Below are positions 1-64,000 of a DNA stretch of 64,000 nucleotides, one piece after another (positions within the stretch are counted from its first letter, which is position 1; each line of letters opens with the position of its first letter). The stretch spans positions 4,135 through 68,134 of the IMG/VR virus record IMGVR_UViG_3300015050_000931. The stretch is one strand, 5' to 3'. Made by a program: the position numbers and the translations under genes. The notes under the pieces are model-generated. The model searched no databases, was not told the origin of the DNA, and saw only the letters and a program-made list of their open reading frames with translations. The stretch comes from a virus (lineage: Duplodnaviria > Caudoviricetes).

Positions 1-77
1 ATGGTAATACCTACTCATGGAGCAGCGATGCTAAAGGATGGTTTAAAGATACACCCAATACAGGTATAGGTGGAGGA

Positions 78-359
78 TTGGCTTATATAGCTATTGATGA
101 TGAAACAAATGTAGCTGCTAATGAATACGCAAGGGGATACGTTCACAGTACGGCAGCGTATATGGGATATATAGAAGCTACAAAAGTAGAACGCAGGAAA
201 CAAATAAAATTACAAGAGAACTTTGATAGCCTTGTAAGTGCTTTAAAAGATTGTGTGGATATGATTAATAATAATTGTGATTGGACTAAATTTAACAGGG
301 AAGAAAATAGGACAGTTGAAGAAGCTAAACAACTTTTAAACCAAATTAACCAACTATAA
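78..359 (+). CDS. hypothetical phage protein
   Basis: 93-aa ORF, first of a run of closely spaced + strand ORFs. Confidence 0.6.
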   Translation: MAYIAIDDETNVAANEYARGYVHSTAAYMGYIEATKVERRKQIKLQENFDSLVSALKDCVDMINNNCDWTKFNREENRTVEEAKQLLNQINQL

Positions 360-370
360 AACTATATACC

Positions 371-718
371 ATGCCTATAAATATGTCAGTTGAATTTCCA
401 AAATTGGAAACAGAAAACCAAAAGTTAAAACGCTTATTGCATGACCTTACACCGGGAGGAAGTGAATTTTATAATAACCCTGAATATTGTGCTAAATGGA
501 TAAGGGAAAACAGGCAACAGGAAGCAAAGATTTTAAAAGAAATGGTAAAAGCTGCCAAAGATAAAAACGAAGTATTACAGGCAGATAATGAAAGACTTTT
601 AAATAGCCATAAATCAGCAATGTTAACCGCTATGGAATTTGGATATAAAGAATGTGAGAAAGGGAATAACTTAGATATGGCTTTTATAAACTTCAACAAA
701 GCACTACAAAACAAGTAA
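371..718 (+). CDS. hypothetical phage protein (coiled-coil)
   Basis: 115-aa ORF, A-rich leader, coiled-coil-like C-half. Confidence 0.65.
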   Translation: MPINMSVEFPKLETENQKLKRLLHDLTPGGSEFYNNPEYCAKWIRENRQQEAKILKEMVKAAKDKNEVLQADNERLLNSHKSAMLTAMEFGYKECEKGNNLDMAFINFNKALQNK

Positions 719-757
719 ACACTTAACCACTAAAAATTCATATTAAAATAAATAAAG

Positions 758-949
758 ATGAAACAAACATTAAGACAAGTTATTGAAATGATGCTGGAAG
801 ATTTAGGATATCGTCAAAAGATGCTTAATGCCAACATAAAGCAATATGTAGATGCTGGTAATCTTATGGATGCAGCTATTAATAAAATAAAATTTGATAC
901 CCTTGAAACTGTAAGGGTAAGACTTGAAGATTCATTATATAACCATTAA
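758..949 (+). CDS. hypothetical phage protein
   Basis: 63-aa ORF in the same gene run. Confidence 0.6.
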   Translation: MKQTLRQVIEMMLEDLGYRQKMLNANIKQYVDAGNLMDAAINKIKFDTLETVRVRLEDSLYNH

Positions 950-960
950 AAAATAAAATC

Positions 961-1341
961 ATGTTACTAACCATTTTACTTTGGGTTATAGGCTGTATTG
1001 CCTTAGCCTTTTTAAATGCCAAATTTTGGAAGCTAATGCCCGATACAGAAAGTAATGAGGGCAATGATGTAAAAGCTAAAATAAAGCCCTTATATGAGCC
1101 TATAAACAAGGGTAAATTAAACTGGATGGACTGGATAACTATTGTTGTTGTATTGGCTGTGTTGTTTAGCTGCTCACCTATGAAGTCAGGATATTACACA
1201 ATTAAAGAAGTAAGGGCATTAAATACTGTGGTATTAAAAGAAGTAAAAGGGGATTGGCACATACCGTCCGATACCTTAAAAGTAGGGGATAAAGTGTACC
1301 TGAAAAGAAGTAAAACCGATTCGCTAATTAATGTATGGTAA
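961..1341 (+). CDS. hypothetical membrane protein
   Basis: Two hydrophobic stretches (MLLTILLWVIGCIALAFL; WITIVVVLAVLFSC). Confidence 0.55.
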   Translation: MLLTILLWVIGCIALAFLNAKFWKLMPDTESNEGNDVKAKIKPLYEPINKGKLNWMDWITIVVVLAVLFSCSPMKSGYYTIKEVRALNTVVLKEVKGDWHIPSDTLKVGDKVYLKRSKTDSLINVW

Positions 1342-1382
1342 AACATATTAACTATTTCAATTAACCATTAAACTTAAAACAA

Positions 1383-1574
1383 ATGTTTGCACTACTCGTA
1401 AATCCCGAAAATTCATTGCCTACTATTGTCAATGTTAATTCTGATGCTTACTTTGATATGACCTTTCAAGGGTATCAGCCAATAGCAACAGGATACCGTA
1501 AACAGTTAGAAACTATTGAAGAAGAAATGCTATCTGAAATGTACGGGGATTTAGAATTAAACCAAAGTAATTAA
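1383..1574 (+). CDS. hypothetical phage protein
   Basis: 63-aa ORF preceded by TTAACCATTAAACTTAAAAC leader. Confidence 0.6.
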   Translation: MFALLVNPENSLPTIVNVNSDAYFDMTFQGYQPIATGYRKQLETIEEEMLSEMYGDLELNQSN

Positions 1575-1594
1575 CCAACTAAAAACAAAATATT

Positions 1595-1942
1595 ATGAGT
1601 AACGTAAAACGTATGTACAGGATAGAACAATTTGTAATGACAGGGGTAGTAAATGATATTGTATTAATGGCTGCCATGTCTAATGGTGGTAAGAAATACA
1701 TACCCCTTAAATACATGGCTGACTATGTAGAAACAGAAAGAATAAAGTACCCTACATTAACAGGAGATATATCTGTAAACTTAATTGGAGAAAACCACCT
1801 AACCATTGACAAGGGGGTAGAGAACCTATTAGCCATTACAGAAGTGGAGGTATTGGAGTTAATCCAAGAAGATTCCCCAACCCTAAACAGATACTCAAAC
1901 ACAGGCATAGCCAATGATGATAATAAAGAACTCCTAAATTAA
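1595..1942 (+). CDS. hypothetical phage protein
   Basis: 115-aa ORF with A-rich leader. Confidence 0.65.
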   Translation: MSNVKRMYRIEQFVMTGVVNDIVLMAAMSNGGKKYIPLKYMADYVETERIKYPTLTGDISVNLIGENHLTIDKGVENLLAITEVEVLELIQEDSPTLNRYSNTGIANDDNKELLN

Positions 1943-1965
1943 TTGCACATTATTTTGTACCTTTG
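1943..1965 (+). promoter_or_regulatory. Bacteroidota sigma-A-like promoter upstream of the cassette array
   Basis: TACCTTTG at 1958-1965 matches the TAnnTTTG -7 consensus; TTG at 1943. Confidence 0.5.
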
Positions 1966-1983
1966 AAATGATTGTGTATATTC

Positions 1984-2118
1984 GCATAACGGTTGCAAGT
2001 TTATTTAGTTGCCGAATTTAAAAACAAAATATTATGATAACAGATAAAGATTATTACGAAGCAAAAAAGTTGATTGCAAAATACGAAAGTATGCAATTGA
2101 ATAAACTTGATGTTAGCG
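1984..2118 (-). repeat. attC-like recombination hairpin A (135 bp)
   Basis: GCATAAC(1984)...CAAGTTTATTTAGTTGC / GCAATTGAATAAACTTG...GTTAGCG(2118). On the minus strand it reads CGCTAAC-5nt-GTTTATTC, i.e. the R''-L'' layout. Confidence 0.8.
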
Positions 2119-2273
2119 GTATGTTGGCTATGAGATTTAATAAGTGGATTAGCGAAAACAATTGGAGTGCTAATATCAATGGTAAAGGTTGGTTCAAAGG
2201 TAATAGTAGATTTTTTACAGATGCAGAACTTTGGGGAATGTGGTTAAGTAGCGATGATGTTAATTACCACTAA
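2034..2273 (+). CDS. cassette gene (cassette 3), hypothetical
   Basis: 79-aa ORF; starts inside the attC-A loop; its stop TAA is the TAA of the TAAC core of attC-B. Confidence 0.7.
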   Translation: MITDKDYYEAKKLIAKYESMQLNKLDVSGMLAMRFNKWISENNWSANINGKGWFKGNSRFFTDAELWGMWLSSDDVNYH

Positions 2274-2398
2274 CGAACAGGGCTTTGCGAAGGGCTGATG
2301 GCTTTGCACTTCCGACCCAAACTACTACTGCTGCTTGGCTTTGCAATTGGCTCAAAATTTATTCCGCAGCCAGCCTTTTGCAAAACCGCTTGTTATGT
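2268..2398 (-). repeat. attC-like recombination hairpin B (131 bp)
   Basis: CACTAAC(2268)...GGCTTTGCGAAGGGCTG / CAGCCTTTTGCAAAACC...GTTATGT(2398). Minus strand reads ACATAAC-AAGCG-GTTTTGCA. Confidence 0.8.
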
Positions 2399-2497
2399 GT
2401 AGTTGTGGGTGCTAATTGATGTCGCTGCTATGAAAAACTAAAGTTCGGCTGTATTATTTTTTTTGAAGCTGCGGAGCATGTATTTAAAATTATTAGT

Positions 2498-2788
2498 ATG
2501 AAAAATAAAAAACAAGAAGTAAGAATTGAACAAGAACAATACTTAGAACTTCAAAGATGCTTTAGTGAATTATTAAAGCAATGTACCGGAGTTAAATTTA
2601 AAATAAACCCGGAAGCATGGTACGATAATCAAGAAATAATGCAGCTACTTTTTATTAGTAAAAGAACTGCACAGCATTACAGGGATAGTAAATTAATATC
2701 CTTCTCACAAGTGGGTAACAAAATTTACTATAAAGGTGAAAATATAATTGCATTATTGGAAGGAAATTTTATAAAGAATAAATTTTAA
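2498..2788 (+). CDS. MerR/excisionase-like helix-turn-helix protein (HTH_17-like)
   Basis: YDNQEIMQLLFISKRTAQHYRDSKLISFSQVGNKIYY is typical of Bacteroidota HTH_17 proteins. Confidence 0.75.
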   Translation: MKNKKQEVRIEQEQYLELQRCFSELLKQCTGVKFKINPEAWYDNQEIMQLLFISKRTAQHYRDSKLISFSQVGNKIYYKGENIIALLEGNFIKNKF

Positions 2789-2791
2789 TAC

Positions 2792-3058
2792 ATGAGAAGT
2801 TTACAGCAACTAAGAAACCTATTGCTTGATATTATTCCTGAAATAAGGAGTGGTAAAATAGAAGTAAACAAGGCTAATGCTATTTGTGCAGCGACTAACT
2901 CAATAATAAATTTAACTAAGTTGGAAGTTGATTATTTAGGTTCGCAAGATGATGCGTTCAAGTCTGATTTTATTATTGAGCCTGTTGAGCAAATAGTAAA
3001 GGAGCTGGAAAACAAGCAGAAAGTTCCTTATGAGTTTAATAAAAACTTTAAAGACTAA
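2792..3058 (+). CDS. hypothetical phage protein
   Basis: 88-aa ORF, closely spaced to both neighbours. Confidence 0.65.
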   Translation: MRSLQQLRNLLLDIIPEIRSGKIEVNKANAICAATNSIINLTKLEVDYLGSQDDAFKSDFIIEPVEQIVKELENKQKVPYEFNKNFKD

Positions 3059-3852
3059 TGATTACCTGCAAAGCCTGTAATATAGAAAAAGATACCTCTA
3101 ATTTTTATATAAAAGATAAAAAAACTGGTAGGCTTTCTGGGAAGTGCAAGACTTGTGAAGCGCAAGAAAAAGGCATTAAGGATATTGGAAAACTTTCAGT
3201 ATCAAAAGAGCATCTGAATAACGGGAAAAGAAAGTGCTGCGACTGTAAAATAGTAAAACCAATTACAGAGTTTGTTAAAAACAAAAGTGTGAAAAGTGGG
3301 CATTCAAGCGTTTGTTATGACTGCTCAAAAGAAAGGGTTTATAAATATAGAAGAAACAGCAATAAAGAACTTGGTAGCCATTATTTAAAAAGGTTTGCAA
3401 TATCTAATTACGGTGTAAGGCATGAAGATGTAACTGACGAACTTTTAGAAATTGCAAAGCTGCACATACAAGCTAAAAGAAGCCTGAAACTGAATTTAGA
3501 TGGATTGGAATTTTCAACAATGCAGCAGTTTGCCGCCTATGTAAATAAAAAGTATGGTATTAGTGAACATTGTGTAAAAAAGAGACTTGATACGGGGCAT
3601 ACTGAAAGCGATTGTACTATTCCTGAATTTGACTTTAGAAGTCAATTTAGTTGCAAGTCCAGAGGTAAAGTATTAGTGACTGATATTAATACTGGTGAGA
3701 AAAGAATATTTACATCCCCTAAAAGGGTGATGGACGAAATGAATATAAGTAATGATGTTTTGGGCAGGTGCTTATCCACCGGGGAGATTAGAAAACCTTA
3801 CAATAATTCTAAGAATAAACAAACTTTAAAAATAGAATATTATGCAAACTGA
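3058..3852 (+). CDS. multi-zinc-finger protein with C-terminal NUMOD1-like DNA-binding domain
   Basis: CxxC pairs (CKAC, CKTC, CCDC, CYDC); C-terminal VLVTDINTGEKRIFTS..MDEMNIS resembles NUMOD1/HTH; no clear HNH catalytic motif seen. Confidence 0.55.
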   Translation: MITCKACNIEKDTSNFYIKDKKTGRLSGKCKTCEAQEKGIKDIGKLSVSKEHLNNGKRKCCDCKIVKPITEFVKNKSVKSGHSSVCYDCSKERVYKYRRNSNKELGSHYLKRFAISNYGVRHEDVTDELLEIAKLHIQAKRSLKLNLDGLEFSTMQQFAAYVNKKYGISEHCVKKRLDTGHTESDCTIPEFDFRSQFSCKSRGKVLVTDINTGEKRIFTSPKRVMDEMNISNDVLGRCLSTGEIRKPYNNSKNKQTLKIEYYAN

Positions 3853-4048
3853 AAAGAAAGAATTATCTACCGACCTTAAACTGGTTCGTACTGAATTAAA
3901 GGGTATATTATCAGATGTGAAAGACAGAAAAACTTCACTAAAAAGAGCAAACATTATAATCTATGCCTGCTCCAATATCACCCGTACCATTGTAACGGAA
4001 ATTTATCTTAATCAGATACCGGCTGATGATGAAATTAAAAACAAATGA
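3842..4048 (+). CDS. hypothetical protein, probable paralog of 2792..3058
   Basis: ILSDVKDRKTSLKRANIIIYACSNI resembles IIPEIRSGKIEVNKANAICAATNSI. Confidence 0.55.
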   Translation: MQTEKKELSTDLKLVRTELKGILSDVKDRKTSLKRANIIIYACSNITRTIVTEIYLNQIPADDEIKNK

Positions 4049-4133
4049 TGCTACGAAGCGTAATGTGTGGCTTGGGCAAAAAAAATAATACAGTTATCCG
4101 TCTGCCGCCAAATGGTATGCTGGTAACAATTAC

Positions 4134-4265
4134 ACATAACGGTAGGGCTTGCTGTTCGTTTGGGAATTTGAAAAACAAATGTTTAATAACTTAATAAAGT
4201 TGATATGAATACAAAAGATAAGGCTATGACTGTCAGCCCAAATGACAGCAAACCGATTGTTAGCA
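4134..4265 (-). repeat. attC-like recombination hairpin C (132 bp)
   Basis: ACATAAC(4134)...GCTTGCTGTTCGTTTGGG / CCCAAATGACAGCAAAC...GTTAGCA(4265), with one bulged base. Minus strand reads TGCTAAC-AATCG-GTTTGCTG. Confidence 0.8.
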
Positions 4266-4585
4266 GCAGTACGGTTGTTTCGTGTCCAAACTTTCCATAT
4301 TTCGGGGCTTCTTATCCTGATGCTGGATGTATAGATGGTCAATTATGGGATTTAGATAAATGCAATGATAACGGGCTTTATTCAAGTGGTGATAATCCGC
4401 CTTGCCCGTTCTGCAATACAGAAGCATTTATTGATTACCATACTGAAATTGACGACAAAGAATTGGAAGATATGAATAAAGATGATAGTTTGTCGTCAGA
4501 AGATAGAACGGAAATCCTAAAGTCAAATATGACGAAAGAAGATGCCACAAAGTTAGTCGAAGCCCTGAAATTAAAGTACAGTTAG
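4205..4585 (+). CDS. cassette gene (cassette 1), Cys-rich phage protein
   Basis: 126-aa ORF starting inside the attC-C loop; motif FGASYPDAGCIDGQLWDLD...CPFCN. Confidence 0.75.
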   Translation: MNTKDKAMTVSPNDSKPIVSSSTVVSCPNFPYFGASYPDAGCIDGQLWDLDKCNDNGLYSSGDNPPCPFCNTEAFIDYHTEIDDKELEDMNKDDSLSSEDRTEILKSNMTKEDATKLVEALKLKYS

Positions 4586-4591
4586 TATTGC

Positions 4592-4611
4592 TGCTAACAT
4601 TATGATTAGCG
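4592..4611 (-). other. attI-like simple core site
   Basis: TGCTAAC-attatg-ATTAGCG: two inverted binding boxes with a 6-bp spacer and no hairpin arm, 37 bp before the recombinase start. Confidence 0.6.
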
Positions 4612-4648
4612 AAGTTGATATGATAATCAATATCTTAAATATAAATTT

Positions 4649-5545
4649 ATGACACGATTTGAAGAACTGATAAATAAATTTAAAAGAGAATTACAGCTAA
4701 GAAAATATGCGGATAGTAGTATAAAAACTTATTCAGATTGCTTATGCGTTTTTCTTCGTGCCATGAATGGTAAGCCAAAACCATTACCCATTGAATGTGT
4801 GAAAGATTTTTTACTAACTATTAAAAATACAAATTACCACAAACAATTTACTGCAACTATCCATCATTTTTATAGCTTGGTTTTAAATACGCCTTTATCA
4901 TTAAAAGATATACCATATCCACGTAAGACCGATTATATGCCTGAAATATTTTCAATACAGGAGATTTACAGATTAATAAGTAGCTACGAAAATATTAAAC
5001 ATAGGTGTATTATGCAGTTATTTTATTCCTGTGCTTTAAGGATTGGAGAATTGCCAGTTATTGAATTATCACATATCAATTTTGATAGAAGTATTTTGCG
5101 TGTTAAAAATGCCAAAGGGTTTAAAGATAGAGATGTACCTATACCTGCCGATACCTTGATTTTAATAACATCATACATTGATAAATATAAGCCTATTAAA
5201 TGGCTGTTTGAAGGGCAGTATAAAGAACAGTATTCAGTTCGTTCAATACAACAAATATTTTGGCAAGGAGTAAATCGTATTGGCATTAAAAGGGCTGTCC
5301 GACCACACTCATTAAGGCATAGCAGAGCCGTTCATCTTAAAGAAACAAATGTAGATATAAAAGACATTTCTGATTTTCTTGGGCATTACCATATATCCAC
5401 TACTGCTGACTTTTATTTGAAGTTATCTAAATTTTCTTTGGGCAATAGAATTGCTAATGCAGATACTATTTTAAGCAAATTATCTTTACCGAAAATCACA
5501 TTACCATATGAACAAACATTTAATTTGGTTGCAAACCAATCGTAG
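4649..5545 (+). CDS. tyrosine recombinase, integron-integrase/Xer-like
   Basis: SAM4-like N-terminus (LRKYADSSIKTY); catalytic motifs LRIGE, KGFKDR, HSLRH, LGH, STTADFY. Confidence 0.9.
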   Translation: MTRFEELINKFKRELQLRKYADSSIKTYSDCLCVFLRAMNGKPKPLPIECVKDFLLTIKNTNYHKQFTATIHHFYSLVLNTPLSLKDIPYPRKTDYMPEIFSIQEIYRLISSYENIKHRCIMQLFYSCALRIGELPVIELSHINFDRSILRVKNAKGFKDRDVPIPADTLILITSYIDKYKPIKWLFEGQYKEQYSVRSIQQIFWQGVNRIGIKRAVRPHSLRHSRAVHLKETNVDIKDISDFLGHYHISTTADFYLKLSKFSLGNRIANADTILSKLSLPKITLPYEQTFNLVANQS

Positions 5546-5709
5546 AAAAGTAAATATAAAGCTATTAGAAATAGAATGTAAGCTACCTGAAAATACAGTA
5601 GCTAAATGGCTTAATAATGAAAGAGGATTACCAGTAAAGCATTATCCTGTTGTTATTAAATGGGTGGAAGATTTAAGAAGTTAGGGTTTAGTTTTAAGGT
5701 TTGGATGGT

Positions 5710-5739
5710 ACAGGGGGAGTAGTTTACCCCCTGTTTTTT
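5710..5739. terminator. intrinsic terminator between the convergent recombinase and endolysin genes
   Basis: ACAGGGGG-loop-CCCCCTGT followed by a T-run. Confidence 0.7.
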
Positions 5740-6271
5740 ATTTTAGCGTGGCTTTTGCTCTTTCCCAAATTGCACATCTGTCATCATAACCATTTAAACC
5801 CCCGTTAATTCTTTTGGTAAGGGTTTTAAAATCTCCACTATCTGCAAACTGATTTAGTTTTTTTGATTTCCAAAACCAACAGGCAGTCATTACTGCGTAT
5901 TGTGGTTGTTCAAGTAATTCAGGATGGTTTACGCAATCTACCCCGTTAGCTTGTGCAAAGCTGGAATAGTTGGCTCTCCCTGTTACTTGAATTAAGCCCC
6001 GTCCTTTGAATTTTGTTCCATCCCCTGCAATTACATTACCCAAGTCTTTTCTGCCCTCATATCCTTTCTGTGCAGCCGTTGGCCCCCATATTTCTTTATT
6101 GTACCTTAACTGTCCTGATTCATGCCCTACCTGTGCTAAAAATGCAGCTAACCTTGTGTTATTATCTATTCCAAACTTAGGTAGTAAATCATTTAAGTAA
6201 GGTAGATATAATTCTATGTTGGAATTGGTTGCTTGTGGAAGTATTGACTTTAGTTGTTCTGCTGATAACAT
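5738..6271 (-). CDS. glycoside hydrolase family 19 endolysin
   Basis: RLAAFLAQVGHESG...FKGRGLIQVTGRANY...TKRINGGLNG motifs. Confidence 0.92.
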   Translation of the reverse strand: MLSAEQLKSILPQATNSNIELYLPYLNDLLPKFGIDNNTRLAAFLAQVGHESGQLRYNKEIWGPTAAQKGYEGRKDLGNVIAGDGTKFKGRGLIQVTGRANYSSFAQANGVDCVNHPELLEQPQYAVMTACWFWKSKKLNQFADSGDFKTLTKRINGGLNGYDDRCAIWERAKATLK

Positions 6272-6279
6272 ATTAAGAT

Positions 6280-6492
6280 TTATTTAGTTTCTTTATTTTG
6301 AGAAAGCAAAGTCCCACATATACCTAAAACCCCACCACCGATAACCTTCAACATATCCATTATTACTGCCCCTGCTTCAACTGATATTGGATTACCTGTA
6401 ACCAATCTAATGGCTATCATTCCAATTAAACAAATAGGAATAGTAAGCGTTAAAATAAATAAGCACCATTCTACTGCTTTCCAGTTTTTCAT
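6280..6492 (-). CDS. small two-TM protein (holin-like)
   Basis: Two hydrophobic helices, adjacent to the endolysin. Confidence 0.5.
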   Translation of the reverse strand: MKNWKAVEWCLFILTLTIPICLIGMIAIRLVTGNPISVEAGAVIMDMLKVIGGGVLGICGTLLSQNKETK

Positions 6493-6502
6493 AAAATGTG
6501 TA

Positions 6503-6979
6503 TTATTTTAAAAGTATAAAGGCAGCAATACCTAACCCTGCTGTACCTAAAATACCTATTACTGTTTTTCTTTTTTGTCTTTTTAGTAGCTTGTTTTGGT
6601 GTTTCATTTCTTTGGTTGCTAAATCCCTTTGCTCTATAAGATTGGCTACTTCTGCTTTGTATGTTTCTACTATTCTTGCTTGTGCTGTGTCTTTATCACC
6701 ATGTATGGATATGATGCTGTCCTTTATGGCTATGCGTTGGTTTAAGAAAGCTATTTTTTCGTTTAATAACTCTACTCTTTGCTCACAGATTTTACCTTTC
6801 TCAATCAACTTTGCAGCATCTCTTAACTTTGCGTTTGGAACAAGGGTTGCATCAATAGTCGTTGGTTGGCTGTGGCTCAAGGTTGTTAAAGTAGTTAAGC
6901 AAACCAGCATCATCAAGCGTATTAATTTCTTTTGCTTTTTCATTGTATTTTTTTGGTAGGTTGTTAAGCCTGTTATCAA
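6503..6979 (-). CDS. spanin-like/exported coiled-coil lysis protein (probable start 6943)
   Basis: Signal-like N-terminus, coiled coil, hydrophobic C-terminus; overlaps the upstream gene. Confidence 0.5.
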   Translation of the reverse strand: MITGLTTYQKNTMKKQKKLIRLMMLVCLTTLTTLSHSQPTTIDATLVPNAKLRDAAKLIEKGKICEQRVELLNEKIAFLNQRIAIKDSIISIHGDKDTAQARIVETYKAEVANLIEQRDLATKEMKHQNKLLKRQKRKTVIGILGTAGLGIAAFILLK

Positions 6980-7253
6980 TGAGTAAATTATTTATGGCTA
7001 TAAGGCTGTCCTTTATGTGTAGTGTGTAAATTTGGGCATCTAATTCTTTCTCCCGTACTTCCCATACCTGCCTTAGTTTTATTATCTCATTACGGGCATC
7101 CTCTTTTAACTTCATTTCAAGTTTTACCAAGTCTAATGTATGGTCTTTTTTAAGCCCCTGAATGAATAAATAAATAACCAAAAAAGAAAGTAAGAATAAC
7201 CCGAATATAGAAAGCTGGTATTTATATTTCTGAACCAAGTTTAATATTTTCAT
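6852..7253 (-). CDS. inner-membrane spanin-like protein
   Basis: N-terminal TM followed by coiled coil; located in the lysis module. Confidence 0.5.
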   Translation of the reverse strand: MKILNLVQKYKYQLSIFGLFLLSFLVIYLFIQGLKKDHTLDLVKLEMKLKEDARNEIIKLRQVWEVREKELDAQIYTLHIKDSLIAINNLLIDNRLNNLPKKYNEKAKEINTLDDAGLLNYFNNLEPQPTNDY

Positions 7254-7338
7254 GTGTTATTTTTAATAATCATGTACACAATAATACCTATCAATATTAT
7301 GATAAGTACTGTTTTGGTAAATAATTTTCTTAGGTCAA

Positions 7339-7608
7339 TCATGGTGTAGGTGGCGTATCTTTTGAGTCATCCTTTACATTACCACCACGTACAAGAGATA
7401 TAAGCTGTGGAAGTGTTGCAACCCCTAATAGTATTAGAACAAAAAACATTGTAGCAACAATTACAGAATACCTTTCACTTGCGTTACTGGCTTTACAAAT
7501 TGAGTAGGCTATTCCCCACGCCAATACACCTGCAATAGAAATAGCAATCCATCTTTTAGATGAACCTTGTCCATTTTCAGAAAAAAATTCTTTAATTAAT
7601 TTCCACAT
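7339..7608 (-). CDS. two-TM holin-like protein
   Basis: SSKRWIAISIAGVLAWGIAY and IVATMFFVLILLGVA helices. Confidence 0.55.
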   Translation of the reverse strand: MWKLIKEFFSENGQGSSKRWIAISIAGVLAWGIAYSICKASNASERYSVIVATMFFVLILLGVATLPQLISLVRGGNVKDDSKDTPPTP

Positions 7609-7611
7609 AAT

Positions 7612-8274
7612 TTATAATTTTAAGTTATCAAATTTTATGTTGTTACTATTTGCAATTATAGCAGAATAGCAGTTATTTATTATTGTTTTTTCCATTGATG
7701 TAAATGGAATATTTTCTGTTGTTGCTATTGAACTATAAACAACCGCATCATTTTCTTCATCCAAAGGGCTACGTTTTATAAACTTAAATATTGAATGTTT
7801 TACTTCTTCTTTTGGACTAAGGTAAATATCTTTCAAAATACCATCATCCATTGTTTCTATGTTTATATGTATCTCCCCTGACTTTTCGGCTTTCTTTAAG
7901 TATGCCCTATACACATCATCAATCTTTACTTTTATATACCTTTTACCACTTCCAAAATGCTTATTCTTTTTATGTGGATGTTCGTATATAGCTGTGGCAA
8001 ACTGAAAGTCTGATTTACCATTAATAGCGAATAAGAAAAGAACTCTGCTTGCTTTTGTTTCTTCAAAAATTATATTGCATTGTTCATAAATAATACTGTA
8101 TAACTCCCAATCAAAGAACGCTGATATAGCTTTCAATTCAAGTTTTAAAATATTAATCTCTTTCTCTTTCTTTTTACTGTCTTTCTTATTGTACACAACA
8201 GCATAAGCAGCAATAGAAGCTGTTAACGTGGCTACAACACCGCTTATTATTGTTTTAACAACTTCATTGTCCAT
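7612..8274 (-). CDS. membrane-anchored protein with GAF-like soluble domain
   Basis: N-terminal TM; ASRVLFLFAING segment then an alpha/beta domain. Confidence 0.45.
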   Translation of the reverse strand: MDNEVVKTIISGVVATLTASIAAYAVVYNKKDSKKKEKEINILKLELKAISAFFDWELYSIIYEQCNIIFEETKASRVLFLFAINGKSDFQFATAIYEHPHKKNKHFGSGKRYIKVKIDDVYRAYLKKAEKSGEIHINIETMDDGILKDIYLSPKEEVKHSIFKFIKRSPLDEENDAVVYSSIATTENIPFTSMEKTIINNCYSAIIANSNNIKFDNLKL

Positions 8275-8509
8275 TGGCTTTTAAAGGGCTTTTTATTGCG
8301 AACTTTGTTATCAACAATAAAATTACTAAATAAAATATATATATTACCCTAATTCCTCCTAAAAAAGCCCAAAGACTAACCGTACACGCAGTAAAAATTT
8401 CTGCAACCGCAACAGTGAATTTCTCACTCGGTTTATTTGACAGTTTCCAATAAACAAAAATTAAAGCGATGCTAAGAATAGCCATCATAATTACTGCAAC
8501 CTTATCCAT
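8264..8509 (-). CDS. small multi-TM membrane protein
   Basis: Three hydrophobic segments. Confidence 0.55.
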   Translation of the reverse strand: MDKVAVIMMAILSIALIFVYWKLSNKPSEKFTVAVAEIFTACTVSLWAFLGGIRVIYIFYLVILLLITKFAIKSPLKANGQ

Positions 8510-8903
8510 TTTTAATTGATTTTATCTTTTCAATAATACCACATACTAAACAAGCACAAGTTATAGATAGGGTAACACCTGCTTTATTCCAATCACTCCA
8601 CCATCTCGGATTGCCATATAATTCTACATAAAAATTCCATCCAAAAATTATAATGGCAATAAAGCTGGCAACTTTAGAAAACAATGTATTTGCTTGCATA
8701 AAAAATATTACTCCACACATATACAAAGTTGTGCAAATGGTAAGGTAATACATATTAGCTTGCCATGTACCTGCTTCTTTGGGGTGGTTATTCCAATCCA
8801 CCATCCCCAATACAAAGATACCCATTGTACCAAGTATAGCCAATATTATATAAAGTTCAGGTATCTTCTTATTATTTACCATGTCTGTCATCTGGTCTAC
8901 CAA
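8502..8903 (-). CDS. multi-TM membrane protein
   Basis: Four hydrophobic segments. Confidence 0.55.
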   Translation of the reverse strand: MVDQMTDMVNNKKIPELYIILAILGTMGIFVLGMVDWNNHPKEAGTWQANMYYLTICTTLYMCGVIFFMQANTLFSKVASFIAIIIFGWNFYVELYGNPRWWSDWNKAGVTLSITCACLVCGIIEKIKSIKNG

Positions 8904-9078
8904 AGCTAAATACAGTACCTTCGGTATTGGTTAAATAAGTAGATACTGTAATTGCCTCTGTATAAGAGTAGGTATCAATAGCGTCTGATGCACTACCTAA
9001 TATAAGGGGCATTTCGCTTGTTACCCATTCAACGCTTCCATCTGCGTTTTCTTTGTACACTCCGTAATCGTTTGCCAT
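8872..9078 (-). CDS. hypothetical protein
   Basis: 68-aa ORF in the operon. Confidence 0.5.
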   Translation of the reverse strand: MANDYGVYKENADGSVEWVTSEMPLILGSASDAIDTYSYTEAITVSTYLTNTEGTVFSFGRPDDRHGK

Positions 9079-9099
9079 TGTTTTTTATTTAAAGTTTAA

Positions 9100-9402
9100 T
9101 TAATTAAGTTTTTTACCACAGTTATGACAAGTTCTTGTGTTGCAATCTCTATCAGGACAATACATCGCTGTTTCTATAATAATTAAGTGCTTACATTGGT
9201 CAGGTAGGATAAGAGTATCCCCCCATATTTTTTCTTTAAAAATACCAGTTGAACTTGAATCAAACATTAAAGTAATTGCTTGTGGTATATTATTAGCTGT
9301 ATCAATATAAACCAAATTACCGGGTTCACGATTACATATATGGGCATCAGGCTTTACTACAACACAGCTTGAAAATAATAAGATGATTAAAATATATTTC
9401 AT
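9100..9402 (-). CDS. lipoprotein
   Basis: MKYILIILLFSS-C lipobox-like signal. Confidence 0.6.
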   Translation of the reverse strand: MKYILIILLFSSCVVVKPDAHICNREPGNLVYIDTANNIPQAITLMFDSSSTGIFKEKIWGDTLILPDQCKHLIIIETAMYCPDRDCNTRTCHNCGKKLN

Positions 9403-9437
9403 TTTTATTGTTTAAAGTTAAATATGGTTTTTCATAG

Positions 9438-10391
9438 TTAATTAATTTCCTGATATTCTACATAGCTTTTACCACTTGCAACCGCCGTAACCGCACTATT
9501 TAAAATCTCGCTTGCAAACCTTGCTATAACTGTCCCCGATGCTGATGGACGGATAATACCCTCAATGATTGCAATGTTGTTGCTGGTTAAACTACTTGCA
9601 CTGGATGCAGCCGGTAAATTATAACCCGACAATCCTGCGTTATTGGTTATCGAAGTAGCCGTTAAAGTGTAGTGGCTTCTGTAGTTCATAAACGTAGCTG
9701 CAGGGCCGTTTATGCCCCACCTGCTGCCGGTGGTTGTGGCTGCTGATGAGTACACAATAAAGAACTTGAATTGGTATGTAGTATTGGCGGTTACCGGAAA
9801 ACTCAACCCCGAAATATCGGCTATTGTATTTGCCACAGCATTATTATTTATCACATCGTTTGGAAGAAATACCCTTGTAGGGCCGCTGCCTGAAATAGAA
9901 ATGTTGGTACTGCCTAATAACGACTCACCATTGATTGTTTTAATGTTTGTGCCGCTTATGAGGGCATCTTGTTTTGCGTTCACCAATGCCCTTACAACTA
10001 CCATGCTATCGTTTAACCGTGTCCCCGGTGTATATGGTACAAGGGCTGTATTGTTTATAAAATTAGCCGTATTTGGTAGCGTGGATGTTGTCCATTTTGT
10101 AACCTGAATACTATCGCTAACCTCGCCTGTTACCACTTTAAAAACCTCAAAATAAGAGCTGGTATCGTTTACTAAATAGTAATTTATTACGGTTACTGAA
10201 TCACCGATACGGGTTGTATCAATATCGTAGTGGTTTGTGTATATAAATTTTTCTGTTGAATCCAATGTATAGCTGGTAACTGTTGTTTTCAAAAAGACAG
10301 TATCGCCATGCCTTACATTATACGTTTTAGTGTACGTTTGTGCTGATGCAAACACCGGCAAAAGAAGTAATATTATTATCAGTTTTTTCAT
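9438..10391 (-). CDS. fibre-associated protein with Sec signal peptide
   Basis: MKKLIIILLLLPVFASA-Q; contains KQDALISGTNIKTINGESLLGS, a motif common in phage fibre proteins. Confidence 0.6.
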   Translation of the reverse strand: MKKLIIILLLLPVFASAQTYTKTYNVRHGDTVFLKTTVTSYTLDSTEKFIYTNHYDIDTTRIGDSVTVINYYLVNDTSSYFEVFKVVTGEVSDSIQVTKWTTSTLPNTANFINNTALVPYTPGTRLNDSMVVVRALVNAKQDALISGTNIKTINGESLLGSTNISISGSGPTRVFLPNDVINNNAVANTIADISGLSFPVTANTTYQFKFFIVYSSAATTTGSRWGINGPAATFMNYRSHYTLTATSITNNAGLSGYNLPAASSASSLTSNNIAIIEGIIRPSASGTVIARFASEILNSAVTAVASGKSYVEYQEIN

Positions 10392-10395
10392 AAAA

Positions 10396-12849
10396 TTATT
10401 TTATAACCCTTACTTTAAATGTACCGCTTGCAGGGTCTACTGCCGCCGCCACATTATTATTACTGAATCTTACCGTTACTGTGTTGGCTGCACTTACCCA
10501 TGCGAAGTAAACCACGTTATCAGCACCGCTTACTGAACCGTTTGGCGCACCAAGCATAACCACATCGCCATCGGCTGCACCTGTAACTGTAATGGTAAGG
10601 TCTGTTGATGTTTGGGCTGTTGTGTTTCCGAAATCCAAAGTAGCAGAACCGTTAAGTGTTTTAGATAAAGTATAGGCATAAGTAGCATCTGACAGCGTTA
10701 AGTCTGAACCATCGTAATTTATTGCCCCAGCTTCTTTTACCGTTTGGGATGCAACACCGGATGTAAATTTCAATGGTGCTGTGGATGCTGTTGCTGTACC
10801 TGCTTTAATGTGTAGTACTGCTGTGGGAGATGTTGTGCCTAACCCGGCTCTTCCATTCGTACCATCTAAGTATATAGTAGCACCGGTGTAAGAAGCTGGT
10901 GTAACTGATACATTTGAACCAATGGCAAGAACCCCGTCTTTATCTACTTTCATCTGAACGGCCTGAGTAAAATTACCTGTACCGCTACCAATATTATGCA
11001 CCATTAACTGCCCGTTATAAAACTGAAAACCTGTGGCATAGCCGGTTGTTAATCTTGTCCATGAAGCACCATTAAAGTAAGCGTTATCAGAAATAAAACC
11101 GTTGTTTAAAGCGTAAGATTGATTTAAGAACGTACCTACTCTGTATTGATATGTACTGGTACTATTTGCAGAATTAGTAAGTAATGTGCTGTTAAGTGTT
11201 AATGTACCTGTTATGGTAGGGTTTTCCGAGAACACCAAATTAGTACTTGCCGTACCCGTTGTACCTGTGGCTGATGATAAATACCCTACCTGCGTTGCCG
11301 ATACTGTGCTATGCGTTGGCACTCCGTTGGCATCTGATATTAATGCTCTGTTGGCTGTTATGGCTGCTGCTTCGCTTATTGCTGTACCTGTTGTAGCATA
11401 ATACCCTAACCTGTATTGAGTGCCTGAATTAACTGTACCTGAACCTGCACCGCCGGTGGTTGTGTCGGCATAGGTAAACTCTTTGGTTGAACTATTCCAA
11501 CGTACTGATTTATCGCCTACACCTGATTGAATGTAAGGGGCATAAAGTTTACTATTAATATAAGTTCTTTGGTTTGCTGCTACCGCATCTTGTACAGCGT
11601 AGTAAGGAGATTCTGTTGTATCTCCTGCTTTATCAGTACGGTCTAAAGAGTTTAGGTAAATTCGGTAATTTTCTGTTGTGTTATATTTTCCTGCACCCCA
11701 TCCAACCGCTATATTATTATTGCCAGTGGTATTACCTTCCAATGCTCCCTCCCCGATAGCCGTACTCGAATCTCCAGTGGTATTACCAGTCATAGCATCA
11801 GGCCCTAATGATACGTTACTGCTTCCATTAGTATTATTATGCAATGAACCTGTACCAACAGCAATATTATTTGTTCCTAAATCGTTTGAAAATAAACTTT
11901 CAGAACCTATTGCAATATTAACACCCTCACCATCTGGAGTTGAGCTATATAATGCTCTATTACCAATAGCTATACTAATAGTTGGTGCTATGGGAGTTCT
12001 TAGTGCCTCATAACCAATAGCAATATTATTACCACCTAATATATTTGAAAAAAGAGCCTGATTACCGACCGCTACATTTTGCGTTCCCGATGTATTTGCT
12101 TTTAAAGCAGAATCACCAAAAGCGTTGTTTTTTGTACCCGTTGTATTCGCCAATAAAGCACTTTGCCCAAAGCTGGAATTTCCAGTATTATAGTCAAGAT
12201 AAAAACTTTGTACATTATTCACCTTGCCCATCAGCCCCACCGCATCCGTTGTACCCAAGAAGTTAGTACCTGCTGTTGTGCCAGCGTTGCCGGTTAATGA
12301 CCATCCACTTGAACCACTACCCCCATCCCCATAACCCATTAAATGTACACTTCCACTTGTATCAAACATAAGGTACTTATAAGCTGCATCACTTGTTCTT
12401 GCTATTCCTGTTGATGGTATGGTAAGACGGGCTACATCAGAAGTTTTAAATCCAAAGCCTTGCACTGTTTTTGTCCCTGCATATTGTGGGTCTACTGGAC
12501 TTGTAAATAAACCATTATTGCCACCTATTAACCACGGATTTTGTCCTGATGATGAACCTGCTGGCTGTATTTGTATCCATACTCTGCTTGAATATCCAGT
12601 ACAGGCTCTAAACCAAATAGCAGCTACGTCCCTTGTGTAAATTAATGCCCCACACGAATCAATACCTTTTTGTAAATTGGCAGATGTGGTATCATTATAA
12701 CGGGGCATAAAGGCATTATATTGCCCCATCCACCTACCATCCTGAACCGTATTTGTTGCCGATGCTCTATTTATAATTGGTTGTGCCAACCCCTTAAAAC
12801 ATATTAAGATTATAAATATAAATATGATTACTTTTTTCATGTTATGCAC
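10396..12849 (-). CDS. tail fibre-like trimeric repeat protein with signal-peptide-like N-terminus
   Basis: ~14-aa repeats NxAxGxxALxxNTTG; G/T/S-rich; N-terminus MKKVIIFIFIILICFKGLA-Q. Confidence 0.7.
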   Translation of the reverse strand: MHNMKKVIIFIFIILICFKGLAQPIINRASATNTVQDGRWMGQYNAFMPRYNDTTSANLQKGIDSCGALIYTRDVAAIWFRACTGYSSRVWIQIQPAGSSSGQNPWLIGGNNGLFTSPVDPQYAGTKTVQGFGFKTSDVARLTIPSTGIARTSDAAYKYLMFDTSGSVHLMGYGDGGSGSSGWSLTGNAGTTAGTNFLGTTDAVGLMGKVNNVQSFYLDYNTGNSSFGQSALLANTTGTKNNAFGDSALKANTSGTQNVAVGNQALFSNILGGNNIAIGYEALRTPIAPTISIAIGNRALYSSTPDGEGVNIAIGSESLFSNDLGTNNIAVGTGSLHNNTNGSSNVSLGPDAMTGNTTGDSSTAIGEGALEGNTTGNNNIAVGWGAGKYNTTENYRIYLNSLDRTDKAGDTTESPYYAVQDAVAANQRTYINSKLYAPYIQSGVGDKSVRWNSSTKEFTYADTTTGGAGSGTVNSGTQYRLGYYATTGTAISEAAAITANRALISDANGVPTHSTVSATQVGYLSSATGTTGTASTNLVFSENPTITGTLTLNSTLLTNSANSTSTYQYRVGTFLNQSYALNNGFISDNAYFNGASWTRLTTGYATGFQFYNGQLMVHNIGSGTGNFTQAVQMKVDKDGVLAIGSNVSVTPASYTGATIYLDGTNGRAGLGTTSPTAVLHIKAGTATASTAPLKFTSGVASQTVKEAGAINYDGSDLTLSDATYAYTLSKTLNGSATLDFGNTTAQTSTDLTITVTGAADGDVVMLGAPNGSVSGADNVVYFAWVSAANTVTVRFSNNNVAAAVDPASGTFKVRVIK

Positions 12850-13393
12850 TTATGTAGATATAAAATACTGAATCAATATTTGTGGTAGTTGCATCGAAAT
12901 CTGTTATAACTGTTCCGTCAATTATAATATCAAAACCTGTTGCTGTTCTGCTCCAAGAAATACCCTCGTCAAGAAAACGGTTTGCGTCATTCCAAAACAC
13001 CTGTAAATTGTATGCTGACAGTACGTTTATAGCATCTGAATTAGCACCTTCCCATGATAAAGCACTTGCAAAATTAGCCCCTGTTATTCTTATTGGAGAT
13101 TGTATTATTGTTGGAGTTCCCGGCGTTACAGAACCACCACCTGATGTTATTGTAGCCTGTGCCATTAAACCAAACTTACCACATAAAGCCCATACATAGT
13201 TACCTACATCATACAAATCAGTATCATCTGCTTCATACTGAAGTTTCCAGTTTAAAGCCATCCTTTCCATGTATATCATTAACGGCAATCTTGGGTCGGT
13301 ATATGGCGAAAATAAATTTCCCCTTGCTACTGCATTTGCAGCATACACTTCGGCTAATTTAGCATATACATTGACAAGTGATGGAGTTGGCAT
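12842..13393 (-). CDS. virion structural protein (tail region)
   Basis: Position between fibre and internal virion genes. Confidence 0.5.
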   Translation of the reverse strand: MPTPSLVNVYAKLAEVYAANAVARGNLFSPYTDPRLPLMIYMERMALNWKLQYEADDTDLYDVGNYVWALCGKFGLMAQATITSGGGSVTPGTPTIIQSPIRITGANFASALSWEGANSDAINVLSAYNLQVFWNDANRFLDEGISWSRTATGFDIIIDGTVITDFDATTTNIDSVFYIYISA

Positions 13394-13395
13394 AG

Positions 13396-13917
13396 TTAAA
13401 AATAATTTGACTGATTAGCAATCATGTACGCAGCCCTATCTAATGCAGATTGGCTGCTAAAAATATCAGAGCCATAAGTTACTGCTTGATTAGCCTCATC
13501 AATACTGCACCTTAGTATCATTTTATTTGTATAGTAATTAGTATCATTTACTATTGTTGGATAGGAAGATTGATTCTGCGTTAATCCATAATAAAATGTT
13601 TCTGAATACATTGTAAAATCATAAAGTATTGTTTTAGTGTACAATACATCATTAGTTACATTTAACCATTGCACAGTGATATTTAGTGCATAATCTTGTG
13701 GTAAGGCATCTATACTTATGGAAGCACTTGCTAAAGCCCATTGGACATAATCAGTTGTTGTTCCATCAGGTACAAGATATGTACCGGCTGCTGTTTGTAA
13801 AAATGCCCTACGTTGTGTTACAGCAGCATCTGTACCTACGTGTTCATCTGTAAGTGTTACTATTGAGGGTAGTCCGATGGTTTGTGCTGCGCTGAAAGTT
13901 GCTACTGAATATGCCAT
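13396..13917 (-). CDS. virion structural protein (tail region)
   Basis: Position; beta-rich sequence. Confidence 0.5.
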   Translation of the reverse strand: MAYSVATFSAAQTIGLPSIVTLTDEHVGTDAAVTQRRAFLQTAAGTYLVPDGTTTDYVQWALASASISIDALPQDYALNITVQWLNVTNDVLYTKTILYDFTMYSETFYYGLTQNQSSYPTIVNDTNYYTNKMILRCSIDEANQAVTYGSDIFSSQSALDRAAYMIANQSNYF

Positions 13918-13979
13918 TTCTTATCGTTTGTTAAAATTAAAAAATATATCCGACATTTTGCTTGTTTTACTGTTGTTTT

Positions 13980-16900
13980 TTATCTGTTTTTAATGGATTC
14001 TCTTAGTTGTTTATTATTTTCTTCAATTTCTGATTCTTCGGGTGTTTTATCTATAAAATCTTCGGGTGTTTTGTATTGTGGGTATTCTCTTAAAAATAGT
14101 TCTTTACCTCTTTTAAAACCTTCCTTATAAAGTATCTCTAAGTTCTTTAATTTTTCTTCATCTGATAGTTCTGAATAGGTTTTATTGCTTCCATCAAAGG
14201 TTGCCATGTTGTTTATGTATGGAGCAATTAAGTTCTTTCTTTGTTGTCCTACAAATTCTTCAAGTCTTGCAGCTTCTTTTGTTGGAAGTTTTACTATTTC
14301 ATCTCCACGCTTTATTTCTGGTTTAACTGCTGGTGGGAAAAAAGCAATATTATCAGTACGTTTTGCATCATTGTATATTGGTCTTGCGAAGGCATCGTTG
14401 TTGGCTTTACTTACTCCAAAAAACTGTAACGCTTTGTCATTTTTTGGCATCTTTTCACCCCAAATGCTAATCCTTGATGGTGGGTATTGCCCTGTTAAAT
14501 TTCTTAATACTGATGAACGGGTAAGCATACTGTTCTTTAATTCAGATAAGAAATCATCTCCTTTATTTTTATTAACGTATGGTAATTGTGCCTTTGATAT
14601 TTGAGATAAAGATGCAGGATGAACTACGTTTGCAAACATATTTATCAGGTTAACCCCGTAGCTTTGAAAATCCCCTCTTTCAATAGAAGTTAGTAAAGAT
14701 GAAGTGTTACCAAATACCCCTTGATTAAGGTCTTTTAAAGCATCTACTTCCATCCCCCCTAATGCAACATCCCAAAAATCTGCTTGTGCTTCTTTTTGTT
14801 CGGGTGTCATTTCTTCATTTTTCCTTTCAATAGCATTTGCCATTGTACCCCAATGACCAAACCAACGTAGTTGAACATTCAATCCATTCTTTACTTTATC
14901 GGGGTCTTCTCCATTTATAGCCGCCCACATCTTATCTACGTTTATTGTTCCTTGTTGTTCGTATGCCGTTTCTCCTTCCCTTTCTTTTTTTGTATCATCC
15001 CCTGTATTTGAAGTATTAATTATTCCCTGACCAACCAATGACATAACTACTGCTCTTGTTGCAATACCTACTGCTCCATGTGCAAACCAATACTTAGCTT
15101 CATTCAGGTCTTTTGCTGCTGAATTATCTCCTTTATTTCTTTTAGCATAAGCCTTACCTGAATATATCATTGCTTGTAAAAATGCAATTTCAGGATTAAC
15201 TAAATTGTAGTAACTCCAATAAGCATTAGAAGGTATTTTTATGTATGGAGAAACTGTTACAGATTTTAATAACTGCTGCGTACCTTCCCCAACTCCCAAT
15301 TTATTTAATTGCCCAAATGCACTTGATAAAACATCATTCAGCATATTATCTTGTTGGAATGTTGACCTTTGTCCTTCCTTAATTATAATATCTCTTATGT
15401 AGTCTGCTTTCTTACCTGCGTCTGCATCGCTTAATCCTTTTGCTTTGTATGCCCTATATGCTTCTTCTCTTGGAAAGTCAATAAACAAATCGTAATCAAT
15501 ATCTTTTAATCCTAACGCTTTTGCAAATGCTGCTGCCTGTGCGCCCTCTGCTGCAAACCTCTGTGGCTTATCACCTAAATTTAATGTACGTGCAACAACT
15601 TCTGCTGCTATCCCTTGTGGAGAGCCTTGTAAAGCCTTATCTATTATTTGTCCTTTAGTTAGTTTCTTTTCTTTGGTTACAAAATGCTTCCACAAATCTT
15701 TTATGGAACTAAATGGACGTATTTGCTGACCTTGAATTTCCTTTGCTGTGTAGTCTGGTCTATTCAATCCTGTAAAAAACTGTTGAAATGCCTCTTTTGT
15801 TCCAAGTCCAAGTTTCTTAAAGAACTCTACTTGTGCCTGTGCTGAAAATATATTTGTTTCAGGGGAAACTTTACCACCACTACCAATTTGAATAGCTTTA
15901 TCAACACCACTTTTTACTACTCCAACTGGAAGTCTTAATGTAGTTTGATTCCATACGTTATAAACAGGGTTATTTAATAAAGAAACAACACCTAATGTAT
16001 TTAACTGAATCATTGACGTAAGCCTTTGCATAATGTTTGGCTTACTATAAAGTAGGTTTGTTAATTCCTTTTGCGCTTTGGCTGCTTTTAAGGATACAGC
16101 CATATATTCTTTACGGGATTGTTGTGTTCTTTCAGTACGTGCTTTTTGGGCAGCATCGTCAACTTTATTAGCTTCTGCAACCAACTCTTTTAATTTAGTT
16201 ACTTCTTCTGCTGTTAGTTCTGACCTGCCCGTTATATCTGCAATTATTTTTTTAAAGTCTGCATAATCCAACCCACCATTTTCCACTATCTTTTCAAATG
16301 ACTTTCTTACTACATCTTCTTTTTGGCTATCGTTTAAGCCTTTTAGTTTTTTTCTGAAACGGTCTAATATTTTTGCTTTTATTTCTTCATCGGTGAATTT
16401 TCTTTTTTCTGTCTTATCCTTTAATTTTTCTTCCCATTCATTTCTGAATTTTTCTTTATCCCATGTATCGTGTCCTAATTTTTCTGAAATATAGTCAATA
16501 GCATCTTCAACAAGTTTTGCCACTTTCTCCCCTGCATGGTAGGCTTTTTTCATACCTTCTAATGCTGCTGTAATTACTTGTGGTGGAATGATAGTTGAAT
16601 ATGCTGCACCACCTTGAAACTTTGATTTAGCCGCATCAAAAGCATCATCAACTTTTTTAATCCTTGCTTTCCTGTTTTCAGCACGTTCCTTTGCCATTTC
16701 ACCTTTTGCATACTCTTTAGCTTCTGCTTCAAAATTCTCATCCTTCAACATTTCATCAAAAAACTCTTTCCATGATTTCTCTTTTGGTTTTGCCCACTCA
16801 TCAAATTCTGTTTTCCTTTTGGCATTTTCAATCATTGCTATCCCCAAAGGAGATTTTTTGTAGAAGTAGTTTATGGCAGAAGTAAACCTACCGCCCTTCC

Positions 16901-19900
16901 TTGCAGCTTCATCATACTTAATACCTACCTCTGCAAACTTTTTAGTAAATTCTAATTTTTCTTCGGGAGTTTTAGCTTCTGCTTCCATCTTAGCCAAACG
17001 GTTAAGGCTTTCAGCATATATTAAAGAATTTACGTCACCGTCAAACTTCTGTGCTTCTGCCAACAGAACTGCATCCTCAATACCGTATTCATCAATAACT
17101 GATTTAGCCACTTCTTCGGCTTCTTTTTGGCTTTTAGTGTCATATTTCAAACCTTTCTCCCTAAAACCTATTTTTGATGCTTCGGGTACATTTTTAGCAC
17201 TTTCTAAATGATTTAATACTCCTTTATCATTCAGCCTATCTTTACCCTTACCTTCCCCTACTGGCTCTGTTGGTTCTTTTGGAGGTTCTTTTTTGCCGCC
17301 TTCTGCTTTAGATGTAGGCTCACTAACCATAGGTTCTGCTGCGCTCTTTTCTTCTGCGGACTTGGTATTGCTGGTAACTTTGGCTTCTTCATTTTTTTGT
17401 TTTTGTATAGGCTCTACTACCTCTTTCTTTTTATTTTTTGATTCTATTAATCCATTTTCGTTAAATTCAAATCCTTTAGGGGCAAACATATTTTCATTTG
17501 CAAAATCAACTTCATCTTTGGTTAACGGGGTATTCCTATCCAGTTTTTCATCAATCGTTGCCTGTATAATTTCTTCATTGGTTAACCCGTATTCCTGTTG
17601 CAATTCTTTTTGCCTCGCCTCAAAATCGGCATTTATCTTTTCAGTTTCAGCCCTACTTTTTTCTTTATTCTCTTTGGATAAGTTAGCTAATCCATCAACA
17701 ACTTGCGTTCTTAATAATTCATTTTCAGCCGCAAACTTTGCACCTTCTTCTTTAACTGATTCGGGAATAGCCTTTTTAAATGAACCATCCTTTTTAATAT
17801 ACTTAGCTGACCTTTCTACAAAATCCTGATAGCGTTTTTTGAAATCATTTACCTTATCCATAAAACCACCACTTACTTTGCCACCTTCAAAGGCTGGCTC
17901 TACTACCTCTTGTGGTTGTTCTTTGGATAGGGATTGTTCTACTGCTTTTACAAGTTCAGGATTGCTACCATCTTCTTTTGCCTTGTGGTATGCTTCTGCA
18001 ATATTTTTTGGGTTAACTTCTTTAATGGCAGAATTGTCTAAAACAATATAGCTTTTTGATTTTCGTTCAATAAATTTCATACCCCCACTGCCGCCCGCTG
18101 GATGATAAGGTTCATAAATAATCCCGTCATATCCTTTCTGCTTTAAAGCATCTGATACTTTCTTTGGTGCTAATCTATCAAGTTTATTCGCAGTTATAGA
18201 AACGGATTGAACATCATCATGCTTATTGCCATCTTTATCATAATTACTTATTGCTCCATATTCCTTTTCTAATTTTAAATCTTTAATTAATTGTTGCACC
18301 CTTTCAAAATCTGCTTCGCCTTTATACCATACGCCTTTCGTTAAGTCAAGCGGGTCTTTCAAATCAATTATTGCAGGGTGGTTTTTGCCTTTATCCCCAC
18401 TATAAAAAGATGCGTAGCCTTCATCGGTAAAATGTGTACCAAAGTCTAACTGCATTTTTGAAGGTCTATCTTTTCCTTCCTTTGGCTTACCAAAAATCAA
18501 TTCCTTATTCTTACTACCATGAAAAGTAACATTGGGCATCTTCTGTAATTCGGTATTACCTTCCAAAGCCTTAGCGGTACTTTCCACATCTTTCAATGGG
18601 TTATCTACTACTACATCACTTACTACAGAAGGAGTTTTTGTTTTTTCAGGTGGAAACATTTCTATTGCCTTATCAACAACTTCTTTACCATATTTTCTTG
18701 TAACTGCATCTAATTGTGGTTCTGGTGCTGATTCGTCTAAAGGCAACCTGTTTCCTTCCCCATCCCTACCCAAACCTAATGCTTGGTCTGCTATCTCTCT
18801 TAATGCTAATTCAGGATTAGATTTAGATGACATAAACTCCATAGCAGGTATCTTACCTTCCAAAGTATTTATTATATCTGCCGGATTTTCTTTTGATACG
18901 ACTACAGCATCGGATTCTTTGGGTGCTATATCCCTACGGTTCATTTCTGTTTTCTCAAATGATTTACGGGTTTCAGCTTCATTGCTTAATGCTTCCAATT
19001 CCGCTTCATAGTCCAATTTCTCCTTTTCGGGCAATTCAATAGCTTTACCTTCCGCATCTTTTTTAGGCTCTAATTTGCGCTCTAAAACTCCTATACGGTC
19101 ATTTAATTGCTTTTCAGTTGGTGGTTCTAAAATTAAACCTCTTGTATGGTCTGCTACCAATGCTGTTTTTTCTGCTGCTGCGGCTTGTCTTGGAGGTAAA
19201 GAACTTTTACCTTTAGTAGCTTCATCCTTAATTACTGTTTGATAAAGGTAATCTGCTTTTTGTTTTTCGCTTAATGATTGAGGTAATGATTGGTAAGCCT
19301 TTTCAGAACTTTCAATTAATGATTTCCTATGGTCATATTCAGCCAGTGTAACTTTGCCTTCTTTCCTCAATCCATCCAATACTGAAATATATTCCTTTGG
19401 TTTTGCTCCAAATTGCAGTAAAGAACTTTTTTGTAATTCTGTTGGCGACTTGTATCCTGTCTGCCCTAATCCAACACCCATAATACCAAAGTTACCTATA
19501 CCTATTAATGACTGCTTAAAGTTTTGTTCCCTGTCAATTTCAGTATCATAAATCTCTGCCTTTGCTTCATTAGCTAAGTTCATAGCTACTTCAAATTCTG
19601 CCCCTGTTTTTAAGCCGCCTGCAAATTGTTTAGGTATTGCTTTAGCCCTGTCAACAAACGCCTGCTTCATTCCCTTTAATCCTTTTGGAACTCCTTTATC
19701 CAATACTTTTTGAATAGCATCGTCTGACATGGATAGGATAAGTTTTCCTGCGCTTGTCTTAGGGTTAAGCATGGCTTTTATCTTCTCTGGTGTACTTGCA
19801 CCTGCCATAGCCAAAGAACTTATTGCAGTCATGCCCATAGCTTCTTTGTATGCTTCACTTTGAGATTTACCACTTAATAAAGCACTTGCATATTCATCGT

Positions 19901-21740
19901 GAAAACTTGTGGCTGCTGCTGCTGTAAATGTTGATACGAATTTCCTTGCTGCCCCTGCTGTTGCTCCACCACCCGTAGCCGCTTCCAATGCAATAAATGG
20001 AAGCAAAGTAGTACCTAAATCAGATAAGCCATAAAGTATTGAACTTGGATTAAGATTAAACTTGCCGCCTTTTATCGGAACCCTACCAAACTTATCTGTG
20101 TTCTGTTTTAGAAGTTGGTAAACCTTCATTTCTTTTTGGTCATCATTAAGCAAACTATTACCCTTAACTTCATCAATTTGCTTTTGTAATTCCGGCTCAA
20201 TTACCATTGTATCAGTAAGCAAAGATTTGTTCTTATCTGTCTTATGGTATATGCTGTTATCTTCAAGATTCTCTCCCATTATAGACAACTCTCTTAAAGT
20301 ATTACTTGCATCTGACATGAACGGAGTGCTTACCGCTTCCCATATACCTTGTCCTGTATTTTTAATAGCTTTAAATGCTGTACCACCTACATAATTTATC
20401 CCTGATATTTTCTGTCCCATTATTTCCTGTAAGGCATCATCTACCTTATCTTCAATTCTATCAGGGTATTTTGTATCAAGTTCATTTTGCTTTTGGGTAA
20501 GTTCTTCTTGCTTCTTTTCTAATTCAGTAGCCTTTGATAATTGTTCATCAGTTAATCCACCATATTCATTGGCTATCCTTTTCAGATTATTAAGTTCTTC
20601 TGTTACTGAATTTTGTTGTAATCCAATACCTGTTTCTTCTGCTGTCTGCATTAAATGATTATACCCTTTTAAAGCATCTCCTTCTAAGTCTTTGGGATTA
20701 ACTTTTAATCTATCGTATTGTCTTGCCTTTTCGGGTGCTACATCTTCTAAGTACTGAATACCTAACTGTGCATCTTCATTCAGATACTTACTTTCAGGAC
20801 TACCTTCTATTGTTTTTTTGAAATTATTTCTGTACGCACTACCATATACCTTACTTACTTCTACTGCAAAGTTTTCAAGTATCTTATCTCTATTTTCTCC
20901 ACCATAAAGTTTAATATCTTTTGCAAGGGATTGTATGGCTGTACGTTGGTTAGTAAAATCTCCACTACCTGTAAATTCTGGTAATTTATCAACACTATTT
21001 TTTATTCTTTTATAATCTTCGGGAGTAATACTGCCATTATATACATTCTTTAAAATCTCTTGCTCTAACCCATCTCTCCATTTTATATTTGCAAGTTTAC
21101 GTTGGTATAATGGGTTGTTTTCTGACCTATCCCTTAACAATTCAGGTTTTGCAGCTTCTAATACTTCGTCAGGAATATCTTTTGTTTCATCATAAAGTTC
21201 GTCAAGGTCAATACCTGCTATTGCAGCCCTTTCTTTTAAACCTTTCGCTTCTTTTCTTTTATATTCATCAGGAACTTGTGTAAGTAATTGTCCCCCCTTA
21301 CCGCTTGACGGCATAGATACTTCTTTGGTAGCTTCGCTTAACTGCTTATATTGTTGTGAAAGCCTAAACGGGTCTTCAATCGTTTCCCCATTTGGAGTAG
21401 TATATAATTCAATCGTTTGTATTTCTTCTCCACCCACGCCATTGGATTGGGCATTGCCAGCCGCCAAAGAACTTTCCTCGAAATTGATTGAGCCAACTTT
21501 TTTTTTTACATCCGAAGATAACTTACTTTCAAAGTCCTGATAAGTTCCTAATTCAAATTCTTTACCTATATGGTCGTATAGTGCTTTTCTTTTTGTTGGG
21601 TCTTTTAATTTTTTATCAAAATCATCATAAGTACCTAAATCATATTTTTTAGATACAGCATCATATAAAGCCCTCTTTTTGGGAATAGGGTCTTGCTGTT
21701 GTTCCGGCTCTTGTACTTCTATTTCTTCTAATTGTTCCAT
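13980..21740 (-). CDS. giant internal virion/ejection protein (2586 aa) with ART-PolyVal-like domain
   Basis: Size and position after the small ejection genes; FHGS...FGTHFTD..YASFY...IDLKDPL...GYDGIIY...YIVLDNSAIK segment. Confidence 0.7.
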   Translation of the reverse strand: MEQLEEIEVQEPEQQQDPIPKKRALYDAVSKKYDLGTYDDFDKKLKDPTKRKALYDHIGKEFELGTYQDFESKLSSDVKKKVGSINFEESSLAAGNAQSNGVGGEEIQTIELYTTPNGETIEDPFRLSQQYKQLSEATKEVSMPSSGKGGQLLTQVPDEYKRKEAKGLKERAAIAGIDLDELYDETKDIPDEVLEAAKPELLRDRSENNPLYQRKLANIKWRDGLEQEILKNVYNGSITPEDYKRIKNSVDKLPEFTGSGDFTNQRTAIQSLAKDIKLYGGENRDKILENFAVEVSKVYGSAYRNNFKKTIEGSPESKYLNEDAQLGIQYLEDVAPEKARQYDRLKVNPKDLEGDALKGYNHLMQTAEETGIGLQQNSVTEELNNLKRIANEYGGLTDEQLSKATELEKKQEELTQKQNELDTKYPDRIEDKVDDALQEIMGQKISGINYVGGTAFKAIKNTGQGIWEAVSTPFMSDASNTLRELSIMGENLEDNSIYHKTDKNKSLLTDTMVIEPELQKQIDEVKGNSLLNDDQKEMKVYQLLKQNTDKFGRVPIKGGKFNLNPSSILYGLSDLGTTLLPFIALEAATGGGATAGAARKFVSTFTAAAATSFHDEYASALLSGKSQSEAYKEAMGMTAISSLAMAGASTPEKIKAMLNPKTSAGKLILSMSDDAIQKVLDKGVPKGLKGMKQAFVDRAKAIPKQFAGGLKTGAEFEVAMNLANEAKAEIYDTEIDREQNFKQSLIGIGNFGIMGVGLGQTGYKSPTELQKSSLLQFGAKPKEYISVLDGLRKEGKVTLAEYDHRKSLIESSEKAYQSLPQSLSEKQKADYLYQTVIKDEATKGKSSLPPRQAAAAEKTALVADHTRGLILEPPTEKQLNDRIGVLERKLEPKKDAEGKAIELPEKEKLDYEAELEALSNEAETRKSFEKTEMNRRDIAPKESDAVVVSKENPADIINTLEGKIPAMEFMSSKSNPELALREIADQALGLGRDGEGNRLPLDESAPEPQLDAVTRKYGKEVVDKAIEMFPPEKTKTPSVVSDVVVDNPLKDVESTAKALEGNTELQKMPNVTFHGSKNKELIFGKPKEGKDRPSKMQLDFGTHFTDEGYASFYSGDKGKNHPAIIDLKDPLDLTKGVWYKGEADFERVQQLIKDLKLEKEYGAISNYDKDGNKHDDVQSVSITANKLDRLAPKKVSDALKQKGYDGIIYEPYHPAGGSGGMKFIERKSKSYIVLDNSAIKEVNPKNIAEAYHKAKEDGSNPELVKAVEQSLSKEQPQEVVEPAFEGGKVSGGFMDKVNDFKKRYQDFVERSAKYIKKDGSFKKAIPESVKEEGAKFAAENELLRTQVVDGLANLSKENKEKSRAETEKINADFEARQKELQQEYGLTNEEIIQATIDEKLDRNTPLTKDEVDFANENMFAPKGFEFNENGLIESKNKKKEVVEPIQKQKNEEAKVTSNTKSAEEKSAAEPMVSEPTSKAEGGKKEPPKEPTEPVGEGKGKDRLNDKGVLNHLESAKNVPEASKIGFREKGLKYDTKSQKEAEEVAKSVIDEYGIEDAVLLAEAQKFDGDVNSLIYAESLNRLAKMEAEAKTPEEKLEFTKKFAEVGIKYDEAARKGGRFTSAINYFYKKSPLGIAMIENAKRKTEFDEWAKPKEKSWKEFFDEMLKDENFEAEAKEYAKGEMAKERAENRKARIKKVDDAFDAAKSKFQGGAAYSTIIPPQVITAALEGMKKAYHAGEKVAKLVEDAIDYISEKLGHDTWDKEKFRNEWEEKLKDKTEKRKFTDEEIKAKILDRFRKKLKGLNDSQKEDVVRKSFEKIVENGGLDYADFKKIIADITGRSELTAEEVTKLKELVAEANKVDDAAQKARTERTQQSRKEYMAVSLKAAKAQKELTNLLYSKPNIMQRLTSMIQLNTLGVVSLLNNPVYNVWNQTTLRLPVGVVKSGVDKAIQIGSGGKVSPETNIFSAQAQVEFFKKLGLGTKEAFQQFFTGLNRPDYTAKEIQGQQIRPFSSIKDLWKHFVTKEKKLTKGQIIDKALQGSPQGIAAEVVARTLNLGDKPQRFAAEGAQAAAFAKALGLKDIDYDLFIDFPREEAYRAYKAKGLSDADAGKKADYIRDIIIKEGQRSTFQQDNMLNDVLSSAFGQLNKLGVGEGTQQLLKSVTVSPYIKIPSNAYWSYYNLVNPEIAFLQAMIYSGKAYAKRNKGDNSAAKDLNEAKYWFAHGAVGIATRAVVMSLVGQGIINTSNTGDDTKKEREGETAYEQQGTINVDKMWAAINGEDPDKVKNGLNVQLRWFGHWGTMANAIERKNEEMTPEQKEAQADFWDVALGGMEVDALKDLNQGVFGNTSSLLTSIERGDFQSYGVNLINMFANVVHPASLSQISKAQLPYVNKNKGDDFLSELKNSMLTRSSVLRNLTGQYPPSRISIWGEKMPKNDKALQFFGVSKANNDAFARPIYNDAKRTDNIAFFPPAVKPEIKRGDEIVKLPTKEAARLEEFVGQQRKNLIAPYINNMATFDGSNKTYSELSDEEKLKNLEILYKEGFKRGKELFLREYPQYKTPEDFIDKTPEESEIEENNKQLRESIKNR

Positions 21741-23269
21741 CCGGGGATTGTTTGTTTATTTGATTTAGGTGCTTCTTTTTTACTTGCAGGTTGTTCTGCT
21801 TTCTTAGTTGGATTACCATACACAGGCTGTGCTGCTTTAATTGGTTCTGTATTGGCTTTCTTTTGCAGGTTTAAAATACCTTTCTCCCTATCCACTATTC
21901 CATTAGGTGTTTTAATACCTATTATTATACCGTCTTTTACTACTAATGGAACTTTGGCAGGAATAGGGATTTTTCCAGCAGCAAGACTTGTTGATACGTT
22001 TACTGGAATATCTTTTTTACCTACTTCAAATTCCCCACTAAATAAATTACCATCCTTATCAAACACAATACCCTTATCTATTTTACCAGTTACAGAACCA
22101 AATCCACCTTCATTTGGAATCTCAATATATATTGGTGCTACTCCGCCAAACTCATCAAATGAATTTCCACTTGTACCATTTGCTATTTCTTGTCCTTGTT
22201 TATTGGCAGCTATTTTTATTAAACTTCTTTTTAAATTAGCATCTGCCCTTCTATCATATTCTGCATTCGCTGCCTTTTGTTTTACTAAGCCTTCTTCTAC
22301 CCTTCTATCCATTACCGCCCCTATATTTTGTTTAGGAGAACCTTTTACCGTTACTGGTGGATTCTCTAAATGCCTTTTCATAACTGAAAGTGCTTTTGAC
22401 CTACCTAATGGAGATAAAAACATGGATGCAGGTATTTCAGGTTCATTTGGATAAGCATTTTTAAATTCAGGTGAATTTTTTAATTTCTCATAGTTGCTTA
22501 ATATCTGTTCTGCTTCTTGGTCAGTATATGAATGTTGTCTTATAAAATGGTTTGACGCTCTTTCTCCTGTAACTGCATTTGCCAAATTTTGAATCATTTG
22601 GCTTGGTGGATTAATACCTTTAAAGGTGGTAGTTGTAGTGGTTAATTTATCGGGTGATATTTCATCCACAGGCGTACCCCTTACTTCAAATTTACCTTGT
22701 GCTTTACTCCATGCAGGATTAAAGTCTGTACCCCTTCCATCATCTGCAATATTCCCATATAAATCAGACATATCAACTTCAACAGGTTTGCCATCTTCAC
22801 CTATGATTGTTTGTTGGAAATTTTCTAATGGAGTAACCCTTCTTGCTGCAATAAACTCTCTTGCATTTTCTTTGTATCCATAAGGGTTTTTTCTTATTTC
22901 TTTTATTTCAGCTTCTTCATCTTCTTTTTCTTTTATACTTCTTGACGCATGGGCTTGTGCATCTGCCAACTTTCTTTGAACATCTAATTGCTGCTGTATA
23001 TATTCCTGTTGATTTTTAGGTGGCTTTTTTAATAAATTTATTGCTGATTGCTTCCATGTTTGAACTTTATTAGTAAACGTAGGTATATCAATATCCTTCA
23101 TTTTGGACGTATTCTGTCCAACCATACCATCCAATGCCTTCAACTCCTGCTGCTGTCTTTGCTCACGTATCTGTTGCTCACGATAAAGCCTTGCAGCAAT
23201 AGTGTCTATTGTTGATGTGGGTAAAGTTATAATATCCCCATAAGGGGTCTGCCCTGCGTAAACTCCCAT
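21728..23269 (-). CDS. internal virion/ejection protein
   Basis: 513 aa, helical, directly upstream of the giant protein. Confidence 0.55.
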   Translation of the reverse strand: MGVYAGQTPYGDIITLPTSTIDTIAARLYREQQIREQRQQQELKALDGMVGQNTSKMKDIDIPTFTNKVQTWKQSAINLLKKPPKNQQEYIQQQLDVQRKLADAQAHASRSIKEKEDEEAEIKEIRKNPYGYKENAREFIAARRVTPLENFQQTIIGEDGKPVEVDMSDLYGNIADDGRGTDFNPAWSKAQGKFEVRGTPVDEISPDKLTTTTTTFKGINPPSQMIQNLANAVTGERASNHFIRQHSYTDQEAEQILSNYEKLKNSPEFKNAYPNEPEIPASMFLSPLGRSKALSVMKRHLENPPVTVKGSPKQNIGAVMDRRVEEGLVKQKAANAEYDRRADANLKRSLIKIAANKQGQEIANGTSGNSFDEFGGVAPIYIEIPNEGGFGSVTGKIDKGIVFDKDGNLFSGEFEVGKKDIPVNVSTSLAAGKIPIPAKVPLVVKDGIIIGIKTPNGIVDREKGILNLQKKANTEPIKAAQPVYGNPTKKAEQPASKKEAPKSNKQTIPGWNN

Positions 23270-23283
23270 TTTTTAAAATTATA

Positions 23284-23991
23284 TTAAGTTAAATAAACCG
23301 CATTGCCATTGGAATCATAAAGTTGTTGTTGCGTTCCACCACCACTAAATGTAACTCCCCTTGCTCTGCTGCCATTTCCAAAATTATTTGTTGCCCATCC
23401 TGAATTACTTCTTCCACCAGCACCACCCGTAGCTGCCGAACCTGCGAAAGATGCAACTGCTCCTAATCCTGAATTTATTGCATTAGCTTTATTTTGATTA
23501 GCAGAACCTAATAATCCCATATTATAATCAAAATTCCTATCCCACACTTGTCTTACATTTCTATCAAAAATACCTTTTTTCCAATTTGCTACTTGGTTAT
23601 TAACATCCATAGATACCCGTTCATTCTGCCTCCTTGCATTTGCATTTTCAGCATCTAAGTTACCTTGCGCTCTGTTTGCATTATCATCAATGCTTGCCAA
23701 TATACCTAACCCCATACGCCTATCATTGGCACTCTTTAAGGTTTTAGCTTGTTGCCTTTGAATATTTTTCATAGCTAAAGCGTACTGTTCCGAAGGCAAA
23801 CCTGTCTTAGCCCTCAACGATGCTAATTGTTGGTTTTTTATAACTTCCTCTGGGATAGTTTCTACTGGCTTTTCTGCATTAAGTTTAGCTAATGCTTCTT
23901 TAGCTTTTTTCTTTTGACGTGAGGCTGAATAGTAGTTAACACCTGCTGCTGTTACTGCTACTGATGCGCCGATAGCTGCTGCCCAAGACAT
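23284..23991 (-). CDS. internal virion (pilot/ejection) protein
   Basis: MSWAAAIGASVAVTAAG N-terminus; A/G/N/Q-rich. Confidence 0.6.
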   Translation of the reverse strand: MSWAAAIGASVAVTAAGVNYYSASRQKKKAKEALAKLNAEKPVETIPEEVIKNQQLASLRAKTGLPSEQYALAMKNIQRQQAKTLKSANDRRMGLGILASIDDNANRAQGNLDAENANARRQNERVSMDVNNQVANWKKGIFDRNVRQVWDRNFDYNMGLLGSANQNKANAINSGLGAVASFAGSAATGGAGGRSNSGWATNNFGNGSRARGVTFSGGGTQQQLYDSNGNAVYLT

Positions 23992-24002
23992 GATGATTAT
24001 TT

Positions 24003-24533
24003 TTAATTTATAATATTGTTTACTATAACATTGTTCTTTAAAATACCTCCCAACACATAATTTTCGTGTGGTTCTATTATTTGTTCGCCTATTAATTTCA
24101 CTGCTTCTTCTATTGCTTCTTCTGTATCATCTGTTGGTTTTATATCGGTTACATGAATTGTACTCCAAACTAAATCACTTACTACGTATGCTGCCCTTCT
24201 TGTGTTTGGTTTTGTAATACCGATATAAGGTGCTTCTATAAACAAATCATCCCCGTCATCCATTGAAACTAATAAAGAACCTTTTGAAACAATAAAAATA
24301 TGCTCTGTTTTATGAATCAAACTTGTAATAAAAGAACCTGCATAAGCCGTCATTTCTCTAACATAAACCCCTTCTGAAAATATATGCCTTACTGGTGCTT
24401 CTCCTAACCCTATTTCATTTATAATAGTTGCTTCAAATTCATCTATTCTTTTATTCCTTTCGCTTTTATGGTCAATAACTTCATTCATTTTTACAGATTT
24501 CTTGGCTGATTTTCTGACAATAAATAAGGGCAA
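24003..24533 (-). CDS. cupin-like protein
   Basis: HIFSEGVYVREM...LIHKTEHIFIVSKG His motifs. Confidence 0.6.
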   Translation of the reverse strand: MPLFIVRKSAKKSVKMNEVIDHKSERNKRIDEFEATIINEIGLGEAPVRHIFSEGVYVREMTAYAGSFITSLIHKTEHIFIVSKGSLLVSMDDGDDLFIEAPYIGITKPNTRRAAYVVSDLVWSTIHVTDIKPTDDTEEAIEEAVKLIGEQIIEPHENYVLGGILKNNVIVNNIIN

Positions 24534-27500
24534 TATAAAAATACGAAATCATTTCCAAAATACGTCAATTTTATCTGCATCCACTGACCTGACAAATAAT
24601 CCCCATTTAGCAATGCCTCTCTTGAATCTAACATACTGTTAGCATCTCTTAATAAAGCGAAATCAAAGTAGTTTCCCCTTTGCGTTCCATCTTGTTCTAT
24701 TAATGAAGATATTTGCTGCAAACCTGTTTGTTCGTTTATTTCAGAAGTAATAATATCCCCGTTAGCTGGCGAAGTCCATTTTTTGTTTGATTGGTAAGAA
24801 AGTGTATTAAACGTCTTTCTCATTACTTCTTTATTATTAAATACAATGGTAACGCTTGGGTATGTTTGTACTCCAAATCTTTTACCATATTCTGCTGTAT
24901 TATCTCTAACATAAACTTGCCCTGCTTTCCATTCAAAAGTTATATCTTGGGCGCAAACAATCCATTCAGGTAGTTCATCATAAAAAGAACAATACCCTTT
25001 TCTTATTTCATTAAATGAAAAACTTTGGTCAACTATTGATTCATCTCCAAAAGTACCACCCTGACAAAATACAACATACTGTTCTTCAAAATAATCATAG
25101 TACCCAAAAATTATTGACAATGCTCCATTAGGTCTTACATAAGCATCATTATATTTTGTTATGATATTCCTTATCCTGTATTTCCCTAAAAATAATTCGT
25201 TAATTGGAGTTAAGCCATTCAGGTCTTTTCTTATTTGATACCCTCTTACTGAATCAGTAAAATAATAACCAGACTTTGTTTTGGAAAAACTCCCCTTATT
25301 ATCTCCTATTCCATAGTTCCCTGCCAAATACTGAATATTATTTCTTGTAAGTATTTCATCTGTTGTTGTAATTACATTCTCTCCTTTTTGGTCTTGCAAT
25401 ACTTTGGCGTAAATAGCATACCATCCACAACCTCTTTTTTGTAAAACATTTAAAACCTTATTCTCTACACTAAGTAATTTTATATCTCCTTTAGCCAAAT
25501 CAATTTCATCAAAATTAAGTACTGTAAAACGGCTTACTTCATTAATGTTTGTGTTAATAATATTTGGCTTGCCCCACCTTAGTAATATTGGATTATAATT
25601 TCTTGCTGCATCAGGCTGCTCTATAAATGGTCTGCCATCTGAATTTAATGCACTTGAAAAATAATCAGAATAGTTAGCATCAATAACGGGTACGGTGTAT
25701 GGTAATTCTCTTGTTATTTTTATATCGGATGAACTGTACCCTTTTGAATTATGGAAATCACCTTCTGAATATGCAAAAATAAATATCCGCATTGGCCCTG
25801 TCATCTGAAAGGTAGTATCAAATGTAAATGTGTGCGGCCCTTGGTCAATAGGCTGCATGGGTACAAGGTTGGTTATATTAAGGCTACTATCTTGAAGCCA
25901 ATATGCAAAGTTTTCTCCAAAATCATAAAAATTAACCGTTATAGAACCTTTTATTCTGAATGTATAAGTTCCAGTGGTTATGTTTAATATAGCCCTGTCA
26001 ACATTAGAGGTAATATCAAAAGTAGCTAAATCCATGTTAGGGGAACTTCCGGGTGTTATATTCGGGTCTGTGTATGTTGAAGATTCAAAAGTAACTCCCA
26101 TTGTTGTCCTTCCATCTCCTTGTTCATAAGCCTGTACTTGGTAATCGTATTCAGCACCTACATTTATTTGTCTTTCTCTATAATAAAAATCCCCTTTATT
26201 AAATGTAAAGGTAGCTGGCTGCGAAAGGTTAGAAGTTTGGTTTTGTGTCATACCCTGATGATACCTTGTATCTTCTGTTGGATTTCCAATTGTAAACCTT
26301 TCTCCTATTTCATAATATTTATTTAAGCTGTTGGCTACTGATTGTGCAGGTGTATATAATTCTATTTCATAATTAAAAAAATCACTTGTGCCAAAATCAA
26401 AAGTTCCACTTGTTGCAGGTAATGATATTTTTAAATACTGCCCTGTTCTTACTACACCGTTTATAGTAGGCGATAATTCCTGACCTATAATAGTAAAATC
26501 CTGATTTGTATAAACTGTATTAACGCTACCACTTAAAACCTTTATAAACCTAATCCTATCTCCGGGCGAAAAATCGTATGCCAAGAAATTAGAGTTTGGT
26601 TTATTTTTTTCAATAAATGTATTTAAGTTTTCAATACTTATCCATGCAAATTCAGAATCTTTATAAGTACTATCGCTTACCCAATAAAGGAATTTTAGTT
26701 TAGCTAAACTTTTTGTTCTTACTATGGAAAAATAATAAGCATAATCAGGAGGTCTTGTGCTAATAGATAAAAGCAACTGTGTAATATTGGGTACGGTTGC
26801 TGTTTCTGTATAATTAAGTGTTTGAAAAGACAAGTCTTGGTTTGTTATAACCCCCGGTGTTCTTCCTGCTTTATCAAAATAAACAACTCCATAAGCCTCT
26901 TTATCGTTCCAATTATGTGCAAATTCATTTGTAACTGCCAATATTGGTGCTTGCCTTACTACTGTTTGTAAACTTTCCCCTGTTTGTATTACAACTAAAT
27001 TTTCGGTATCTGATGATACAACTGTAAACCCTGCTACAACTGCTGCTGCTGCCAACCCTGTTATTACATTTGCCGTTGTTGCTACTGTGGCTGTAAATGT
27101 AACTGTTTGATTAGTTGTAATAAATGTAAATACATAACCTATGGCTACTGTTCCTATAACTACTAAATGAATATTACCTGTACCAAAAGCACTATCACCT
27201 GATTGATTCCCAACAAAAATATATGGTAACTGTGTATCTATTCTTGGTATGGCAGAAGGTGTTACTGTGGCTGTAATTGAAGATAAATCAAACCCTTCTG
27301 TAATAGCACCATATATCGGAACATTACCATTAAGCATTTCCAAAGAATCAGCTTCCAATGGAACTAAATCAAATAACTGTATAGCATCCTCTGGGTCAAT
27401 TTCTGTATATGCTTGGTCATTATAAAATACAAAAGTAGCAATATCATTATCGCTTAAACTTAAATCTGATTTGTTAATTGTTTGTATAAGAAATGGGTCT

Positions 27501-28327
27501 CCAAAAGCATTAGGGTCAACTTGTCCGTTTTCATCTGACTTTCCGCTAACCTGTCCTAATATTTCTATTTTCTCTACGTCTGCCCCAAGTGTTTCATAAA
27601 CGATTGATATTTTACAATTCTTTGTAGGGTCTTTATCAATCGCTGTATCTGCTGCATTTATTGGTAATGGTACTTCACTTTTCATACTTACCACACTTTT
27701 TTCCCTGCTATAATAAACAGGGCGTGTCATAAATCTGAATAGTTTTTTACGAAGTGTATTAACAGTTATAGTAGCATCATCACCATAAGTAACATAAGGA
27801 GGTCTGTTTGCAGGGTACTTAATGACTTCTAAAAAATCTCTTGTCATTACCCCATAAGTACCAGCAATAGTTCTTTCAACATTTAGCTGGCATGGTTCTT
27901 TTTGTGAGTTATTAAAGTAAATAGTATCTCCCTGCGTATCATCTCCATAAAGAATCTTAACATTATATATTTTACCATCCAATGTAAACCCTAAAATATC
28001 TCCGTCTGTATTTGTTCCACAAACTAATAAATCTATTATTGTCTGTGTGTCAAGTTCAAGATACCTTATACTATGATTACCATTGGAATTATAGATAAAA
28101 TAAAATATACGCTGCTTTAACTCATCATAAAATGCTCCGATAGTTTCATTAACTCCTGCTGGCAGATTACATGGTACAAGTGTATTCCCTTCAATGTTTT
28201 CAACCCTCCAACTACTTTTATCTCCCCTGAATTTTATGTTCCTCCCTTCTTTAATAAAGCCAGCCCCAATGGTTTCATTAGGGCTATCCGTATCCATTAC
28301 TCCATTAAAGTTTTTTATTTCTGCCAT
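24491..28327 (-). CDS. tail nozzle/stabilisation protein
   Basis: 1278 aa; N-terminus FNGVMDTDS..IGAGFIKEGRNI typical of podoviral nozzle proteins; position. Confidence 0.7.
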   Translation of the reverse strand: MAEIKNFNGVMDTDSPNETIGAGFIKEGRNIKFRGDKSSWRVENIEGNTLVPCNLPAGVNETIGAFYDELKQRIFYFIYNSNGNHSIRYLELDTQTIIDLLVCGTNTDGDILGFTLDGKIYNVKILYGDDTQGDTIYFNNSQKEPCQLNVERTIAGTYGVMTRDFLEVIKYPANRPPYVTYGDDATITVNTLRKKLFRFMTRPVYYSREKSVVSMKSEVPLPINAADTAIDKDPTKNCKISIVYETLGADVEKIEILGQVSGKSDENGQVDPNAFGDPFLIQTINKSDLSLSDNDIATFVFYNDQAYTEIDPEDAIQLFDLVPLEADSLEMLNGNVPIYGAITEGFDLSSITATVTPSAIPRIDTQLPYIFVGNQSGDSAFGTGNIHLVVIGTVAIGYVFTFITTNQTVTFTATVATTANVITGLAAAAVVAGFTVVSSDTENLVVIQTGESLQTVVRQAPILAVTNEFAHNWNDKEAYGVVYFDKAGRTPGVITNQDLSFQTLNYTETATVPNITQLLLSISTRPPDYAYYFSIVRTKSLAKLKFLYWVSDSTYKDSEFAWISIENLNTFIEKNKPNSNFLAYDFSPGDRIRFIKVLSGSVNTVYTNQDFTIIGQELSPTINGVVRTGQYLKISLPATSGTFDFGTSDFFNYEIELYTPAQSVANSLNKYYEIGERFTIGNPTEDTRYHQGMTQNQTSNLSQPATFTFNKGDFYYRERQINVGAEYDYQVQAYEQGDGRTTMGVTFESSTYTDPNITPGSSPNMDLATFDITSNVDRAILNITTGTYTFRIKGSITVNFYDFGENFAYWLQDSSLNITNLVPMQPIDQGPHTFTFDTTFQMTGPMRIFIFAYSEGDFHNSKGYSSSDIKITRELPYTVPVIDANYSDYFSSALNSDGRPFIEQPDAARNYNPILLRWGKPNIINTNINEVSRFTVLNFDEIDLAKGDIKLLSVENKVLNVLQKRGCGWYAIYAKVLQDQKGENVITTTDEILTRNNIQYLAGNYGIGDNKGSFSKTKSGYYFTDSVRGYQIRKDLNGLTPINELFLGKYRIRNIITKYNDAYVRPNGALSIIFGYYDYFEEQYVVFCQGGTFGDESIVDQSFSFNEIRKGYCSFYDELPEWIVCAQDITFEWKAGQVYVRDNTAEYGKRFGVQTYPSVTIVFNNKEVMRKTFNTLSYQSNKKWTSPANGDIITSEINEQTGLQQISSLIEQDGTQRGNYFDFALLRDANSMLDSREALLNGDYLSGQWMQIKLTYFGNDFVFLYCPYLLSENQPRNL

Positions 28328-28596
28328 TATGGTGCTATGTCTTCATACGTTATTAAAATATCATCCTTTGAAACTGCTATAAATGTTTCTCCTAAATCAG
28401 TTGCAAAAAAAGCACTCGTTTTTAAAAACCCTACCTTTTGAGAAACTGAAATATTGTACACATTACTTCCTATCTTATAAACCGACCCTACCAAAGCATT
28501 AGGTGTTGCTCCCCTTATGCCAAATCCATTACCAAACTGATAAACAGAAACAACTACATTATTATATACGGGTGTTACCCCTTCTGGTGCTGCCAT
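28327..28596 (-). CDS. small GroES-like fold protein
   Basis: PVYNNVVV...GSVYKIGSNV..ISVSQKVGF...GETFIAVSKDDIL pattern. Confidence 0.45.
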   Translation of the reverse strand: MAAPEGVTPVYNNVVVSVYQFGNGFGIRGATPNALVGSVYKIGSNVYNISVSQKVGFLKTSAFFATDLGETFIAVSKDDILITYEDIAP

Positions 28597-28607
28597 TTTT
28601 ATTTATT

Positions 28608-29345
28608 TTAAGAACGCAATTTCATGCCAGAAGACTCCCTTACAACTTGCGAAATTTGTTGTAAAGTAACTTTTTTATTAGGCATCCGTCTACGTGCTTC
28701 TGTCTTAGCAGCAATATACATTTCTCTTGGTGCTAACTTTAGCTTCCATTCAATAAATGCGATTACTGCTTCCTGTAATGCGGTTGGAACCATGTAATCT
28801 TCTTGTTTAATTGGAGCAGATAAATACTCAAACATAACATGGTCATACCTGAAATCAATTGGCAATATTATCACCCCATTTGCTTCATCAACTCTACATT
28901 CTCCATATTGAATAAGTCCATTATTAACACCAAATAAATTACAGTAATTACCGTTATAATAATAGTTAAGAAATAATGGCGCTGCTGTAAGTGCTGCTAT
29001 TGAATTATTAATATCAGGCGTAAGTAATTCTATTCTATTAGGATTTAAATCTCTCCACTTTGTAAAACTATTATTAACCTTAATAGTTACCGTTTGTCCA
29101 CTTTCATTTAGTAACCCTACTTTAGTCCATGATATTACACCTGATGGGAAACTAACTGTTTTATTAGAATTTATAGGCAACCGTACAGTAACTACTTGCC
29201 CAGCGAACTCATAATTTAGGTCAGTCAATGCCCTTAAACCTAACAGCCATGCTTGGTCTTGGTCTCCATCTGACTTCCCGTTACCATCCATACAGTATGC
29301 TACTACTGTTTGGAGTGGGGTATAATAATCAATATCGTTTGCCAT
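28608..29345 (-). CDS. head-tail connector/ring protein
   Basis: Position; C-terminal FEYLSAP..VPTALQEAVIAFIEWK. Confidence 0.55.
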   Translation of the reverse strand: MANDIDYYTPLQTVVAYCMDGNGKSDGDQDQAWLLGLRALTDLNYEFAGQVVTVRLPINSNKTVSFPSGVISWTKVGLLNESGQTVTIKVNNSFTKWRDLNPNRIELLTPDINNSIAALTAAPLFLNYYYNGNYCNLFGVNNGLIQYGECRVDEANGVIILPIDFRYDHVMFEYLSAPIKQEDYMVPTALQEAVIAFIEWKLKLAPREMYIAAKTEARRRMPNKKVTLQQISQVVRESSGMKLRS

Positions 29346-29638
29346 TAACTCAATGATTTAATTCTTTCGTAAATTATACCGTTCAAGTGTCTTCCAAATC
29401 CACCGTTTTCCTGAATATTCAATATCCTTTGTAAGAAATCTATTTCAGTTTCAACTGTTGGTGTTTCATGTTCAGAAGTTTTTGTTTCAATCATTTGAGC
29501 AGGAATATCAGGAATATAAATTGTAGGTATTTCTAATTCTTCTGCTATTGGTTCTGCTGCTGTTTCTTCAATAACTTCAACCGTTGGTTCAATTTCTTTT
29601 ACTTCTTCAACTACTACTTCTTTTACTTTCTTTGCCAT
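29345..29638 (-). CDS. hypothetical acidic protein
   Basis: E/V-rich 97-aa ORF. Confidence 0.55.
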   Translation of the reverse strand: MAKKVKEVVVEEVKEIEPTVEVIEETAAEPIAEELEIPTIYIPDIPAQMIETKTSEHETPTVETEIDFLQRILNIQENGGFGRHLNGIIYERIKSLS

Positions 29639-29661
29639 TTTTATATTTTTAAATTAAAAAA

Positions 29662-30315
29662 TTATGAAGCCTTATTTCCAGCCGGTAAATCATCTTGGAT
29701 TGTGTCTTGTGGTAATCCTAACCTATCTTTTAACCTTGCTAATACTTTGGTAAATATCATTTCAATAGCATCATCAGGAATATTTGTTGTGTCGGTTAAT
29801 GACGTAACTCTTGTACTTGGCATTTCAATATAACAATCCTGATTTAATAAAGAACTTCCATCGCTTGCTGCCAACCATATTTTTTGTCCTGTTACCCAAT
29901 ACCTAACTCCAAATTGCATTGGCATTGCCATTCTCCTTCCAACTCTTTTAGCTTTTATAGCAATACAATCTCTACCTTGTCCATTTACTGAATTAGCAAA
30001 ATAAACCCTGTTAATACTATAACCTAACGGTAATGATAATGGTGGTTGTGGTAAAGTGCTATACCAATTCTTAGTTACGTTATCCTGCGTTAATGCTGCT
30101 AATTGGAATTGCAGGATATACGATTCAGGCATCTCTAAAGTTCCCAACACTTTAGCCCCTCCATAAACCTGTCCAATAACCCCACTTGACATCGCCTCGT
30201 TGATATAAAGCAATAATTCATTTCTCGTTACTGAAAAATCAGTTCCGGGGTAGTCGTTATTTATATGCTTTTCAAGGCGTATAATAAGCTGATTCCATGT
30301 GTACCCTAATGCCAT
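29662..30315 (-). CDS. head-tail connector/ring protein
   Basis: Position; IPDDAIEMIFTKVL C-terminal pattern. Confidence 0.55.
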   Translation of the reverse strand: MALGYTWNQLIIRLEKHINNDYPGTDFSVTRNELLLYINEAMSSGVIGQVYGGAKVLGTLEMPESYILQFQLAALTQDNVTKNWYSTLPQPPLSLPLGYSINRVYFANSVNGQGRDCIAIKAKRVGRRMAMPMQFGVRYWVTGQKIWLAASDGSSLLNQDCYIEMPSTRVTSLTDTTNIPDDAIEMIFTKVLARLKDRLGLPQDTIQDDLPAGNKAS

Positions 30316-30320
30316 AATTA

Positions 30321-30773
30321 TTAAATTGAAACTACTACGTACTCTATTGGAACTTCTGCTGTGTATGCTTGTGCTGAAACTGAATCTGCGTCTGCAAATA
30401 CTGCAAATGCTGCTGCTGTGGCACTTACACTTTCTTTTACATTACCCATAAGGAATGTTTTTCCAGCATCTAATTTCATATCGAAAGTATCTGCACCATT
30501 TTTCTTAACCCTGATACGACAATAGTTTACAGTGTCCTTATTGGTTATTTGTAGGTACTTCATATCTCCACTTATGAATGTGCCTGCTGCTACTGCCGAT
30601 GCAAATTGAACAACTGTTACTTCACTTGAAGTAGGGATATTCATTATCCTGCTATCGTATTCATTTACATCTGATATTACCAATTGGTTTTCCGTAACCT
30701 TTGGTTGTCCGTTTAGCGTTATCTGTGTAGATATTGTCGCTGTAAAATTTTGTGCGGTAATTGTTGATGCCAT
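30321..30773 (-). CDS. virion structural protein
   Basis: Beta-rich 150 aa; position. Confidence 0.5.
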   Translation of the reverse strand: MASTITAQNFTATISTQITLNGQPKVTENQLVISDVNEYDSRIMNIPTSSEVTVVQFASAVAAGTFISGDMKYLQITNKDTVNYCRIRVKKNGADTFDMKLDAGKTFLMGNVKESVSATAAAFAVFADADSVSAQAYTAEVPIEYVVVSI

Positions 30774-30785
30774 TGTATTTTATAA

Positions 30786-31163
30786 TTAAGTAAGCGTTAA
30801 TAAATATAAGCATTTTGCTCCAACTCCTGATAAACTCTGTGCAGTATTTTCAATATCACAATACTTTTTTTCTTCTGCCCAATCTTCTATTTGGTAAGCA
30901 AACTCTTTTACCAATGTAGCTAACTTAACTGCTGCTGCATGGCTGTATTCAGGAATTTCATCAATCTGCAATTTACCTATTCTTTTACCATCTTGATACC
31001 CTATTATTAATTCACAAATACTATCTCTGAATGAGAATAATTCTGTGTATAAAAAATCAAGTGCCTTATGTTCTGCAAAAGACCTTGTATCGTGATGAAA
31101 TTTTTGTGCTACGTCTGCAAACCAAAATAACTTATTCTGTATTTGCTCTGATGTTAGTGCCAT
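30786..31163 (-). CDS. ferritin/Dps-like four-helix bundle (DUF5856-like)
   Basis: FHHDTRSFAEHKALDFLYTELFSFRDSICE motif. Confidence 0.6.
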   Translation of the reverse strand: MALTSEQIQNKLFWFADVAQKFHHDTRSFAEHKALDFLYTELFSFRDSICELIIGYQDGKRIGKLQIDEIPEYSHAAAVKLATLVKEFAYQIEDWAEEKKYCDIENTAQSLSGVGAKCLYLLTLT

Positions 31164-31174
31164 AACTTAAAATT

Positions 31175-31870
31175 TTAACTGTCACCTGTAACCGTATTTT
31201 TTTCGCCAAAATTTGTAAAATCTCTATCCTTGTAGCTTACGCCAAAATTTGTTAATGTTCTTTTCGTAATCTCAATTACTGTTGGTATAGACCACTTAGG
31301 CTGTATGCTCAATCCTGCATTATAAACCTGTCTGTTCTGTGCATCATAGGTGAACCCCCATTTAACGTCTTCGGGATGTGCTATATAATCTAATTGTAGA
31401 TTACCTGTGGCTGATGTAGGTAGCACCTCATAGTAATATTCATATTCAATTATGTAGTAAGAACTATTGGTTACGCTTGGTGGGTCAATAACATCATTAT
31501 TAACATACCACTTTTGACCATGATTTATTTTTGTAACCAAAAACTCATCCCCACTTAATTCTAATCTCCTTGCTAATCCATAAATAAAATCATCAGGCTT
31601 CGTTGCTTGTCCACTTGCGATAGCGACAGAACCAGCTATTGTAAAAGGGGCAAGCTGTGTCATTATCGTTTCATTCATAATAAGACCTGTGTTTGTGCCT
31701 GTCTTATTATTACTTATTTTTTGCCACTTACCTAACAAATCAGAATGATAAGCATTTTGTTCTGTATTCCATGCGTTAAAAAAATCAGAAACACTAATAC
31801 TTCCTGATTGGTTCTGCCTTAACAAGAACTTTAGTAGATTATAAATTTTATCAACACTCCAAGTATTCAT
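31175..31870 (-). CDS. head-tail connector/ring protein
   Basis: LLRQNQSGSISVSDFFNAWNTEQ N-terminus; position. Confidence 0.55.
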   Translation of the reverse strand: MNTWSVDKIYNLLKFLLRQNQSGSISVSDFFNAWNTEQNAYHSDLLGKWQKISNNKTGTNTGLIMNETIMTQLAPFTIAGSVAIASGQATKPDDFIYGLARRLELSGDEFLVTKINHGQKWYVNNDVIDPPSVTNSSYYIIEYEYYYEVLPTSATGNLQLDYIAHPEDVKWGFTYDAQNRQVYNAGLSIQPKWSIPTVIEITKRTLTNFGVSYKDRDFTNFGEKNTVTGDS

Positions 31871-31885
31871 TCCTATTTATTTAAA

Positions 31886-31923
31886 AAGCAGCCTGTCCTT
31901 AATTAAATAAAAACAGGCTGCTT
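31886..31923 (-). terminator. hairpin/terminator after the capsid-associated gene
   Basis: AAGCAGCCTGT / ACAGGCTGCTT 11-bp stem with a T-run on the minus strand. Confidence 0.55.
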
Positions 31924-31943
31924 CACATTATCTTAATTAGCTT

Positions 31944-32900
31944 TTATTCGCTAATAGCCTTTAATTGAATCAAAAATTCTTCTCCTTCCTCACTTTTTGA
32001 AAATTCAAATATTGCATCACAAATAGCTTCTGAACTTTTCAATCCTGAAATATCACATATTACCGTATTGCTTGATTTCCATGTGGCTTTGTTTGGATTA
32101 AACTTGTTATGGATTAACCCTTTTAACCACGCTTGGTCAATAAAGTATTTTGTTTCCAAATGTTTATTACCATAGCTTTCTATGAACTCTTTTGGATTCT
32201 TACTTGCTGCCTTACGGTATTCTGTTCTTATTTCTTTATCAGTAAGTTCGTTACCTGAATCGTAATCTTCCATTGGTATTCCTAAGTATGCTGCATGGAT
32301 TCTCATTTTAGTATCAGATGCCTCCCTTGCTAATGCCATTGCTTCTTCAATCTTATCTAACCTGTCAGATTCAACGGTTGCCATTTTCTCTGCATTTTGT
32401 GGCGTGAATATCGGGGTAGAAGTTGTTGTCCTAAACATACTATCGCTATTCCAACTACAAATGCTTAAATAAAGCAAAAGTTGTTTTTCATACCCTTCAA
32501 CTACCATTTTACCATTCAGAAAATTTCGCCTCCTTGTTGTCTGAATTAACTGGTCAATTACATCCTTTTCTTTTGGTTGCTGCGAAACAAAAATAGATTC
32601 ACAACCATCGTAGTACCTTATCCCAACCCTACCATTATTCCAAACTATTTGGGAAGTCATTATCAAATTCTGTAATGGTTTAAACTTCTTGTGTGGTAAT
32701 GGTCGGTTTGTCCTTGCATCAATAACTGGTTTTTCAAGTTCCATGTTTTCTGCTGCAAGTTGGAAAACATACTTTTTTGTAGCATCAAATTCTTGCATCA
32801 ATGCACGATGCTCATTTGAATCTTTTTTTACTTTTAGCCCCTCAAATTCTTCAACGAACTCGATTTTTTTTAATGGGGCTACGATTGTAGCGTCTGCCAT
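31944..32900 (-). CDS. capsid-associated protein (gene after the major capsid)
   Basis: 318 aa, directly downstream of the MCP as in crAss-like/Bacteroidota podoviruses. Confidence 0.55.
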   Translation of the reverse strand: MADATIVAPLKKIEFVEEFEGLKVKKDSNEHRALMQEFDATKKYVFQLAAENMELEKPVIDARTNRPLPHKKFKPLQNLIMTSQIVWNNGRVGIRYYDGCESIFVSQQPKEKDVIDQLIQTTRRRNFLNGKMVVEGYEKQLLLYLSICSWNSDSMFRTTTSTPIFTPQNAEKMATVESDRLDKIEEAMALAREASDTKMRIHAAYLGIPMEDYDSGNELTDKEIRTEYRKAASKNPKEFIESYGNKHLETKYFIDQAWLKGLIHNKFNPNKATWKSSNTVICDISGLKSSEAICDAIFEFSKSEEGEEFLIQLKAISE

Positions 32901-32919
32901 TTTTTATGTTTTAAAAGTG

Positions 32920-32945
32920 AGGGTGTGGAAATATTTCCACACCCT
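32920..32945. repeat. perfect 26-bp palindrome after the major capsid gene
   Basis: AGGGTGTGGAAAT|ATTTCCACACCCT. Confidence 0.8.
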
Positions 32946-32956
32946 GTTATTATTCA

Positions 32957-34363
32957 CTAACTCGCTATTCCTTTTAATACAGCAAATTGCTCTGCTGCCA
33001 ACACACGAGAACCTACATAAGCGATTTGCTCATACTTGTTTTCGGCAATCGTTGTCTTGGTTGCTTTGGTGTAACCTAAATCCCAACTGTAAATCTTCTG
33101 ACCTGCTGTGATGTCAGGATTTTGCTGATATACAAATTGTAATTGTGGGCGTGTTGCACCGTCTTTAGCATCAACGATTGTACCTTGTGGTACTGCCAAT
33201 CCAAAGAAAGCCCTGTAATCGCCCTGTGTAGGTACATAACCAAAAGTAGCTTCTGCTCCAAATCCTTTGTAACGATGGAAGAAGAAGTTAAAGGTATCTG
33301 TTGAGAAACCATTAAATCCATAAGCAGCCGATGTAACTGCATCTCCACCTGCTGAACCGTAGCTGATAGCACCATTTTTGTAAACACCAAACAACAGGTT
33401 ATTAATATCCTGACGTTGCTTTAAATCTTGTAAGAAATGGTATTCTCTTGGGCCACCGTTAGCATCCAATACGTTTGTAAGGTTTTGGAAATCACCAATA
33501 GCAAAAGCGTATTGTACGTAATCAATTTCAGAACCCCTTGCTTCAACGGCAGGGATAACACCTACTGTACCTGTTGCGGTAGTATTAGCGTATGGTACAC
33601 CTTCCATTACTGCATCTTCAATATCCATCATCATGTTTTGATTCATGGTTTGGATAGCTAAAGCTGGCTCATAGAAATTACCACCACCAAAGTCAATCTG
33701 TGTTTTATTCATACCTGCTAAATCACTTGCCTTAGTAGATGCACGTAAAACTGTTGCAGTGTTATCATAACGGTACATCTTTTGTTGCATTGTACCTTGT
33801 GAATCAGAACTTTCACCTGCAAGTTGATTACCAAAAGTTTCCAATCCTTCACCTGCATTAAGGGTAGTTCCACTTGTACCTGTGATAAGCGTATATAAGC
33901 CCAAAGGAGTAGCTTCAATTACAAAAGCACTTGTTGTACGGGTAATTGCAGTTACACGGAATTTACGCCCGTTAGAACGTATTTTAACCACCTGATTTAA
34001 CAAGAATGGAGATTGTGTACCTGTTGTACCGTCATTATAAGATTGTGGACTTTTAAGCGTGATATTTATAGCTGCACCAGCAGTATCACTGGTTACATTA
34101 GCGTTAACTAAACCTGAACCGTAAGGACGACCTTTTTCAAAATGAGAGAAAGTATTTGTTGTTGTATTTACGGTTTCTACGCTTGACCTTCCAAGTAATT
34201 CCATTACAAGGGCGTAAGAACTGTTACCGTATTTTGCGATGATACCGGGTATGTAATCAGGGATTACAAAGTTTAATTCGTTGAATATACCTGTGGTTAT
34301 TCCCGATGGGTATGCTATTGGCCCCGGTTGTCCAGTTGCACCCCTTACTATTGCTGATGGCAT
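32957..34363 (-). CDS. major capsid protein
   Basis: 468 aa, follows the scaffold gene; followed by a hairpin and a capsid-associated gene. Confidence 0.75.
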   Translation of the reverse strand: MPSAIVRGATGQPGPIAYPSGITTGIFNELNFVIPDYIPGIIAKYGNSSYALVMELLGRSSVETVNTTTNTFSHFEKGRPYGSGLVNANVTSDTAGAAINITLKSPQSYNDGTTGTQSPFLLNQVVKIRSNGRKFRVTAITRTTSAFVIEATPLGLYTLITGTSGTTLNAGEGLETFGNQLAGESSDSQGTMQQKMYRYDNTATVLRASTKASDLAGMNKTQIDFGGGNFYEPALAIQTMNQNMMMDIEDAVMEGVPYANTTATGTVGVIPAVEARGSEIDYVQYAFAIGDFQNLTNVLDANGGPREYHFLQDLKQRQDINNLLFGVYKNGAISYGSAGGDAVTSAAYGFNGFSTDTFNFFFHRYKGFGAEATFGYVPTQGDYRAFFGLAVPQGTIVDAKDGATRPQLQFVYQQNPDITAGQKIYSWDLGYTKATKTTIAENKYEQIAYVGSRVLAAEQFAVLKGIAS

Positions 34364-34395
34364 GATTTTTTAATTTAAAGAATGAGTAAAATTTT

Positions 34396-35562
34396 TTATT
34401 TTACCACCCCTGCTGCCGTCATCCACTGATGTAATTCGTTTGGTTCTTGTGATTGTGGAACAAATCTTGTCCCTATACCGCTATTTGAATTATCAGGTAG
34501 TTGCGACTTTAGTGTGGCATTTTTGGCTTGCTTCATTGCTTCCAACAGTATTTTTTCTTTATTCAATCCAAAATACAACGCTTCTAAAACTTTTTTTCTA
34601 TCAGTTGTTCCGTCCTGATTGATAAAAGGGTTCTTCGATTCGGGGTTGGTTACAAATTCCATTGCCTTGTTAAAACTTTCTGTGTCCGGCTCAAACTGAA
34701 ACTGAAATGCGATTTTATTGGCTTCGTCATTAAAATCTATTTTTGTCTCTATTGACTTTGGATTGAAAGTCTTATATGCTTCTATATTTTCGGCTGCAAC
34801 TTTAGCTGATTCTTCCAAATTAAACTTGTATTGGAGATAGCCTTCATCCGCTTCCGATTCTATATTAGGTAGAACTATTTTTGATTTAGCAGCTTCAAGT
34901 TCCCTTTTGGCTACTTTTGCATCAATTATTTTTTCCATCTCAATTTCAGCCACTCTATCTTTCCACTCATTATGTCTATCCTGAAATTCTTCTTCTGATT
35001 CTGTTGCTAATTCAATTGGCTCTTTTGGTATTCCATACTGCTTTTTGAACTTATGCTCAATCTCTGCTTCTGTTAAACCTTCATCTTTATACTTAATCTG
35101 CATTGACAACTTTATAATGTCATTTGCAGTATCTTTATTTACTTCTGCTGCTGTAAGCCTTTCCAACTGCCTTTCTTCATGCAGTACTTGGTATAAATCA
35201 TCGTATTTACCTGCCTGTAAAGCCCTGATTATCTTTTCACTTTTCTCGTTCTCAAACTTTAGTTCTTCCTTTACAGGGTTAGCTTTTAGCTGCCTAAGTT
35301 CTTCAATCTCTTTAGCTGCATCTTCTGGGTTTTGCCACCCGTACTTTTCAGTAAAAGTCTGAAACTTAAATTCAGGAACTTCCGTTGTAGTTGTTGTTTC
35401 AGCTACTTGCGTTTCCGTTGTTTCGGCTGATTGTGCTGGTGGCTCTCCACCATTCAACCTGAAATTCATTTGTTCAGCTATTTGCTGCTCTACGGTAGGT
35501 TCTATTACTTGTGTTTCTGCTACCTGCGTTTCCGCTTGTTGTTCAATTATATCGTCTGCCAT
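34396..35562 (-). CDS. scaffold protein
   Basis: Acidic, helical, ETQVAE repeats, upstream of the MCP. Confidence 0.65.
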   Translation of the reverse strand: MADDIIEQQAETQVAETQVIEPTVEQQIAEQMNFRLNGGEPPAQSAETTETQVAETTTTTEVPEFKFQTFTEKYGWQNPEDAAKEIEELRQLKANPVKEELKFENEKSEKIIRALQAGKYDDLYQVLHEERQLERLTAAEVNKDTANDIIKLSMQIKYKDEGLTEAEIEHKFKKQYGIPKEPIELATESEEEFQDRHNEWKDRVAEIEMEKIIDAKVAKRELEAAKSKIVLPNIESEADEGYLQYKFNLEESAKVAAENIEAYKTFNPKSIETKIDFNDEANKIAFQFQFEPDTESFNKAMEFVTNPESKNPFINQDGTTDRKKVLEALYFGLNKEKILLEAMKQAKNATLKSQLPDNSNSGIGTRFVPQSQEPNELHQWMTAAGVVK

Positions 35563-35584
35563 AAATGGGGATATTTATTTAGGC

Positions 35585-35593
35585 ATAAAGTTA
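35585..35593 (-). promoter_or_regulatory. -7 promoter element for the scaffold/capsid operon
   Basis: TAACTTTAT on the minus strand; identical to the element at 40799-40807. Confidence 0.5.
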
Positions 35594-35650
35594 CATTTAA
35601 CCTTATTTAAAATTTTGTAGTATGGAAATTATCGTATAATTTTATACCCT

Positions 35651-35833
35651 ATGAGTAACTCCGAAATTGTTCAACTATTGGCAAATGGATATAAGGTTGC
35701 TGAAATAGCAAAAGAGAATAATATTCCACTTCCAACTCTACAAAAGAAAATTTATATTTTAAGAGAACGATGCTTATGTAAAAGCATTGCACATTTAGTA
35801 GCCAACTATTTAAGGAAAAATTTGATTGATTAA
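35651..35833 (+). CDS. LuxR/sigma-region-4-like HTH protein
   Basis: IVQLLANGYKVAEIAKENNIPLPTLQKKIYILRERCLCKSIAHLVANYLRKNLI. Confidence 0.75.
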   Translation: MSNSEIVQLLANGYKVAEIAKENNIPLPTLQKKIYILRERCLCKSIAHLVANYLRKNLID

Positions 35834-37956
35834 GAAACCATCTTAATCTTATATTGAGGTAGTATTTTTGGTGTAGTGATTACCGATTGTGGTCTTTGTT
35901 GCTCACTAAATATTGGTAATAGTGCCATAAATAATGCAATACATTCATCAAAAGGAGTTCTATCGTTATGGTCGTATTTTAAAAGTTGTTTTAGTAACGA
36001 AATAAATTTAATTCTATGTACATGACCATTGTATAAATCCATATCAGTTCCGTCTATGTACATTTTCCCGATTTGAAGTTGCTGCGCTAATTGGAACGGG
36101 TCGCCTGACCTTGTTCCCGGCTCTATTAGTTTGTTTCTCTTAACTGGATTTTGGGCAATCTTTGGTGTCCATTCTAAAAAAGCCTGTGCATTTTGTTTAC
36201 AGAAATACCTATAATAGTCCCCTCTTGCATCTATCTCATAATTAACAGTGCAGCCCCAAAATTTACAGGCAAGTAATACTTGTTCATCAAAATGAATATC
36301 TAACCTTGTTTCATCTAAATACATTGCTACTGGACATAGCCCTTTTTCTTCGCCATCCTCTATAAATGATTTTTCAAAGACAAGGATAACAGGCTTTGAA
36401 CCATGAACAGAAACCAACCCCTTTGTTGTATCAACGCCAATAATATATCTTGACTTATTTAGTGGTTCTAAGTACCCCCCTTTATATGCAAAGTTATTTT
36501 GTATATCAGGGAACTTTAAAATATTCCACCCACCTTTTTTATCATCCATAGGCTTAGTGAAAACTTCTACTTTATCAGGCTTATTAGGGAATATAGATTT
36601 AGTTATTTTGTTTTCAGGAACTAACCTCATTTGTCTGATATATGGTGGGTTATCTTCTAACTCTTTTATTTGCATTTGAATGTTTGCAGAATTAAACTCA
36701 CATCCCATCCCTGCGTACATAAACGCTTCTTCTTCGGTACACGGATTCATACGAACTTCTTCTTCGTAATCTATACCCGTTAACCCTATTCTTCGTTTAA
36801 CTTCAACATACTCCCTTGCACCTAATCTTACATCTTCTTCACAAAGTTCCGATTTTAGTTCACCATCTTCGGTATATTTAACCCATCTGCTTACAAGGTA
36901 TTGATACGTTTCTTCATCAGGTTCACCTATTACGCTATCTCCAAATTCATCAATAAAACCTTCGTATGCCTCATAAGCTGGCTGATAAAAACGAACTATC
37001 CTGTTTATTGTTGGCTTCTTTACAAATTGATTAGCCTTATCCCATATTTTTTTATATTCTTCACCACCACCCTTAGACATTTCATTTGTTGTAGAAGGCA
37101 TATCAATCCAACCCACACGCTTAACCCCCTTAACTAATGTCTTTGATATAATGCCAAGCAACTGATTAGCCGGAACATCTTTAGGGTACTTACCAAATTC
37201 ATCTCCAAGAACATAACTCATACGTCCCCGGTCATACGCATTTAATACAGGTGCTTTAAAATTTATAGTTGAGTTATTACCTTCGTTCTTTTTAATAGCA
37301 GACGCTACACCTTCTCTTATATTTTGTGATTTATGTGCAAATATTAATTTGGTAACACTATCTTCTTTATTAACCTGTTTTGGCTTCAAAAATACAGGTA
37401 ACTCCCTGTAAGGGGCTGTTATCATTTGTGTAAATGTATCCTGACTATCTTCTTTGGTTTTTGATATTAAACCACAATTTGAGTTTTTAAAGAATATTGC
37501 TTCGTAAAGAATGTTGGAACATGATTGAGATGATGCCCCCTGTCTTCTTTTTTTAATTCTTATATTTCCAAGACACCAATCAATATCAAACCAATACTCA
37601 TGGAATAGATAATAAATTCTATCTGCTTCCCTAAAGTCCGGTACAGTTCCATCTTCAAGAATGTAGTATTGTAGAAAAAAATAGTATTTCCCTGTTATGT
37701 ACCTTAACCTACCTCCAATCATAACCCATACGCCTTTCTTGCATCTTTTTACCTCTTGTGCTGCAAATATTTCTTGTTCGGGGGTAAGTATTAAATCGCC
37801 ATCTTTATTATATTCAACCGCTTCAAAAAATGAAGGCAAGTCAGCCCTTACAAACTTTTGTTGCTTTCGCTCTTTGCCATAGTTTATAATTTCTGATACT
37901 GGCGGTTCATCCGGCAGTCTTACTTTAGTTCCATATATTTCTATTACGTCACCCAT
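35830..37956 (-). CDS. terminase large subunit
   Basis: Walker A-like KKRRQGAS; Walker B VLGDEFGK; nuclease IIGVD; C-terminal DRTPFDECIA. Confidence 0.88.
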   Translation of the reverse strand: MGDVIEIYGTKVRLPDEPPVSEIINYGKERKQQKFVRADLPSFFEAVEYNKDGDLILTPEQEIFAAQEVKRCKKGVWVMIGGRLRYITGKYYFFLQYYILEDGTVPDFREADRIYYLFHEYWFDIDWCLGNIRIKKRRQGASSQSCSNILYEAIFFKNSNCGLISKTKEDSQDTFTQMITAPYRELPVFLKPKQVNKEDSVTKLIFAHKSQNIREGVASAIKKNEGNNSTINFKAPVLNAYDRGRMSYVLGDEFGKYPKDVPANQLLGIISKTLVKGVKRVGWIDMPSTTNEMSKGGGEEYKKIWDKANQFVKKPTINRIVRFYQPAYEAYEGFIDEFGDSVIGEPDEETYQYLVSRWVKYTEDGELKSELCEEDVRLGAREYVEVKRRIGLTGIDYEEEVRMNPCTEEEAFMYAGMGCEFNSANIQMQIKELEDNPPYIRQMRLVPENKITKSIFPNKPDKVEVFTKPMDDKKGGWNILKFPDIQNNFAYKGGYLEPLNKSRYIIGVDTTKGLVSVHGSKPVILVFEKSFIEDGEEKGLCPVAMYLDETRLDIHFDEQVLLACKFWGCTVNYEIDARGDYYRYFCKQNAQAFLEWTPKIAQNPVKRNKLIEPGTRSGDPFQLAQQLQIGKMYIDGTDMDLYNGHVHRIKFISLLKQLLKYDHNDRTPFDECIALFMALLPIFSEQQRPQSVITTPKILPQYKIKMVS

Positions 37957-38312
37957 TACTTTCTATCTTCCGCTATTGTATCAACAAATGGTTTACGTAT
38001 CTTATCGTTTTCTTCATCACCTGTAACCCCTGCTGTTGCCTTTAAAAATTTAAGAGTTTCTGCTAATGGAGTAATTGCAGACCAAATTGTTTTTAGCCTT
38101 TCCATTGTTTTATCTTTTGGGTCAGATAAGTCTATATCAGATATTTGAGTGTTATCTAAGGCATCTGATAAGTCAGACATATTTTTGTTCAAAGAATAAT
38201 ACAGTTTTGCATCCCCTTTTACTCCAAGAGATTCTAACTTAGATTCAAGTGATTGTATTCTTAAATCTTTTTTTTCTGATTCTGTTTTTGCAGGTTTATA
38301 ATCTTCTGCCAT
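37956..38312 (-). CDS. probable terminase small subunit
   Basis: Helical 118 aa directly upstream of TerL; positional call. Confidence 0.5.
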   Translation of the reverse strand: MAEDYKPAKTESEKKDLRIQSLESKLESLGVKGDAKLYYSLNKNMSDLSDALDNTQISDIDLSDPKDKTMERLKTIWSAITPLAETLKFLKATAGVTGDEENDKIRKPFVDTIAEDRK

Positions 38313-38316
38313 ATAC

Positions 38317-40782
38317 TTACATCATTTGAGGTTGTGTTTCCATTTGTTCTTGTTCCATTTGCTCCTGTTCTGGTTGCTCTTGCATTTGTTGTTGCTGCAT
38401 CATGGCTTGGTCTTGTGCTGCTGCTGTTTGTTCTGATATTTTGGTTTCTATGGATAATGGAATGGAAATGTTTGGAATTAACTGCTGTATTATTGGCATA
38501 GCTATATCGGGCGAAATTATTTGCTTTCCTATGGCTTGCCATAAACCATTTACAGATGCAAGTTCTTTGGCTTGTGTGGATTTAAACATTTCCAAATCCT
38601 TTTCTTCTTTTTGTTTTTCTTTCAGTAAAGCAAGTTCATTTTCGCCAGCTTGTTTTAAAGACATATTTTGTTGCTCTGCATTTTCTTTTACTGCCCTGCT
38701 GCTATCGGCTATTGCCTTTCTTCTATTTTCTTCGTATGTTTTGGTAAGATACCAACGGGCTAATTTAGGGTCATCAATTTCCCGAATCATCATTGCGTCC
38801 TTTAATGTTAATGATGGCTGTCCTAAAGCATCGGGTACTGCACTATACCTGTCAATATCTTTTTCAAGTTGTGCCTTTTCAAATTCAGTAGACTTCATCT
38901 TTACCGATACTTTGAACCTTGTGTTAATCATATCTTCTTTTGATTCAGGTTCTTCTTTTACTATATCGTTCCAATGAAGTAAACATAATTTGTAGCTGGT
39001 TTGCTCCCAAAGCTGGTTATTGGCATTTAATACGAAGTCGGTTACATTATTGGCTGCTGTTTCCTGCTGTCTTTGAAGTACACCACTTGTCCTATCCCCA
39101 ACATCACTACCATCTCTGTATTGTGGTACGCCTATGAGTAAACGAATTTCCTGCCTGATACTATCCAATACATTTGTCATTTCAACCACTTTGGCTACTG
39201 TGGTATCATGTACTGTATTTGATATTGGCGGTGCTTCTCTTTGTAGTGGGTCAAGTCCTTTACTACTCCAAACTTCATTACCCGTTTGGTTATATATTCT
39301 TAAAACTTCTTCCCACGAAATACTATCGCCTGTACCTAAATCTAAGTTCCTTGCTGTTTCAACATCAATACGAATACCACTTGGGCGTATCTGTGATATT
39401 AATTGCTTTCTTTTTAATTTAACTATTGAGTATTCACGAAGCGGCTCCATTATCCTTTCAAATAAAGAAGGAACATAACTACCATCGTTATTCGGAATAT
39501 TTATTGTGTAAGAAGATAACGGCTTTGATGTATCAGTATATTGGTTAATGATTAAATCTGCTTCACCCCAATAAATAATTTTATCCCCGTATGGAGCATA
39601 TACACCACGCATCCATTGTTTCTTTTGCTTCTTTATTACTTCTACATTATCGGGTTTTGGTTGCGTTATAATTTTGCCTTCTTTTGTTTTTTGTTGGTAT
39701 GGAATACTTTTTTTAGCTTGAATATCATCCCTTCCAAAAGCATCTTTTTTTGAAACATAGTAGGTATCTTCTCCACAATCTATTTCGCAATCCATTACCA
39801 AAATAGAACAATCGTCATAAGGTCTGTTACCAATAAAATCTGACATGGCATAAGTATTATCCCACATATAGTTGAACGTACCTATGTTTTTATTATTTGA
39901 AAGTTTGGCTAAATCAAATATTTCCTGTTCACTTAATCCACTTGGTCGTTCTTCACTTTTACCAAAACGTGAGCGAATATCTTTTACTTTAAGATTGTAG
40001 AACTCCCCTATCATTGTTATTTCTAATTCCCCTGTATCATTCATAAAGAAATTCCATATACAGTTATTGGATATACATTTTCTTACTGTATATTGTTTTG
40101 GAGCAAGTCTTTCTATTTTTGTAATGCCGGTATTTAAAACTACAAAATCGTATAATGTTTTCCTGTTCAGTACCTTTTCAAATTGAATATTATCCATAAC
40201 CATATTCAACATCTGCTCAAACCTTATTTCCTTTGGTAATCTATCTTCTAACTGAAAATATACTTTAGCTGACATTTCATCATCAGGAACATAAACATTA
40301 CTTGGTTCTAATTGTACCCCTGATTCTTGCTGTAAAGCATTTATGGTTTCTATTTCGTGCATACGAAAAAGAGCTTCGTATAACCTATCTTCTTTTTCAC
40401 TTAAACTTCCATTATCAATGGCATCTACACTTGGATAACCCTTATTCTTACTCATGCTTTCAACTAATACCCCTACAAACCACGGTGCTATTCTTTGGGG
40501 GGTTAAGTCCATATTGACCCACGCCTTATTTGCGTCACTTACCCCCATATAGTCCAAGAACTCTTTTTGATTTTGAGAGCCTTTTGACCATAGAAGTAGT
40601 TCTTCCTGTCGTGCCTTTCGCCCTAAATAATAGTTGTAATTTGTCGCATTAGAAGTCTGCTGTGCATAAAAGGCTTTCATTATAATCTTGCCTTTCTCTT
40701 TTGATTTCTTTTCTTCGCTTGATAAAAAGAAACGCTGCAATAAAGGATTGTAGTTTAAATCCTGTGCGGAATTTTCTGCCAT
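38317..40782 (-). CDS. portal protein
   Basis: 821 aa next to the terminase; IRLLIGVPQYRDGS motif; Q/E-rich C-terminal tail. Confidence 0.78.
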   Translation of the reverse strand: MAENSAQDLNYNPLLQRFFLSSEEKKSKEKGKIIMKAFYAQQTSNATNYNYYLGRKARQEELLLWSKGSQNQKEFLDYMGVSDANKAWVNMDLTPQRIAPWFVGVLVESMSKNKGYPSVDAIDNGSLSEKEDRLYEALFRMHEIETINALQQESGVQLEPSNVYVPDDEMSAKVYFQLEDRLPKEIRFEQMLNMVMDNIQFEKVLNRKTLYDFVVLNTGITKIERLAPKQYTVRKCISNNCIWNFFMNDTGELEITMIGEFYNLKVKDIRSRFGKSEERPSGLSEQEIFDLAKLSNNKNIGTFNYMWDNTYAMSDFIGNRPYDDCSILVMDCEIDCGEDTYYVSKKDAFGRDDIQAKKSIPYQQKTKEGKIITQPKPDNVEVIKKQKKQWMRGVYAPYGDKIIYWGEADLIINQYTDTSKPLSSYTINIPNNDGSYVPSLFERIMEPLREYSIVKLKRKQLISQIRPSGIRIDVETARNLDLGTGDSISWEEVLRIYNQTGNEVWSSKGLDPLQREAPPISNTVHDTTVAKVVEMTNVLDSIRQEIRLLIGVPQYRDGSDVGDRTSGVLQRQQETAANNVTDFVLNANNQLWEQTSYKLCLLHWNDIVKEEPESKEDMINTRFKVSVKMKSTEFEKAQLEKDIDRYSAVPDALGQPSLTLKDAMMIREIDDPKLARWYLTKTYEENRRKAIADSSRAVKENAEQQNMSLKQAGENELALLKEKQKEEKDLEMFKSTQAKELASVNGLWQAIGKQIISPDIAMPIIQQLIPNISIPLSIETKISEQTAAAQDQAMMQQQQMQEQPEQEQMEQEQMETQPQMM

Positions 40783-40798
40783 TATTAGATATTTGGCA

Positions 40799-40807
40799 AT
40801 AAAGTTA
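40799..40807 (-). promoter_or_regulatory. -7 promoter element for the portal/terminase genes
   Basis: TAACTTTAT on the minus strand, 17 bp before the portal ATG. Confidence 0.5.
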
Positions 40808-40812
40808 CTTAA

Positions 40813-41391
40813 TTATTTGATAATACCAACTACTTGTGATTCATGTACCTTAGTTACTCTTTTTTCAGTTCCATTGAAGTTGTACACTATATCGTACCCT
40901 GCATTTAATCTATGGATAATGGTTTGCCCTTTTTTGTAGTCTGTCCATCTGCCATCTAATACTTCTGCTCTATCAATAAAAGTTTTTCGATATTGTATTG
41001 GTATTTCAGGTCGGTTATCTGTTGGTATTCTTTGGCAAATTATGTTCCCGTTTAATGGACTTATATTCCCGTTTTCATCCAAAGTGCCAAACACTATATT
41101 ATCGTATGGTATGGAGAATAAATCTTCTTCAAGATAATAAGGTGAAGGTTCGTAGAAAGTATTGTGGTGGCAAACTATTATATCCCCCGATTTCAAATAC
41201 CTGTTACCTGTAACCACCTCTGCAATGGTAGGGCTTTTTTCCCTGTAATTTGTGTCAAATAAGGCAGCCGTCTTTAACTTTACACCATTGATTACCACTT
41301 CATCCTTTTGGGATAAATTGGAACGTACTAATATCTTGCCATTTACGCTTACCATTAAATTACACCAATGATTTCTTGCTCGTTTAGGCAT
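40813..41391 (-). CDS. tandem GroES-like domain protein (probable start 41355)
   Basis: Two repeats of the V(N)GxIxV..G.V..G...GD.I pattern; follows groES. Confidence 0.5.
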   Translation of the reverse strand: MPKRARNHWCNLMVSVNGKILVRSNLSQKDEVVINGVKLKTAALFDTNYREKSPTIAEVVTGNRYLKSGDIIVCHHNTFYEPSPYYLEEDLFSIPYDNIVFGTLDENGNISPLNGNIICQRIPTDNRPEIPIQYRKTFIDRAEVLDGRWTDYKKGQTIIHRLNAGYDIVYNFNGTEKRVTKVHESQVVGIIK

Positions 41392-41624
41392 AGGTAAACT
41401 TGCCCATCAATGTCAATTTCTTGACCGATTCCAGCGTAGAAAATCCCTTTTTTCCCTTTGCCGTTTTTTATATCAGGGTCGGTTACTTTACCCCCAATGG
41501 AAAAAATTTCACCCCTGCTTGGCTTTACCCTTCCTTTGCCCGGTATAATTATACCTGCTTTTTCTTTTTCTACTTCATCCCTAATTATGAATATGAAGTT
41601 ATTTGTAGCTTTTGGAATAGACAT
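41355..41624 (-). CDS. groS: co-chaperonin GroES-like
   Basis: KAGIIIPGKG...RGEIFSIG...IDGQVYLCLNEQEIIGVI. Confidence 0.75.
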   Translation of the reverse strand: MSIPKATNNFIFIIRDEVEKEKAGIIIPGKGRVKPSRGEIFSIGGKVTDPDIKNGKGKKGIFYAGIGQEIDIDGQVYLCLNEQEIIGVI

Positions 41625-41661
41625 ATTTATATATTATATTACTTGTGTGAATCGTGAAACA

Positions 41662-43257
41662 TTAGCTTACGGTTATTATGCTACATTCACTTGTAAGAAC
41701 CATACCTGCCACCGATACCGCATTAGTTAATGCACATCTAAGGGCTTTGGTGCTGTCTATAATACCTGCTTCAACCATATCTACTATTTCTCCCGTTAAA
41801 GCATCGTACCCCATGTTCCCTTGTTCTACTGAAACCTTTAAGTAAACTTCCTTTGAATTAACTCCTGCGTTTTCGCATATCTGAATAAGTGGTTTACTTA
41901 GTGAATCAAGTACAAGTTTTTTACCTTTTAAGTAATCTATGTTACCACTTATTGTAACAGTGTCAGGTATTCTTAAAAATGCTGTACCACCACCTGCTAA
42001 AAAACCTTCGCTAATAGCCGCCCTTGTTGCCCTTACTGAATCATCCACCCTGTCTAATTTTTCTTTTAATTCTGTTTCTGTGGCAGCACCTACTTGGATA
42101 ACAGCTACACTACTGTTCAAACGTGCTATTCTTTTTTCTATTGGGTATTTTTCATCTTCTGTTTTGGCTTGGGCTAAGTTCATTTGTAGGTCAGCAATCA
42201 TTTCATCATACTTTTCAGAATCCCTTTTACCACCCCTTATAATTGTTTCTGTGGCTGATATAATAACCTTTTCAGCCTGTCCTAAATTTGATAATTCAAC
42301 CTCTTTAATATCTAAACCATGTAAATCACTTACGTAATCACCTCCTGTTATAAGGGCTATATCTTCCATCCATTCACGTCTTAGATTGCCAAATTCAGGA
42401 GATTTAACAGCACAAGCCCTAAACCTTTGCTGATAGCTATTGATAGCCAAATAAGCCAACCCTTCTTCTTCTGAATCTTCACAAATTATTAATAGTGGTT
42501 TATTTTCCTGAATGGATATACCTATTGCCCGTTCAATTTGTGTGTGGTGGGTTACTTTCTTATCGTATAAAAGTATTAATGGATTATCAAATTCGCAAGT
42601 TTCCTTTGCCTTATTGGTAACAAATAACGGGCTTATCCACCCCCTATCTATTTTAAAGCCATCTGAAATCTTAATTTCTGTTGAAGTTCCATTACTTGCC
42701 TCAATATCAATTATACCTGCATCTCCAATTTTTGAATAAGCATCAGCAATTAAATCCCCAATAACCTTATCGTTGTTGGCACTAACAGTAGCAATTTGCC
42801 GAATCCGTTCTATATCTCCTTTAACGGGTGTAGACATTTTCTTTAGTTCACCAACCACATATTCTAATGCCTTATCCATTCCTTTTTTTAACTGCTGTGA
42901 GTTTGCCCCTTCATCAATTAACTTCATGCCATTTTCAATAAGGCTACCTGCAAGTACACAAGTACAGGTTGTCGCATCACCTGCTTCATTTACTGTCTTT
43001 GTAGCTGCTTCTGTTACCATCATTGCCCCACGTTGCTCTACTGCATCAGGTAATCTAAAATGCTTCGCTACTGTATATCCGTCTTTAGATACAATGGTAG
43101 GCATATTAACCAAACCGTCTTGTCCATATTCAGCGTTCCCAATCAACACACATTTACCTGCTGCCCCCATTGTACTGCCGACAGCCTTTGTTATTTTTTG
43201 TACACCTGCTAATATTCTATCTCTTGATTCTTTACCGTAAAGGACTTCTTTTATCAT
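41662..43257 (-). CDS. groL: chaperonin GroEL-like
   Basis: TIVSKDGYTVAK, AGDATT, ATVSANND, GFLAGGG, GIIDSTK motifs; no GGM tail. Confidence 0.93.
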   Translation of the reverse strand: MIKEVLYGKESRDRILAGVQKITKAVGSTMGAAGKCVLIGNAEYGQDGLVNMPTIVSKDGYTVAKHFRLPDAVEQRGAMMVTEAATKTVNEAGDATTCTCVLAGSLIENGMKLIDEGANSQQLKKGMDKALEYVVGELKKMSTPVKGDIERIRQIATVSANNDKVIGDLIADAYSKIGDAGIIDIEASNGTSTEIKISDGFKIDRGWISPLFVTNKAKETCEFDNPLILLYDKKVTHHTQIERAIGISIQENKPLLIICEDSEEEGLAYLAINSYQQRFRACAVKSPEFGNLRREWMEDIALITGGDYVSDLHGLDIKEVELSNLGQAEKVIISATETIIRGGKRDSEKYDEMIADLQMNLAQAKTEDEKYPIEKRIARLNSSVAVIQVGAATETELKEKLDRVDDSVRATRAAISEGFLAGGGTAFLRIPDTVTISGNIDYLKGKKLVLDSLSKPLIQICENAGVNSKEVYLKVSVEQGNMGYDALTGEIVDMVEAGIIDSTKALRCALTNAVSVAGMVLTSECSIITVS

Positions 43258-43388
43258 ATTGTATTTTTAAAAAATTGGTTTAAAATATATCTTATAGCTT
43301 CAACTATTGTAAATCCATTATCTTCTGCATAAACACGCAATCTGTTATAAAGTGGTATGCTTATCCTTAATGTGAATTTTTTCTTCAT
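43254..43388 (-). CDS. ribbon-helix-helix DNA-binding protein (44 aa, not in the ORF track)
   Basis: Manual translation: MKKKFTLRISIPLYNRLRVYAEDNGFTIVEAIRYILNQFFKNTI; its TGA overlaps the groEL ATG. Confidence 0.7.
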   Translation of the reverse strand: MKKKFTLRISIPLYNRLRVYAEDNGFTIVEAIRYILNQFFKNTI

Positions 43389-43481
43389 CCAAAATAGTAG
43401 GTATCAACTTTAGCCATAAAGGTATCAATTTAAGATTAATCTGCAAAAAATAATTCATCTTTAACTTCTAAAATATATTTT

Positions 43482-43721
43482 ATGGCAACAAACATTGTAG
43501 CAACAACGGTTTATCAACTAAATCAGAAAAATCTTGTACCAACTGGGCCTTATATTGTAGGCTTCCCAACACAAGGTTGCATACTAACAGATTGTACAGC
43601 ATCTACAACAAGGGCATTAAGCAGCACTATTAATGTGTATTGTGCAGTACAAGTGCCTAATGGAGATAAGTATTATGTAGTTCAAACTGTTGCACAGATG
43701 ACTACCCTCTTTAACGCATAA
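43482..43721 (+). CDS. hypothetical protein, lone + strand gene
   Basis: 79 aa, ATG start with A/T-rich leader, terminator downstream. Confidence 0.55.
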   Translation: MATNIVATTVYQLNQKNLVPTGPYIVGFPTQGCILTDCTASTTRALSSTINVYCAVQVPNGDKYYVVQTVAQMTTLFNA

Positions 43722-43749
43722 TTTAAAACTAATTTTATGCCACAACAAT

Positions 43750-43770
43750 AACCCACTTAGTTGGGTTTTT
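43750..43770. terminator. hairpin terminator between convergent genes
   Basis: AACCCA-loop-TGGGTT plus a T-run. Confidence 0.5.
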
Positions 43771-44578
43771 GTTGTTCCCCTAATAAAAGTTTTACATAGT
43801 ACTCCAATGCTTCTTGTGCATAAAAATAATACCCATCATTGCCCATTGGAATAACATTTGGAGCAAATGAACAAAGTTCTACTATTCTTGGATTTTTTTG
43901 TGCCTCTGCAATCTGAAAAATTTGCGTTTGGTTCGATAGCAACCCTAATGATTGATTTAATATTTGAGCCAATTCCAAAAAATCATTTATAATAACCCTA
44001 TCTATATTAAGGTTAAATCTTAAAGTAAATATTGCATACTCTAAGTCATTACCTACAAATAATAGCTTACTTTCAAACTGTTTTAAAAATCTGTAATTAA
44101 CCTGTGGATTGTGATACCTTTCAGACCTCGCTACAATCAATTTCCCTTTAGCAATATTCTCTTTCATTTCAGGGACTTCAATATATTTTTCTGAAAAATC
44201 ACAAGCTAAATCAGGGAATACTATTGGATACCACATTCTCAAATCGCCATGTGGCATATTAACAAATGTTTCTCTTATTTTACCTAAATCAACATTTATA
44301 GGTTCGCCATTCCACACTTTACAGTCTTCAATATAAGGCTGCTCTTTATACAAAGGTATCATCATGTCAATTACCTGCTGATTTAACATCACTTGCGTAC
44401 CTGAACTATCGGTTGTTGGATGCACTGCACCTTCGTAATAAAACGCCTTTATATCTTTAGCTAAATAAAGTATTACTTTTTTACCTGTTTTTCTGTGATA
44501 TTCTTTCATAACAGGTAAAGACGCATGGACATCTCCAATAGAACCCTGATGTAAGAATGAAGTTGTTTTATTCCCCAT
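43757..44578 (-). CDS. GT-B glycosyltransferase (GT9/heptosyltransferase-like)
   Basis: HQGSIGDVHASLPVMK N-terminal motif; LELAQILNQSLGLLSNQT C-terminal motif. Confidence 0.7.
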   Translation of the reverse strand: MGNKTTSFLHQGSIGDVHASLPVMKEYHRKTGKKVILYLAKDIKAFYYEGAVHPTTDSSGTQVMLNQQVIDMMIPLYKEQPYIEDCKVWNGEPINVDLGKIRETFVNMPHGDLRMWYPIVFPDLACDFSEKYIEVPEMKENIAKGKLIVARSERYHNPQVNYRFLKQFESKLLFVGNDLEYAIFTLRFNLNIDRVIINDFLELAQILNQSLGLLSNQTQIFQIAEAQKNPRIVELCSFAPNVIPMGNDGYYFYAQEALEYYVKLLLGEQQKPN

Positions 44579-44581
44579 AAA

Positions 44582-45160
44582 TTATTTCACTACCCATTTA
44601 ATTAATGAAAATTTATTTCTGTTATCTGAAATTGAATTTTGTAGTATTTTTTTTACTTCGCTGTCTGGTATTTCTGTATCATCAAATCCACCCATTGTTA
44701 AAATACACCAAAGGGAATCTTCTGTTAATACTTGTTTATGTTCTTCAAAAAACAATGCAGCTTCCATGAAGGTTGGTATTGGATTATTTACATCGGTAAC
44801 TTCAAATAGCTCTTGCCAGTTTTCATTTTTATCTCTTGGGTAAACATTTTTAAAATAAGTGGCATTTGGAACAGATACTACCATTACCCCACCTGTTATA
44901 AGAACCCTCTTACATTCCTTTATTAACCTTACAGCTTCTTGGGCATCTAAGTGTTCAACGAAGTGGGAAAGGAATATTCCATCACAAGAATTATCTTCAA
45001 ATGGGATGCCATTAGTTAAGTCATGTTCAATATAGTTTGGTTCTGCATCTATTTGAGAACGCTCTACTGTTGTGATAGGGAATACACTTTTTAAGATGTC
45101 TATGTTTATAAATGGAGCTGGTGGTCTATATGCACTACAAGCTAAGTTTAGTATTCGCAT
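44582..45160 (-). CDS. class I SAM methyltransferase (type 11-like)
   Basis: LNLACS...DLTNGIPFEDNSCDGIFLSHFVEHL..ECKRVLITGG. Confidence 0.8.
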   Translation of the reverse strand: MRILNLACSAYRPPAPFINIDILKSVFPITTVERSQIDAEPNYIEHDLTNGIPFEDNSCDGIFLSHFVEHLDAQEAVRLIKECKRVLITGGVMVVSVPNATYFKNVYPRDKNENWQELFEVTDVNNPIPTFMEAALFFEEHKQVLTEDSLWCILTMGGFDDTEIPDSEVKKILQNSISDNRNKFSLIKWVVK

Positions 45161-45182
45161 AATTATAGAACTTTTTTATATT

Positions 45183-45422
45183 TTAAAATTCATTCAATGG
45201 TTTGTCTTGTGCAAAAAAAGAACCTTCTGGTACAACAAATTCATAATTGCTTCTGTGAGTGCCGGACATTATAGCCTTTTCAATTTGAGACATAAGTTTA
45301 TATCTTGCTTTAATCTGCATAGCGTTATATGAATCAGGATTAAAAATAAGTTCATATACTTCCGCAGTTAAATCTCTATTTTTTGCTTTTAATTTTTTAT
45401 ATGAGTTCATTATTTCTCCCAA
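45183..45422 (-). CDS. hypothetical protein
   Basis: 79-aa ORF in the operon. Confidence 0.5.
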   Translation of the reverse strand: MGEIMNSYKKLKAKNRDLTAEVYELIFNPDSYNAMQIKARYKLMSQIEKAIMSGTHRSNYEFVVPEGSFFAQDKPLNEF

Positions 45423-46114
45423 AGTTTTGAATAATCAATACCCGTTACTTTACTAACCCCTTCTAAATATTCTTTTTGTTCCGATTCTGTCATTGCTGTA
45501 ATATCTGTTCCGGGATTATCTGGTAACTCCTGACTAAAATTAAGAGGGAAGTTTTCCGGTCTTCTTGATACCAATGCAAGTCCATTATCTGCACTAAACT
45601 CCATAATATCACAATTAGGTAATGGGTTCTCCCTAAGTTCTTTAAGAAACAATTTTGTGCCAACACAATTCCTTACATCATCAAACCCAACCACTTTTGC
45701 CCCTCTATCCCATGCCATCATAAAATCTCTCTTGCAAATCTTATAACTATGCCATCCATCCACATAAGCAAAATCTACTTTATCAGGCCATTGTACTTCA
45801 TCTGAATTCCCTTCTAACAATGTTACAACATCAAGTACTCCTGCTTTGGTAAAATTATCAATCAAGTGTTGCTTTGGGTCGCCATACTTTGAAACGTGTT
45901 CATGCAAACTAAAATTATCTATGCAATAAAGATGACCTTTTTTATTTTCTTGTAATGCTTTGGCAAAATAACAAGCCGAAAAACCTCTATAAGTTCCGCA
46001 CTCAACCACCACATCAGGCTTAATAGCACGAATAATCCCATACATGATTTTAGGGTGGTCGTACCGCCAATCGTGGAAAAGTTCTTCAATGTAGTCAAAG
46101 TAGTTATTATTCAT
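45410..46114 (-). CDS. SAM methyltransferase (Methyltransf_24-like)
   Basis: VVECGTYRGFSA...VDFAYVDGWHSY...FDD. Confidence 0.85.
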   Translation of the reverse strand: MNNNYFDYIEELFHDWRYDHPKIMYGIIRAIKPDVVVECGTYRGFSACYFAKALQENKKGHLYCIDNFSLHEHVSKYGDPKQHLIDNFTKAGVLDVVTLLEGNSDEVQWPDKVDFAYVDGWHSYKICKRDFMMAWDRGAKVVGFDDVRNCVGTKLFLKELRENPLPNCDIMEFSADNGLALVSRRPENFPLNFSQELPDNPGTDITAMTESEQKEYLEGVSKVTGIDYSKLWEK

Positions 46115-46898
46115 TATTTAAAATTTTATTTACCGTTTCTTTTAATCCCTTGTATTTAAATGCCGCTTGATTGTATGCGATTGCAGCTTCTTCTGCTGTC
46201 ATAAAATGACCTAAACCAATATTTTTACCATTATGAAATATTGTTGAGATATACTTTTTAATCCCTTTACCTTTTCTATTTAATGAAACTCCTGTAAAAC
46301 CGGTTGCATTGTTCTTTCCTACTACCCTATGCTCCAATGGAGGGTTTGCTATAATTTGTTTTTGTTCTTCCGTAAATTCGTTTAATCGTGCAAATTCTCC
46401 GTGATATTTTATTGCCACTTCATTATATCTTGCGGCAGCCAATAAAGGGTTTTTAAATCTACCAAAACTTCTAAGTAACCCATCCTTTACTAATTGAACT
46501 ACATAAAGATTCTTTTTACTAATGAATGAAACTCCTTTCCACGGGACTTTCTTTTTTGATGACGCTATTGAATTTGCGGCGTTTTGGGAAGCTGTTGCTA
46601 TTCTTAAATTTGATTTTCTGTTATTAAGCCCATTGCGGTCTTTATGGTCTATTATTTTACAGTTCGGGAAATTTAATACAAACCTATGAATAGAGCATAT
46701 GCTTTTACCAACCCCTCTACCATAACAATAAAAAACCTGCTTTGGTTTCCGTACATACCACCCTACTTTTAATACCTTATCTAAATCTTCTTTGTCTATA
46801 AAAAGAGATAATTCTCCCCACTTATTAGTTGGTATAACAATTTCAACTCCATCGTTTAAATATATTATCTCCTTATATTGTAACCCTATTTTTTTCAT
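46107..46898 (-). CDS. HNH homing endonuclease with two AP2 domains
   Basis: IDHKDRNGLNNRKSNLRIATASQN plus two AP2 repeats (LGHFMTAEEAAIAYN). Confidence 0.88.
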   Translation of the reverse strand: MKKIGLQYKEIIYLNDGVEIVIPTNKWGELSLFIDKEDLDKVLKVGWYVRKPKQVFYCYGRGVGKSICSIHRFVLNFPNCKIIDHKDRNGLNNRKSNLRIATASQNAANSIASSKKKVPWKGVSFISKKNLYVVQLVKDGLLRSFGRFKNPLLAAARYNEVAIKYHGEFARLNEFTEEQKQIIANPPLEHRVVGKNNATGFTGVSLNRKGKGIKKYISTIFHNGKNIGLGHFMTAEEAAIAYNQAAFKYKGLKETVNKILNNE

Positions 46899-46906
46899 AA
46901 AAGATG

Positions 46907-48067
46907 CTATACAAAATTTGGATGAATTGGAGTTTCTGTTGGCACTGGCGTTTCCATTCCATTTACTACAGCTTCAAGCAAAGTATTAGTTTTTGTAAAA
47001 ACGCATCCCGGACAAAGTTTTTGTGAATCCACTAAAGAATGAACCGGATTTTCATATAGCTTACCAACCTCTGACCCATGACAAACTCTCCACGGATTAG
47101 CAAACTTATGATGTGCATCCACATTCAATACTGTCGAATCACACGGAAAAACCCAATTATCAGAATTGAGGACAGGATGTGGGTATCCCAAAAAACAGGC
47201 ATGGGGTGCTGCCGGTGGTTTGTATTGTACAAAAGCAATATTGGGATTTATTATGTTAGCTACATTTTGCAATTCATCACAACGACCTGCAATTCTTTCT
47301 ACCTCTAAACAGTTGGGCAACAATCTTAGGTATGTGGGATTATACGTATCCACATAGTATTTTAATTGCTCTGTTAGCTTTGGTAACCTATCTTCTCCAT
47401 ATTCAATTTTAACGTCTTCGATAGGCGTTATAAGGTCTGCAAGCGTACTTACCTTTCCGTGATTTTTGTCAAGTGGGTCATGGTAAATATCGTGGTAAAC
47501 ATAACTGAATCCTAATGTAGTTTCACTTCCAATTTCGGGTACATAAACCTCATCTTCTTTATGGTCAAGACCTGACATTGAAATCCTTACCCATGTAAGC
47601 ATATCCATTGCTTCGGCTGTAAGCGTTTTCCAAACTAACCGTCCATTATCATCACGTTTCATCGGCATCCCATTTGTTATCATACCAATTTCAAGTCCTA
47701 AACTTTTTACGTAAGTTACCAATTCGCTTATACCAACTTTTGTTTCAGGGCATCTATAAAGTAGCGGATTGCCACCACCGCTAAGAATAACCGCTTTTAA
47801 TCCTAATGGTACTAATTGGTCAAGGTATATTTTTATATCCGACATTTTAAGTACGTTACCTTCTCTTGTAGCAACTGAACAGAAGGCGCAACTATGTTGA
47901 CAGAGGTCAGAACTCATGATATGCGTTACCACTGGAGTTCCTTTACCATTCCTTAGATTGTTCATAGCTTGCTGATGATAAAACATCTTAGAACCATCGG
48001 ATGTAAATATGCCGTTCTTGTCTTTAATTTCGTTACTCATTTGGAATTGTTTTTTCGCCTCTTTCAA
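46907..48067 (-). CDS. radical SAM protein with C-terminal SPASM/twitch-like cysteines
   Basis: CQHSCAFC (CxxxCxxC); SGGGNPL; C-terminal C..GY...PC...CPGC. Confidence 0.88.
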   Translation of the reverse strand: MKEAKKQFQMSNEIKDKNGIFTSDGSKMFYHQQAMNNLRNGKGTPVVTHIMSSDLCQHSCAFCSVATREGNVLKMSDIKIYLDQLVPLGLKAVILSGGGNPLLYRCPETKVGISELVTYVKSLGLEIGMITNGMPMKRDDNGRLVWKTLTAEAMDMLTWVRISMSGLDHKEDEVYVPEIGSETTLGFSYVYHDIYHDPLDKNHGKVSTLADLITPIEDVKIEYGEDRLPKLTEQLKYYVDTYNPTYLRLLPNCLEVERIAGRCDELQNVANIINPNIAFVQYKPPAAPHACFLGYPHPVLNSDNWVFPCDSTVLNVDAHHKFANPWRVCHGSEVGKLYENPVHSLVDSQKLCPGCVFTKTNTLLEAVVNGMETPVPTETPIHPNFV

Positions 48068-48779
48068 GACGTTGGTAATTTAATTCGTTGAATTGTTTTT
48101 TGCCCGGATAAGAGTTTCTGAAAAACGGGTGGTAGTGGTCGTGAAAAACTGTTAAGCTATCATCAACGATATGTAATGGTTCTCCACCTGTTCTACTATC
48201 TATTATTCTTTCGTGCATTTTTATGTTGGATACATAGCTTATTTCAGGTACGTTTCTTACTATTCTTAATTGGTAATCGGGAATTAAATGCCAGTTCTGT
48301 GTTGGGTTTTTGTGGGTGAAGTCCATCCAATGCCTACGGATAGTCCTTACTGCCATTATGGAAGGGTTGTTTTGTATAACATCTTTTAAAGCATGACCTT
48401 GAATATTTAGGTTATTGGTATTCGTTACCGTTAGATTGGGTGGTACATGAGAAACAATATCCCATGAATCATTCCCTTCGCATTTTAGTTCGGGCATATA
48501 CGGATTAAATCTTTCATCAGCATCCAATATCATTGCCCATTCGCATCCGTGTTCATGGATAAGCCTTGAACGTATTATTCCAAAGCCATTGTCTATATCA
48601 TCAAAAACAAGTTTAACTCCAAACTGTTCACATAGTTCAATAGTTCCATCAGTTGAATAAGCCCCGTTTGGCCCTGAATGAACTACAAATATTTCATCAA
48701 AATATTGTGAGGCTGTTTCTAATAAACCTCTTAGGGCTATTACGTCATTGTAAACATTAATTGATGCGGCTATGCTCAT
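48033..48779 (-). CDS. GT2-family glycosyltransferase
   Basis: EIFVVHSG..STDGTIE...WAMILDADER motif. Confidence 0.82.
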   Translation of the reverse strand: MSIAASINVYNDVIALRGLLETASQYFDEIFVVHSGPNGAYSTDGTIELCEQFGVKLVFDDIDNGFGIIRSRLIHEHGCEWAMILDADERFNPYMPELKCEGNDSWDIVSHVPPNLTVTNTNNLNIQGHALKDVIQNNPSIMAVRTIRRHWMDFTHKNPTQNWHLIPDYQLRIVRNVPEISYVSNIKMHERIIDSRTGGEPLHIVDDSLTVFHDHYHPFFRNSYPGKKQFNELNYQRLERGEKTIPNE

Positions 48780-48780
48780 A

Positions 48781-49428
48781 TTATTTTTTTAATTTTTTGC
48801 AGTAAATTATTCCGGTAGAACCCTCAAATTGTTCGCTGGCTTTTTTCAAACTTGGGATTTTTTGAGAAACAAAGATAGTAAAATCATTGGCAAATGGTTC
48901 TATTAAATCAACCCATCCTTGTATTGTTTTTCGGTGGATATGTGTCTTATCAAGTTCATCATTTGGATAGATATATTCACCCCCTTCACTCTTTGCAAGT
49001 GGTACTATAAATATCGCTGCTTCGGTACAAATGCTAAATAATTTTTCAAGTGTGTTTGGAAGAACTTCTGTTGGTATATGTTCCAAAACATCCTTTGAAA
49101 AGATATAATTAAATGTTGGTGGGTAATCTTCAATCTTATTAGAAACATATCCCCTTACATCTTCATGGCAGTTTTTTATAGCCCATTCTGATATATCAAC
49201 ACCAAAAGACCTTACATCATGCTCTCTTAATGCTTTAACAAAATAGCCACGAGAACATCCAAAATCCAAAACAGTAGCTTCTTTTTCAATCCCAAATATA
49301 TCAATAAACGATTTAGCCATTGGTAATGTAAGTTCGGGAAGCCACTTATAATCCACATAATTACTTATACCACTTTCTATTCCATTCATGTAGTAATCTT
49401 CTCCAAATGTTTCTGTTTTTTCTATCAT
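48781..49428 (-). CDS. class I SAM methyltransferase
   Basis: VLDFGCSRGYFV...GVDISEWAI...SKDVLEHI. Confidence 0.85.
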   Translation of the reverse strand: MIEKTETFGEDYYMNGIESGISNYVDYKWLPELTLPMAKSFIDIFGIEKEATVLDFGCSRGYFVKALREHDVRSFGVDISEWAIKNCHEDVRGYVSNKIEDYPPTFNYIFSKDVLEHIPTEVLPNTLEKLFSICTEAAIFIVPLAKSEGGEYIYPNDELDKTHIHRKTIQGWVDLIEPFANDFTIFVSQKIPSLKKASEQFEGSTGIIYCKKLKK

Positions 49429-49687
49429 TTATTTATTTTTTCAAGTTTACTTATCCATTGCTTTATTTCCGATATTTCCCAAAGTGGTTTTATGTAAGGG
49501 TTAGGCTCTTTCCATACCATCTTTAACCTTTGCTTGTAGCGTTGTATTAGTTCTTGTTCCATTTCTTTTTTATTTTAATTGGATACTCATCATAGGTTTT
49601 GGTAAATAACTTTTTAAATAATAGTTTAATAAAGGTAAGCAGGTTCTTTATTGGTATTGGATTGTTTGGGTTTCCCATGCTTATTTT

Positions 49688-49921
49688 TTATGATTTGGCA
49701 CAAAGTAAATCAAGGAAATTTTTTGCTGCGTTATTTGCTATTGCGTGAATATTAAGGTCATCTAAAAAATCGACTTTTTCTTTACTACGATTATATTCAT
49801 CTTGAAAAGCCATTGCTATGTTTGCTTGCCATGAGTAGTAGTAACTACCTTCGCTTTTATCTTCATTCATAGCATTTGTTATAACTGTAATTGCTTCGGG
49901 AATTGTTGGATGATTTGCCAT
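49688..49921 (-). CDS. hypothetical phage protein
   Basis: 77 aa; YYYSWQANIAMAFQDEY motif. Confidence 0.6.
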   Translation of the reverse strand: MANHPTIPEAITVITNAMNEDKSEGSYYYSWQANIAMAFQDEYNRSKEKVDFLDDLNIHAIANNAAKNFLDLLCAKS

Positions 49922-50077
49922 TATACTGTTTTATATTGTTTACTAAAATAATTTTTTAAAATTGAGGAAGGAGTGGAAACCCCTTCCGTTTAACCAAAAC
50001 TATAACTCTGCGCTTATGAAAAAATATTTAGAACCCTTGTTCTGTGTGTACTTCGTAATCTGTTTCGTTCATTGTTT

Positions 50078-50686
50078 TTATTTTTGTGGGTTAAACTTTG
50101 TTTCTACCGTTCTTAGTTTTGCTCTTAAATCTATCAAAAGAATTTTTAGTTCTTCTCTTGAATGTTTGTAAGGTGTTGTGGCAATCTCTCTTAATTGGTT
50201 TGGAAGTCCTTCGTGTTCTTCGTTTAATCGTTTTTCGTACACTTCCATATTACCATCTTGGTTCTCATTACAGTTCTTACATTGTACCCTTGCGTTTCTG
50301 AAATCCCACCTTAGTTCTGTATTAGCCCTTTTAATAAAATGCCCACATTGTTGCATACTCCAATGCTTCTTTGTTCCACAAGTATAACAATCACAGTAAC
50401 CATTTTTATCCGATGCTGTCATCCTTACAACCCTTGAAAAACAAAAATCCAAATCATTTACCAACGCTTGCCTTTCAGCTTCAAAGTAATTCCCTTCACT
50501 TACTTGCTTATTACCTAAACTTCTTACTTTACTATTTTGATTTGCTTTTTGTGTGTACTGTTTTGTTTTCATGGCTCTGTAACTGTCCATGCAGTAAAAG
50601 TTCTTCCCTACCTTTCTCCCTGCCACATCTTTACCATTACATCCACAACTACAATTTCCTACCTTAAATGTTGGTAAAGTACTCAT
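50078..50686 (-). CDS. NinG/Rap-like recombination endonuclease
   Basis: CYTCG...QCGHFIKR...LRWDFRNARVQCKNCN. Confidence 0.85.
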   Translation of the reverse strand: MSTLPTFKVGNCSCGCNGKDVAGRKVGKNFYCMDSYRAMKTKQYTQKANQNSKVRSLGNKQVSEGNYFEAERQALVNDLDFCFSRVVRMTASDKNGYCDCYTCGTKKHWSMQQCGHFIKRANTELRWDFRNARVQCKNCNENQDGNMEVYEKRLNEEHEGLPNQLREIATTPYKHSREELKILLIDLRAKLRTVETKFNPQK

Positions 50687-50919
50687 ATTGATAAATCGGT
50701 ATTAAGTATTTCTGAAAGTGCTGTTAGTTCTGTTTCTGTAAATTCCTTATGACCTTTCTTTTTTTGGGAAAACGTAGTATCTGTAATTGTATCAAACCCT
50801 TTTTTATTCATACAGGCTATAATCCAAACCTGCTTTCTACCTTCGGACTTTATTGCCCTGTCAATCCTTTCCCCCAATGTTAATTTTTTTGCCGTCATTA
50901 TCTTTGATTTAATTTGCAA
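50683..50919 (-). CDS. Cro/XRE-like HTH regulator
   Basis: TLGERIDRAIK..GRKQVWI...FSQKKKG...FTETELTALSEILN. Confidence 0.65.
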   Translation of the reverse strand: MQIKSKIMTAKKLTLGERIDRAIKSEGRKQVWIIACMNKKGFDTITDTTFSQKKKGHKEFTETELTALSEILNTDLSI

Positions 50920-50952
50920 GGTACAAATCTTTTTGAAATAAAAAAATATTTT

Positions 50953-50982
50953 TTTGTTTGGTGAAATAAATTATACCTTTAC
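50953..50982 (+). promoter_or_regulatory. promoter for the tRNA-like/replication transcript
   Basis: TTTG at 50953 and TACCTTTA at 50974. Confidence 0.5.
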
Positions 50983-51066
50983 ATTCTACCCCATCCAAAC
51001 TATCATAATATACGAGCCAAAAAAATGGTGGAGTAAAAGATAAGTGGATAGGGGTTTAAGTTCTTT

Positions 51067-51186
51067 GGGGAGTTAGCTCAGTTGGTTAGAGCGATTGTAT
51101 GCGGTAAAGTCCTTTGATAGAGGAAACCTTAAAAAGCTATTAAGGTTCGGTTCAGTAGGTCGGTAGTTCAAGTCTACCACTCTCCA
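51067..51186 (+). tRNA. tRNA-like gene 1 with expanded anticodon domain
   Basis: Acceptor GGGGAGT/ACTCTCC; D arm GCTC-AGTTGGTTA-GAGC; T arm GGTAG-TTCAAGT-CTACC; ~55 nt in place of the 7-nt anticodon loop. Confidence 0.7.
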
Positions 51187-51188
51187 CA

Positions 51189-51296
51189 TGGGTAATAGAA
51201 TAACGGTAGTTCGGCATCCTGTACAGGTCTTTGGCTTTTCTTGGCTTATAAGATAACGGAGTAGATGCAGTGGTGGTTCAATTCCATCTTACCCTA
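51189..51296 (+). tRNA. tRNA-like gene 2 with expanded anticodon domain
   Basis: GGGTAA/TTACCC acceptor; D arm GAAT/GTTC; anticodon stem GCATC/GATGC enclosing 45 nt starting CTGTA; T arm GGTGG-TTCAATT-CCATC. Confidence 0.65.
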
Positions 51297-51318
51297 CTAA
51301 TTTTTAAAACCATTACCA

Positions 51319-51504
51319 ATGATACCACCCAATAAAATAACGATTATAACTGATGGTAATGTTTTGGAATTATTGGAAACAAAAAAACCACCCAAAGGAG
51401 AAGTAACCTTTATCTATAAATATTCTAAAAGTAAAAGTAAGTTAGGGGAACTACTGGCTCTTAATGAAGTGGATTTGAATAAACTTATAAAACAAAATAC
51501 ATAA
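51319..51504 (+). CDS. hypothetical protein
   Basis: 61-aa ORF. Confidence 0.55.
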   Translation: MIPPNKITIITDGNVLELLETKKPPKGEVTFIYKYSKSKSKLGELLALNEVDLNKLIKQNT

Positions 51505-51646
51505 TCATGGACACCTTCTTTTATTATTCAGGAATTATATTTTGGGGTATAATAGCTTTATGCTCTATTGCTTTATTGGCTCTATGTTTAATAGCAAATA
51601 ATATTCCTGATAATAGGGATGAATACTAACTTTTAAAACAAAAATT

Positions 51647-52048
51647 ATGGATAATTTACGTTTCCTTACAGAAATACTAATGAGTGAATCTGAATATTGG
51701 GTAGCATTAAAGGTTGATGAATGGTCATCAGGAAAGCATGATAAAAGCGTATGGCTAATAAGTATAAACCCAAAAATAAGGCGTGGACTAAAAAAAGAAG
51801 AAATACTACTTACTGATTTGGAAGCATTAAGAAGTTCAGAGCCATCAAATATTTCGTTAAGTAATTCGTATGCACCATTCCAATTAGGAATAAGTATGTA
51901 CAATTTTACACAAGGTTATCCCGTAACATCAGATGTAAAACAATTCCTAATAGATGCACTTGCACTACAAAGCCAAGATATTTATGACTACCAATCATTG
52001 ATAAAACAACCCGAACCAAAAACTGAATTAATTACTACTAACCAATAA
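51647..52048 (+). CDS. hypothetical protein
   Basis: 133-aa ORF with A-rich leader. Confidence 0.6.
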   Translation: MDNLRFLTEILMSESEYWVALKVDEWSSGKHDKSVWLISINPKIRRGLKKEEILLTDLEALRSSEPSNISLSNSYAPFQLGISMYNFTQGYPVTSDVKQFLIDALALQSQDIYDYQSLIKQPEPKTELITTNQ

Positions 52049-52062
52049 AAAACAAACTACTC

Positions 52063-52410
52063 ATGGAATCAATTAACGAAAAACTTGCGTCCCCGACTAA
52101 TCAGTGGTCTAAGGCTCTTTACATCCTAATTGACAGTTATAATGGTGGGGTTAATATGCTTAAAGTATTACAGGATTACGACAGGAACTTTTGGAAATTC
52201 CAGACAAGGGTAAGTGATATTTTAAAGTGGCATCCCGATTTAGTAATTTCCAAAACATCTATTCCGTTCCATTCCAAACTATCTGATACCAGTGGATATT
52301 ATACCCATTACACCTTAATTTCAAATAAAGTTCACTGTATAAACCTTTACAACAAGATAAATAAACTTGGTCTATACCGTTCTCATAAACCAAAAACTGA
52401 AAAAATATGA
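52063..52410 (+). CDS. hypothetical protein (possible winged HTH)
   Basis: 115-aa ORF. Confidence 0.55.
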   Translation: MESINEKLASPTNQWSKALYILIDSYNGGVNMLKVLQDYDRNFWKFQTRVSDILKWHPDLVISKTSIPFHSKLSDTSGYYTHYTLISNKVHCINLYNKINKLGLYRSHKPKTEKI

Positions 52411-52805
52411 AAAAATCAACATTACTACTTATATTTAGCTTCATAGCTTTAATAAGTTTTAGTCAATCAAGAATTGGTTCTACTGCCAATGATATTAAAG
52501 AAGAATTTAGCGATAATGTATATAACCTTAAATCAGGTTATGATAAAGATGGCGACTATTACATTAAAATTGATGAAAAAAGAGCCACAGTTTTATATTA
52601 TTTCAATGAAAATAAATTATGCTACATGACCATTATATCCCCCGATAATCAAGGGGCTTTAAACTGGTACGTAGAAAGGTATAACAAACTTTATGTTATT
52701 ACTTCTTCTACCACATGGAAAATGTACAGCGAATATGGAGTATCTAATATAGAACTTTTTTACCCTAAAGGAGGTGGGTATATGTTCATTTGGAAAAAAG
52801 ATTAA
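52407..52805 (+). CDS. exported protein
   Basis: MKKSTLLLIFSFIALISFS-Q signal peptide. Confidence 0.65.
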   Translation: MKKSTLLLIFSFIALISFSQSRIGSTANDIKEEFSDNVYNLKSGYDKDGDYYIKIDEKRATVLYYFNENKLCYMTIISPDNQGALNWYVERYNKLYVITSSTTWKMYSEYGVSNIELFYPKGGGYMFIWKKD

Positions 52806-52950
52806 AATAATTTTTGGTTGTTTAAGAATAAGTGCTACTTTTATGCCGCAAAACAATTTTTACGCATGATTTCAATTACAACATACATTTAATTTTTATA
52901 ACGGGCTTTTCCCTGTTGCTTTTTTATTCTACACCGTAGCGTAAATTGTT

Positions 52951-53655
52951 TTGCAACGGCAACGGGGAAAAGCCATTGATTTTTATATCAATATGGCAAA
53001 AGACCCTGCGTTTTTGTTTTATACAGGTGACTTCTCTACTGGAACGCAGTTTTTTACTGACGAACAAGTAGGTAAATACGTTAGGTTATTAATGGCTCAA
53101 CATCAGTTAGGACATTTAGAAGAAAAACATATGATTTTGATATGTAAAACATATGATAAAGATGTGTTTTCTAAGTTTACTAAAGATTCAAAAGGTTTGT
53201 ATTACAATGAAAGACTTGAAAATGAAGTAGTTAAACGTAAAAATTACTCTTTAAGTAGGTCTGAAAATAGAAAGAAGAAAAACGACATATCTGAAACATA
53301 TGTTCCACATATGGAAAATAAAAATAAAGATATATTACTTAATACTCTTACTATATCTAATGCTGCATGGGAAACTGAAAAAAAACTTTTCTTAAATGCC
53401 GAAGAATGGCAAATGAAACAATGCACAGAATTTAAACTTAGTAGAGATAGGATGATTGAATACGTAAATGAATTTTTAAAGGAACAGGACAATAAGGAAG
53501 ATTACAAAGATGTAAAGGAATTAAAAAAACATTGGTACGGTTGGTATAAGAGAAATAAACTTAATAAATCTAATGGGTTTCAACAAACGGAACTTTCAGA
53601 TTATCAAAAGAAATTACTTGCTGATAGGGAAATGTTTAAAAACAAAACTGCTTAA
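52951..53655 (+). CDS. replication initiator/replisome organiser (probable start 52993, MAKDPAF)
   Basis: MAKDPAFLFYTGDF..G....T.EQVGKYVRLLM N-terminus (DUF1376/Lin1244-like); precedes the primase-helicase. Confidence 0.7.
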   Translation: MQRQRGKAIDFYINMAKDPAFLFYTGDFSTGTQFFTDEQVGKYVRLLMAQHQLGHLEEKHMILICKTYDKDVFSKFTKDSKGLYYNERLENEVVKRKNYSLSRSENRKKKNDISETYVPHMENKNKDILLNTLTISNAAWETEKKLFLNAEEWQMKQCTEFKLSRDRMIEYVNEFLKEQDNKEDYKDVKELKKHWYGWYKRNKLNKSNGFQQTELSDYQKKLLADREMFKNKTA

Positions 53656-55526
53656 TGATTACTATATTCAAAAATATTTATTCAAAAGAACCTTTTTACG
53701 TAGAGGTTGATATAGCGTTAGAACGCATACAAAAAGGTAATAGTAAGCAACTTTGCGAAGATATTCGTAATACCATTGATAAAGAGAAAAGGCAAACATT
53801 AAAATCAAACCTTCCAGCAGTACTTTTTAGCGGAACATTTACAAAGGAAAGAAAGGATAATTGTTTAATTGAACATAGCGGTTTTATTGTTTTGGATTTG
53901 GATGATATAGAAAATTTAAGAGAAGTTCAAACTGAAATAATAAGCAAGGATATAGTTTATGCTTGTTGGGTAAGTCCATCAGGTAATGGTTTAAAGATTC
54001 TTGTAAAGATTGCTGATGGTAAAAAACACAGGGAACATTTTGCTGCTTTAAAAGAAGTTTTTCCTTTAATTGATGATAGTGGAAAAAATGAATCAAGGGT
54101 TTGTTATGAAAGTTATGACCCTGAAATTTACATTTATCCTGATTCAAAGGTATTTACCAAAACAAAGAAAACAGAAAAGGTTTATGAGAAGCAACAAGTA
54201 AACTTAGATGAACAAGAAGTTTTTAAAAAACTATTAGTTTGGCTTTCAAATAAGAACGAAGCGTTTGTAACAGGTGAAAGAAACAATTTTATTTTTAAAC
54301 TTGCTTCTGCTTGTTGTAAGTTCGGGATAAATGAGATGTCATGTATGCACTTTATCAATACCGAATTTCTTATTAATTCACAGTTTTCCACTAAAGAAGC
54401 TGAACGTACCATAAGAAGTGCTTATAAGGCTAATTCGGCAAGATATGGTTCTGCATCATTCGATAAAGAAGTATTAGTTGATAGAGTAACAAGGCAGGAA
54501 ATTAAACTTGACCCTACAATTTTTGATGAAGGGATAAGACCTAAAGATGTTATATATGGAGTTGATGTTAAGGATAAGGCAATGGAATTATACGATAAGG
54601 GATACAATCGTGTTGATGGATTAGGAATACCTGAACTTGACTTTCATTTCAAACCTAAACGTGGTGAAATAACATTACTTACAGGCATCGGTAACTATGG
54701 TAAATCTTCTTTTAAAAAATGGTATCACTGTATGAGAGTTTTGATGTACGGAGAAAAGTTTGCATCATTTTCACCAGAGGATAACCCACCAGAGGAATAC
54801 TACCATGACTATGTAGAAATACTTTTAGGTTGTGATTGTACACCTGCTAATCCTAATAGACCATCAAGGCAGACTTATGAATACGTTTACGATTGGGTAT
54901 CAAAACATATCTTTTATGTTTACCCAAAGGATGTAGAGCCAACCCCTGCATATGTAATGGAAATATTTTTAGAGTTGATTATAAAAGAAAAAATTGATGG
55001 TGTTGATATTGACCCTTTTAATCAAATGACCAATGAATACGGTAAATCAGGAAGAACGGATAAATACCTTGAATGGGTGCTTTCTTTGTTTGGTAGGTTT
55101 GCTCAAATGAATGATGTATATTTTTGGATTGTAGCACACCCTAAACTTATGAAAAAAGGGGGTGATGGTAACTATGAATGTCCTGATGTATTTGATGTAA
55201 ATGACGGGGCTATGTGGAATAATAAAATGGATAATATTCTTGTTTATCACAGACCTTTTGCTCAATCAGACCCCCCTAACCCAACTTGTGAATTTCATAG
55301 TAAAAAGATTAGAAGGCAAAAGACAGTAGGTAAAAAAGGGTTTTTCTTATTTGAAATGGATTTTAAAGTAAGGCGTTTTGTTTTTGCTAATGTTGACCCA
55401 TTAAAATTACAGCTTGCTAAAAAAGAAATTTACTTTGATGAAATAAAGCCACAGGTTACAAAAGTGAATAATTGGACACCGTACAAAGATGATAATAACG
55501 AAGAAATAGATTTTTTAAATGATTAA
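53655..55526 (+). CDS. primase-helicase (BT4734/VirE-N-like + PriCT-1 + DnaB/Twinkle-like helicase)
   Basis: KSNLPAVLFSGTF, WVSPSGNGLK, GERNNFIFKLA, Walker A TGIGNYGKS, IDPFN, VAHP. Confidence 0.85.
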   Translation: MITIFKNIYSKEPFYVEVDIALERIQKGNSKQLCEDIRNTIDKEKRQTLKSNLPAVLFSGTFTKERKDNCLIEHSGFIVLDLDDIENLREVQTEIISKDIVYACWVSPSGNGLKILVKIADGKKHREHFAALKEVFPLIDDSGKNESRVCYESYDPEIYIYPDSKVFTKTKKTEKVYEKQQVNLDEQEVFKKLLVWLSNKNEAFVTGERNNFIFKLASACCKFGINEMSCMHFINTEFLINSQFSTKEAERTIRSAYKANSARYGSASFDKEVLVDRVTRQEIKLDPTIFDEGIRPKDVIYGVDVKDKAMELYDKGYNRVDGLGIPELDFHFKPKRGEITLLTGIGNYGKSSFKKWYHCMRVLMYGEKFASFSPEDNPPEEYYHDYVEILLGCDCTPANPNRPSRQTYEYVYDWVSKHIFYVYPKDVEPTPAYVMEIFLELIIKEKIDGVDIDPFNQMTNEYGKSGRTDKYLEWVLSLFGRFAQMNDVYFWIVAHPKLMKKGGDGNYECPDVFDVNDGAMWNNKMDNILVYHRPFAQSDPPNPTCEFHSKKIRRQKTVGKKGFFLFEMDFKVRRFVFANVDPLKLQLAKKEIYFDEIKPQVTKVNNWTPYKDDNNEEIDFLND

Positions 55527-56091
55527 GGCAATAGATACACCATACGCTAACCATTTATTCCGGTCAAGGCTCGAAGCAAGGTGGGCTGTTTACTTCGATG
55601 AATTAGGAGTAAGTTGGGAGTATGAAAAGGAGGGTTTTGATTTAGGAAATGGGTTATGGTACTTACCTGATTTTTATTTACCAAAGTTTGGTATTTACGC
55701 AGAAATTAAGCCAATTAAGTTTAACTTTAAAGAACATCAAAAATGTAAAAGGCTTTCGGTATTATCTCAAAAGAAAGTTATTGAGTTAGTAGGATTACCC
55801 AATGTTAATGTATCTACTGTAATAATCCCTTCACAACATTATGTTTGTTCTAAATGTGGTAAGGCAGAAAGTTATGATATTGACGGCAAAAGAATATATT
55901 GTGAATGTAAGGCAAAGCATAATATCATAAAATCAATTAATGAAATGGATGCTATATTGCTTTTACATAGTGATAAGCCAGATTATAAGCCATTGTATTA
56001 TGCTACTTACATGGATGATTACATTAACGATAAGGTAATTCATAATGCCATTAAGAAAGCAACACAAGCAAGATTTGAATTTAATAACTAA
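55519..56091 (+). CDS. PD-(D/E)XK nuclease-like phage protein
   Basis: FRSRLEARWAVYFD...YLPDFYLP..YAEIKP. Confidence 0.75.
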   Translation: MIKAIDTPYANHLFRSRLEARWAVYFDELGVSWEYEKEGFDLGNGLWYLPDFYLPKFGIYAEIKPIKFNFKEHQKCKRLSVLSQKKVIELVGLPNVNVSTVIIPSQHYVCSKCGKAESYDIDGKRIYCECKAKHNIIKSINEMDAILLLHSDKPDYKPLYYATYMDDYINDKVIHNAIKKATQARFEFNN

Positions 56092-56105
56092 AAAAATACA
56101 CGATT

Positions 56106-56393
56106 ATGCAAGACTTAATTTGCCCAAAGTGTGGTGACATTGGAACTGATTACTACACAGAATTAAAATCCAATAACAATGTAGCAAGATGCCTTAAATG
56201 CGATACCTACATTAAAAATCTACCACAAGGTAATGAACCAACACTTTACTTCGGTAAGTACAAAGACCAAAAGGTTAAGGATATTGAAGATATGCCTTAT
56301 CTAAAATGGGTACTTGAAAAGACCAATCCGGCAGCATCATTGCGGAAAGCTATTCAAGACAGGATTAGTCAATTTGAATTTTTATCTAAATAA
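56106..56393 (+). CDS. zinc ribbon + DUF3820/ExoX-C-like protein
   Basis: CPKC...CLKC; LYFGKYKDQKVKDIEDMPYLKW. Confidence 0.65.
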   Translation: MQDLICPKCGDIGTDYYTELKSNNNVARCLKCDTYIKNLPQGNEPTLYFGKYKDQKVKDIEDMPYLKWVLEKTNPAASLRKAIQDRISQFEFLSK

Positions 56394-56559
56394 CCCCATA
56401 AACCATGAAAAATAAATTCCTTACCATCCAAGTGTGGCGTTTCCTTTACCACATGGCACGTATTAAAAAATATAGAAAGCCTAAACCATTGGTAAGAAAA
56501 ATGAGTGAACAAGAGTGGGTGGAAGTAGCAGCTATTTGTAAAGAACTAAATATTAATTT

Positions 56560-56922
56560 ATGAGTGAAGTTATTAGGGAACATTTCGCAGATACGAGTTA
56601 TAATTTGGCAAAGGCATTACACTTCAATAAGGTTAGTATGGAATACTTTAATCTTTTGAAAATAGGGGCTAAAGGAGAAACTAAAATGCTTTTCCAAAAC
56701 TGTGTGAACCGTTTGGATTGGGTGTACCATAATATCTACGACAGGTTGAGCCAGAACTCAAAAGATATTTTAAAACAGGAAATGGCAGATTCGCTTGCGA
56801 TGGATAGCATCATGGATGGACTGGTACTTTTACAACCCGAACAAAGAACCGTTATTGAGAATCTTATTAATTCCTTAAACAAGGGAGAAACTATCGAATT
56901 TGTACAACCAAATAATTATTAA
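56560..56922 (+). CDS. hypothetical protein
   Basis: 120-aa ORF. Confidence 0.6.
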   Translation: MSEVIREHFADTSYNLAKALHFNKVSMEYFNLLKIGAKGETKMLFQNCVNRLDWVYHNIYDRLSQNSKDILKQEMADSLAMDSIMDGLVLLQPEQRTVIENLINSLNKGETIEFVQPNNY

Positions 56923-56925
56923 CTT

Positions 56926-57150
56926 ATGGCACATGAATTAGATTCCCTACGGGGAGAACGCAACTATCACGGATGTCTTGTGACCAAGCTAATAGGTAAA
57001 GGATACCTTATATTTGGAAAGGTAGTTGGAAGTCCTTTAGAAGTGGATGAGTTGATTAGGGTGGCAGGGGAAGCTATTGAAAAATCATTGACCGTATCTG
57101 TGACTAATTCTAACGGTGCATTTCAAGCAGAAAATTCAGAAAAGGTATAA
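56926..57150 (+). CDS. hypothetical protein
   Basis: 74-aa ORF. Confidence 0.55.
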   Translation: MAHELDSLRGERNYHGCLVTKLIGKGYLIFGKVVGSPLEVDELIRVAGEAIEKSLTVSVTNSNGAFQAENSEKV

Positions 57151-57712
57151 TCTATCAAAACAGGTAAAAATAACCATTAAAACGAAGTATATGGAAAATG
57201 ATAATCTATTTATTAAAAAACTTGAAAATTACCTTGACCTAACCTTAAATGATTTTGATAAGGAAAGGATAGCAGGTTATTTAAGGGAGTATGTGGCAGA
57301 CGTTCCCGAACTTAAACCACAGATAATAACTAAAATAAAGACGGTTTACAAGTATCTTGGAGATGATTTAAAGGATAAGATGGATGCAGATACGTCAATA
57401 ATTTTGGTTAAGCCATCAGAGGTTATTGAATTGATAAGTGGGTTTACTGGAATTTCTTATAAGAAAATGGCAGGGAAGGATAGGCACTCCGAAATCATTA
57501 TTGCCCGTCATACAGCTATGTATTTTGTCAATAAAATTTGCCATGAAACGCTTAAAGGTACAGGAATACTATTCAACCGTGACCATACATCAGTAATAAA
57601 TGCAGTTAGAAATGTACGTAACATGATGGAAGGTGGTAACTCAAAATACATCTCCCTATTTGAATCCATGTCCAATAAAATAGCCACATACGAAATAAAG
57701 AAAACAGCATAG
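57116..57712 (+). CDS. DnaA C-terminal (domain IV-like) DNA-binding protein (probable start 57190)
   Basis: RHSEIIIARHTAMYF...LKGTGILFNRDHTSVINAVRNV. Confidence 0.8.
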   Translation: MHFKQKIQKRYNLSKQVKITIKTKYMENDNLFIKKLENYLDLTLNDFDKERIAGYLREYVADVPELKPQIITKIKTVYKYLGDDLKDKMDADTSIILVKPSEVIELISGFTGISYKKMAGKDRHSEIIIARHTAMYFVNKICHETLKGTGILFNRDHTSVINAVRNVRNMMEGGNSKYISLFESMSNKIATYEIKKTA

Positions 57713-57754
57713 AGCCAACATAGTTAAAATCCTTACGTGTTCAGGGTAAGGTAG

Positions 57755-57778
57755 AAGCCTCTTAACGGAGGCTTTTTT
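57755..57778. terminator. intrinsic terminator at the convergence of the + and - operons
   Basis: AAGCCTC-loop-GAGGCTT plus a T-run. Confidence 0.7.
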
Positions 57779-57864
57779 ATGCCCACTACCACCAATAAAA
57801 ATAATGCCCAATGTAGAAACATCGGGCATACCATTAAAACCAAAATTAACACTGATGAGAAAAA

Positions 57865-58047
57865 CTAACTTACTGGATATACCTCACGTAAAGTATTTAT
57901 GTGGCGTGTAATGCCTGAAACCATTGCAGTAACAATGGCATACTTCCATTCATCATATTTATACTTTGTTTGGACTGACCAAATAACCTTACTACGGTTG
58001 TTGAACTTAAACTTTGCACCGTCTTTTAACTGTGATAACTTTTTCAT
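57865..58047 (-). CDS. hypothetical protein
   Basis: 60-aa ORF. Confidence 0.55.
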   Translation of the reverse strand: MKKLSQLKDGAKFKFNNRSKVIWSVQTKYKYDEWKYAIVTAMVSGITRHINTLREVYPVS

Positions 58048-58079
58048 GTTTTATTTATTTAAGTGTGATTGAGTGGTGT

Positions 58080-58286
58080 TTAATCAATAATATTGCAAGA
58101 CCAACGCCAGCAATACTGCATATTATCATACCAAATATCAATAGCATCGGCATAATACCCCCTGCTTTTTACATAGTCAAATACCATATCTTTAGTAGGC
58201 TCTGTATCTGTAATACCTTCAGCATCCATTAAATGCTTTTGTGTTCTAAGTTCACTATTATTGTCTTTTATTATTCTCTTATCCAT
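58080..58286 (-). CDS. hypothetical protein
   Basis: 68-aa ORF. Confidence 0.55.
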   Translation of the reverse strand: MDKRIIKDNNSELRTQKHLMDAEGITDTEPTKDMVFDYVKSRGYYADAIDIWYDNMQYCWRWSCNIID

Positions 58287-58298
58287 TGGTGTTTCGTT

Positions 58299-58775
58299 TT
58301 AAAGTGATTTTATCTTGTGTTTGAGGGTGGTGTAGGCATCCCGTTTACCTTTCCAGTATTCCCGTACTGACTTAACATCGTGCATAATTAAAAATGCTGA
58401 ATTTAATATTTCATGTTCACAAATAAGTAATTCATTCTCAATAAACTTAATCAGCTTCGCCTCCCTATCCAGTTCATCGGGTGGGGTGGATGGTATGGCG
58501 ATAATACGCCTTTCCGCTTTTGTAGAATCATATTCAGTACTTAAACAATGTACCCACTCAAAAGCACCATCATTACTGTAATTAACTATTCTTTTTTGGA
58601 ATTGAATTTCATACAACCCTGTTACATCCTGACCGTCTTTGAATGAGTGAGTGCCTATGACGGGTATAAATTCTGTTCCATAAACATCAAAGTATGTATT
58701 CCAATCTTTAAAATTAGGAGCAAATTTTTCTGTTATACCAGTGTAAATTTTGCCGTTAAAAAAAATCTCTGCCAT
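58299..58775 (-). CDS. hypothetical protein
   Basis: 158-aa ORF. Confidence 0.55.
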   Translation of the reverse strand: MAEIFFNGKIYTGITEKFAPNFKDWNTYFDVYGTEFIPVIGTHSFKDGQDVTGLYEIQFQKRIVNYSNDGAFEWVHCLSTEYDSTKAERRIIAIPSTPPDELDREAKLIKFIENELLICEHEILNSAFLIMHDVKSVREYWKGKRDAYTTLKHKIKSL

Positions 58776-58785
58776 GTTCTTTGTT

Positions 58786-59313
58786 TTACATTTTAATAAT
58801 TAATTCATTACCCGTTAAGGATTTATACCGTTCCTTAATTAAGTTGTTTTTATAAGTCAACATTGTGCCGCCTAAGTATTTTCTCTGCGATACCATGCGA
58901 AGCATTTTATTTAAAATATCAACTCTTTTAGATGGAACTTTGTGTATTCGTTTTGGGCTTTTTATCAGCACAATTTCTTTATCTGAATTATAGTAAAACA
59001 ATCCAGCAAACAAAGGTATTTCATCTTTACTAATAAGATTTTCAGGGCATACATAATAAAAATAATTTGGGCATCTTGCTTCATGTCCGAATGGATTACC
59101 GTACATTTCAAACTTTTTAAATATTCGCCCCTTTTCCCCATCAGCTAAAAAATCAGAACGAGAAATTTTTACTTCAAACTCTAATAACATATCGCTTTTT
59201 GAAAGAGAGGCAACATCCATTTCAAATACTATATGCCCAAAGTTTTCACACAAATGTTCATGCCCTTTTATTGATAAGTATTTACAAAGTGCTTGCTGTA
59301 TTTCTTTTGTCAT
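58786..59313 (-). CDS. MmcB-like PD-(D/E)XK protein
   Basis: EMDVASL....LEFEVKISRSDFLAD...PNYFYYVCP. Confidence 0.7.
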   Translation of the reverse strand: MTKEIQQALCKYLSIKGHEHLCENFGHIVFEMDVASLSKSDMLLEFEVKISRSDFLADGEKGRIFKKFEMYGNPFGHEARCPNYFYYVCPENLISKDEIPLFAGLFYYNSDKEIVLIKSPKRIHKVPSKRVDILNKMLRMVSQRKYLGGTMLTYKNNLIKERYKSLTGNELIIKM

Positions 59314-59318
59314 ACTTT

Positions 59319-60134
59319 TTATTGTTTAACATTTGGTGGTGCTGGTAAGGGTTGCCAGTGGGTAACTTCTTCTGGATTCCACCAATCAATTTTATCATAA
59401 TTATTAAATGCCCCATTTTTAAAACACATAACCATACAAGCACCCCCATCGGTAACTAAGTAATCATTTCCTTCTTTTTCAGGTAACGTTTCCACACTTA
59501 TCCATCCTTTCCCAGCATCTTCGCCTGATGGGGGTGCGGGGGATATACAATCGTCAATATACCTGTCAAGTGCTTGGGCATAATTAAATAATTCAGGCTG
59601 GGAATCATAAATAGCCATTACAGTTTTAAGGTCTGCATCTTTACCAAAATAATCTTTTATGCTTGGTCGCTGTACTTCCCCTGCTTCATCAGGTACGGAT
59701 GTGGGTAAAGATTCCAAAAATGAAATAGTTTGTTTTAAATAATCTGCATCAATATTTACACCATGTACTGCTGTATTAAATAGGTACTCTTTAATTTTCT
59801 CTTTAATACCTGCTTCATCAGGTACGGGGTGTTGGAATTGGGAGGCCTTAAAACTATCTATCACTTCTTGTAGATTGTTAATAGTACTATTTTCAGGGAC
59901 AAACATTTTACAGATACTTTTTACTGTTTCTTCTGAAAACATATATTGTCCATCAGGTACGTGGTGTTGTGTTGCTACCATGCCAGCTTTTGATTCATCA
60001 ATAAAAATCGTAAGTACCTCATCAGAACTTAAGTCCTTTTCATCAGGTATATAAAAATATTTTCTTGATAATGTATTTTTATCAAAATCGGATAATTTAT
60101 CCCACCATTTTAATGCTTTTGATACGTTTGTCAT
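59319..60134 (-). CDS. mosaic protein with C-terminal DUF551-like domain
   Basis: WISVETLPE...VTHWQPLPAPP; internal PVPDEAG repeats. Confidence 0.7.
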   Translation of the reverse strand: MTNVSKALKWWDKLSDFDKNTLSRKYFYIPDEKDLSSDEVLTIFIDESKAGMVATQHHVPDGQYMFSEETVKSICKMFVPENSTINNLQEVIDSFKASQFQHPVPDEAGIKEKIKEYLFNTAVHGVNIDADYLKQTISFLESLPTSVPDEAGEVQRPSIKDYFGKDADLKTVMAIYDSQPELFNYAQALDRYIDDCISPAPPSGEDAGKGWISVETLPEKEGNDYLVTDGGACMVMCFKNGAFNNYDKIDWWNPEEVTHWQPLPAPPNVKQ

Positions 60135-60152
60135 GTTTTTTGTTTTAACTAT

Positions 60153-60437
60153 TTATTGTTTTTGGTTTAAGTGTTTTTTTTGTTCCATAATAATATTAAG
60201 ATTTTTATGTAATATTATTATGGATTTAAGTTCTGATAATCTGCTTATTTGGTGCTTAACCATAAATTTAAGGCACGATTCAACTCCATTAAGGCACTTG
60301 TTATCACCTGTTAAATTATTATGTATCCAAACACAATCTTTAAAAGATAGCCACATTAACTTATTTTCATACTTACATTTTAGCCCTAATAAAGACTGTT
60401 CGCTACAATATTCTTTTGCTGTTTCTAATTTAGCCAT
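60153..60437 (-). CDS. hypothetical protein
   Basis: 94-aa ORF. Confidence 0.5.
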   Translation of the reverse strand: MAKLETAKEYCSEQSLLGLKCKYENKLMWLSFKDCVWIHNNLTGDNKCLNGVESCLKFMVKHQISRLSELKSIIILHKNLNIIMEQKKHLNQKQ

Positions 60438-60819
60438 TGGTATATTCTTTTAGTTGGTTAAGAATTTTATTTTTTGTTTTCGCATCAATACCTGCTCCTG
60501 CAATACCATGATGGTAAGCCATATTCATAACGGTGAACATTTGCTCTTTAGTAAAATATTCCGTGTTTTTTATATTTTGATTTGAAAATTCAGACATAGA
60601 AAGTTCAAACCGGCTTGTTAATAATTGCTCTTTTGTCATCGGGCTAAATTCTGATAGTATAGCTTGTATTTCTTCTTTTGTTGGCTTTAATCTGCCTTTT
60701 TCTACCTCTGCAAGTCTTTTGGTATCAACGCCTATTTTTCTTGCAAAAGAAGCAGTAGTCATTTTTTGAAAATGCCTTAAAGTTTTTAAATTGTCTGCTA
60801 AAAATGTGTTCTGTTTCAT
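60430..60819 (-). CDS. XRE-family HTH protein
   Basis: LADNLKTLRH...TTASFARKIGVDTKRLAEVEKGRLKPT. Confidence 0.8.
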   Translation of the reverse strand: MKQNTFLADNLKTLRHFQKMTTASFARKIGVDTKRLAEVEKGRLKPTKEEIQAILSEFSPMTKEQLLTSRFELSMSEFSNQNIKNTEYFTKEQMFTVMNMAYHHGIAGAGIDAKTKNKILNQLKEYTNG

Positions 60820-60836
60820 AATTTATATTTTATTGG

Positions 60837-61643
60837 TTAACTTAGAATCCATTTAGAAAATAATTTTAAAGCTATTTTTATACCTCTTTTTGTGAATGGG
60901 TTTTGCGCTATCTCATAATTAGCTTTTAATTCATCGGATAGTTTATTAAAAGAGTCTTGCTGTTTTCCTATGATTTTATTAAGACGCATTATTTCTGAAT
61001 TTTTATTATGGCTAATTTTAAAACAGTACTCATCTATTGCTTGTAATAAAGAGTTTTCATCTACTGCATTTTCAGTATAACCAATTCGGTTAAATTCTAT
61101 TTCATATTTTAACAACACATCCTTTAACTTCACTTCCCCTGCTTCATCAGGTACGGGTTTCGGTGTTACAGATTGCTCATATTCTTGCTGCATTAAAGGT
61201 TGCAATTCATCATAACAAGTTTTGCAGAAATAGTTTTCTCCTGAATCTTGCTTCATGGATTCGGTAGGGAATTTATTTTCGCAACTTGTGCATACTTCTG
61301 TATCTAATGGAGGTGGTAATATTTTAGACATTCTTTTCAGTAATGAACCTTTAATACATTCAATCCATGCGTTATGTATTTTTTTACCATTCTCTCCATC
61401 AGTTACAAAAGTATCATCAGACTTCAGCCATTCATCAACTACTTTCATTACTTTATACAATGTTTTATACCTCCCAATATCTCCGTTTGCAGGTACGGGG
61501 TGTTGGAATTGGGCATGATACTTTTCGATTGATATTAAAGCTATTCTTAACTGCAATGTGTTTAAATTACCATGCTCGGCATTCATACCTGTAATTGCAA
61601 TAAATTCATCATTTAATACCTCCTCCGGTGTCTTTGTATTCAT
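60837..61643 (-). CDS. mosaic hypothetical protein with CxxC...CxxC module
   Basis: CTSC...CKTC; QFQHPVP and PVPDEAG junction motifs. Confidence 0.6.
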   Translation of the reverse strand: MNTKTPEEVLNDEFIAITGMNAEHGNLNTLQLRIALISIEKYHAQFQHPVPANGDIGRYKTLYKVMKVVDEWLKSDDTFVTDGENGKKIHNAWIECIKGSLLKRMSKILPPPLDTEVCTSCENKFPTESMKQDSGENYFCKTCYDELQPLMQQEYEQSVTPKPVPDEAGEVKLKDVLLKYEIEFNRIGYTENAVDENSLLQAIDEYCFKISHNKNSEIMRLNKIIGKQQDSFNKLSDELKANYEIAQNPFTKRGIKIALKLFSKWILS

Positions 61644-61653
61644 GGTTTGTGTT

Positions 61654-62034
61654 TTATTTTTGGTTATTATGTTTATAGGTTAGGTAATCTTGTTCGGTTA
61701 TCGGCGTTGAATATGTAGCATAATAAGTAATCCCGTCAACTGTTGTTATAGGGTAACTACAGCCTTGAAACCATTTATCAACCTTTACATAATTATCTCG
61801 ACCTTGATGTTTACCAATGATGTAAAGCGGCATTTTGCTTACTTCTCTTTCTTCCCACCATTCCAATTCACGGAATAGATTAGGGTATTTTTTACAAGTC
61901 ATTTCAAAATCAATACCATGCCCATCCGATAAGTCTATTTCATAAACAGTTCCAATATCATCAATATTAGACGGGTAATCAGCAATTAATTTATAACGTG
62001 GCTGTAAAAGTTTTTCTACTTGTTCCTGTTTCAT
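61654..62034 (-). CDS. hypothetical phage protein
   Basis: PRYKLIADYP...YPNLFRELEWWEER motif. Confidence 0.6.
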   Translation of the reverse strand: MKQEQVEKLLQPRYKLIADYPSNIDDIGTVYEIDLSDGHGIDFEMTCKKYPNLFRELEWWEEREVSKMPLYIIGKHQGRDNYVKVDKWFQGCSYPITTVDGITYYATYSTPITEQDYLTYKHNNQK

Positions 62035-62044
62035 GTTGTATAGT

Positions 62045-62503
62045 TTATTTGGTTAGTAGTTCGGGAGATTCGTAGATATTACCGATGACAATCATTTTTG
62101 ATACTTGCTTTGGTTTGAATTGTGGAATTATACCGCCGCATACAGCACCATGATAGTGAGAACGATTTATGCAATATCCAATATTGTAATCTGAATTTGC
62201 ATCTCCATCATGGAAGAAAACTTCATAGCACCCATAATTTATTTTATCCCAATCACCTTTTGGTGGTTCACGTAAAATATCCCCCTCATAAATCTCTTTA
62301 CCGTTCTTGTCTTTTAAGCCTGTGTATTGGGAAAGCGTATTAATATCAATTATAGTATTTGTAAAACTTGATTTCATTTCTGTAATAGAACTTTGAATAC
62401 ATGGCTTTAAATCTCCTTTGCCATCCCAGTCATAATTAAAATATCCATAAATAAATTTTCCTGTATTTGTACTAACGCCCCTAAATTTAATTTCTCTTTT
62501 CAT
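62045..62503 (-). CDS. YopX family protein
   Basis: MKREIKFRG...QYTGLKDKNGKEIYEGDIL...VIGNIYESPELL. Confidence 0.92.
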   Translation of the reverse strand: MKREIKFRGVSTNTGKFIYGYFNYDWDGKGDLKPCIQSSITEMKSSFTNTIIDINTLSQYTGLKDKNGKEIYEGDILREPPKGDWDKINYGCYEVFFHDGDANSDYNIGYCINRSHYHGAVCGGIIPQFKPKQVSKMIVIGNIYESPELLTK

Positions 62504-62527
62504 GTTGTATAAGTGTTTAAGTGGTTG

Positions 62528-63445
62528 TTATTGGGGTTTAGAGTTGGTACTTTGCTTTTTTACAAAATACAATTCTGGTTGTTCAAATGGTATTAGGAAA
62601 AACATAGAATTATCCCAACTTTCGTAATTATCTGGTTCATTATCTGCATCTGGTTCAAAATCAGAATTATCTAATTCCATAGGTTCAGGTTCAAAATCAC
62701 TTAAATCATTCTGCATTTCAAGTGCCATTTCAACTTTAATTGATTTGTACGGTGGAATAGATGCTGCAAATTCAGAAGTCCATTTTGGCTGTAATGGGAA
62801 AGAATCTGTAATAACGGAATTTCTAATATCCTTATTCTGAATAATAGGTAACCCTATTTTTAACCTATAAGTGTTGTTTTCCAATGGATTATAATAATGG
62901 TCTGCAACAAAATATTTTTCAGAAGGCGGAGGTGGGTAATTCTGACGTAATACAAATCCATCTGCATTTAATTTTTGTTCATCATATACTTCGTACCCAC
63001 CTGCTGTTTTACCACATAGATAATAATGATACGAAGTTTCGCCCTTTTTTATACTCGATAAATAGTTTTGATACTCGTAATTCTTTGGATTAGCTATATT
63101 AAGCAATGTGCATCCAATACTACGGTAATACTTTATCCAATAATTTTCTCTTTCATTTACTGACGCTTTATCAATGTAACATTTAGTGTGTATAGTTTCA
63201 ACCTCTTTAATAATAGGTTTTTCCCCTTGATTAAGTATCTCTTTTATATAGTTAATCTTATCTCTATTAGAAGCCCCTGTTTGGCTTATATGCCCACTTA
63301 ATCTTTCTTGTAAAGATAAAATCGTTTGACCTACATAGAATATCTCGTTACTAATTGGATTTGTAAGCGTATATATCTTATAGCAAGATATATGGCTCTC
63401 TATAAGATGTAAAGTTGGATTATATGCTAAAACTTTTTGTGTCAT
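62528..63445 (-). CDS. GIY-YIG nuclease domain protein
   Basis: KIYTLTNP...FYVGQT...RLSGH...ERENYWI. Confidence 0.8.
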   Translation of the reverse strand: MTQKVLAYNPTLHLIESHISCYKIYTLTNPISNEIFYVGQTILSLQERLSGHISQTGASNRDKINYIKEILNQGEKPIIKEVETIHTKCYIDKASVNERENYWIKYYRSIGCTLLNIANPKNYEYQNYLSSIKKGETSYHYYLCGKTAGGYEVYDEQKLNADGFVLRQNYPPPPSEKYFVADHYYNPLENNTYRLKIGLPIIQNKDIRNSVITDSFPLQPKWTSEFAASIPPYKSIKVEMALEMQNDLSDFEPEPMELDNSDFEPDADNEPDNYESWDNSMFFLIPFEQPELYFVKKQSTNSKPQ

Positions 63446-63801
63446 TTAATGCCAAGTTTCTTTTTTATAGCTTCATTCATAAATGCTCCACCATTTGATT
63501 CTGTATTTACGGAATAATTAGTTTTTGGAGGAGTGGCAGTTAAATCCTTAACCTTATTTGTTTGCTCATTTATATTTTGAATCTTAACATCTTTTTGGGG
63601 TGCGAAATATGCTTCTAATGGCTTATTCCATTTTTTTGGTAAATCCCGTGTACCCGATAAAACTTTCTGTAAAGTAGTTGGTGGCATTTCTAATGTTTCC
63701 TCAATTTTATAAATTGGAACATAAACAGCCATATCATCTATACTTTTTTGAATCTGTTCTTTGGTCATATCTTTTAGACTTTCTCGGACAAAGATAGACA
63801 A
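63442..63801 (-). CDS. HTH-like hypothetical protein
   Basis: IEETLEMPPTTLQKVLSGTRDLPKKW. Confidence 0.55.
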   Translation of the reverse strand: MSIFVRESLKDMTKEQIQKSIDDMAVYVPIYKIEETLEMPPTTLQKVLSGTRDLPKKWNKPLEAYFAPQKDVKIQNINEQTNKVKDLTATPPKTNYSVNTESNGGAFMNEAIKKKLGIK

Positions 63802-64000
63802 ATTCTGACAACCACCAAATAAATCTTCAATTATTTTCCAGATTATCCACCAATACCCTCCCCATAGAAAGTAAAACAGGTAGTTTATTTACCCATTTTG
63901 GTTACTAAACCCATACTTTGTCATATTTGCCTTATTCTCCTCCTTAAGCCATACCCCTACCACCTAACCCCAGATAGCCCCTAAATACCCCCTTAAAACA

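Follow-up and report, generated by a model that had tools for sequence, protein, structure and literature searches.

The region 1987-5545 of the analysed window (64,000 nucleotides from a tailed phage genome of 68,134 bp) raises the question of whether a phage can carry its own platform for gene shuffling. The initial annotation had answered it with the intI-attI-attC layout of integrons. Our analysis makes it probable that the region is an integron-like gene-cassette platform of a phage, which includes (i) an Xer-like recombinase, (ii) a double-stranded core site, and (iii) three cassettes. Relatives retain this layout, and exact recombination junctions coincide with it, which supports the proposed phage-borne platform; the intI part of the annotated layout was not borne out, as the recombinase does not belong to the IntI family.

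Hairpins and cassettes of the array

Three TAAC/GTTA pairs, at 1987-1990/2112-2115, 2271-2274/2392-2395, and 4137-4140/4259-4262, delimit hairpins of 129, 125, and 126 nt (135, 131, and 132 nt with the 3-nt flanks counted in), and the minus strand of all three reads nnnTAAC, 5 nt, GTT, exactly as first annotated. Among all 150 TAAC...GTTA pairs spaced 90-170 nt in the whole 68,134-bp genome, these hairpins hold ranks 1-3 by arm complementarity (scores 13, 12.5, and 12; the next best is 9.5) and fall inside 2.3 kb. Folding of each strand, the check proposed at the outset, was favorable in part: the + strand folds 2-8 kcal/mol better than the other strand, but the single-strand DNA fold energies of the in-array hairpins are no better than those of dinucleotide shuffles (z from -1.9 to +0.6). 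Such unremarkable z-scores would suit inverted repeats that arose by chance in AT-rich intergenic DNA next to an ordinary phage integrase, with no system involved; this explanation retains practically no probability, being refuted by the ranks among the 150 pairs, and by the many-contig hairpin family, end complementarity, covariation, and exact junctions described below.

Element 1 (1987-2115, + strand; arm score 12.5, rank 2 of 150) is AT-rich and degenerate, a weak family member missed by the nhmmer half-site profile built from the hairpin family. Its right flank GTTAGCGGTA is similar to the element 2 left flank GTTAGTGGTA when the latter is reverse-complemented, with 6/12 identities after GTTA. 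Element 2 (2271-2395, + strand) is a typical attC-like family member (half-site profile E-values 0.003 and 0.0002) with the plan TAACG-spacer-GGGCTTTGCGAAGGGCTG ... CAGCC(A)GCCTTTTGCAAAACC-GCT-TGTTA. Element 3 (4137-4262, + strand) has the top arm score of 13 and half-site matches in both arms, and shares its left flank AACAATTACACA with elements in two related contigs, L006 and L015. The loops of elements 1 and 3 contain the starts of ORFs 2034-2273 and 4205-4585, respectively.

The annotated cassette boundaries with a crossover at TAA|C match both the end complementarity and the breakpoints between otherwise identical phages. Cassette A (1990-2273, + strand, 284 bp) consists of element 1 and the 79-aa ORF 2034-2273, for which Pfam and PHROG gave no match and whose TAA stop codon is the TAA of the following TAAC box. 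Cassette B (2274-4139, + strand, 1866 bp) consists of element 2 and four ORFs: 2498-2788 (HTH_17, excisionase-like), 2792-3058, 3058-3852 (Zn-ribbon EndoVII/HNH/Lar-like plus a weak NUMOD1), and 3842-4048. The EndoVII/HNH-like gene could move DNA by a different route. Within this cassette, the arms of an unstranded perfect 16-bp inverted repeat read from the sequence (CTGTATTATTTTTTTT at 2449-2464, right arm at 4078-4093) enclose the cargo genes, and one metagenome contig joins 2485 to 4062, skipping the cargo. Cassette C (4140-4597, + strand, 458 bp) consists of element 3 and the ORF 4205-4585, encoding a Cys-rich protein of 126 aa that matches phrog_20542 (function unknown).

At the distal boundary of the array (1975-1989, + strand), the left flank TGTATATTCGCA followed by TAA is presumably the left half of the original unoccupied platform site; the genome has no half-site matches further left. 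Here, TTCGCATAA is a near-inverted copy of TTAGCGAA, the right half of the recombinase-proximal site, apart from one extra A; this likeness is confined to this genome and could be due to chance.

The recombinase, its core site, and the hairpin family

The recombinase gene (4649-5545, + strand) is directed away from the array and encodes a 298-aa Xer-like tyrosine recombinase (Pfam Phage_integrase, 5.5e-30, plus Phage_int_SAM_4). Its R-K-H-R-H-Y catalytic positions (R131, K156, H220, R223, H246, and Y256) are invariant across the alignment of homologs (A2). The NCBIfam scores are 164 bits for XerA (cutoff 220) and 105 bits for the integron integrase family TIGR02249 (cutoff 265). The best PDB matches are the XerA-type structures 4a8e and 5hxy, whereas IntI4 (2a3v) aligns in two pieces that leave 32 query residues against 75 in IntI4. 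Assignment to the IntI family was ruled out by the score below the TIGR02249 cutoff and the lack of the IntI-specific insertion, and the platform is therefore integron-like rather than an integron. Integron integrases grip extrahelical attC bases through this insertion; thus, recognition of single-strand hairpins by a recombinase lacking it is not a given.

The sequence TGCTAAC-ATTATG-ATTAGCG at 4592-4611, just upstream of the recombinase gene, was confirmed together with its 6-nt spacer. It belongs to an attI-like core site at 4585-4615 (+ strand), GTATTGCTGC-TAA|C-ATTATG-ATTAGCGAAG, which resembles a lone hairpin left arm with the inverted partner absent; it aligns to the entire left arm, including the GCGAAG box. 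The core site is kept upstream of the recombinase gene in relatives, several of whose contigs stop at most about 110 nt upstream of it. In the prophage L175 the site is intact and lies mid-prophage, so lysogeny did not use it as attP.

In about 14 related viral contigs, homologous recombinase genes are preceded by arrays of 1-5 hairpins of this family. The half-site profile has 65 matches in 80 kb upstream of the recombinase homologs versus 2 in 152 kb downstream (p=9e-28), and each of the 14 distinct loci that have 1 kb or more of sequence upstream of the recombinase carries one or more hairpins. The family elements fall into two length classes, about 72-107 and 118-133 nt, plus one of 193 nt. 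The recombinase is present in only 4 of 35 hairpin-bearing viral records, and in 1 of the 16 with completeness of at least 90%. Hence, the hairpins in most of these phages must be maintained, or function, with no recombinase in cis, and they may have a regulatory role of their own. Relatives occur in Chitinophagaceae MAGs, and the platform carrier is a phage of Bacteroidota.

Exchange junctions, cassette ends, and stems

An invariant gene order among relatives would have counted against the platform, but the content upstream of the recombinase varies, whereas the downstream part is identical, and whole gene units are replaced rather than inverted. The pairs L011/L012 and L003/L004 are 100% and 99.9% identical, respectively, across the 3 kb that lie right of the C in xAAC, whereas the left side is at random level; L014, L015, and L017 have the same one-sided identity break. 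In L175 and L176, identity is 100% on both sides, and the difference, one cassette (C5 methylase) versus two, is confined between the hairpin TAACG and the recombinase-proximal xAAC; the GAAC/GTTC end pair moves together with its cassette. At these breakpoints, divergence sets in precisely at xAAC, and the variable sides share no homology. Contigs of four further studies also contain cassette B; their long pieces, about 98-99% identical, cover 2281-4143, and at both hairpin junctions they run into unlike sequence, with other flanks and other hairpins at TAAC. The right junctions of these copies are at TAAC, but the left junction is at 2281, seven bases inside TAA|C, so cleavage may not always fall exactly at TAA|C. 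The comparisons place recombination in the family on xAA|C or no more than a few bases from it, both in the recombinase-proximal site and at the hairpin left ends, and show that an exchanged unit extends between consecutive TAA|C sites.

The right flank of hairpin n and the left flank of site n+1 have 8.2/12 identities (at least 9 in 21 of 32 pairs), compared to 4.2/12 for the right flank and the left flank of its own hairpin (at least 9 in 1 of 25) and 4.24/12 for random flank pairs (at least 9 in 1.8%). In cassette B, TGTGTAGTTGTG at 2396-2407 matches the reverse complement of 4125-4136, TGTGTAATTGTT, at 10 of 12 positions, and in cassette C the ends 4258-4272 and 4585-4599 are complementary at 14 of 15. 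For 11 of 12 cassettes, the predicted circular junction is 5-10 kcal/mol more stable than the form in the array (-26.8 versus -17.8 kcal/mol for cassette C). By these comparisons, the two ends of a cassette complement each other, which is what a unit circularising at TAA|C should show.

Comparison of 54 elements also shows selection for pairing in the stems: pairing holds in 90.3% of cells (76% in shuffles), double-change cells number 148 (45 in shuffles), and the covariation score is 0.318 (0.084 in shuffles, none of 500 that high, and at most 0.073 in slid controls). In 55 of 80 elements, the best-ranked arm is the true partner. The second stem contains a conserved box of about 13 bp (GCTTKGCGAAG / TTTTGCMAAAC). 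The arms are distinguishable: in all 80 elements, AAC is followed by G on the left arm and by A on the right; G:T is fixed at three pairs and C:A at one across the family stems, and wobbles favor the + strand by 141 to 64.

Each cassette starts with an imperfect hairpin of ~125 nt (TAACG-spacer-stem...loop...stem-TGTTA) and ends with ...ATTGCnnnTAA. From these features and the integron analogy we infer a single-strand hairpin mechanism and an active recombinase. The recombinase would excise the cassette as a circle, in which the two cassette ends would complete a basal stem of roughly 14 bp below the hairpin. The + strand (AAC-5' strand) would fold, with strand and orientation probably marked by the conserved G:T wobbles, the C:A mismatch, bulged bases of the 5' arm, and an asymmetric internal loop. 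The folded site could then recombine with the double-stranded platform site or another hairpin, so that cassettes would be inserted, deleted, or reordered.

An unlikely alternative is that the recombinase exchanges cassettes between ordinary double-stranded sites. The hairpin left arm, ATTGCnnnTAAC-N6-9-TTnGCGAAG, would then be a direct-repeat copy of the proximal site, classical two-strand exchange would proceed across the spacer, including between co-infecting genomes, and the right arm and folding would be incidental or serve expression. Alignment of the proximal site with the complete left arm, its GCGAAG box included, and the Xer-like enzyme without the IntI insertion agree with it, as do the cassette B junctions, after the spacer on the left and at TAAC on the right, which fit an overlap region segregating either way. 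It leaves unexplained, however, the distal-stem covariation, the strand-asymmetric wobbles and bulges, and the complementarity of the right flank to the far end of its own cassette. Moreover, the spacers of partner sites differ in length and sequence, which classical tyrosine recombinases poorly tolerate.

Cargo, expression, and known systems

Cassette genes point toward the recombinase, and 39 of 87 first ORFs start in the hairpin loop; thus, each cassette probably carries its own expression signals. DNA-modification genes make up about 37% of the first cassette genes and are mostly methyltransferases (31 of 85 first ORFs, plus one Mom). Methylase cargo would defeat host restriction, and the likely benefit of the platform is fast swapping of anti-restriction functions among co-infecting phages.

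Phage-borne attC sites are not wholly unprecedented: attC clusters (CALINs) were described in phages, e.g., Polaribacter phage P12002L, and their methyltransferase cargo was remarked on (Qi et al. 2023, Front Microbiol, PMC9892861). In that work no cognate integrase was found in P12002L, and its sites were taken for stray components of integrons that a bacterial IntI could use. Of the six phage attC sites tried there with IntI1, all were recombined except P12002L_attC1, the one member of the present family among them (Qi et al. 2023, PMC9892861). We located this site, by its primer sequence from PMC9892861, as one of at least five short hairpins in P12002L upstream of genes that are mostly methyltransferase and Mom-like. 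These hairpins share the ATTGCnnn-TAACG...TTGTTA plan with the present family, whose elements are longer and have gene starts in the loop. The present platform further differs in that the phage encodes a non-IntI recombinase dedicated to it, with a platform site of its own, and in that cassettes are exchanged naturally.

These observations bear on the possibility, which we regard as quite improbable, that the hairpins are primarily expression elements (promoters, 5' leaders or translational control, or + strand RNA processing signals with G:U pairs) of early and DNA-modification genes. Homologous or illegitimate recombination at conserved repeats would then do the shuffling, as proposed for promoter/stem-loop cassettes in T4-type phages, and the recombinase would have another job, e.g., dimer resolution or integration. 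The gene starts in loops, the wobbles favoring the transcribed strand, the absence of a recombinase from most hairpin-bearing phages, and the IntI1 failure on P12002L_attC1 all point this way. Against it, arrays are confined to the upstream side of the recombinase gene in all cases where that gene is present, relatives diverge precisely at xAAC with nothing homologous between their variable sides, the proximal site is an isolated half-element in a constant position beside the recombinase gene, and cassette ends pair over 0.3-2 kb; in one variant the transcript starts in the loop, and the two arms would not be on one RNA.

The platform shares several features with integrons: (i) a recombinase gene with a double-stranded platform site beside it and, beyond that site, arrayed imperfect hairpins bounded by AAC...GTT, with the AA|C end on the sense strand of the recombinase gene; (ii) a basal stem, an unpaired asymmetric spacer, a bulged second stem, and a variable loop in each hairpin, with lengths broadly like those of attC sites (57-141 nt); (iii) mutually complementary cassette ends, as in core and inverse-core sites; and (iv) variable arrays next to a constant platform, with recombinase-less hairpin clusters parallel to CALINs. 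In contrast to integrons, the recombinase is Xer-like, far under the integron-integrase cutoff and without the IntI insertion of roughly 40 residues, and the platform host is a dsDNA phage. Its cassette genes run in the direction of the recombinase gene and often start in the loop, whereas integron ones are promoterless and read from Pc. The second-stem box is long, and strands are marked by fixed G:T and C:A pairs besides bulges.

In Xer/dif systems (XerA/XerC/XerD/XerH), the XerA-type enzymes are those most similar to the phage recombinase, and the proximal site has the dif-like format of two arms plus a 6-bp centre. The folded single-strand attP of CTX-phi, a hairpin whose centre is mismatched, is a known substrate of Xer enzymes, and the Acinetobacter pdif modules are gene modules with Xer sites as bounds. 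However, the phage-encoded recombinase scores under the Xer family cutoffs, hairpin arrays rather than a single dif lie next to its gene, the cassette ends pair with each other, and involvement of FtsK or a host dif is absent as far as can be seen. Invertons, the invertible promoter switches, likewise have inverted repeats around a short expression-signal segment and a tyrosine recombinase nearby. The phage hairpin arms are, in contrast, imperfect, with fixed indels and unlike spacers, so that the crossover regions are not identical, and the relatives replace whole gene units.

Hairpin family upstream of the recombinase gene

The three imperfect TAAC...GTTA hairpins (attC-like elements 1, 2 and 3, at 1987-2115, 2271-2395 and 4137-4262), the TGCTAAC-N6-ATTAGCG site (the attI-like proximal site, 4585-4615) and the recombinase ORF (4649-5545, + strand) described in the initial annotation were all found in their places. 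When arm complementarity was scored for all 150 TAAC...GTTA pairs lying 90-170 nt apart in the whole genome, elements 1-3 took ranks 1-3; their scores (13, 12.5 and 12, vs 9.5 for the next-best pair) are reached within a single 2.3-kb segment, and element 1 is the weakest family member in the window. The single-strand fold energies of these hairpins in the array context were no better than those of shuffles, and an Rfam scan of the whole window matched no family.

A search of viral contigs with the one protein retrieved no recombinase homologues, whereas an alignment-based search succeeded, and loci were fetched around homologues that are 48-85% identical to the recombinase. Hairpins of the same kind are present upstream of the recombinase gene in these loci, with the consensus ATTGCnnn-TAAC-G-N4-8-GGGCTTKGCGAAG-NNNNNN for the left arm and NNNNNN-CTTTTGCMAAACC-N3-T-GTTA-nnnGCAGTAC for the right arm. 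Half-site profile matches number 65 in 80 kb upstream of recombinase genes vs 2 in 152 kb downstream (p=9e-28); the matches are paired +/- and form arrays of 1-5 hairpins. Element lengths fall into two classes, ~72-107 and 118-133 nt, plus one element of 193 nt.

RNAalifold revealed no structure in an initial MAFFT alignment of the elements because the arms are out of register in that alignment; half-site alignments and a length-matched alignment were therefore used for the structure tests. In 54 length-matched elements, pairing in the specified stem reached 90.3% vs 76% in shuffles, and double-change cells numbered 148 vs 45 in shuffles, with shuffles and slid controls all falling far short. 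A crude fixed-offset test of the distal stem, which placed just 17% of true pairs above the 95th percentile, was replaced by a local-alignment partner test, in which the true partner arm outranked every other arm in 55 of 80 non-redundant elements. The base 3' of AAC is G on the left arm and A on the right arm in every one of the 80 elements (the G/A rule).

The + strand, which has AAC at its 5' end and is the sense strand of the recombinase, carries four fixed non-Watson-Crick pairs (three G:T and one C:A). Wobble-giving transitions number 141 for this strand vs 64 for the - strand, and extra bases are found chiefly on the left arm (16 vs 6). In integrons, the recombinogenic bottom strand relative to intI has the same geometry. 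Thus, the family displays the attC architecture: imperfect palindromes with AAC/GTT R boxes, in which the spacer is unpaired, the second stem contains extrahelical bases, and the loop varies. The wobble asymmetry and the predicted stability of the + strand hint indirectly that the folded + strand may recombine by single-strand exchange and replicative resolution.

Cassette units and natural recombination junctions

The 12 nt after the GTTA of a hairpin are complementary to the 12 nt before the TAAC of the next site rightward, with a mean of 8.2/12 identities and 21 of 32 pairs reaching at least 9; the same right flank compared with the left flank of its own hairpin gives 4.2/12 (1 of 25 reaching 9), and random flank pairs give 4.24/12. 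In the window, the right flank of element 3, GTTAGCAGCAGTAC, matches GTTAGCAGCAATAC of the proximal site in reverse complement, and the right flank of element 2, GTTATGTGTAGTTGTG, matches GTTATGTGTAATTGTT to the left of element 3. The ends of integron cassettes, core and inverse core, stand in the same relation. Since the cassette ends are complementary to each other, the match would form where both ends meet, that is, in a circle joined at TAA|C. We propose that a cassette would be excised as such a circle, its own two ends meeting; the predicted circular junctions are ...GCTGCTAA|CGGTAGGG... for cassette C (4140-4597) and ...ACACATAA|CGAACAGG... for cassette B (2274-4139). When the ends were joined in silico, 11 of the 12 cassettes tested had a more stable predicted fold, the gain being 5-10 kcal/mol. 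The boundaries initially annotated for these two cassettes and for cassette A (1990-2273) agree with the units defined by end complementarity.

All ORFs of the window array and of the relatives' arrays lie on the recombinase strand and run towards the recombinase. The stop codon (2271-2273) of the ORF at 2034-2273 is the TAA of the next hairpin's TAAC box; recombination at TAA|C would thus leave the ORF closed at any landing place of the cassette. Among first ORFs, 39 of 87 start within the hairpin loop. We rejected the possibility that the hairpins are MITEs, as their interiors are unrelated and genes start inside them.

The initial annotation had proposed comparing related phages for changed cassette content, and such a change separates L175, a prophage in a 1.5-Mb bacterial contig, from L176, a 13-kb contig from a different sample. 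These loci share flanks of 100% identity, 919 nt long on the left and 1041 nt long on the right, and the difference is confined to the interval between: L175 contains a single cassette made up of a hairpin, an ORF of 58 aa and a C5 DNA methylase, whereas L176 contains two, both with a hairpin of their own. On the left, the breakpoint is at the TAACG of the first hairpin, on the right it is at the xAAC core of the proximal site, and the GTTC...GAAC ends of the L175 cassette move as a pair. An invertible promoter was rejected as well: fixed indels and unlike spacers distinguish the two arms, and the relatives show replacement, not inversion.

Further junctions were observed at the proximal site, which corresponds to a conserved stretch 38-59 nt upstream of the recombinase start codon and aligns with one left arm (flank, TAAC, 6-nt spacer, and TTAGCGAAG). 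Two related loci, L011 and L012, are 100% identical for 3 kb rightward from the C of xAAC, and leftward they fall to the random level past 3 shared bases; the L003/L004 pair has 99.9% identity rightward of xAAC and 4 bases in common leftward; L014, L015 and L017 show the same breakpoint behaviour. The contigs of several relatives stop at most ~110 nt upstream of the proximal site, and one starts at ATAAC itself; such ends are typical of assembly graphs at a variable junction. The proximal site thus has the properties of an attI-type platform, a conserved site adjoining the recombinase gene with the probable recombination point AA|C (G|TT on the other strand). In the prophage L175, phage genes flank the recombinase and its intact site on either side, ~5 kb from the edge of the phage region; an intact, internal site cannot be the attP used for lysogeny, and this role was rejected. 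In the window, the right half of the proximal site is mirrored by the flank to the left of the most distal hairpin, but this feature was not found in L003, L006, L008, L010 or L175; it is therefore given little weight and may be due to chance.

The proximal site has a dif-like format, but it is the breakpoint of cassette variation and one among many related sites; the recombinase may also serve in dimer resolution, as Xer enzymes do at a single dif-like site. A site-specific cassette system of some kind is highly probable, and we consider it likely that the system is run by the recombinase and works through folded hairpins.

Cassette B is matched over 2281-4143 by contigs from four runs of four studies (wastewater and aquatic), the long pieces differing in just 1-2% of letters; this evidence comprises contigs continuing into unlike sequence, with uncovered parts of the window excluded. 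On the left side, the unlike sequences are ...GGCATATAAC-GGTTGC, ...GCATTTAAC-GTTTGGC and ...TTGCACATAAC-GTTTGC, and the left junction in these other contexts lies 7 nt inside TAA|C. On the right side, past TAAC, one contig enters the left arm of a methylase-type hairpin known from L003 and L017. Another type of change is suggested by one metagenome contig that joins 2485 to 4062; because of this join, the ends of cassette B can carry other cargo, and the cargo seems to be replaceable inside constant cassette ends. A perfect 16-bp inverted repeat (2449-2464, CTGTATTATTTTTTTT, and 4078-4093, AAAAAAAATAATACAG) brackets the four cargo ORFs of this cassette. Some hairpins are followed, at a distance of 60-90 nt and ahead of the first gene, by a recurrent T-run plus G(A/T)(A/G)GCTGCGGAGCA (2457-2478 in the window, ~9115-9135 in L175, and ~1735-1750 in L176), which may be a common leader or promoter of one cassette type.

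Relation of the recombinase to integron integrases

The integron is the textbook case of a recombinase joining a folded single strand to a duplex site, and this kind of joining has been ascribed to a single integrase clade that carries a special insertion, known from bacteria and, recently, archaea. The recombinase studied here contains the Pfam domains Phage_integrase and SAM_4, and its R-K-H-R-H-Y catalytic positions, including the catalytic Y256, are invariant among 27 homologues. It scores under the cutoffs of three Xer families: 164 bits vs 220 for archaeal-type XerA, its best family, 106 vs 335 for XerC, and 104 vs 330 for XerD; the nearest solved structures are of the XerA type. The integron-integrase models are matched in two stretches each, at 105 bits vs a cutoff of 265 for TIGR02249 (NCBIfam) and 79 vs 435 for PRK15417. 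The alignment to IntI4 of Vibrio (2a3v) is likewise in two pieces, residues 12-167 and 200-255 of the query against 10-171 and 247-302; at the IntI-specific insertion, 32 query residues stand opposite 75 of IntI4, with ~43 residues missing. Judging from these low scores and the two-piece alignment, the recombinase is not an IntI: it falls outside the IntI clade and lacks the IntI-specific additional domain.

The intI-attI-attC layout of the initial annotation is thus retained with respect to the platform site and the attC-like array, and abandoned with respect to an IntI-type integrase. Support for an integron-like reading comes from the architecture, the selection on structure, the boundaries of the units and the recombination junctions seen in nature. 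Because of its integrase and the orientation of its cassettes, the system does not belong to the integron family proper: canonical integrons contain mostly promoterless cassettes read from Pc, away from intI, whereas the genes here face the recombinase.

The presence of attC-type sites in phages is already known from Qi et al. 2023, who reported integrons and attC clusters in phages (PMC9892861). Their cases include Polaribacter phage P12002L, which carries methyltransferase cargo but lacks an integrase; of the six sites offered to IntI1, its site P12002L_attC1, predicted with HattCI, was the only one left unrecombined (PMC9892861). This failure fits a site meant for another enzyme but is no proof of it. 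The primer sequence of P12002L_attC1 corresponds to one member of a set of short hairpins, at least five in number, that follow the plan of the present family in the P12002L genome (L177, NC_028924) and precede mostly methyltransferase and Mom-like genes. Five hairpins of 60-75 nt with the ATTGCnnn-TAACG...GTTA plan were found by eye on the minus strand (~30040-30100, 30900-30990, 32200-32290, 38060-38140, and 38880-38950), upstream of methyltransferase and Mom-like genes and one unannotated gene; half-site profile matches in this genome are weak. No homologue of the recombinase was found in this virulent phage at E<=1e-20, and full-text literature searches did not turn up any hairpin cassette array associated with an Xer-like recombinase of a phage.

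The nearest recombinases in cultured phages are those of Polaribacter phage Leef_1 (35% identity) and Cellulophaga phage Ingeline (32%). Leef_1 (L053, MT732473) carries one hairpin (6598-6774) with the G/A rule and G:T wobbles, and the left flank of a site beside its integrase (~6945-6975) matches the right flank of the hairpin. A second candidate hairpin in Leef_1 (6399-6594) was dropped because it breaks the G/A rule, and a search of Ingeline (L054) for hairpins gave nothing convincing. With its one matching hairpin, Leef_1 is a possible experimental system and could provide an entry point for experiments.

We give an even chance to a broader interpretation, a second lineage of integron-type recombination, independent of or ancestral to IntI. 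Here, an Xer-like enzyme without the IntI insertion would join folded single-strand hairpin cassettes to a double-stranded platform, and Bacteroidota phages would draw on a communal hairpin-tagged pool, mostly of DNA methyltransferase and anti-restriction cassettes, spread through many phage genomes without the enzyme. If so, the hairpin-cassette strategy arose repeatedly or is older than the IntI insertion, and the origin of integrons becomes open to experiment. Such a system would also explain in specific mechanistic terms how the well-known mosaic and hyperplastic early regions arise in phage genomes, and would reveal a route by which phages trade counter-defence genes.

Distribution, cargo and source genome

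The left-arm pattern was matched in at least 120 viral contigs. Among the matches listed, bona fide paired hairpins were identified in 53 of 80 loci examined, and of 35 whole hairpin-bearing records just 4 contain the recombinase, as does just 1 of the 16 that are near-complete. Hairpins thus outnumber the enzyme, as CALINs (attC clusters without an integrase) outnumber integrons. The hairpins without a recombinase may act in trans during co-infection, may be relics, or may be regulatory. Since hairpins occur in well over 50 viral contigs, a covariance model built from them would offer a new way of annotating accessory genes in phages.

The cargo in the window comprises an excisionase-like HTH protein, a Zn-ribbon EndoVII/HNH/Lar-like protein, and small ORFs without assigned function. 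The 85 non-redundant first ORFs after hairpins, a sample biased by the arm pattern that fetched most loci, include 21 N6_N4, 5 C5, 3 Dam-type and 2 MT-A70 methylases, as well as 1 Mom and 2 PAPS-reductase-like proteins; DNA-modification genes, nearly all of them methyltransferases, thus constitute ~37% of first cassette genes. In L011 (IMGVR_UViG_3300020036_002727, 280-4165), the hairpin array contains three paralogous N6_N4 DNA methyltransferase genes, two of which start inside a paired hairpin and the third after a lone left half-site.

The source record in IMG/VR (68,134 bp, of which bases 4135-68134 form the window) is rated 100% complete, has a G+C content of 34%, and contains typical tailed-phage genes, with a GH19 lysin gene immediately downstream of the recombinase and cassette region. 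The only blastn match of this region to cultured phages is a weak one of 155 nt to a crAss-like phage. Viromes from wastewater and freshwater contain relatives of the recombinase, and so do MAGs of Sediminibacterium and Ferruginibacter; as these MAGs belong to the Chitinophagaceae, the host is probably a member of the Bacteroidota. A 3-kb contig from a Bordetella-labelled MAG among the relatives probably reflects mis-binning. The structural region of the window includes a very long minus-strand ORF (13980-21740, 2586 aa). The 68,134-bp record is bounded by a perfect inverted terminal repeat of 123 bp with abundant GGGG runs (TGTTTTAAGGGGGTATTTAGGGGC...), with one copy at 63878-64000 and the left copy outside the window, that could be a genuine telomere-like end or an assembly artefact.

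Follow-up and report, generated by a model that had tools for sequence, protein, structure and literature searches.

The window analysed here is a 64,000-nt stretch of a 68-kb phage genome whose host probably belongs to the Chitinophagaceae (Bacteroidota). At 1976–5545 on the + strand it carries a candidate integron-like platform, which comprises a gene for a Xer-type tyrosine recombinase (4649–5545, +; 298 aa; PF00589 and PF13495), an attI-like sequence and, upstream on the same strand, three hairpin/cassette units. Each unit begins directly behind an ..AAC and extends to the following one, giving hp0 with cassette X, hp1 with cassette Y and hp2 with cassette Z. The attI-like sequence (4599–4648, +) separates the last ...TAAC from the recombinase ATG (..GATTAGCGAAG..ATAATCAAT..). 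In five related loci (L123, L124, L126, L127 and L128), the last cassette ends in ...YAAC 40–52 nt before the ATG and a related sequence follows. Every ORF in the cassettes reads towards the attI-like site and the recombinase gene, and the minus strand of the cassettes holds only short, broken ORFs.

The array-distal hairpin site, hp0 (1976–2126, +), has its AAC at 1988, its GTT at 2112 and inverted arms at 1996–2019/2086–2109. Its loop carries the ATG (2034) of the 79-aa ORF X (2034–2273), whose C-terminal part fills the cassette X body (2112–2274, +) and whose TAA stop codon sits within the terminal TAAC; the ORF had no match in Pfam, PHROG or NCBIfam. The hp1 site (2260–2406, +; AAC at 2272, GTT at 2392) is part of cassette Y; its AAC is followed by the 6-nt spacer GAACAG and then GGCTTTGCG, and its stem reads GGCTTTGCGAAGGGCTG... 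/ ...CAGCCTTTTGCAAAACC. Cassette Y itself (2392–4140, +; 1749 nt) has 15-nt complementary ends, a perfect 17-nt inverted repeat nested at 2449–2465/4077–4093 and four + strand ORFs, located at 2498–2788 (HTH_17/excisionase-like), 2792–3058, 3058–3852 (HNH/EndoVII-like with NUMOD1) and 3842–4048. The loop of hp2 (4126–4273, +; AAC at 4138, GTT at 4259) carries the ATG (4205) and an 18-codon leader of the Cys-rich, 126-aa ORF Z (4205–4585; PHROG 20542), and a start codon is absent within the cassette Z body itself (4259–4598, +).

A blastn search against isolated phages gave no relative of the region; apart from a lysozyme gene, it matched only 155 nt of the cassette Z gene (csAssE-Sib). The Z homolog in phage csAssE-Sib is 70% identical over the core and lacks both the leader and the GTTA/TAAC ends. 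A direct-repeat candidate promoter motif (CATAACGGT ... GAATTTnAAAAACAAA) before X and Z was rejected; it is absent from the rest of the window, and its likeness at the two positions arises because hp0 and hp2 both belong to the hairpin family.

Elsewhere in the genome neither PF00589 nor PF07508 had a match, and 4649–5545 is the only recombinase found. Judged by its sequence, the protein is a member of the Xer/IntI branch of tyrosine recombinases. It scored 164 bits against NF040815 XerA (cut-off 220), 106 against TIGR02224 (cut-off 335) and 104 against TIGR02225 (cut-off 330), and on these profile scores it is Xer-like and not a member of the XerA, XerC or XerD equivalogs. Its scores against the integron integrase models were 105 bits for TIGR02249 IntI (cut-off 265) and 79 for PRK15417 (cut-off 435), and there were weak NCBIfam matches to tyrosine-type DNA invertases (32 bits). 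About 43 residues are absent at the position of the IntI4 insertion (I2 helix; 32 residues versus 75 in IntI4, 2a3v), and the alignment to IntI4 splits in two pieces, whereas that to XerA (5hxy) is unbroken. The enzyme is not an IntI, as it falls below the IntI cut-off and lacks the IntI-specific insertion. Integron integrases use this insertion on folded attC, and integron recombination is held to need it; without it, the recombination chemistry may differ from that of integrons.

Searches for related loci with single proteins as query found none, and related loci were gathered by a profile of recombinase homologs. There were 445 homologs at E ≤ 1e-20, and the best 120 of these 445 are 54–85% identical. 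Wherever a locus includes upstream DNA, the array lies directly against the start of the recombinase gene.

The hairpin sites are imperfect, conserved and ~117 nt long, and the 21 sites that we aligned have a mean identity of 56% with short conserved blocks in common. On the hairpin alignment, in which gaps placed by MAFFT put the distal stem out of register, RNAalifold gave no structure, and the core stem was therefore scored with hand-given pairs. On this basis, the stem is paired at 76% in the 21 sites compared to 59% in shuffles (0/500), its covariation is 0.405 versus 0.146 (slid controls ≤0.158), and a C.A mismatch is retained in 13/21 sites. With an imperfect hairpin, AAC/GTT boxes, an unpaired spacer and a mismatched inner stem, the sites have the features of attC-type sites. 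A simple, ungapped first scanner missed hp2 and gave false sites; it is the source of the spacer lengths (1–9 nt, mostly 4–6, on one side versus 0–7, mostly 1–3, on the other) and of the 10-fold higher site density upstream than downstream of the recombinase gene.

We instead used a profile search (nhmmer), which matched 91 times on the recombinase strand and once on the opposite strand (390 kb). In the 64-kb window there were only three hits, all within the cassette stretch: hp0 (1983–2123, E = 6e-6; a seed member of the profile), hp1 (E = 6e-16) and hp2 (E = 2e-22). The argument that the hairpins are not simple terminators held up, as they have no T-run and a terminator scan was empty at hp0, hp1 and hp2 on the gene strand; the sole call within a hairpin (4221–4239, in hp2) is on the opposite strand. 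Neither Rfam, which has no attC family, nor ARAGORN gave a match when run on the region and on the window.

The original prediction had paired the two ends of each cassette body, and direct reading confirmed all three pairs. In cassette X, GTTAGCGGTA (2112–2121) matches TACCACTAAC (2265–2274) at 9/10 positions; in Y, GTTATGTGTAGTTG (2392–2405) matches CAATTACACATAAC (4127–4140) at 13/14; and in Z, GTTAGCAGCAGTA (4259–4271) matches TATTGCTGCTAAC (4586–4598) at 12/13. A repeat search extended the latter two to 14/15 each. We compared these numbers to chance by counting GTTA-anchored pairs ≤2.5 kb apart in the window and in 200 dinucleotide shuffles. The observed 9/10 pairs numbered 30 versus 38.8 expected, and therefore the X pair taken alone is at chance level and does not serve as stand-alone evidence. 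Pairs of 12/13 were observed twice versus 1.2 expected. Two 13/14 pairs were present in the 64 kb, both inside the cassette stretch, versus 0.275 expected (3% of shuffles). By itself, the end pairing in the 64-kb window is only suggestive.

Across 29 loci, we compared the ends of 45 unique cassettes, with hairpin bounds set without reference to the cassette ends. A cassette start has the form GTT-N4-GCAGT-N3 and a cassette end N3-ATTGC-N4-AAC (15 nt each). Cognate ends match at 12.1/15 positions compared to 7.7/15 for non-cognate ends (Mann–Whitney p = 1.5e-21), and a match of at least 12/15 occurs in 33/45 cognate versus 26/1972 non-cognate pairs. At the seven variable positions, 5.6 are matched in cognate and 2.4 in non-cognate pairs. 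These positions covary across many independent cassettes, with 25 different 4-nt 'addresses' among the 45. At position 11, 39/45 starts have G, whereas the end, read as its complement, has A in 45/45, which gives a G.T on the + strand. In an earlier cassette set, the cognate end match was reached in 0/20000 permutations. The X end class GTTAGCGGTA also occurs in cassettes of two other loci (L140 and L132).

Integrated integron arrays hold hybrid sites, in which the opening bases of a cassette are complementary to the inverse core of that same cassette and the crossover is at G|TT. The same logic, which the original prediction had put forward, applies here: a cassette start complements its own end and not the other flank of the adjoining hairpin (45 cassettes, p = 1.5e-21). 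The flanks of a single hairpin are unpaired, as had been claimed, with a mean match in the first scan of 7.2/15 that resembles non-cognate pairs. These comparisons support the hybrid-site, integron-like reading of the cassette ends.

As they stand in the array, hp0 folds at -13.9 kcal/mol (z = -2.3) and hp2 at z = -1.8. Rejoining cassettes in silico had been proposed as a check. When joined to the ends of Y, hp1 folds at -24.1 kcal/mol (z = -3.8), compared to a hybrid site at shuffle level (z = +0.4 and -1.0 in two tests); when joined to the ends of Z, hp2 folds at -26.8 kcal/mol (z = -6.3), better than its hybrid. The rejoined sites fold better because the ends are complementary, so this is not independent evidence. 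Against integron-like capture speak the fold of hp1 as it stands, which is no better than that of shuffles, and the ends of cassette X, weak alone, which match at only 10/15.

The block of hp1 and Y (2281–4141) recurs at 82–98% identity in at least eight unrelated contexts, with breakpoints at AAC|G. In 9/10 contexts hp1 is ~95% identical ahead of Y, while the R'' before hp1 and the hairpin after Y change each time. In wastewater and aquatic contigs of four studies, this block is the only part of the window present. Part of the stretch occurs in runs of 15 studies, mostly of wastewater and other water samples, and the exact 96-aa protein encoded first in Y is listed in 189 blocks of public assemblies. 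Two phage genomes, L159 and L160, show 100% identity as far as ...GAGTAACG, and it resumes at AACGGGTTGATTAGCG... and extends into the recombinase gene; the intervening DNA is a single unit in one genome and two different units in the other. The right-hand breakpoint of this difference is the attI-like region, which is kept between loci. The unit exchanged between genomes is exactly a hairpin plus its cassette, with breakpoints at AAC|G, and a gene with its own site is gained or lost at the attI-like site beside the recombinase gene, as in integrons (L159/L160; hp1 and Y in 9/10 contexts).

These breakpoints correct the original prediction on one point. A hairpin moves together with the cassette on its downstream side (+ strand), and the crossover is on the AAC side, which makes the minus strand the canonical integron view. 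The spacer after the AAC before Y is GAACAG in the window's hp1 versus GTTTGC in seven other contexts and GTTTTGC in L152, a difference that a single crossover at AAC|G leaves unexplained. In two loci (L039 and L147), a 93% identical copy of hp2 continues in frame into a different cassette body; therefore, GTT-side exchange occurs too. In contigs of four runs, which had almost no cover outside 2281–4143, there was no backward or strand-changing joint; rare circles are invisible in contigs, and missing cover in them is no sign of absence. We saw neither a circle junction nor an empty site or excision product, rare forms being beyond what assembled contigs can show.

We consider it likely that the segment at 1976–5545 is a phage-borne, integron-like gene-capture platform. 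Recombination would take place at AAC|G, equivalent to G|TT on the minus strand, with cutting by the adjacent recombinase. With a crossover at this position, the first and last 15 nt of a cassette would derive from one former site, and they would therefore pair with each other. Units would be excised as circles in which R'', the hairpin and R' form one long folded site, probably used as folded single-stranded DNA, as in integrons. We infer from the cassette ends that each unit may once have been a free circle. Viewed on the minus strand, the layout is the classical one, with the integrase pointing away, then attI, then cassettes each ending in its own site, and some hairpin loops would provide the start codon of the cassette gene. 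As the sole recombinase of its genome, the enzyme might also, or instead, act in integration or dimer resolution.

The alternative that survives best, though we judge it improbable, is that the units are Xer modules resembling the pdif modules of Acinetobacter plasmids, recombined not as folded single strands but as double strands, at short sites in which the cassette end and a hairpin arm flank a 6-nt central region. pdif sites are 28-bp duplex XerC/XerD sites served by host enzymes. The Xer-like enzyme without IntI insertion fits this alternative, and the 4–6-nt spacer by the breakpoint, which falls in discrete classes, resembles a central region. Modules between inverted sites are a further likeness; according to PMC7399989, such flanks are the hallmark of pdif modules. 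However, a pdif site has two related 11-bp arms around a 6-bp centre, whereas the two arms here are unrelated (..ATTGC-N4-AAC versus GGGCTTTGCG) although the element encodes only a single recombinase of its own, and the phage sites are ~150-nt hairpins with covarying stems. Spacer lengths are also unequal across the hairpin, and the breakpoint is only on the AAC side in 9/10 contexts of Y. Moreover, the variable positions covary between partners 160–2300 nt apart, which indicates base pairing rather than protein recognition.

General homologous recombination between similar hairpins, with the neighbouring recombinase merely a phage integrase, is less probable still. Promoter-stem-loop cassettes of T4-type phages are reportedly proposed to be shuffled by homologous recombination, and the conserved blocks common to the hairpins would allow the same here. 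The enzyme is the sole recombinase of its genome, and a homolog lies within a prophage of a 1.5-Mb contig, both in keeping with an integrase. However, breakpoints fall at one AAC|G position, despite the low mutual identity of the hairpins, both in the otherwise 100% identical genomes and in the Y contexts, and complementary cassette ends are not predicted. In L159, the recombinase is ~5 kb inside the prophage and not at its edge, in L128 a large serine recombinase lies next to the Xer-like enzyme, and the constant abutment of array and recombinase start is likewise at odds with a mere integrase.

Segments inverted by the recombinase, as in a phase-variation switch, are highly unlikely. The 15-nt inverted repeats around gene bodies beside a tyrosine recombinase and the weak invertase matches would suit them, but Y keeps one orientation relative to the hairpin (10/10 contexts), the hairpins are 91:1 on one strand, the position 11 G/A asymmetry is constant, the contigs of four runs hold no strand-changing joints and the minus strand lacks intact ORFs. 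Chance complementarity, with the hairpins acting as terminators or RNA elements, is no likelier and is already contradicted: weak statistics within the window alone and the shuffle-level fold of hp1 favour it, but it conflicts with the cross-locus p of about 1e-21, the covarying stems, the empty gene-strand terminator scan and the absent Rfam match. A terminal-inverted-repeat transposon or MITE was rejected, as the ends differ between cassettes and covary, the junctions have no target duplication, and Pfam and PHROGs gave no transposase family for Y's four ORFs.

Integron-like gene capture is best compared to integrons, especially sedentary chromosomal ones. Both have a recombinase of the Xer/IntI branch with an insertion site by its 5' end, a one-directional array with one imperfect hairpin per cassette, AAC/GTT cores, an unpaired spacer, an inner stem with a conserved mismatch, a G|TT crossover and hybrid sites. 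Unlike integrons, the carrier is a phage, the enzyme lacks the insertion and some hairpin loops would give a start codon. The outer (R) stem is 7 bp in integrons and 15 bp with a fixed G.T in the phage sites. Integron genes point away from attI, with a promoter in or near intI, whereas the phage cassette genes run antisense to this and share the orientation of the recombinase gene. That Xer-type enzymes can work on a folded single-stranded hairpin while lacking the IntI insertion has a precedent in CTX-phi attP, which XerCD use to integrate the whole filamentous phage into dif; neither cassettes nor an array are present there.

Clusters of attC sites without integrase (CALINs) occur in virulent phages, including Polaribacter phage P12002L, which has a Bacteroidota host, and methyltransferase cassettes are common in them (Qi et al. 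2023, PMC9892861). Canonical attC models were used to find those sites, which had no recombinase beside them, and Xer is not mentioned (PMC9892861). The present arrays likewise place attC-type sites and cassettes in phage genomes, but are linked to a dedicated non-IntI recombinase family. Our hairpin profile found no site in P12002L, which has no annotated integrase either, and in the literature we found no paper on the present family.

The complete genetic signature of cassette exchange as in integrons (hybrid sites, whole units gained or lost beside the recombinase, covarying hairpins) is present in these arrays together with an enzyme without the IntI insertion, on phages. We lean slightly towards a second, independent lineage of integron-type gene capture in phages of Chitinophagaceae and other Bacteroidota, in which a short Xer-type recombinase without I2 recombines long folded hairpins. 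These would differ in build from attC, with a 15-bp outer stem (a variable 4+3-nt 'address' and a fixed G.T) and loops able to carry a translation start, and perhaps a promoter, for the cassette gene. If so, the IntI insertion would be dispensable for cassette recombination at hairpin sites, and phages would trade accessory and anti-defence genes via their own integron analogue. This raises the questions of how single-strand hairpin recombination arose from Xer enzymes, whether the insertion is needed, and how small accessory genes are exchanged among Bacteroidota phages; cassette Y offers a ready natural substrate. Methyltransferases, nucleases and a GmrSD-like gene occur as neighbours.

Three hairpin sites, hp0 (1976–2126), hp1 (2260–2406) and hp2 (4126–4273), are followed by cassette bodies X (2112–2274), Y (2392–4140) and Z (4259–4598), respectively. 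The original prediction held that the two ends of each body are complementary while the flanks of each hairpin are not, so that the integrated sites would be hybrids. All three end pairs (2112/2265, 2392/4127 and 4259/4586) were located as predicted, and two of them lengthen to 15 nt with 14/15 matching. Within the window, the signal was moderate: GTTA-anchored pairs matching at 9/10 were at shuffle level (30 observed versus 38.8 in shuffles), those at 12/13 numbered 2 versus 1.2 expected, and those at 13/14 numbered 2 versus 0.275 expected, both in the array stretch. The hairpins as found in the DNA are not, or just marginally, stabler than shuffled sequences (hp0 −13.9 kcal/mol, z = −2.3; hp1 −15.6 kcal/mol, z = −1.0; hp2 −16.0 kcal/mol, z = −2.2). 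As these statistics and stabilities are moderate, the window alone could not settle the end-pairing question.

Rejoining the ends and folding the resulting sites yielded clearly more stable structures for Y around hp1 (−24.1 kcal/mol, z = −3.8) and Z around hp2 (−26.8 kcal/mol, z = −6.3), but X around hp0 (−14.2 kcal/mol) showed no gain over hp0 as found. These gains arise because the ends are complementary, and hence they are not independent evidence.

The question was decided across related loci. Sites were set by the hairpin profile, blind to the ends, and the 15 nt after GTT were compared with the 15-nt stretch that leads up to the following AAC. Among 45 unique cassettes, cognate ends match at 12.1/15 positions versus 7.7 for non-cognate ends; at least 12/15 matches are reached by 33/45 cognate and 26/1972 non-cognate pairs (p = 1.5e-21), and the seven variable end positions alone give 5.6 versus 2.4 matches. 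A permutation test on an earlier cassette subset gave 0/20000. The flanks of the same hairpin match at 7.2/15 and do not pair, as originally proposed. No cognate pair reaches 15/15 because position 11 carries a fixed G·T on the + strand (G in 39/45 cassette starts; the complement of the partner end is A in 45/45). The core covaries as well, being GTTG/CAAC in one locus (L127) and GTTC/GAAC in another (L128).

We compared the first 10 kb of the window with Logan contigs from four wastewater and aquatic runs of four studies. Only about 2281–4143 is present in them, at 98–99% identity, with flanks that continue unlike the window; one contig has the same ends enclosing a different 1-kb interior. 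Scanning IMG/VR with the 15-nt end of Y, followed by blastn, recovered loci carrying Y or its ends amid other hairpins of like build. The first Y protein (96 aa) appears, with exactly the same sequence, in 189 listed blocks of the assembly collection. Among ten contexts whose neighbours are unrelated, hp1 (~95% identity) precedes Y in nine, the R'' end before hp1 and the hairpin after Y differ each time, and the sole block common to these loci and the window is 2281–4141. Consequently, the mobile unit is a hairpin plus its downstream gene body, with breakpoints at AAC|G.

The cleanest case of unit-wise difference is a pair of loci, L159 and L160, with 100% identical recombinases. The two DNA sequences match at 100% as far as ...GAGTAACG and once more onward from AACGGGTTGATTAGCG; the interval holds a single unit carrying a DNA methylase in L159 and, in L160, a pair of different units, each having complementary ends. 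In locus L039, a copy of hp2 (93%) is followed exactly from GTTAGC on by a different gene body, whose own ends, GTTAGCCGCCGTTG and CAATGGCGGCTAAC, are complementary; here, the exchange probably occurred at the GTT side. In the window, hp1 has the 6-nt spacer GAACAG after its AAC (2275–2280), whereas seven other hp1 contexts read GTTTGC, L152 reads GTTTTGC and a metagenome contig reads GGTTGC. GAACAG is found in further hairpins (L149, L152; GAACA in L137), and this variation suggests that spacers were swapped or that there is a second point of exchange.

The hairpins form a family. In 21 aligned sites, the AAC-to-GTT distance is conserved (~117 nt), and in the inner stem, scored over its nine core pairs, 76% of cells are paired versus 59% in shuffles (0/500), with 31 versus 12 cells altered on both sides and a covariation of 0.405 versus 0.146 (slid controls all ≤0.158). 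One inner-stem pair is a conserved C·A mismatch (13/21 sites). A profile of this alignment, run over 390 kb of 29 loci, placed 91 sites on the same strand as the recombinase gene and one on the opposite strand. In the 64-kb window, it gave exactly three, all + strand seed members: hp0 (1983–2123), hp1 (2262–2404) and hp2 (4128–4272).

Small co-oriented genes in the array stretch lead to a 298-aa tyrosine recombinase (4649–5545). At E≤1e-20 there are 445 homologs, of which the 120 best listed are mostly ~290 aa and 54–85% identical. The protein scores best against the models for archaeal XerA / 'integron integrase' (164 bits, under its cut-off of 220), XerC, IntI (105 bits, cut-off 265) and XerD. 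Its alignment to XerA is continuous, while that to IntI4 splits (32 residues versus 75 in IntI4), so the IntI insertion is absent. No further recombinase was found elsewhere in the genome, and this one could therefore conceivably have an additional role in integration. Its L159 homolog lies ~5 kb inside a prophage. In L128, from a related phage, a 527-aa large serine recombinase (1825–3408) directly follows the Xer-like recombinase, which suggests a division of labour there between lysogenic integration and cassette handling.

All loci that include upstream DNA have a last cassette terminating in ...YAAC 40–52 nt before the recombinase ATG, and the related sequence that follows is a putative attI-like site. 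With crossover at the AAC side and this site after the last AAC, the minus strand would show the canonical integron layout: a recombinase gene that points away, attI, and cassettes beginning TTA... and ending with the inverse core, hairpin and G, with their genes antisense. The system works like an integron but falls outside that class by its integrase, gene orientation and site dimensions. Clusters of attC without integrase have been described in virulent phages (Qi et al. 2023, PMC9892861), in a text that makes no mention of Xer; the hairpin profile had no match on the Polaribacter phage of that study. We found no description of this recombinase/hairpin family in the literature. Contigs very often end 50–900 nt before the recombinase gene, and such assembly breaks recur in many samples (L123, L126, L128 and P0016 contigs), as expected of an array varying within populations.

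Typical cassettes have their own ATG 30–50 nt past GTT, with the stop codon within ..TAAC or immediately ahead of it. In the window, the start of ORF X lies in the hp0 loop, and ORF Z, whose cassette lacks a start codon, relies on an ATG plus 18 codons encoded by the hp2 loop and 3' arm (4205–4261; L039, 12620–12680). As this leader is joined in frame to two unrelated bodies, Z and that of L039, the recombination site probably supplies the cassette gene's translation start. An unrelated gut phage encodes a Z-gene homolog that lacks both the leader and the cassette ends, which argues that the complementary ends belong to the cassette rather than the gene.

The window spans bases 4135–68134 of a 68,134-bp IMG/VR virus record, rated complete, with ~33% G+C. 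Its 127-nt inverted terminal repeats (window 63874–64000 and genome 1–127, 99% identical) agree with the IMG/VR class. Two tRNA-like RNAs had been proposed at 51067–51296; ARAGORN found no tRNA or tmRNA in the whole window. The nearest genomic homologs (65–66%) sit on Sediminibacterium and Ferruginibacter MAG contigs, and Parasediminibacterium paludis has an array as well, which together point to a Chitinophagaceae host.

Y-type cassettes (window 2392–2489 and 4041–4140; L124, L137, L023) have ~100-nt ends that are 89–98% identical around very different cargo (1.06 kb in L124, 2.3 kb in L137). These ends hold a perfect, nested 17-nt inverted repeat (2449–2465/4077–4093). Close to their left end, other cassettes again carry a T-run with GAAGCTGCGGAGCA after it (L159 and, in shorter form, L160), which may be a promoter or terminator module. 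In L072 (3873–4030), a 158-nt piece within a small Cys-rich ORF is bounded by the exact 15-nt Y ends, with 128 nt between them; at least three unrelated cargos thus share this end pair. Cassettes beside Y in seven loci (L148, L149, L150, L154, L156, L157, L159) are rich in DNA methyltransferases, with as many as three consecutive N6_N4 methylases, and further cargo includes a GmrSD_N protein and HNH/GIY-YIG nucleases; this cargo looks like anti-restriction or selfish genes. The biggest Y gene (3058–3852) encodes an HNH/endonuclease VII-like protein that carries a NUMOD1 DNA-binding motif. This build is typical of free-standing homing endonucleases, and the gene may give the very widespread cassette Y a second mode of spread.

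Follow-up and report, generated by a model that had tools for sequence, protein, structure and literature searches.

Organization of the cassette array

The window is a stretch of 64,000 nt from a virus of the Caudoviricetes (IMG/VR record IMGVR_UViG_3300015050_000931, positions 4,135–68,134). Three hairpin elements (A, B and C) of ∼150 nt each lie between positions 1974 and 4274. Each appears to form the 5′ part of a cassette, with one or more genes following on the same strand, and the series ends next to a tyrosine recombinase gene. The features are, in order:

1974–2127, + strand: hairpin element A; TAAC 1987–1990, arms 1996–2019 and 2086–2109, GTTA 2112–2115; ATG 2034 in the loop
1990–2273, + strand: cassette a; hairpin A and an orphan ORF of 79 aa (2034–2273); putative bounds TAA|C to TAA|C
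2258–2407, + strand: hairpin element B; TAAC 2271–2274, GTTA 2392–2395; GC-rich loop
2274–4139, + strand: cassette b; multi-gene, with ORFs 2498–2788, 2792–3058, 3058–3852 and 3842–4048
4124–4274, + strand: hairpin element C; TAAC 4137–4140, arms 4146–4164 and 4237–4254, GTTA 4259–4262; ATG 4205 and the in-frame ATG 4226 in the loop
4140–4597, + strand: cassette c; hairpin C and ORF 4205–4585 (126 aa, Cys-rich, PHROG 20542), of which codons 12–21 are the 3′ arm and GTTA box
4585–4648, + strand: candidate terminal attI-like site; the end of cassette c, GTATTGCTGCTAAC (4585–4598), then 5 nt, GATTAGCGAA, an AATCAAT motif and the recombinase ATG
4649–5545, + strand: Xer-like tyrosine recombinase, 298 aa (Pfam SAM_4 and Phage_integrase), co-directional with the cassette genes

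The hairpins are imperfect palindromes of 117–125 nt, with an inner length of 117–121 nt in the window and with YAAC/GTTR cores; the 7-mers of the window match RYYYAAC only partly (e.g. ACATAAC, CACTAAC). Element C has the highest score of the three (covariance model R1, 117 bits, E 2e-27), and its + strand folds at −34.3 kcal/mol with RNA parameters (z −2.8). Element B scores 101 bits; its loop, in which no ORF starts, and the loop of element L026_e1 have 98% identity. Element A, which is the inverted repeat I1 with 24-nt arms and 79% complementarity, is a divergent, AT-rich family member (68 bits, E 1e-15). An earlier note on this DNA had placed ATG 2034 in the loop of A and ATG 4205 in that of C, and the coordinates agree. 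The motif that it described as shared by the two loops was also found (GAATTTAAAAACAAA at 2014, GAATTTGAAAAACAAA at 4164), as a mark of a sub-family only, carried by 9 of 265 unique elements. An A-rich stretch precedes gene starts throughout this phage (e.g. 1580–1597), and accounts for part of the resemblance between the loops. In cassette b, ORF 2498–2788 encodes an excisionase-like HTH_17 protein and ORF 3058–3852 an HNH/NUMOD endonuclease-like protein (Pfam, PHROG). Neither Rfam nor a tRNA scan gave a match in the window, and a BLAST comparison of the region with deposited phages revealed no relatives.

Conservation and strand of the hairpin family

Pairs of TAAC and GTTA with complementary arms are not in excess in the window (8, vs ∼9 in shuffled sequence), and z-scores from single-sequence folding are weak (−1 to −2.8). 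Single elements are thus not above chance, and the significance of the hairpins comes from comparison within the family. In an alignment of 27 members there are 118 compensatory cells, where shuffles have 42.9 ± 4.6 and slid controls 33–42, and the 17-bp stem shows double changes at 13 pairs. Across the rest of the 68-kb genome, model R1 detected nothing significant outside A, B and C. When the alignment behind the model was turned into a profile for nhmmer, 361 elements at 131 loci were found, the two strands never being used within one locus, and most of 316 elements have an inner length of 110–129 nt. One arm motif served as the seed for this large sample, and the proportions found in it are therefore biased.

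Every copy lies on the coding strand, and the covariance model gives ∼20 bits for the reverse strand against ∼100 bits. Folding energies computed for DNA place the + strand ahead in stability for 199 of 263 informative elements (p = 2.5e-20), and those computed for RNA favour neither strand (p = 0.6); strand asymmetry of folding was for this reason dropped as evidence for a role of the RNA. Two G–U pairs of the 27-member alignment are kept at fixed positions (26/27 and 21/27), and these conserved wobbles, as G–T pairs in DNA, weakly favour folding of the + strand.

The Bacteroidota −7 promoter motif TAnnTTTG occurs in just 3 of 265 unique elements and the fuller form TTTG-spacer-TAnnTTKG in none, and in this the hairpins differ from PeSL-type elements, which have a promoter in the stem-loop. 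Of the earlier suggestion that each cassette is a self-contained expression unit, the part on translation is borne out and the part on transcription is not; the cassettes would be transcribed from upstream phage promoters.

The recombinase and the terminal site

Where a recombinase gene was found, it is always downstream of the cassettes and on the same strand. In all of the 16 close loci from IMG/VR, and likewise in two assemblies of Chitinophagaceae, a tyrosine recombinase gene adjoins a conserved half-site, which consists of YAAC, 5 nt and GATTAGCGAA (or its variant in the clade concerned) and precedes the recombinase ATG by 40–55 nt. The terminal motif of the window recurs upstream of recombinase homologues in L007–L009, L013 and L014, and as GATAAGCGAA in L025; L011, L012 and L015–L024 have other variants at this position. 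To the left of the half-site, the content differs among near-identical phages. The identical recombinase is encoded in L008 and L009, and the divergence there begins exactly left of TAAC.

The best NCBIfam match of the recombinase is XerA (164 bits, under the cutoff), and the IntI model TIGR02249 matches in two pieces with 105 bits, against a cutoff of 265. Residues 167–200 align to 171–247 of IntI4 (PDB 2a3v), with ∼43 residues missing. Judged from this alignment, the protein is a recombinase without the IntI-specific insertion, the part that in integrons binds extrahelical bases. A role in cassette movement is suggested by its association with the arrays. The gene is inside only 4 of the 113 pattern-derived pieces; a single-protein locus search with the recombinase gave no matches, and an alignment-based query is needed for this purpose.

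Boundaries and orientation of the mobile unit

Among pairs of hairpins that are at least 90% identical, 71 share the downstream flank only and 2 the upstream flank only. The hairpin is therefore linked to the gene behind it, and the layout of boundary, hairpin and gene is the mirror image of the classical order of gene, attC and boundary. This agrees with the earlier note, according to which the cassette genes are antisense to the classical orientation. Consistently, 187 of 202 bodies are encoded on the + strand of the hairpin. When L041 and L077 are compared, identity runs from one TAAC to the next TAAC, over ∼805 nt, with exact breakpoints on both sides. Cassette c occurs as a solitary unit within another operon in L030, with the same bounds and TAAC at both sides, a hairpin in front and none behind. 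The termini of cassette b (∼95 nt) are kept in L020, L026 and L027, where the cargo differs. A further 581 pairs of near-identical hairpins have neither flank in common, indicating that heads are also exchanged, or conserved, independently of bodies, for which a single crossover point is insufficient.

The ends of the cassettes follow a rule. The box behind a hairpin matches the reverse complement of the box ahead of the next hairpin and not its own partner, even where the cores are odd (GTAC/GTAC). In the window, the cassette-end matches are 9/10, 14/15 and 13/14 positions, the first being the end of cassette a, GTTAGCGGTA, against the reverse complement of TACCACTAAC, and the second the two ends of cassette b, GTTATGTGTAGTTGT and ACAATTACACATAAC. 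The rule is kept through the arrays of L016, L019, L022 and L023, with the first cassette of L023 as the sole exception. Two other kinds of element were considered and rejected: a shufflon-type invertible segment, for no opposite-strand frame spans the segments and the shared units are direct rather than inverted, and MITE-like insertions, for the outer ends vary among copies yet match across genes.

The comparison of 131 related loci shows a mobile unit made of a hairpin and the gene that follows, with TAA|C, the 5′ box, as the probable place of cutting and joining; the hairpin therefore travels with that gene. One could instead assign each hairpin to the gene in front, as in all described integron cassettes, and regard reading through from a loop ATG as an accidental fusion at cassette insertion. 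Such junction fusions would be expected to place the same head on many bodies, and one contig (L032) has hairpins of this kind in the classical arrangement, most of its genes lying on the opposite strand. This assignment is extremely improbable, being already contradicted by the linkage of 71 against 2; shared units also open at the TAAC before the hairpin and close at the next TAAC, the solitary cassette of L030 has its hairpin before the gene, and in the 126-aa family (see below) head type tracks body clade.

The hairpins might also be mainly mRNA elements (translation enhancers or regulators, processing sites, stabilisers), with shuffling by homologous recombination and no site-specific recombinase. 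In T4-like phages, promoter-early stem-loops have been proposed to shuffle genes by homologous recombination. An RNA function would suit the restriction of all elements to the coding strand, the G–U pairs at fixed positions and the preferred loop positions of start codons, and homologous recombination would suit the many near-identical hairpins without a common flank, as well as the absence of a recombinase gene from the fetched piece of most arrays. However, the breakpoints are exact at a 4-nt TAAC core between unrelated flanks, the cassette-specific inverted ends match across the gene rather than the hairpin, which is a mark of circular cassette intermediates, the terminal half-site stands beside a tyrosine recombinase gene at all 16 close loci and in both Chitinophagaceae assemblies, and it is the DNA parameters, not those for RNA, that prefer the + strand. 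This explanation is accordingly unlikely, although the hairpins may have an RNA role in addition to site-specific recombination.

Start and stop codons

With the boundary directly ahead of the hairpin, a start codon that moves with the gene must lie in the hairpin or after it. The longest downstream ORF begins in the hairpin loop in 148 of 286 cases, with start codons at preferred loop positions, and 107 of 286 cassettes begin after the hairpin. The loop-started genes comprise 70 unrelated body families, mostly DNA methyltransferases, and a single head type (M..SPNDAKP) precedes more than 20 unrelated bodies, in frame with each. Arm-encoded N-termini are thus common to unrelated proteins, the outcome looked for when the earlier note proposed a search of protein databases. 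For about half of the family, including cassette c and probably cassette a, the start codon would lie in the A-rich loop, 40–80 nt before GTTA, and the 3′ arm, spacer and GTTA would be translated as an N-terminal head of 15–30 residues. Stop positions relative to the next core peak at −13 (49), −1 (47) and −8 (17), and the next box often provides the stop, either through the TAA in TAAC or through a TAG with which GTATTGC begins.

Cassette c offers the clearest example. Its 126-aa protein has 123 homologues, with a conserved core that starts CP(E/N)FPFFGA, and there is no in-frame ATG, GTG or TTG between GTTA (4259) and this core. Free-standing members of the family have their own Met 4–8 codons before the core; the array-borne relatives have arm-encoded heads instead, all of their frames running through the arm, and the type of head follows the clade of the body. 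These comparisons strongly indicate that the gene of cassette c takes its start codon and its first 20–30 residues from hairpin C. Within the loop, the start context of ATG 4205 is mediocre (47th percentile) and that of ATG 4226 is better.

The gene of cassette a probably starts at the loop ATG 2034, as favoured by start-context scoring (97th percentile). The other in-frame ATGs are at 2091 and 2121, the latter in the 3rd percentile. No homologue of the 79-aa protein was found among 1.84 billion representative proteins, and both the ORF and its start are thus putative. The ORF stops on the next core, its stop codon being the TAA of TAAC 2271–2274, and the peptides MQLNKLDVSG (from 2091–2120) and PNDSKPIVSS (from 4238–4267) correspond to the 3′ arm and GTTA box of A and C, both as first described in the earlier note. 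The proposal there that the site supplies the start for each cassette holds for cassette c and about half of the family. It does not extend to cassette b, the first ORF of which begins 106 nt past the GTTA box, outside hairpin B. Folding of the hairpin might in addition gate translation, as the note also suggested.

Loop ATGs could be an artefact of annotation, chance upstream extensions of genes whose true starts are past GTTA and whose hairpins are untranslated. Cassette a, with its orphan product and two later ATGs, would allow this; an open extension of 20 codons is not rare by chance, 67 of the 148 loop-started ORFs have an in-frame ATG within 90 nt past GTTA, and the 107 cassettes mentioned above do begin past the hairpin. 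Yet the other 81 loop-started ORFs have no such ATG, cassette c lacks any alternative start before its core, its free-standing homologues have a Met just before the core that the array copies have lost, and in the methyltransferases the conserved N-terminal motif starts directly past the box. The start context of ATG 2121 is also very poor. An artefact is for these reasons quite unlikely, and the loop ATGs would, as far as sequence comparison can indicate, be the starts actually used.

A probable integron-like array with coding recombination sites

The family has a conserved hairpin structure, linkage of the hairpin to the downstream gene, open frames, and heads shared among unrelated proteins. 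Region 1990–4648 is probably a three-cassette integron-like array of a Bacteroidota (Chitinophagaceae-type) phage, made of hairpin-first cassettes cut at TAA|C. The + strand would fold as single-stranded DNA and be cut by the adjacent Xer-like recombinase. A wider proposal, held with less assurance but still favoured, is that in a family of Bacteroidota phages the recombination hairpin is itself coding; a short Xer-like recombinase without the IntI insertion would cut its coding strand, and the hairpin would supply a start codon and a head of 15–30 residues to the gene that follows. If this is true, one site moves genes, gives start-less genes a ready start and now and then swaps the heads of proteins.

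Several traits of the array are those of integrons (class 1, and the chromosomal arrays of Vibrio). Its sites are imperfect palindromes of ∼120 nt whose outer boxes are YAAC...GTTR and which combine a covarying inner stem with an unpaired spacer and a variable loop. It also shares hybrid boxes with outer halves that match across the cassette, one crossover box per site, and an end at a distinct site beside the 5′ end of a gene for a tyrosine recombinase of the Xer/IntI branch; read on the opposite strand, the array has its recombinase and candidate attI-like site placed as in an integron. The differences are that the hairpin leads the gene, that the genes are on the strand equivalent to the recombined 'bottom' strand and point to the recombinase, that about half of the cassettes have a coding site, that the recombinase is without the IntI insertion, and that the outer box is ∼14 bp; an arrangement of the Pc type is impossible. 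Sites of the attC type are imperfect palindromes, 57–141 nt long, for which the structure and not the sequence is conserved; they have RYYYAAC/GTTRRRY as well as inner boxes, together with an unpaired spacer and a variable loop. By such standards, the palindrome of 57–141 nt and the cassette-end rule are present; the IntI insertion and the reading of gene before attC with Pc are not. With three sites in 2.3 kb and a neighbouring recombinase that does not pass as IntI, the array would count as a CALIN (two or more attC sites in a row, no IntI gene nearby), provided that the elements are attC sites.

In integrons, attC is regarded as a non-coding signal that trails promoterless genes, and the recombination of folded DNA is linked with the IntI-specific insertion. 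Both views would change, with a site that stands ahead of the gene, on its coding strand, and is translated in roughly half of the cassettes, and with a linked recombinase that is without this insertion. The platform is carried by phages, with mostly DNA methyltransferases as cargo, a likely anti-restriction function. If confirmed, it would call for a broader definition of integron-like gene capture, would represent a simple route by which a mobile gene is freed from local translation signals, in bacteria without initiation driven by Shine-Dalgarno sequences, and would be a test case for the handling of hairpin substrates by an Xer-type enzyme. Such genes and sites will in practice be misjudged by software for gene calling and integron detection.

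Relation to other systems

The hairpin-first coding design was not found in the literature searched, and several known systems share parts of it. In reverse integrons (Treponema denticola type) the integrase and cassette genes are also co-directional. There the integrase gene is inverted and upstream of ordinary cassettes with gene, then attC; here the recombinase is downstream and the cassettes themselves are inverted. In class 1 integrons, ORF-11 and ORF-18 of attI1 provide the cassette gene that follows with a translation start, a help to cassettes without a start region (reviewed in PMC8876359). That start belongs to a fixed attI, acts mainly by translational coupling and serves the first cassette only (PMC8876359), unlike the start in a mobile hairpin of the cassette, fused in frame to the protein. 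Phage CALINs (Qi et al. 2023, PMC9892861) are likewise phage-borne arrays of the attC type with frequent methyltransferase cargo, some divergent sites and a Bacteroidota phage example (Polaribacter P12002L). The section of that paper on CALINs in virulent phages (3.4) does not mention a linked Xer-like recombinase, hairpin-first cassettes or start codons within the sites.

Compared by eye with Xer/dif sites, the boxes of the hairpins do not look like dif palindromes. In CTX phage, XerCD acts on an attP hairpin folded from one DNA strand; this attP is a single integration site for the whole phage genome, is not part of a cassette array and is not coding. The pdif modules of Acinetobacter plasmids have inverted double-stranded sites of 28 bp, with two 11-bp arms and a 6-bp spacer. 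Covariation of the 17-bp stem suggests a folded substrate for the hairpins described here, which pdif sites do not need.

Hairpin elements and their relatives

Every feature described in the earlier note is present in the sequence. The ATGs at 2034 and 4205 both lie inside the loops of hairpin elements A and C, the peptides MQLNKLDVSG and PNDSKPIVSS are translations of the 3′ arms plus GTTA boxes, and the ORF at 2034–2273 stops on the TAA of the TAAC at 2271–2274. Coordinates of the two elements and of the recombinase gene downstream are:

Element A, + strand: TAAC 1987–1990; arms 1996–2019 and 2086–2109; GTTA 2112–2115
Element C, + strand: TAAC 4137–4140; arms 4146–4164 and 4237–4254; GTTA 4259–4262
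4649–5545, + strand: Xer-like tyrosine recombinase gene (298 aa)

The motif GAATTT(A/G)AAAAAC is indeed common to both loops, but it is only a sub-family marker, found in 9 of 265 elements. Taken singly, the hairpins are unremarkable: a scan for arm complementarity is equally productive in shuffled sequence, and folding z-scores are modest. It is their relatives, rather than single-hairpin statistics, that lead us to regard the elements as real. Hundreds of homologues of the recombinase were found. They led to 18 IMG/VR loci, and the 16 closest of these have the same hairpin elements directly upstream of the recombinase gene and on its strand. An alignment of 27 elements has a 17-bp stem with double-sided changes in 13 pairs, and 118 compensatory cells, compared with 42.9 ± 4.6 in shuffles and 33–42 when the partner is slid. 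A covariance model built on this alignment gives element C a score of 117 bits, element B 101 and element A 68, and detects nothing else significant in the whole genome. A larger sample came from an exact-pattern search of IMG/VR with one arm type, giving 118 stretches that, together with the earlier loci, hold 361 elements in 131 loci, never on both strands of one locus; being seeded on one arm motif, its percentages are indicative only. One related contig (L031, 1–1250) carries three to four hairpins of the family, and the gene upstream of them encodes a large serine recombinase, not an Xer-like one.

Orientation of the arrays

Genes between hairpins are coded on the + strand of the hairpin in 187 of 202 cases. 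Whereas the classical integron order is gene, attC, boundary, arrays of the type in the window run boundary, hairpin, gene. Where present, the recombinase gene is always downstream of the hairpins and on the same strand. A conserved half-site lies ahead of it, made up of YAAC, 5 nt and then either GATTAGCGAA or a variant typical of the clade; two loci encoding an identical recombinase (L008 and L009) diverge exactly left of the TAAC of this half-site. Read on the opposite strand, this is integron geometry (integrase, attI, array), but with the genes antisense, which agrees with the earlier note's description of cassette genes antisense to the canonical orientation. Of 263 informative elements, 199 fold more stably as the + strand than as its complement when DNA energy parameters are used (p = 2.5e-20); under RNA parameters the two strands do not differ. 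The family seems able to serve both layouts, because a 9-kb metagenome contig (L032, 89–8988) has 11 members of a long-loop variant (about 215 nt), all on one strand, with seven inter-hairpin genes on the opposite strand, as in classical integrons. Eight related contigs (L007, L009, L010, L017, L018, L021, L025 and L026) start inside a hairpin or no more than about 160 nt before the recombinase gene; such ends may be assembly breaks (from population variation or repeats) or genome ends.

Cassette ends and the mobile unit

The box after a hairpin, which consists of GTTA and the next 10 or so nt, matches the reverse complement of the box before the next hairpin, not that of its own partner, and in the window the matches cover 9 of 10, 14 of 15 and 13 of 14 positions. 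Relatives keep to this rule throughout their arrays, even with an unusual core (GTAC with GTAC), the sole exception being the first cassette of one locus (L023). Such matching across the gene is the classical signature of cassettes that go through a circular form. Among hairpin pairs at least 90% identical, a shared flank is found only downstream in 71, only upstream in 2, on both sides in 56 and on neither in 581. Two loci (L041 and L077) are identical from one TAAC through hairpin and gene, about 805 nt, to exactly the next TAAC. Cassette c (4140–4597) is also present by itself in L030, an unrelated phage operon (89% protein identity), with TAAC at both ends and a hairpin in front only. These three observations identify hairpin plus downstream gene as the predicted mobile unit, cut in the 5′ box between TAA and C. 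Since many near-identical hairpins have neither flank in common, the heads (N-terminal residues translated from the 3′ arm and GTTA box) also move, or stay conserved, independently of the bodies that follow; one crossover point alone does not account for this.

The termini of cassette b (2392–2490 and 4045–4140) are 90–99% identical over the first ~95 and last ~85 nt in four phages (the present one, L020, L026 and L027), with wholly different cargo of 0.95–2.3 kb; a perfect 17-nt inverted repeat lies at its ends (2449–2465 and 4077–4093).

Translation starts and stops

The 126-aa protein of cassette c has 123 homologues, with a conserved core starting CP(E/N)FPFFGA. In free-standing members a Met of their own precedes the core by 4–8 codons, and in array-borne ones the N-terminus is long, variable and a translation of hairpin arm and box (..SKPIVSSS, ..CQTDVSGSAV). 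In the window, there is no in-frame ATG, GTG or TTG from the GTTA to the conserved core. The proposal that genes start inside their own hairpin thus holds for cassette c on present sequence evidence, where the start may be ATG 4205 or ATG 4226, both in the loop. Judged by a matrix of start contexts derived from 43 long genes of the phage, ATG 4226 ranks at the 91st percentile and ATG 4205 at the 47th; the L030 copy has the equivalent of 4205 and none of 4226. A loop start is also likely for cassette a, at ATG 2034 (97th percentile; ATG 2091, 95th; ATG 2121, 3rd), a judgement made by context scoring alone because the product is an orphan with no homologue. The proposal fails for cassette b, whose first gene starts 106 nt past the GTTA and makes no use of hairpin B for its start.

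Across the family, the longest downstream ORF starts in the loop in 148 of 286 cases, with a peak 41–50 nt ahead of the GTTA, and in 81 of these 148 the 90 nt that follow it lack an in-frame ATG. The bodies sort into 70 families; N6/N4 DNA methyltransferases make up the largest, and in them a conserved N-terminal motif directly follows the box. The earlier note had suggested looking for unrelated proteins with common arm-encoded N-termini, and these exist: a single type of head, M..SPNDAKP, continues in frame into more than 20 bodies that are unrelated to each other. Stops, too, are built into the sites, at positions −13 (TAG overlapping GTATTGC), −1 (TAA of TAAC) and −8 in 113 of about 200 bodies.

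A Bacteroidota-type promoter motif is absent from the hairpins. Transcripts from phage promoters further upstream probably run through the cassettes, so the term “self-contained expression unit” is apt for translation but not for transcription.

attC clusters in phages, frequently with methyltransferase cargo, have already been described (PMC9892861), and ORF-11 of the attI1 site provides an internal translation start for start-less cassettes (PMC8876359). The full-text literature searched yielded no cassette led by its hairpin, no start codon within an attC loop and no linked recombinase lacking the insertion.

Recombinase, phage and host

The recombinase is without about 43 residues of IntI-specific insertion. 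Its gene is inside 4 of 113 pattern-derived pieces, and it is tied to the hairpins by position only. In the window it is the last of a series of co-directional small genes (1–5684, + strand) and is followed by a convergent endolysin gene. Assemblies of Sediminibacterium and Ferruginibacter contain contigs with close homologues of it (65–66% identity), so the host is probably a member of the Chitinophagaceae. No tRNA (ARAGORN) or Rfam family was detected anywhere in the window, including 51067–51296, a stretch suspected to be tRNA-like. Copies of the motif TTAACCAnTAAA lie at or shortly after the stop codons of five small genes in a row (718–1590 and 2260–2276), at about 721, 941, 1357, 1571 and 2262; the last copy coincides with the TAAC box of hairpin B. 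The genome (68,134 bp, an IMG/VR record of which the window covers bases 4135–68134) has perfect 123-bp inverted terminal repeats at genome bases 1–123 and 68012–68134 (the last 123 bases of the window); terminal inverted repeats and an Xer-like recombinase gene thus occur together in the same 68-kb phage genome.
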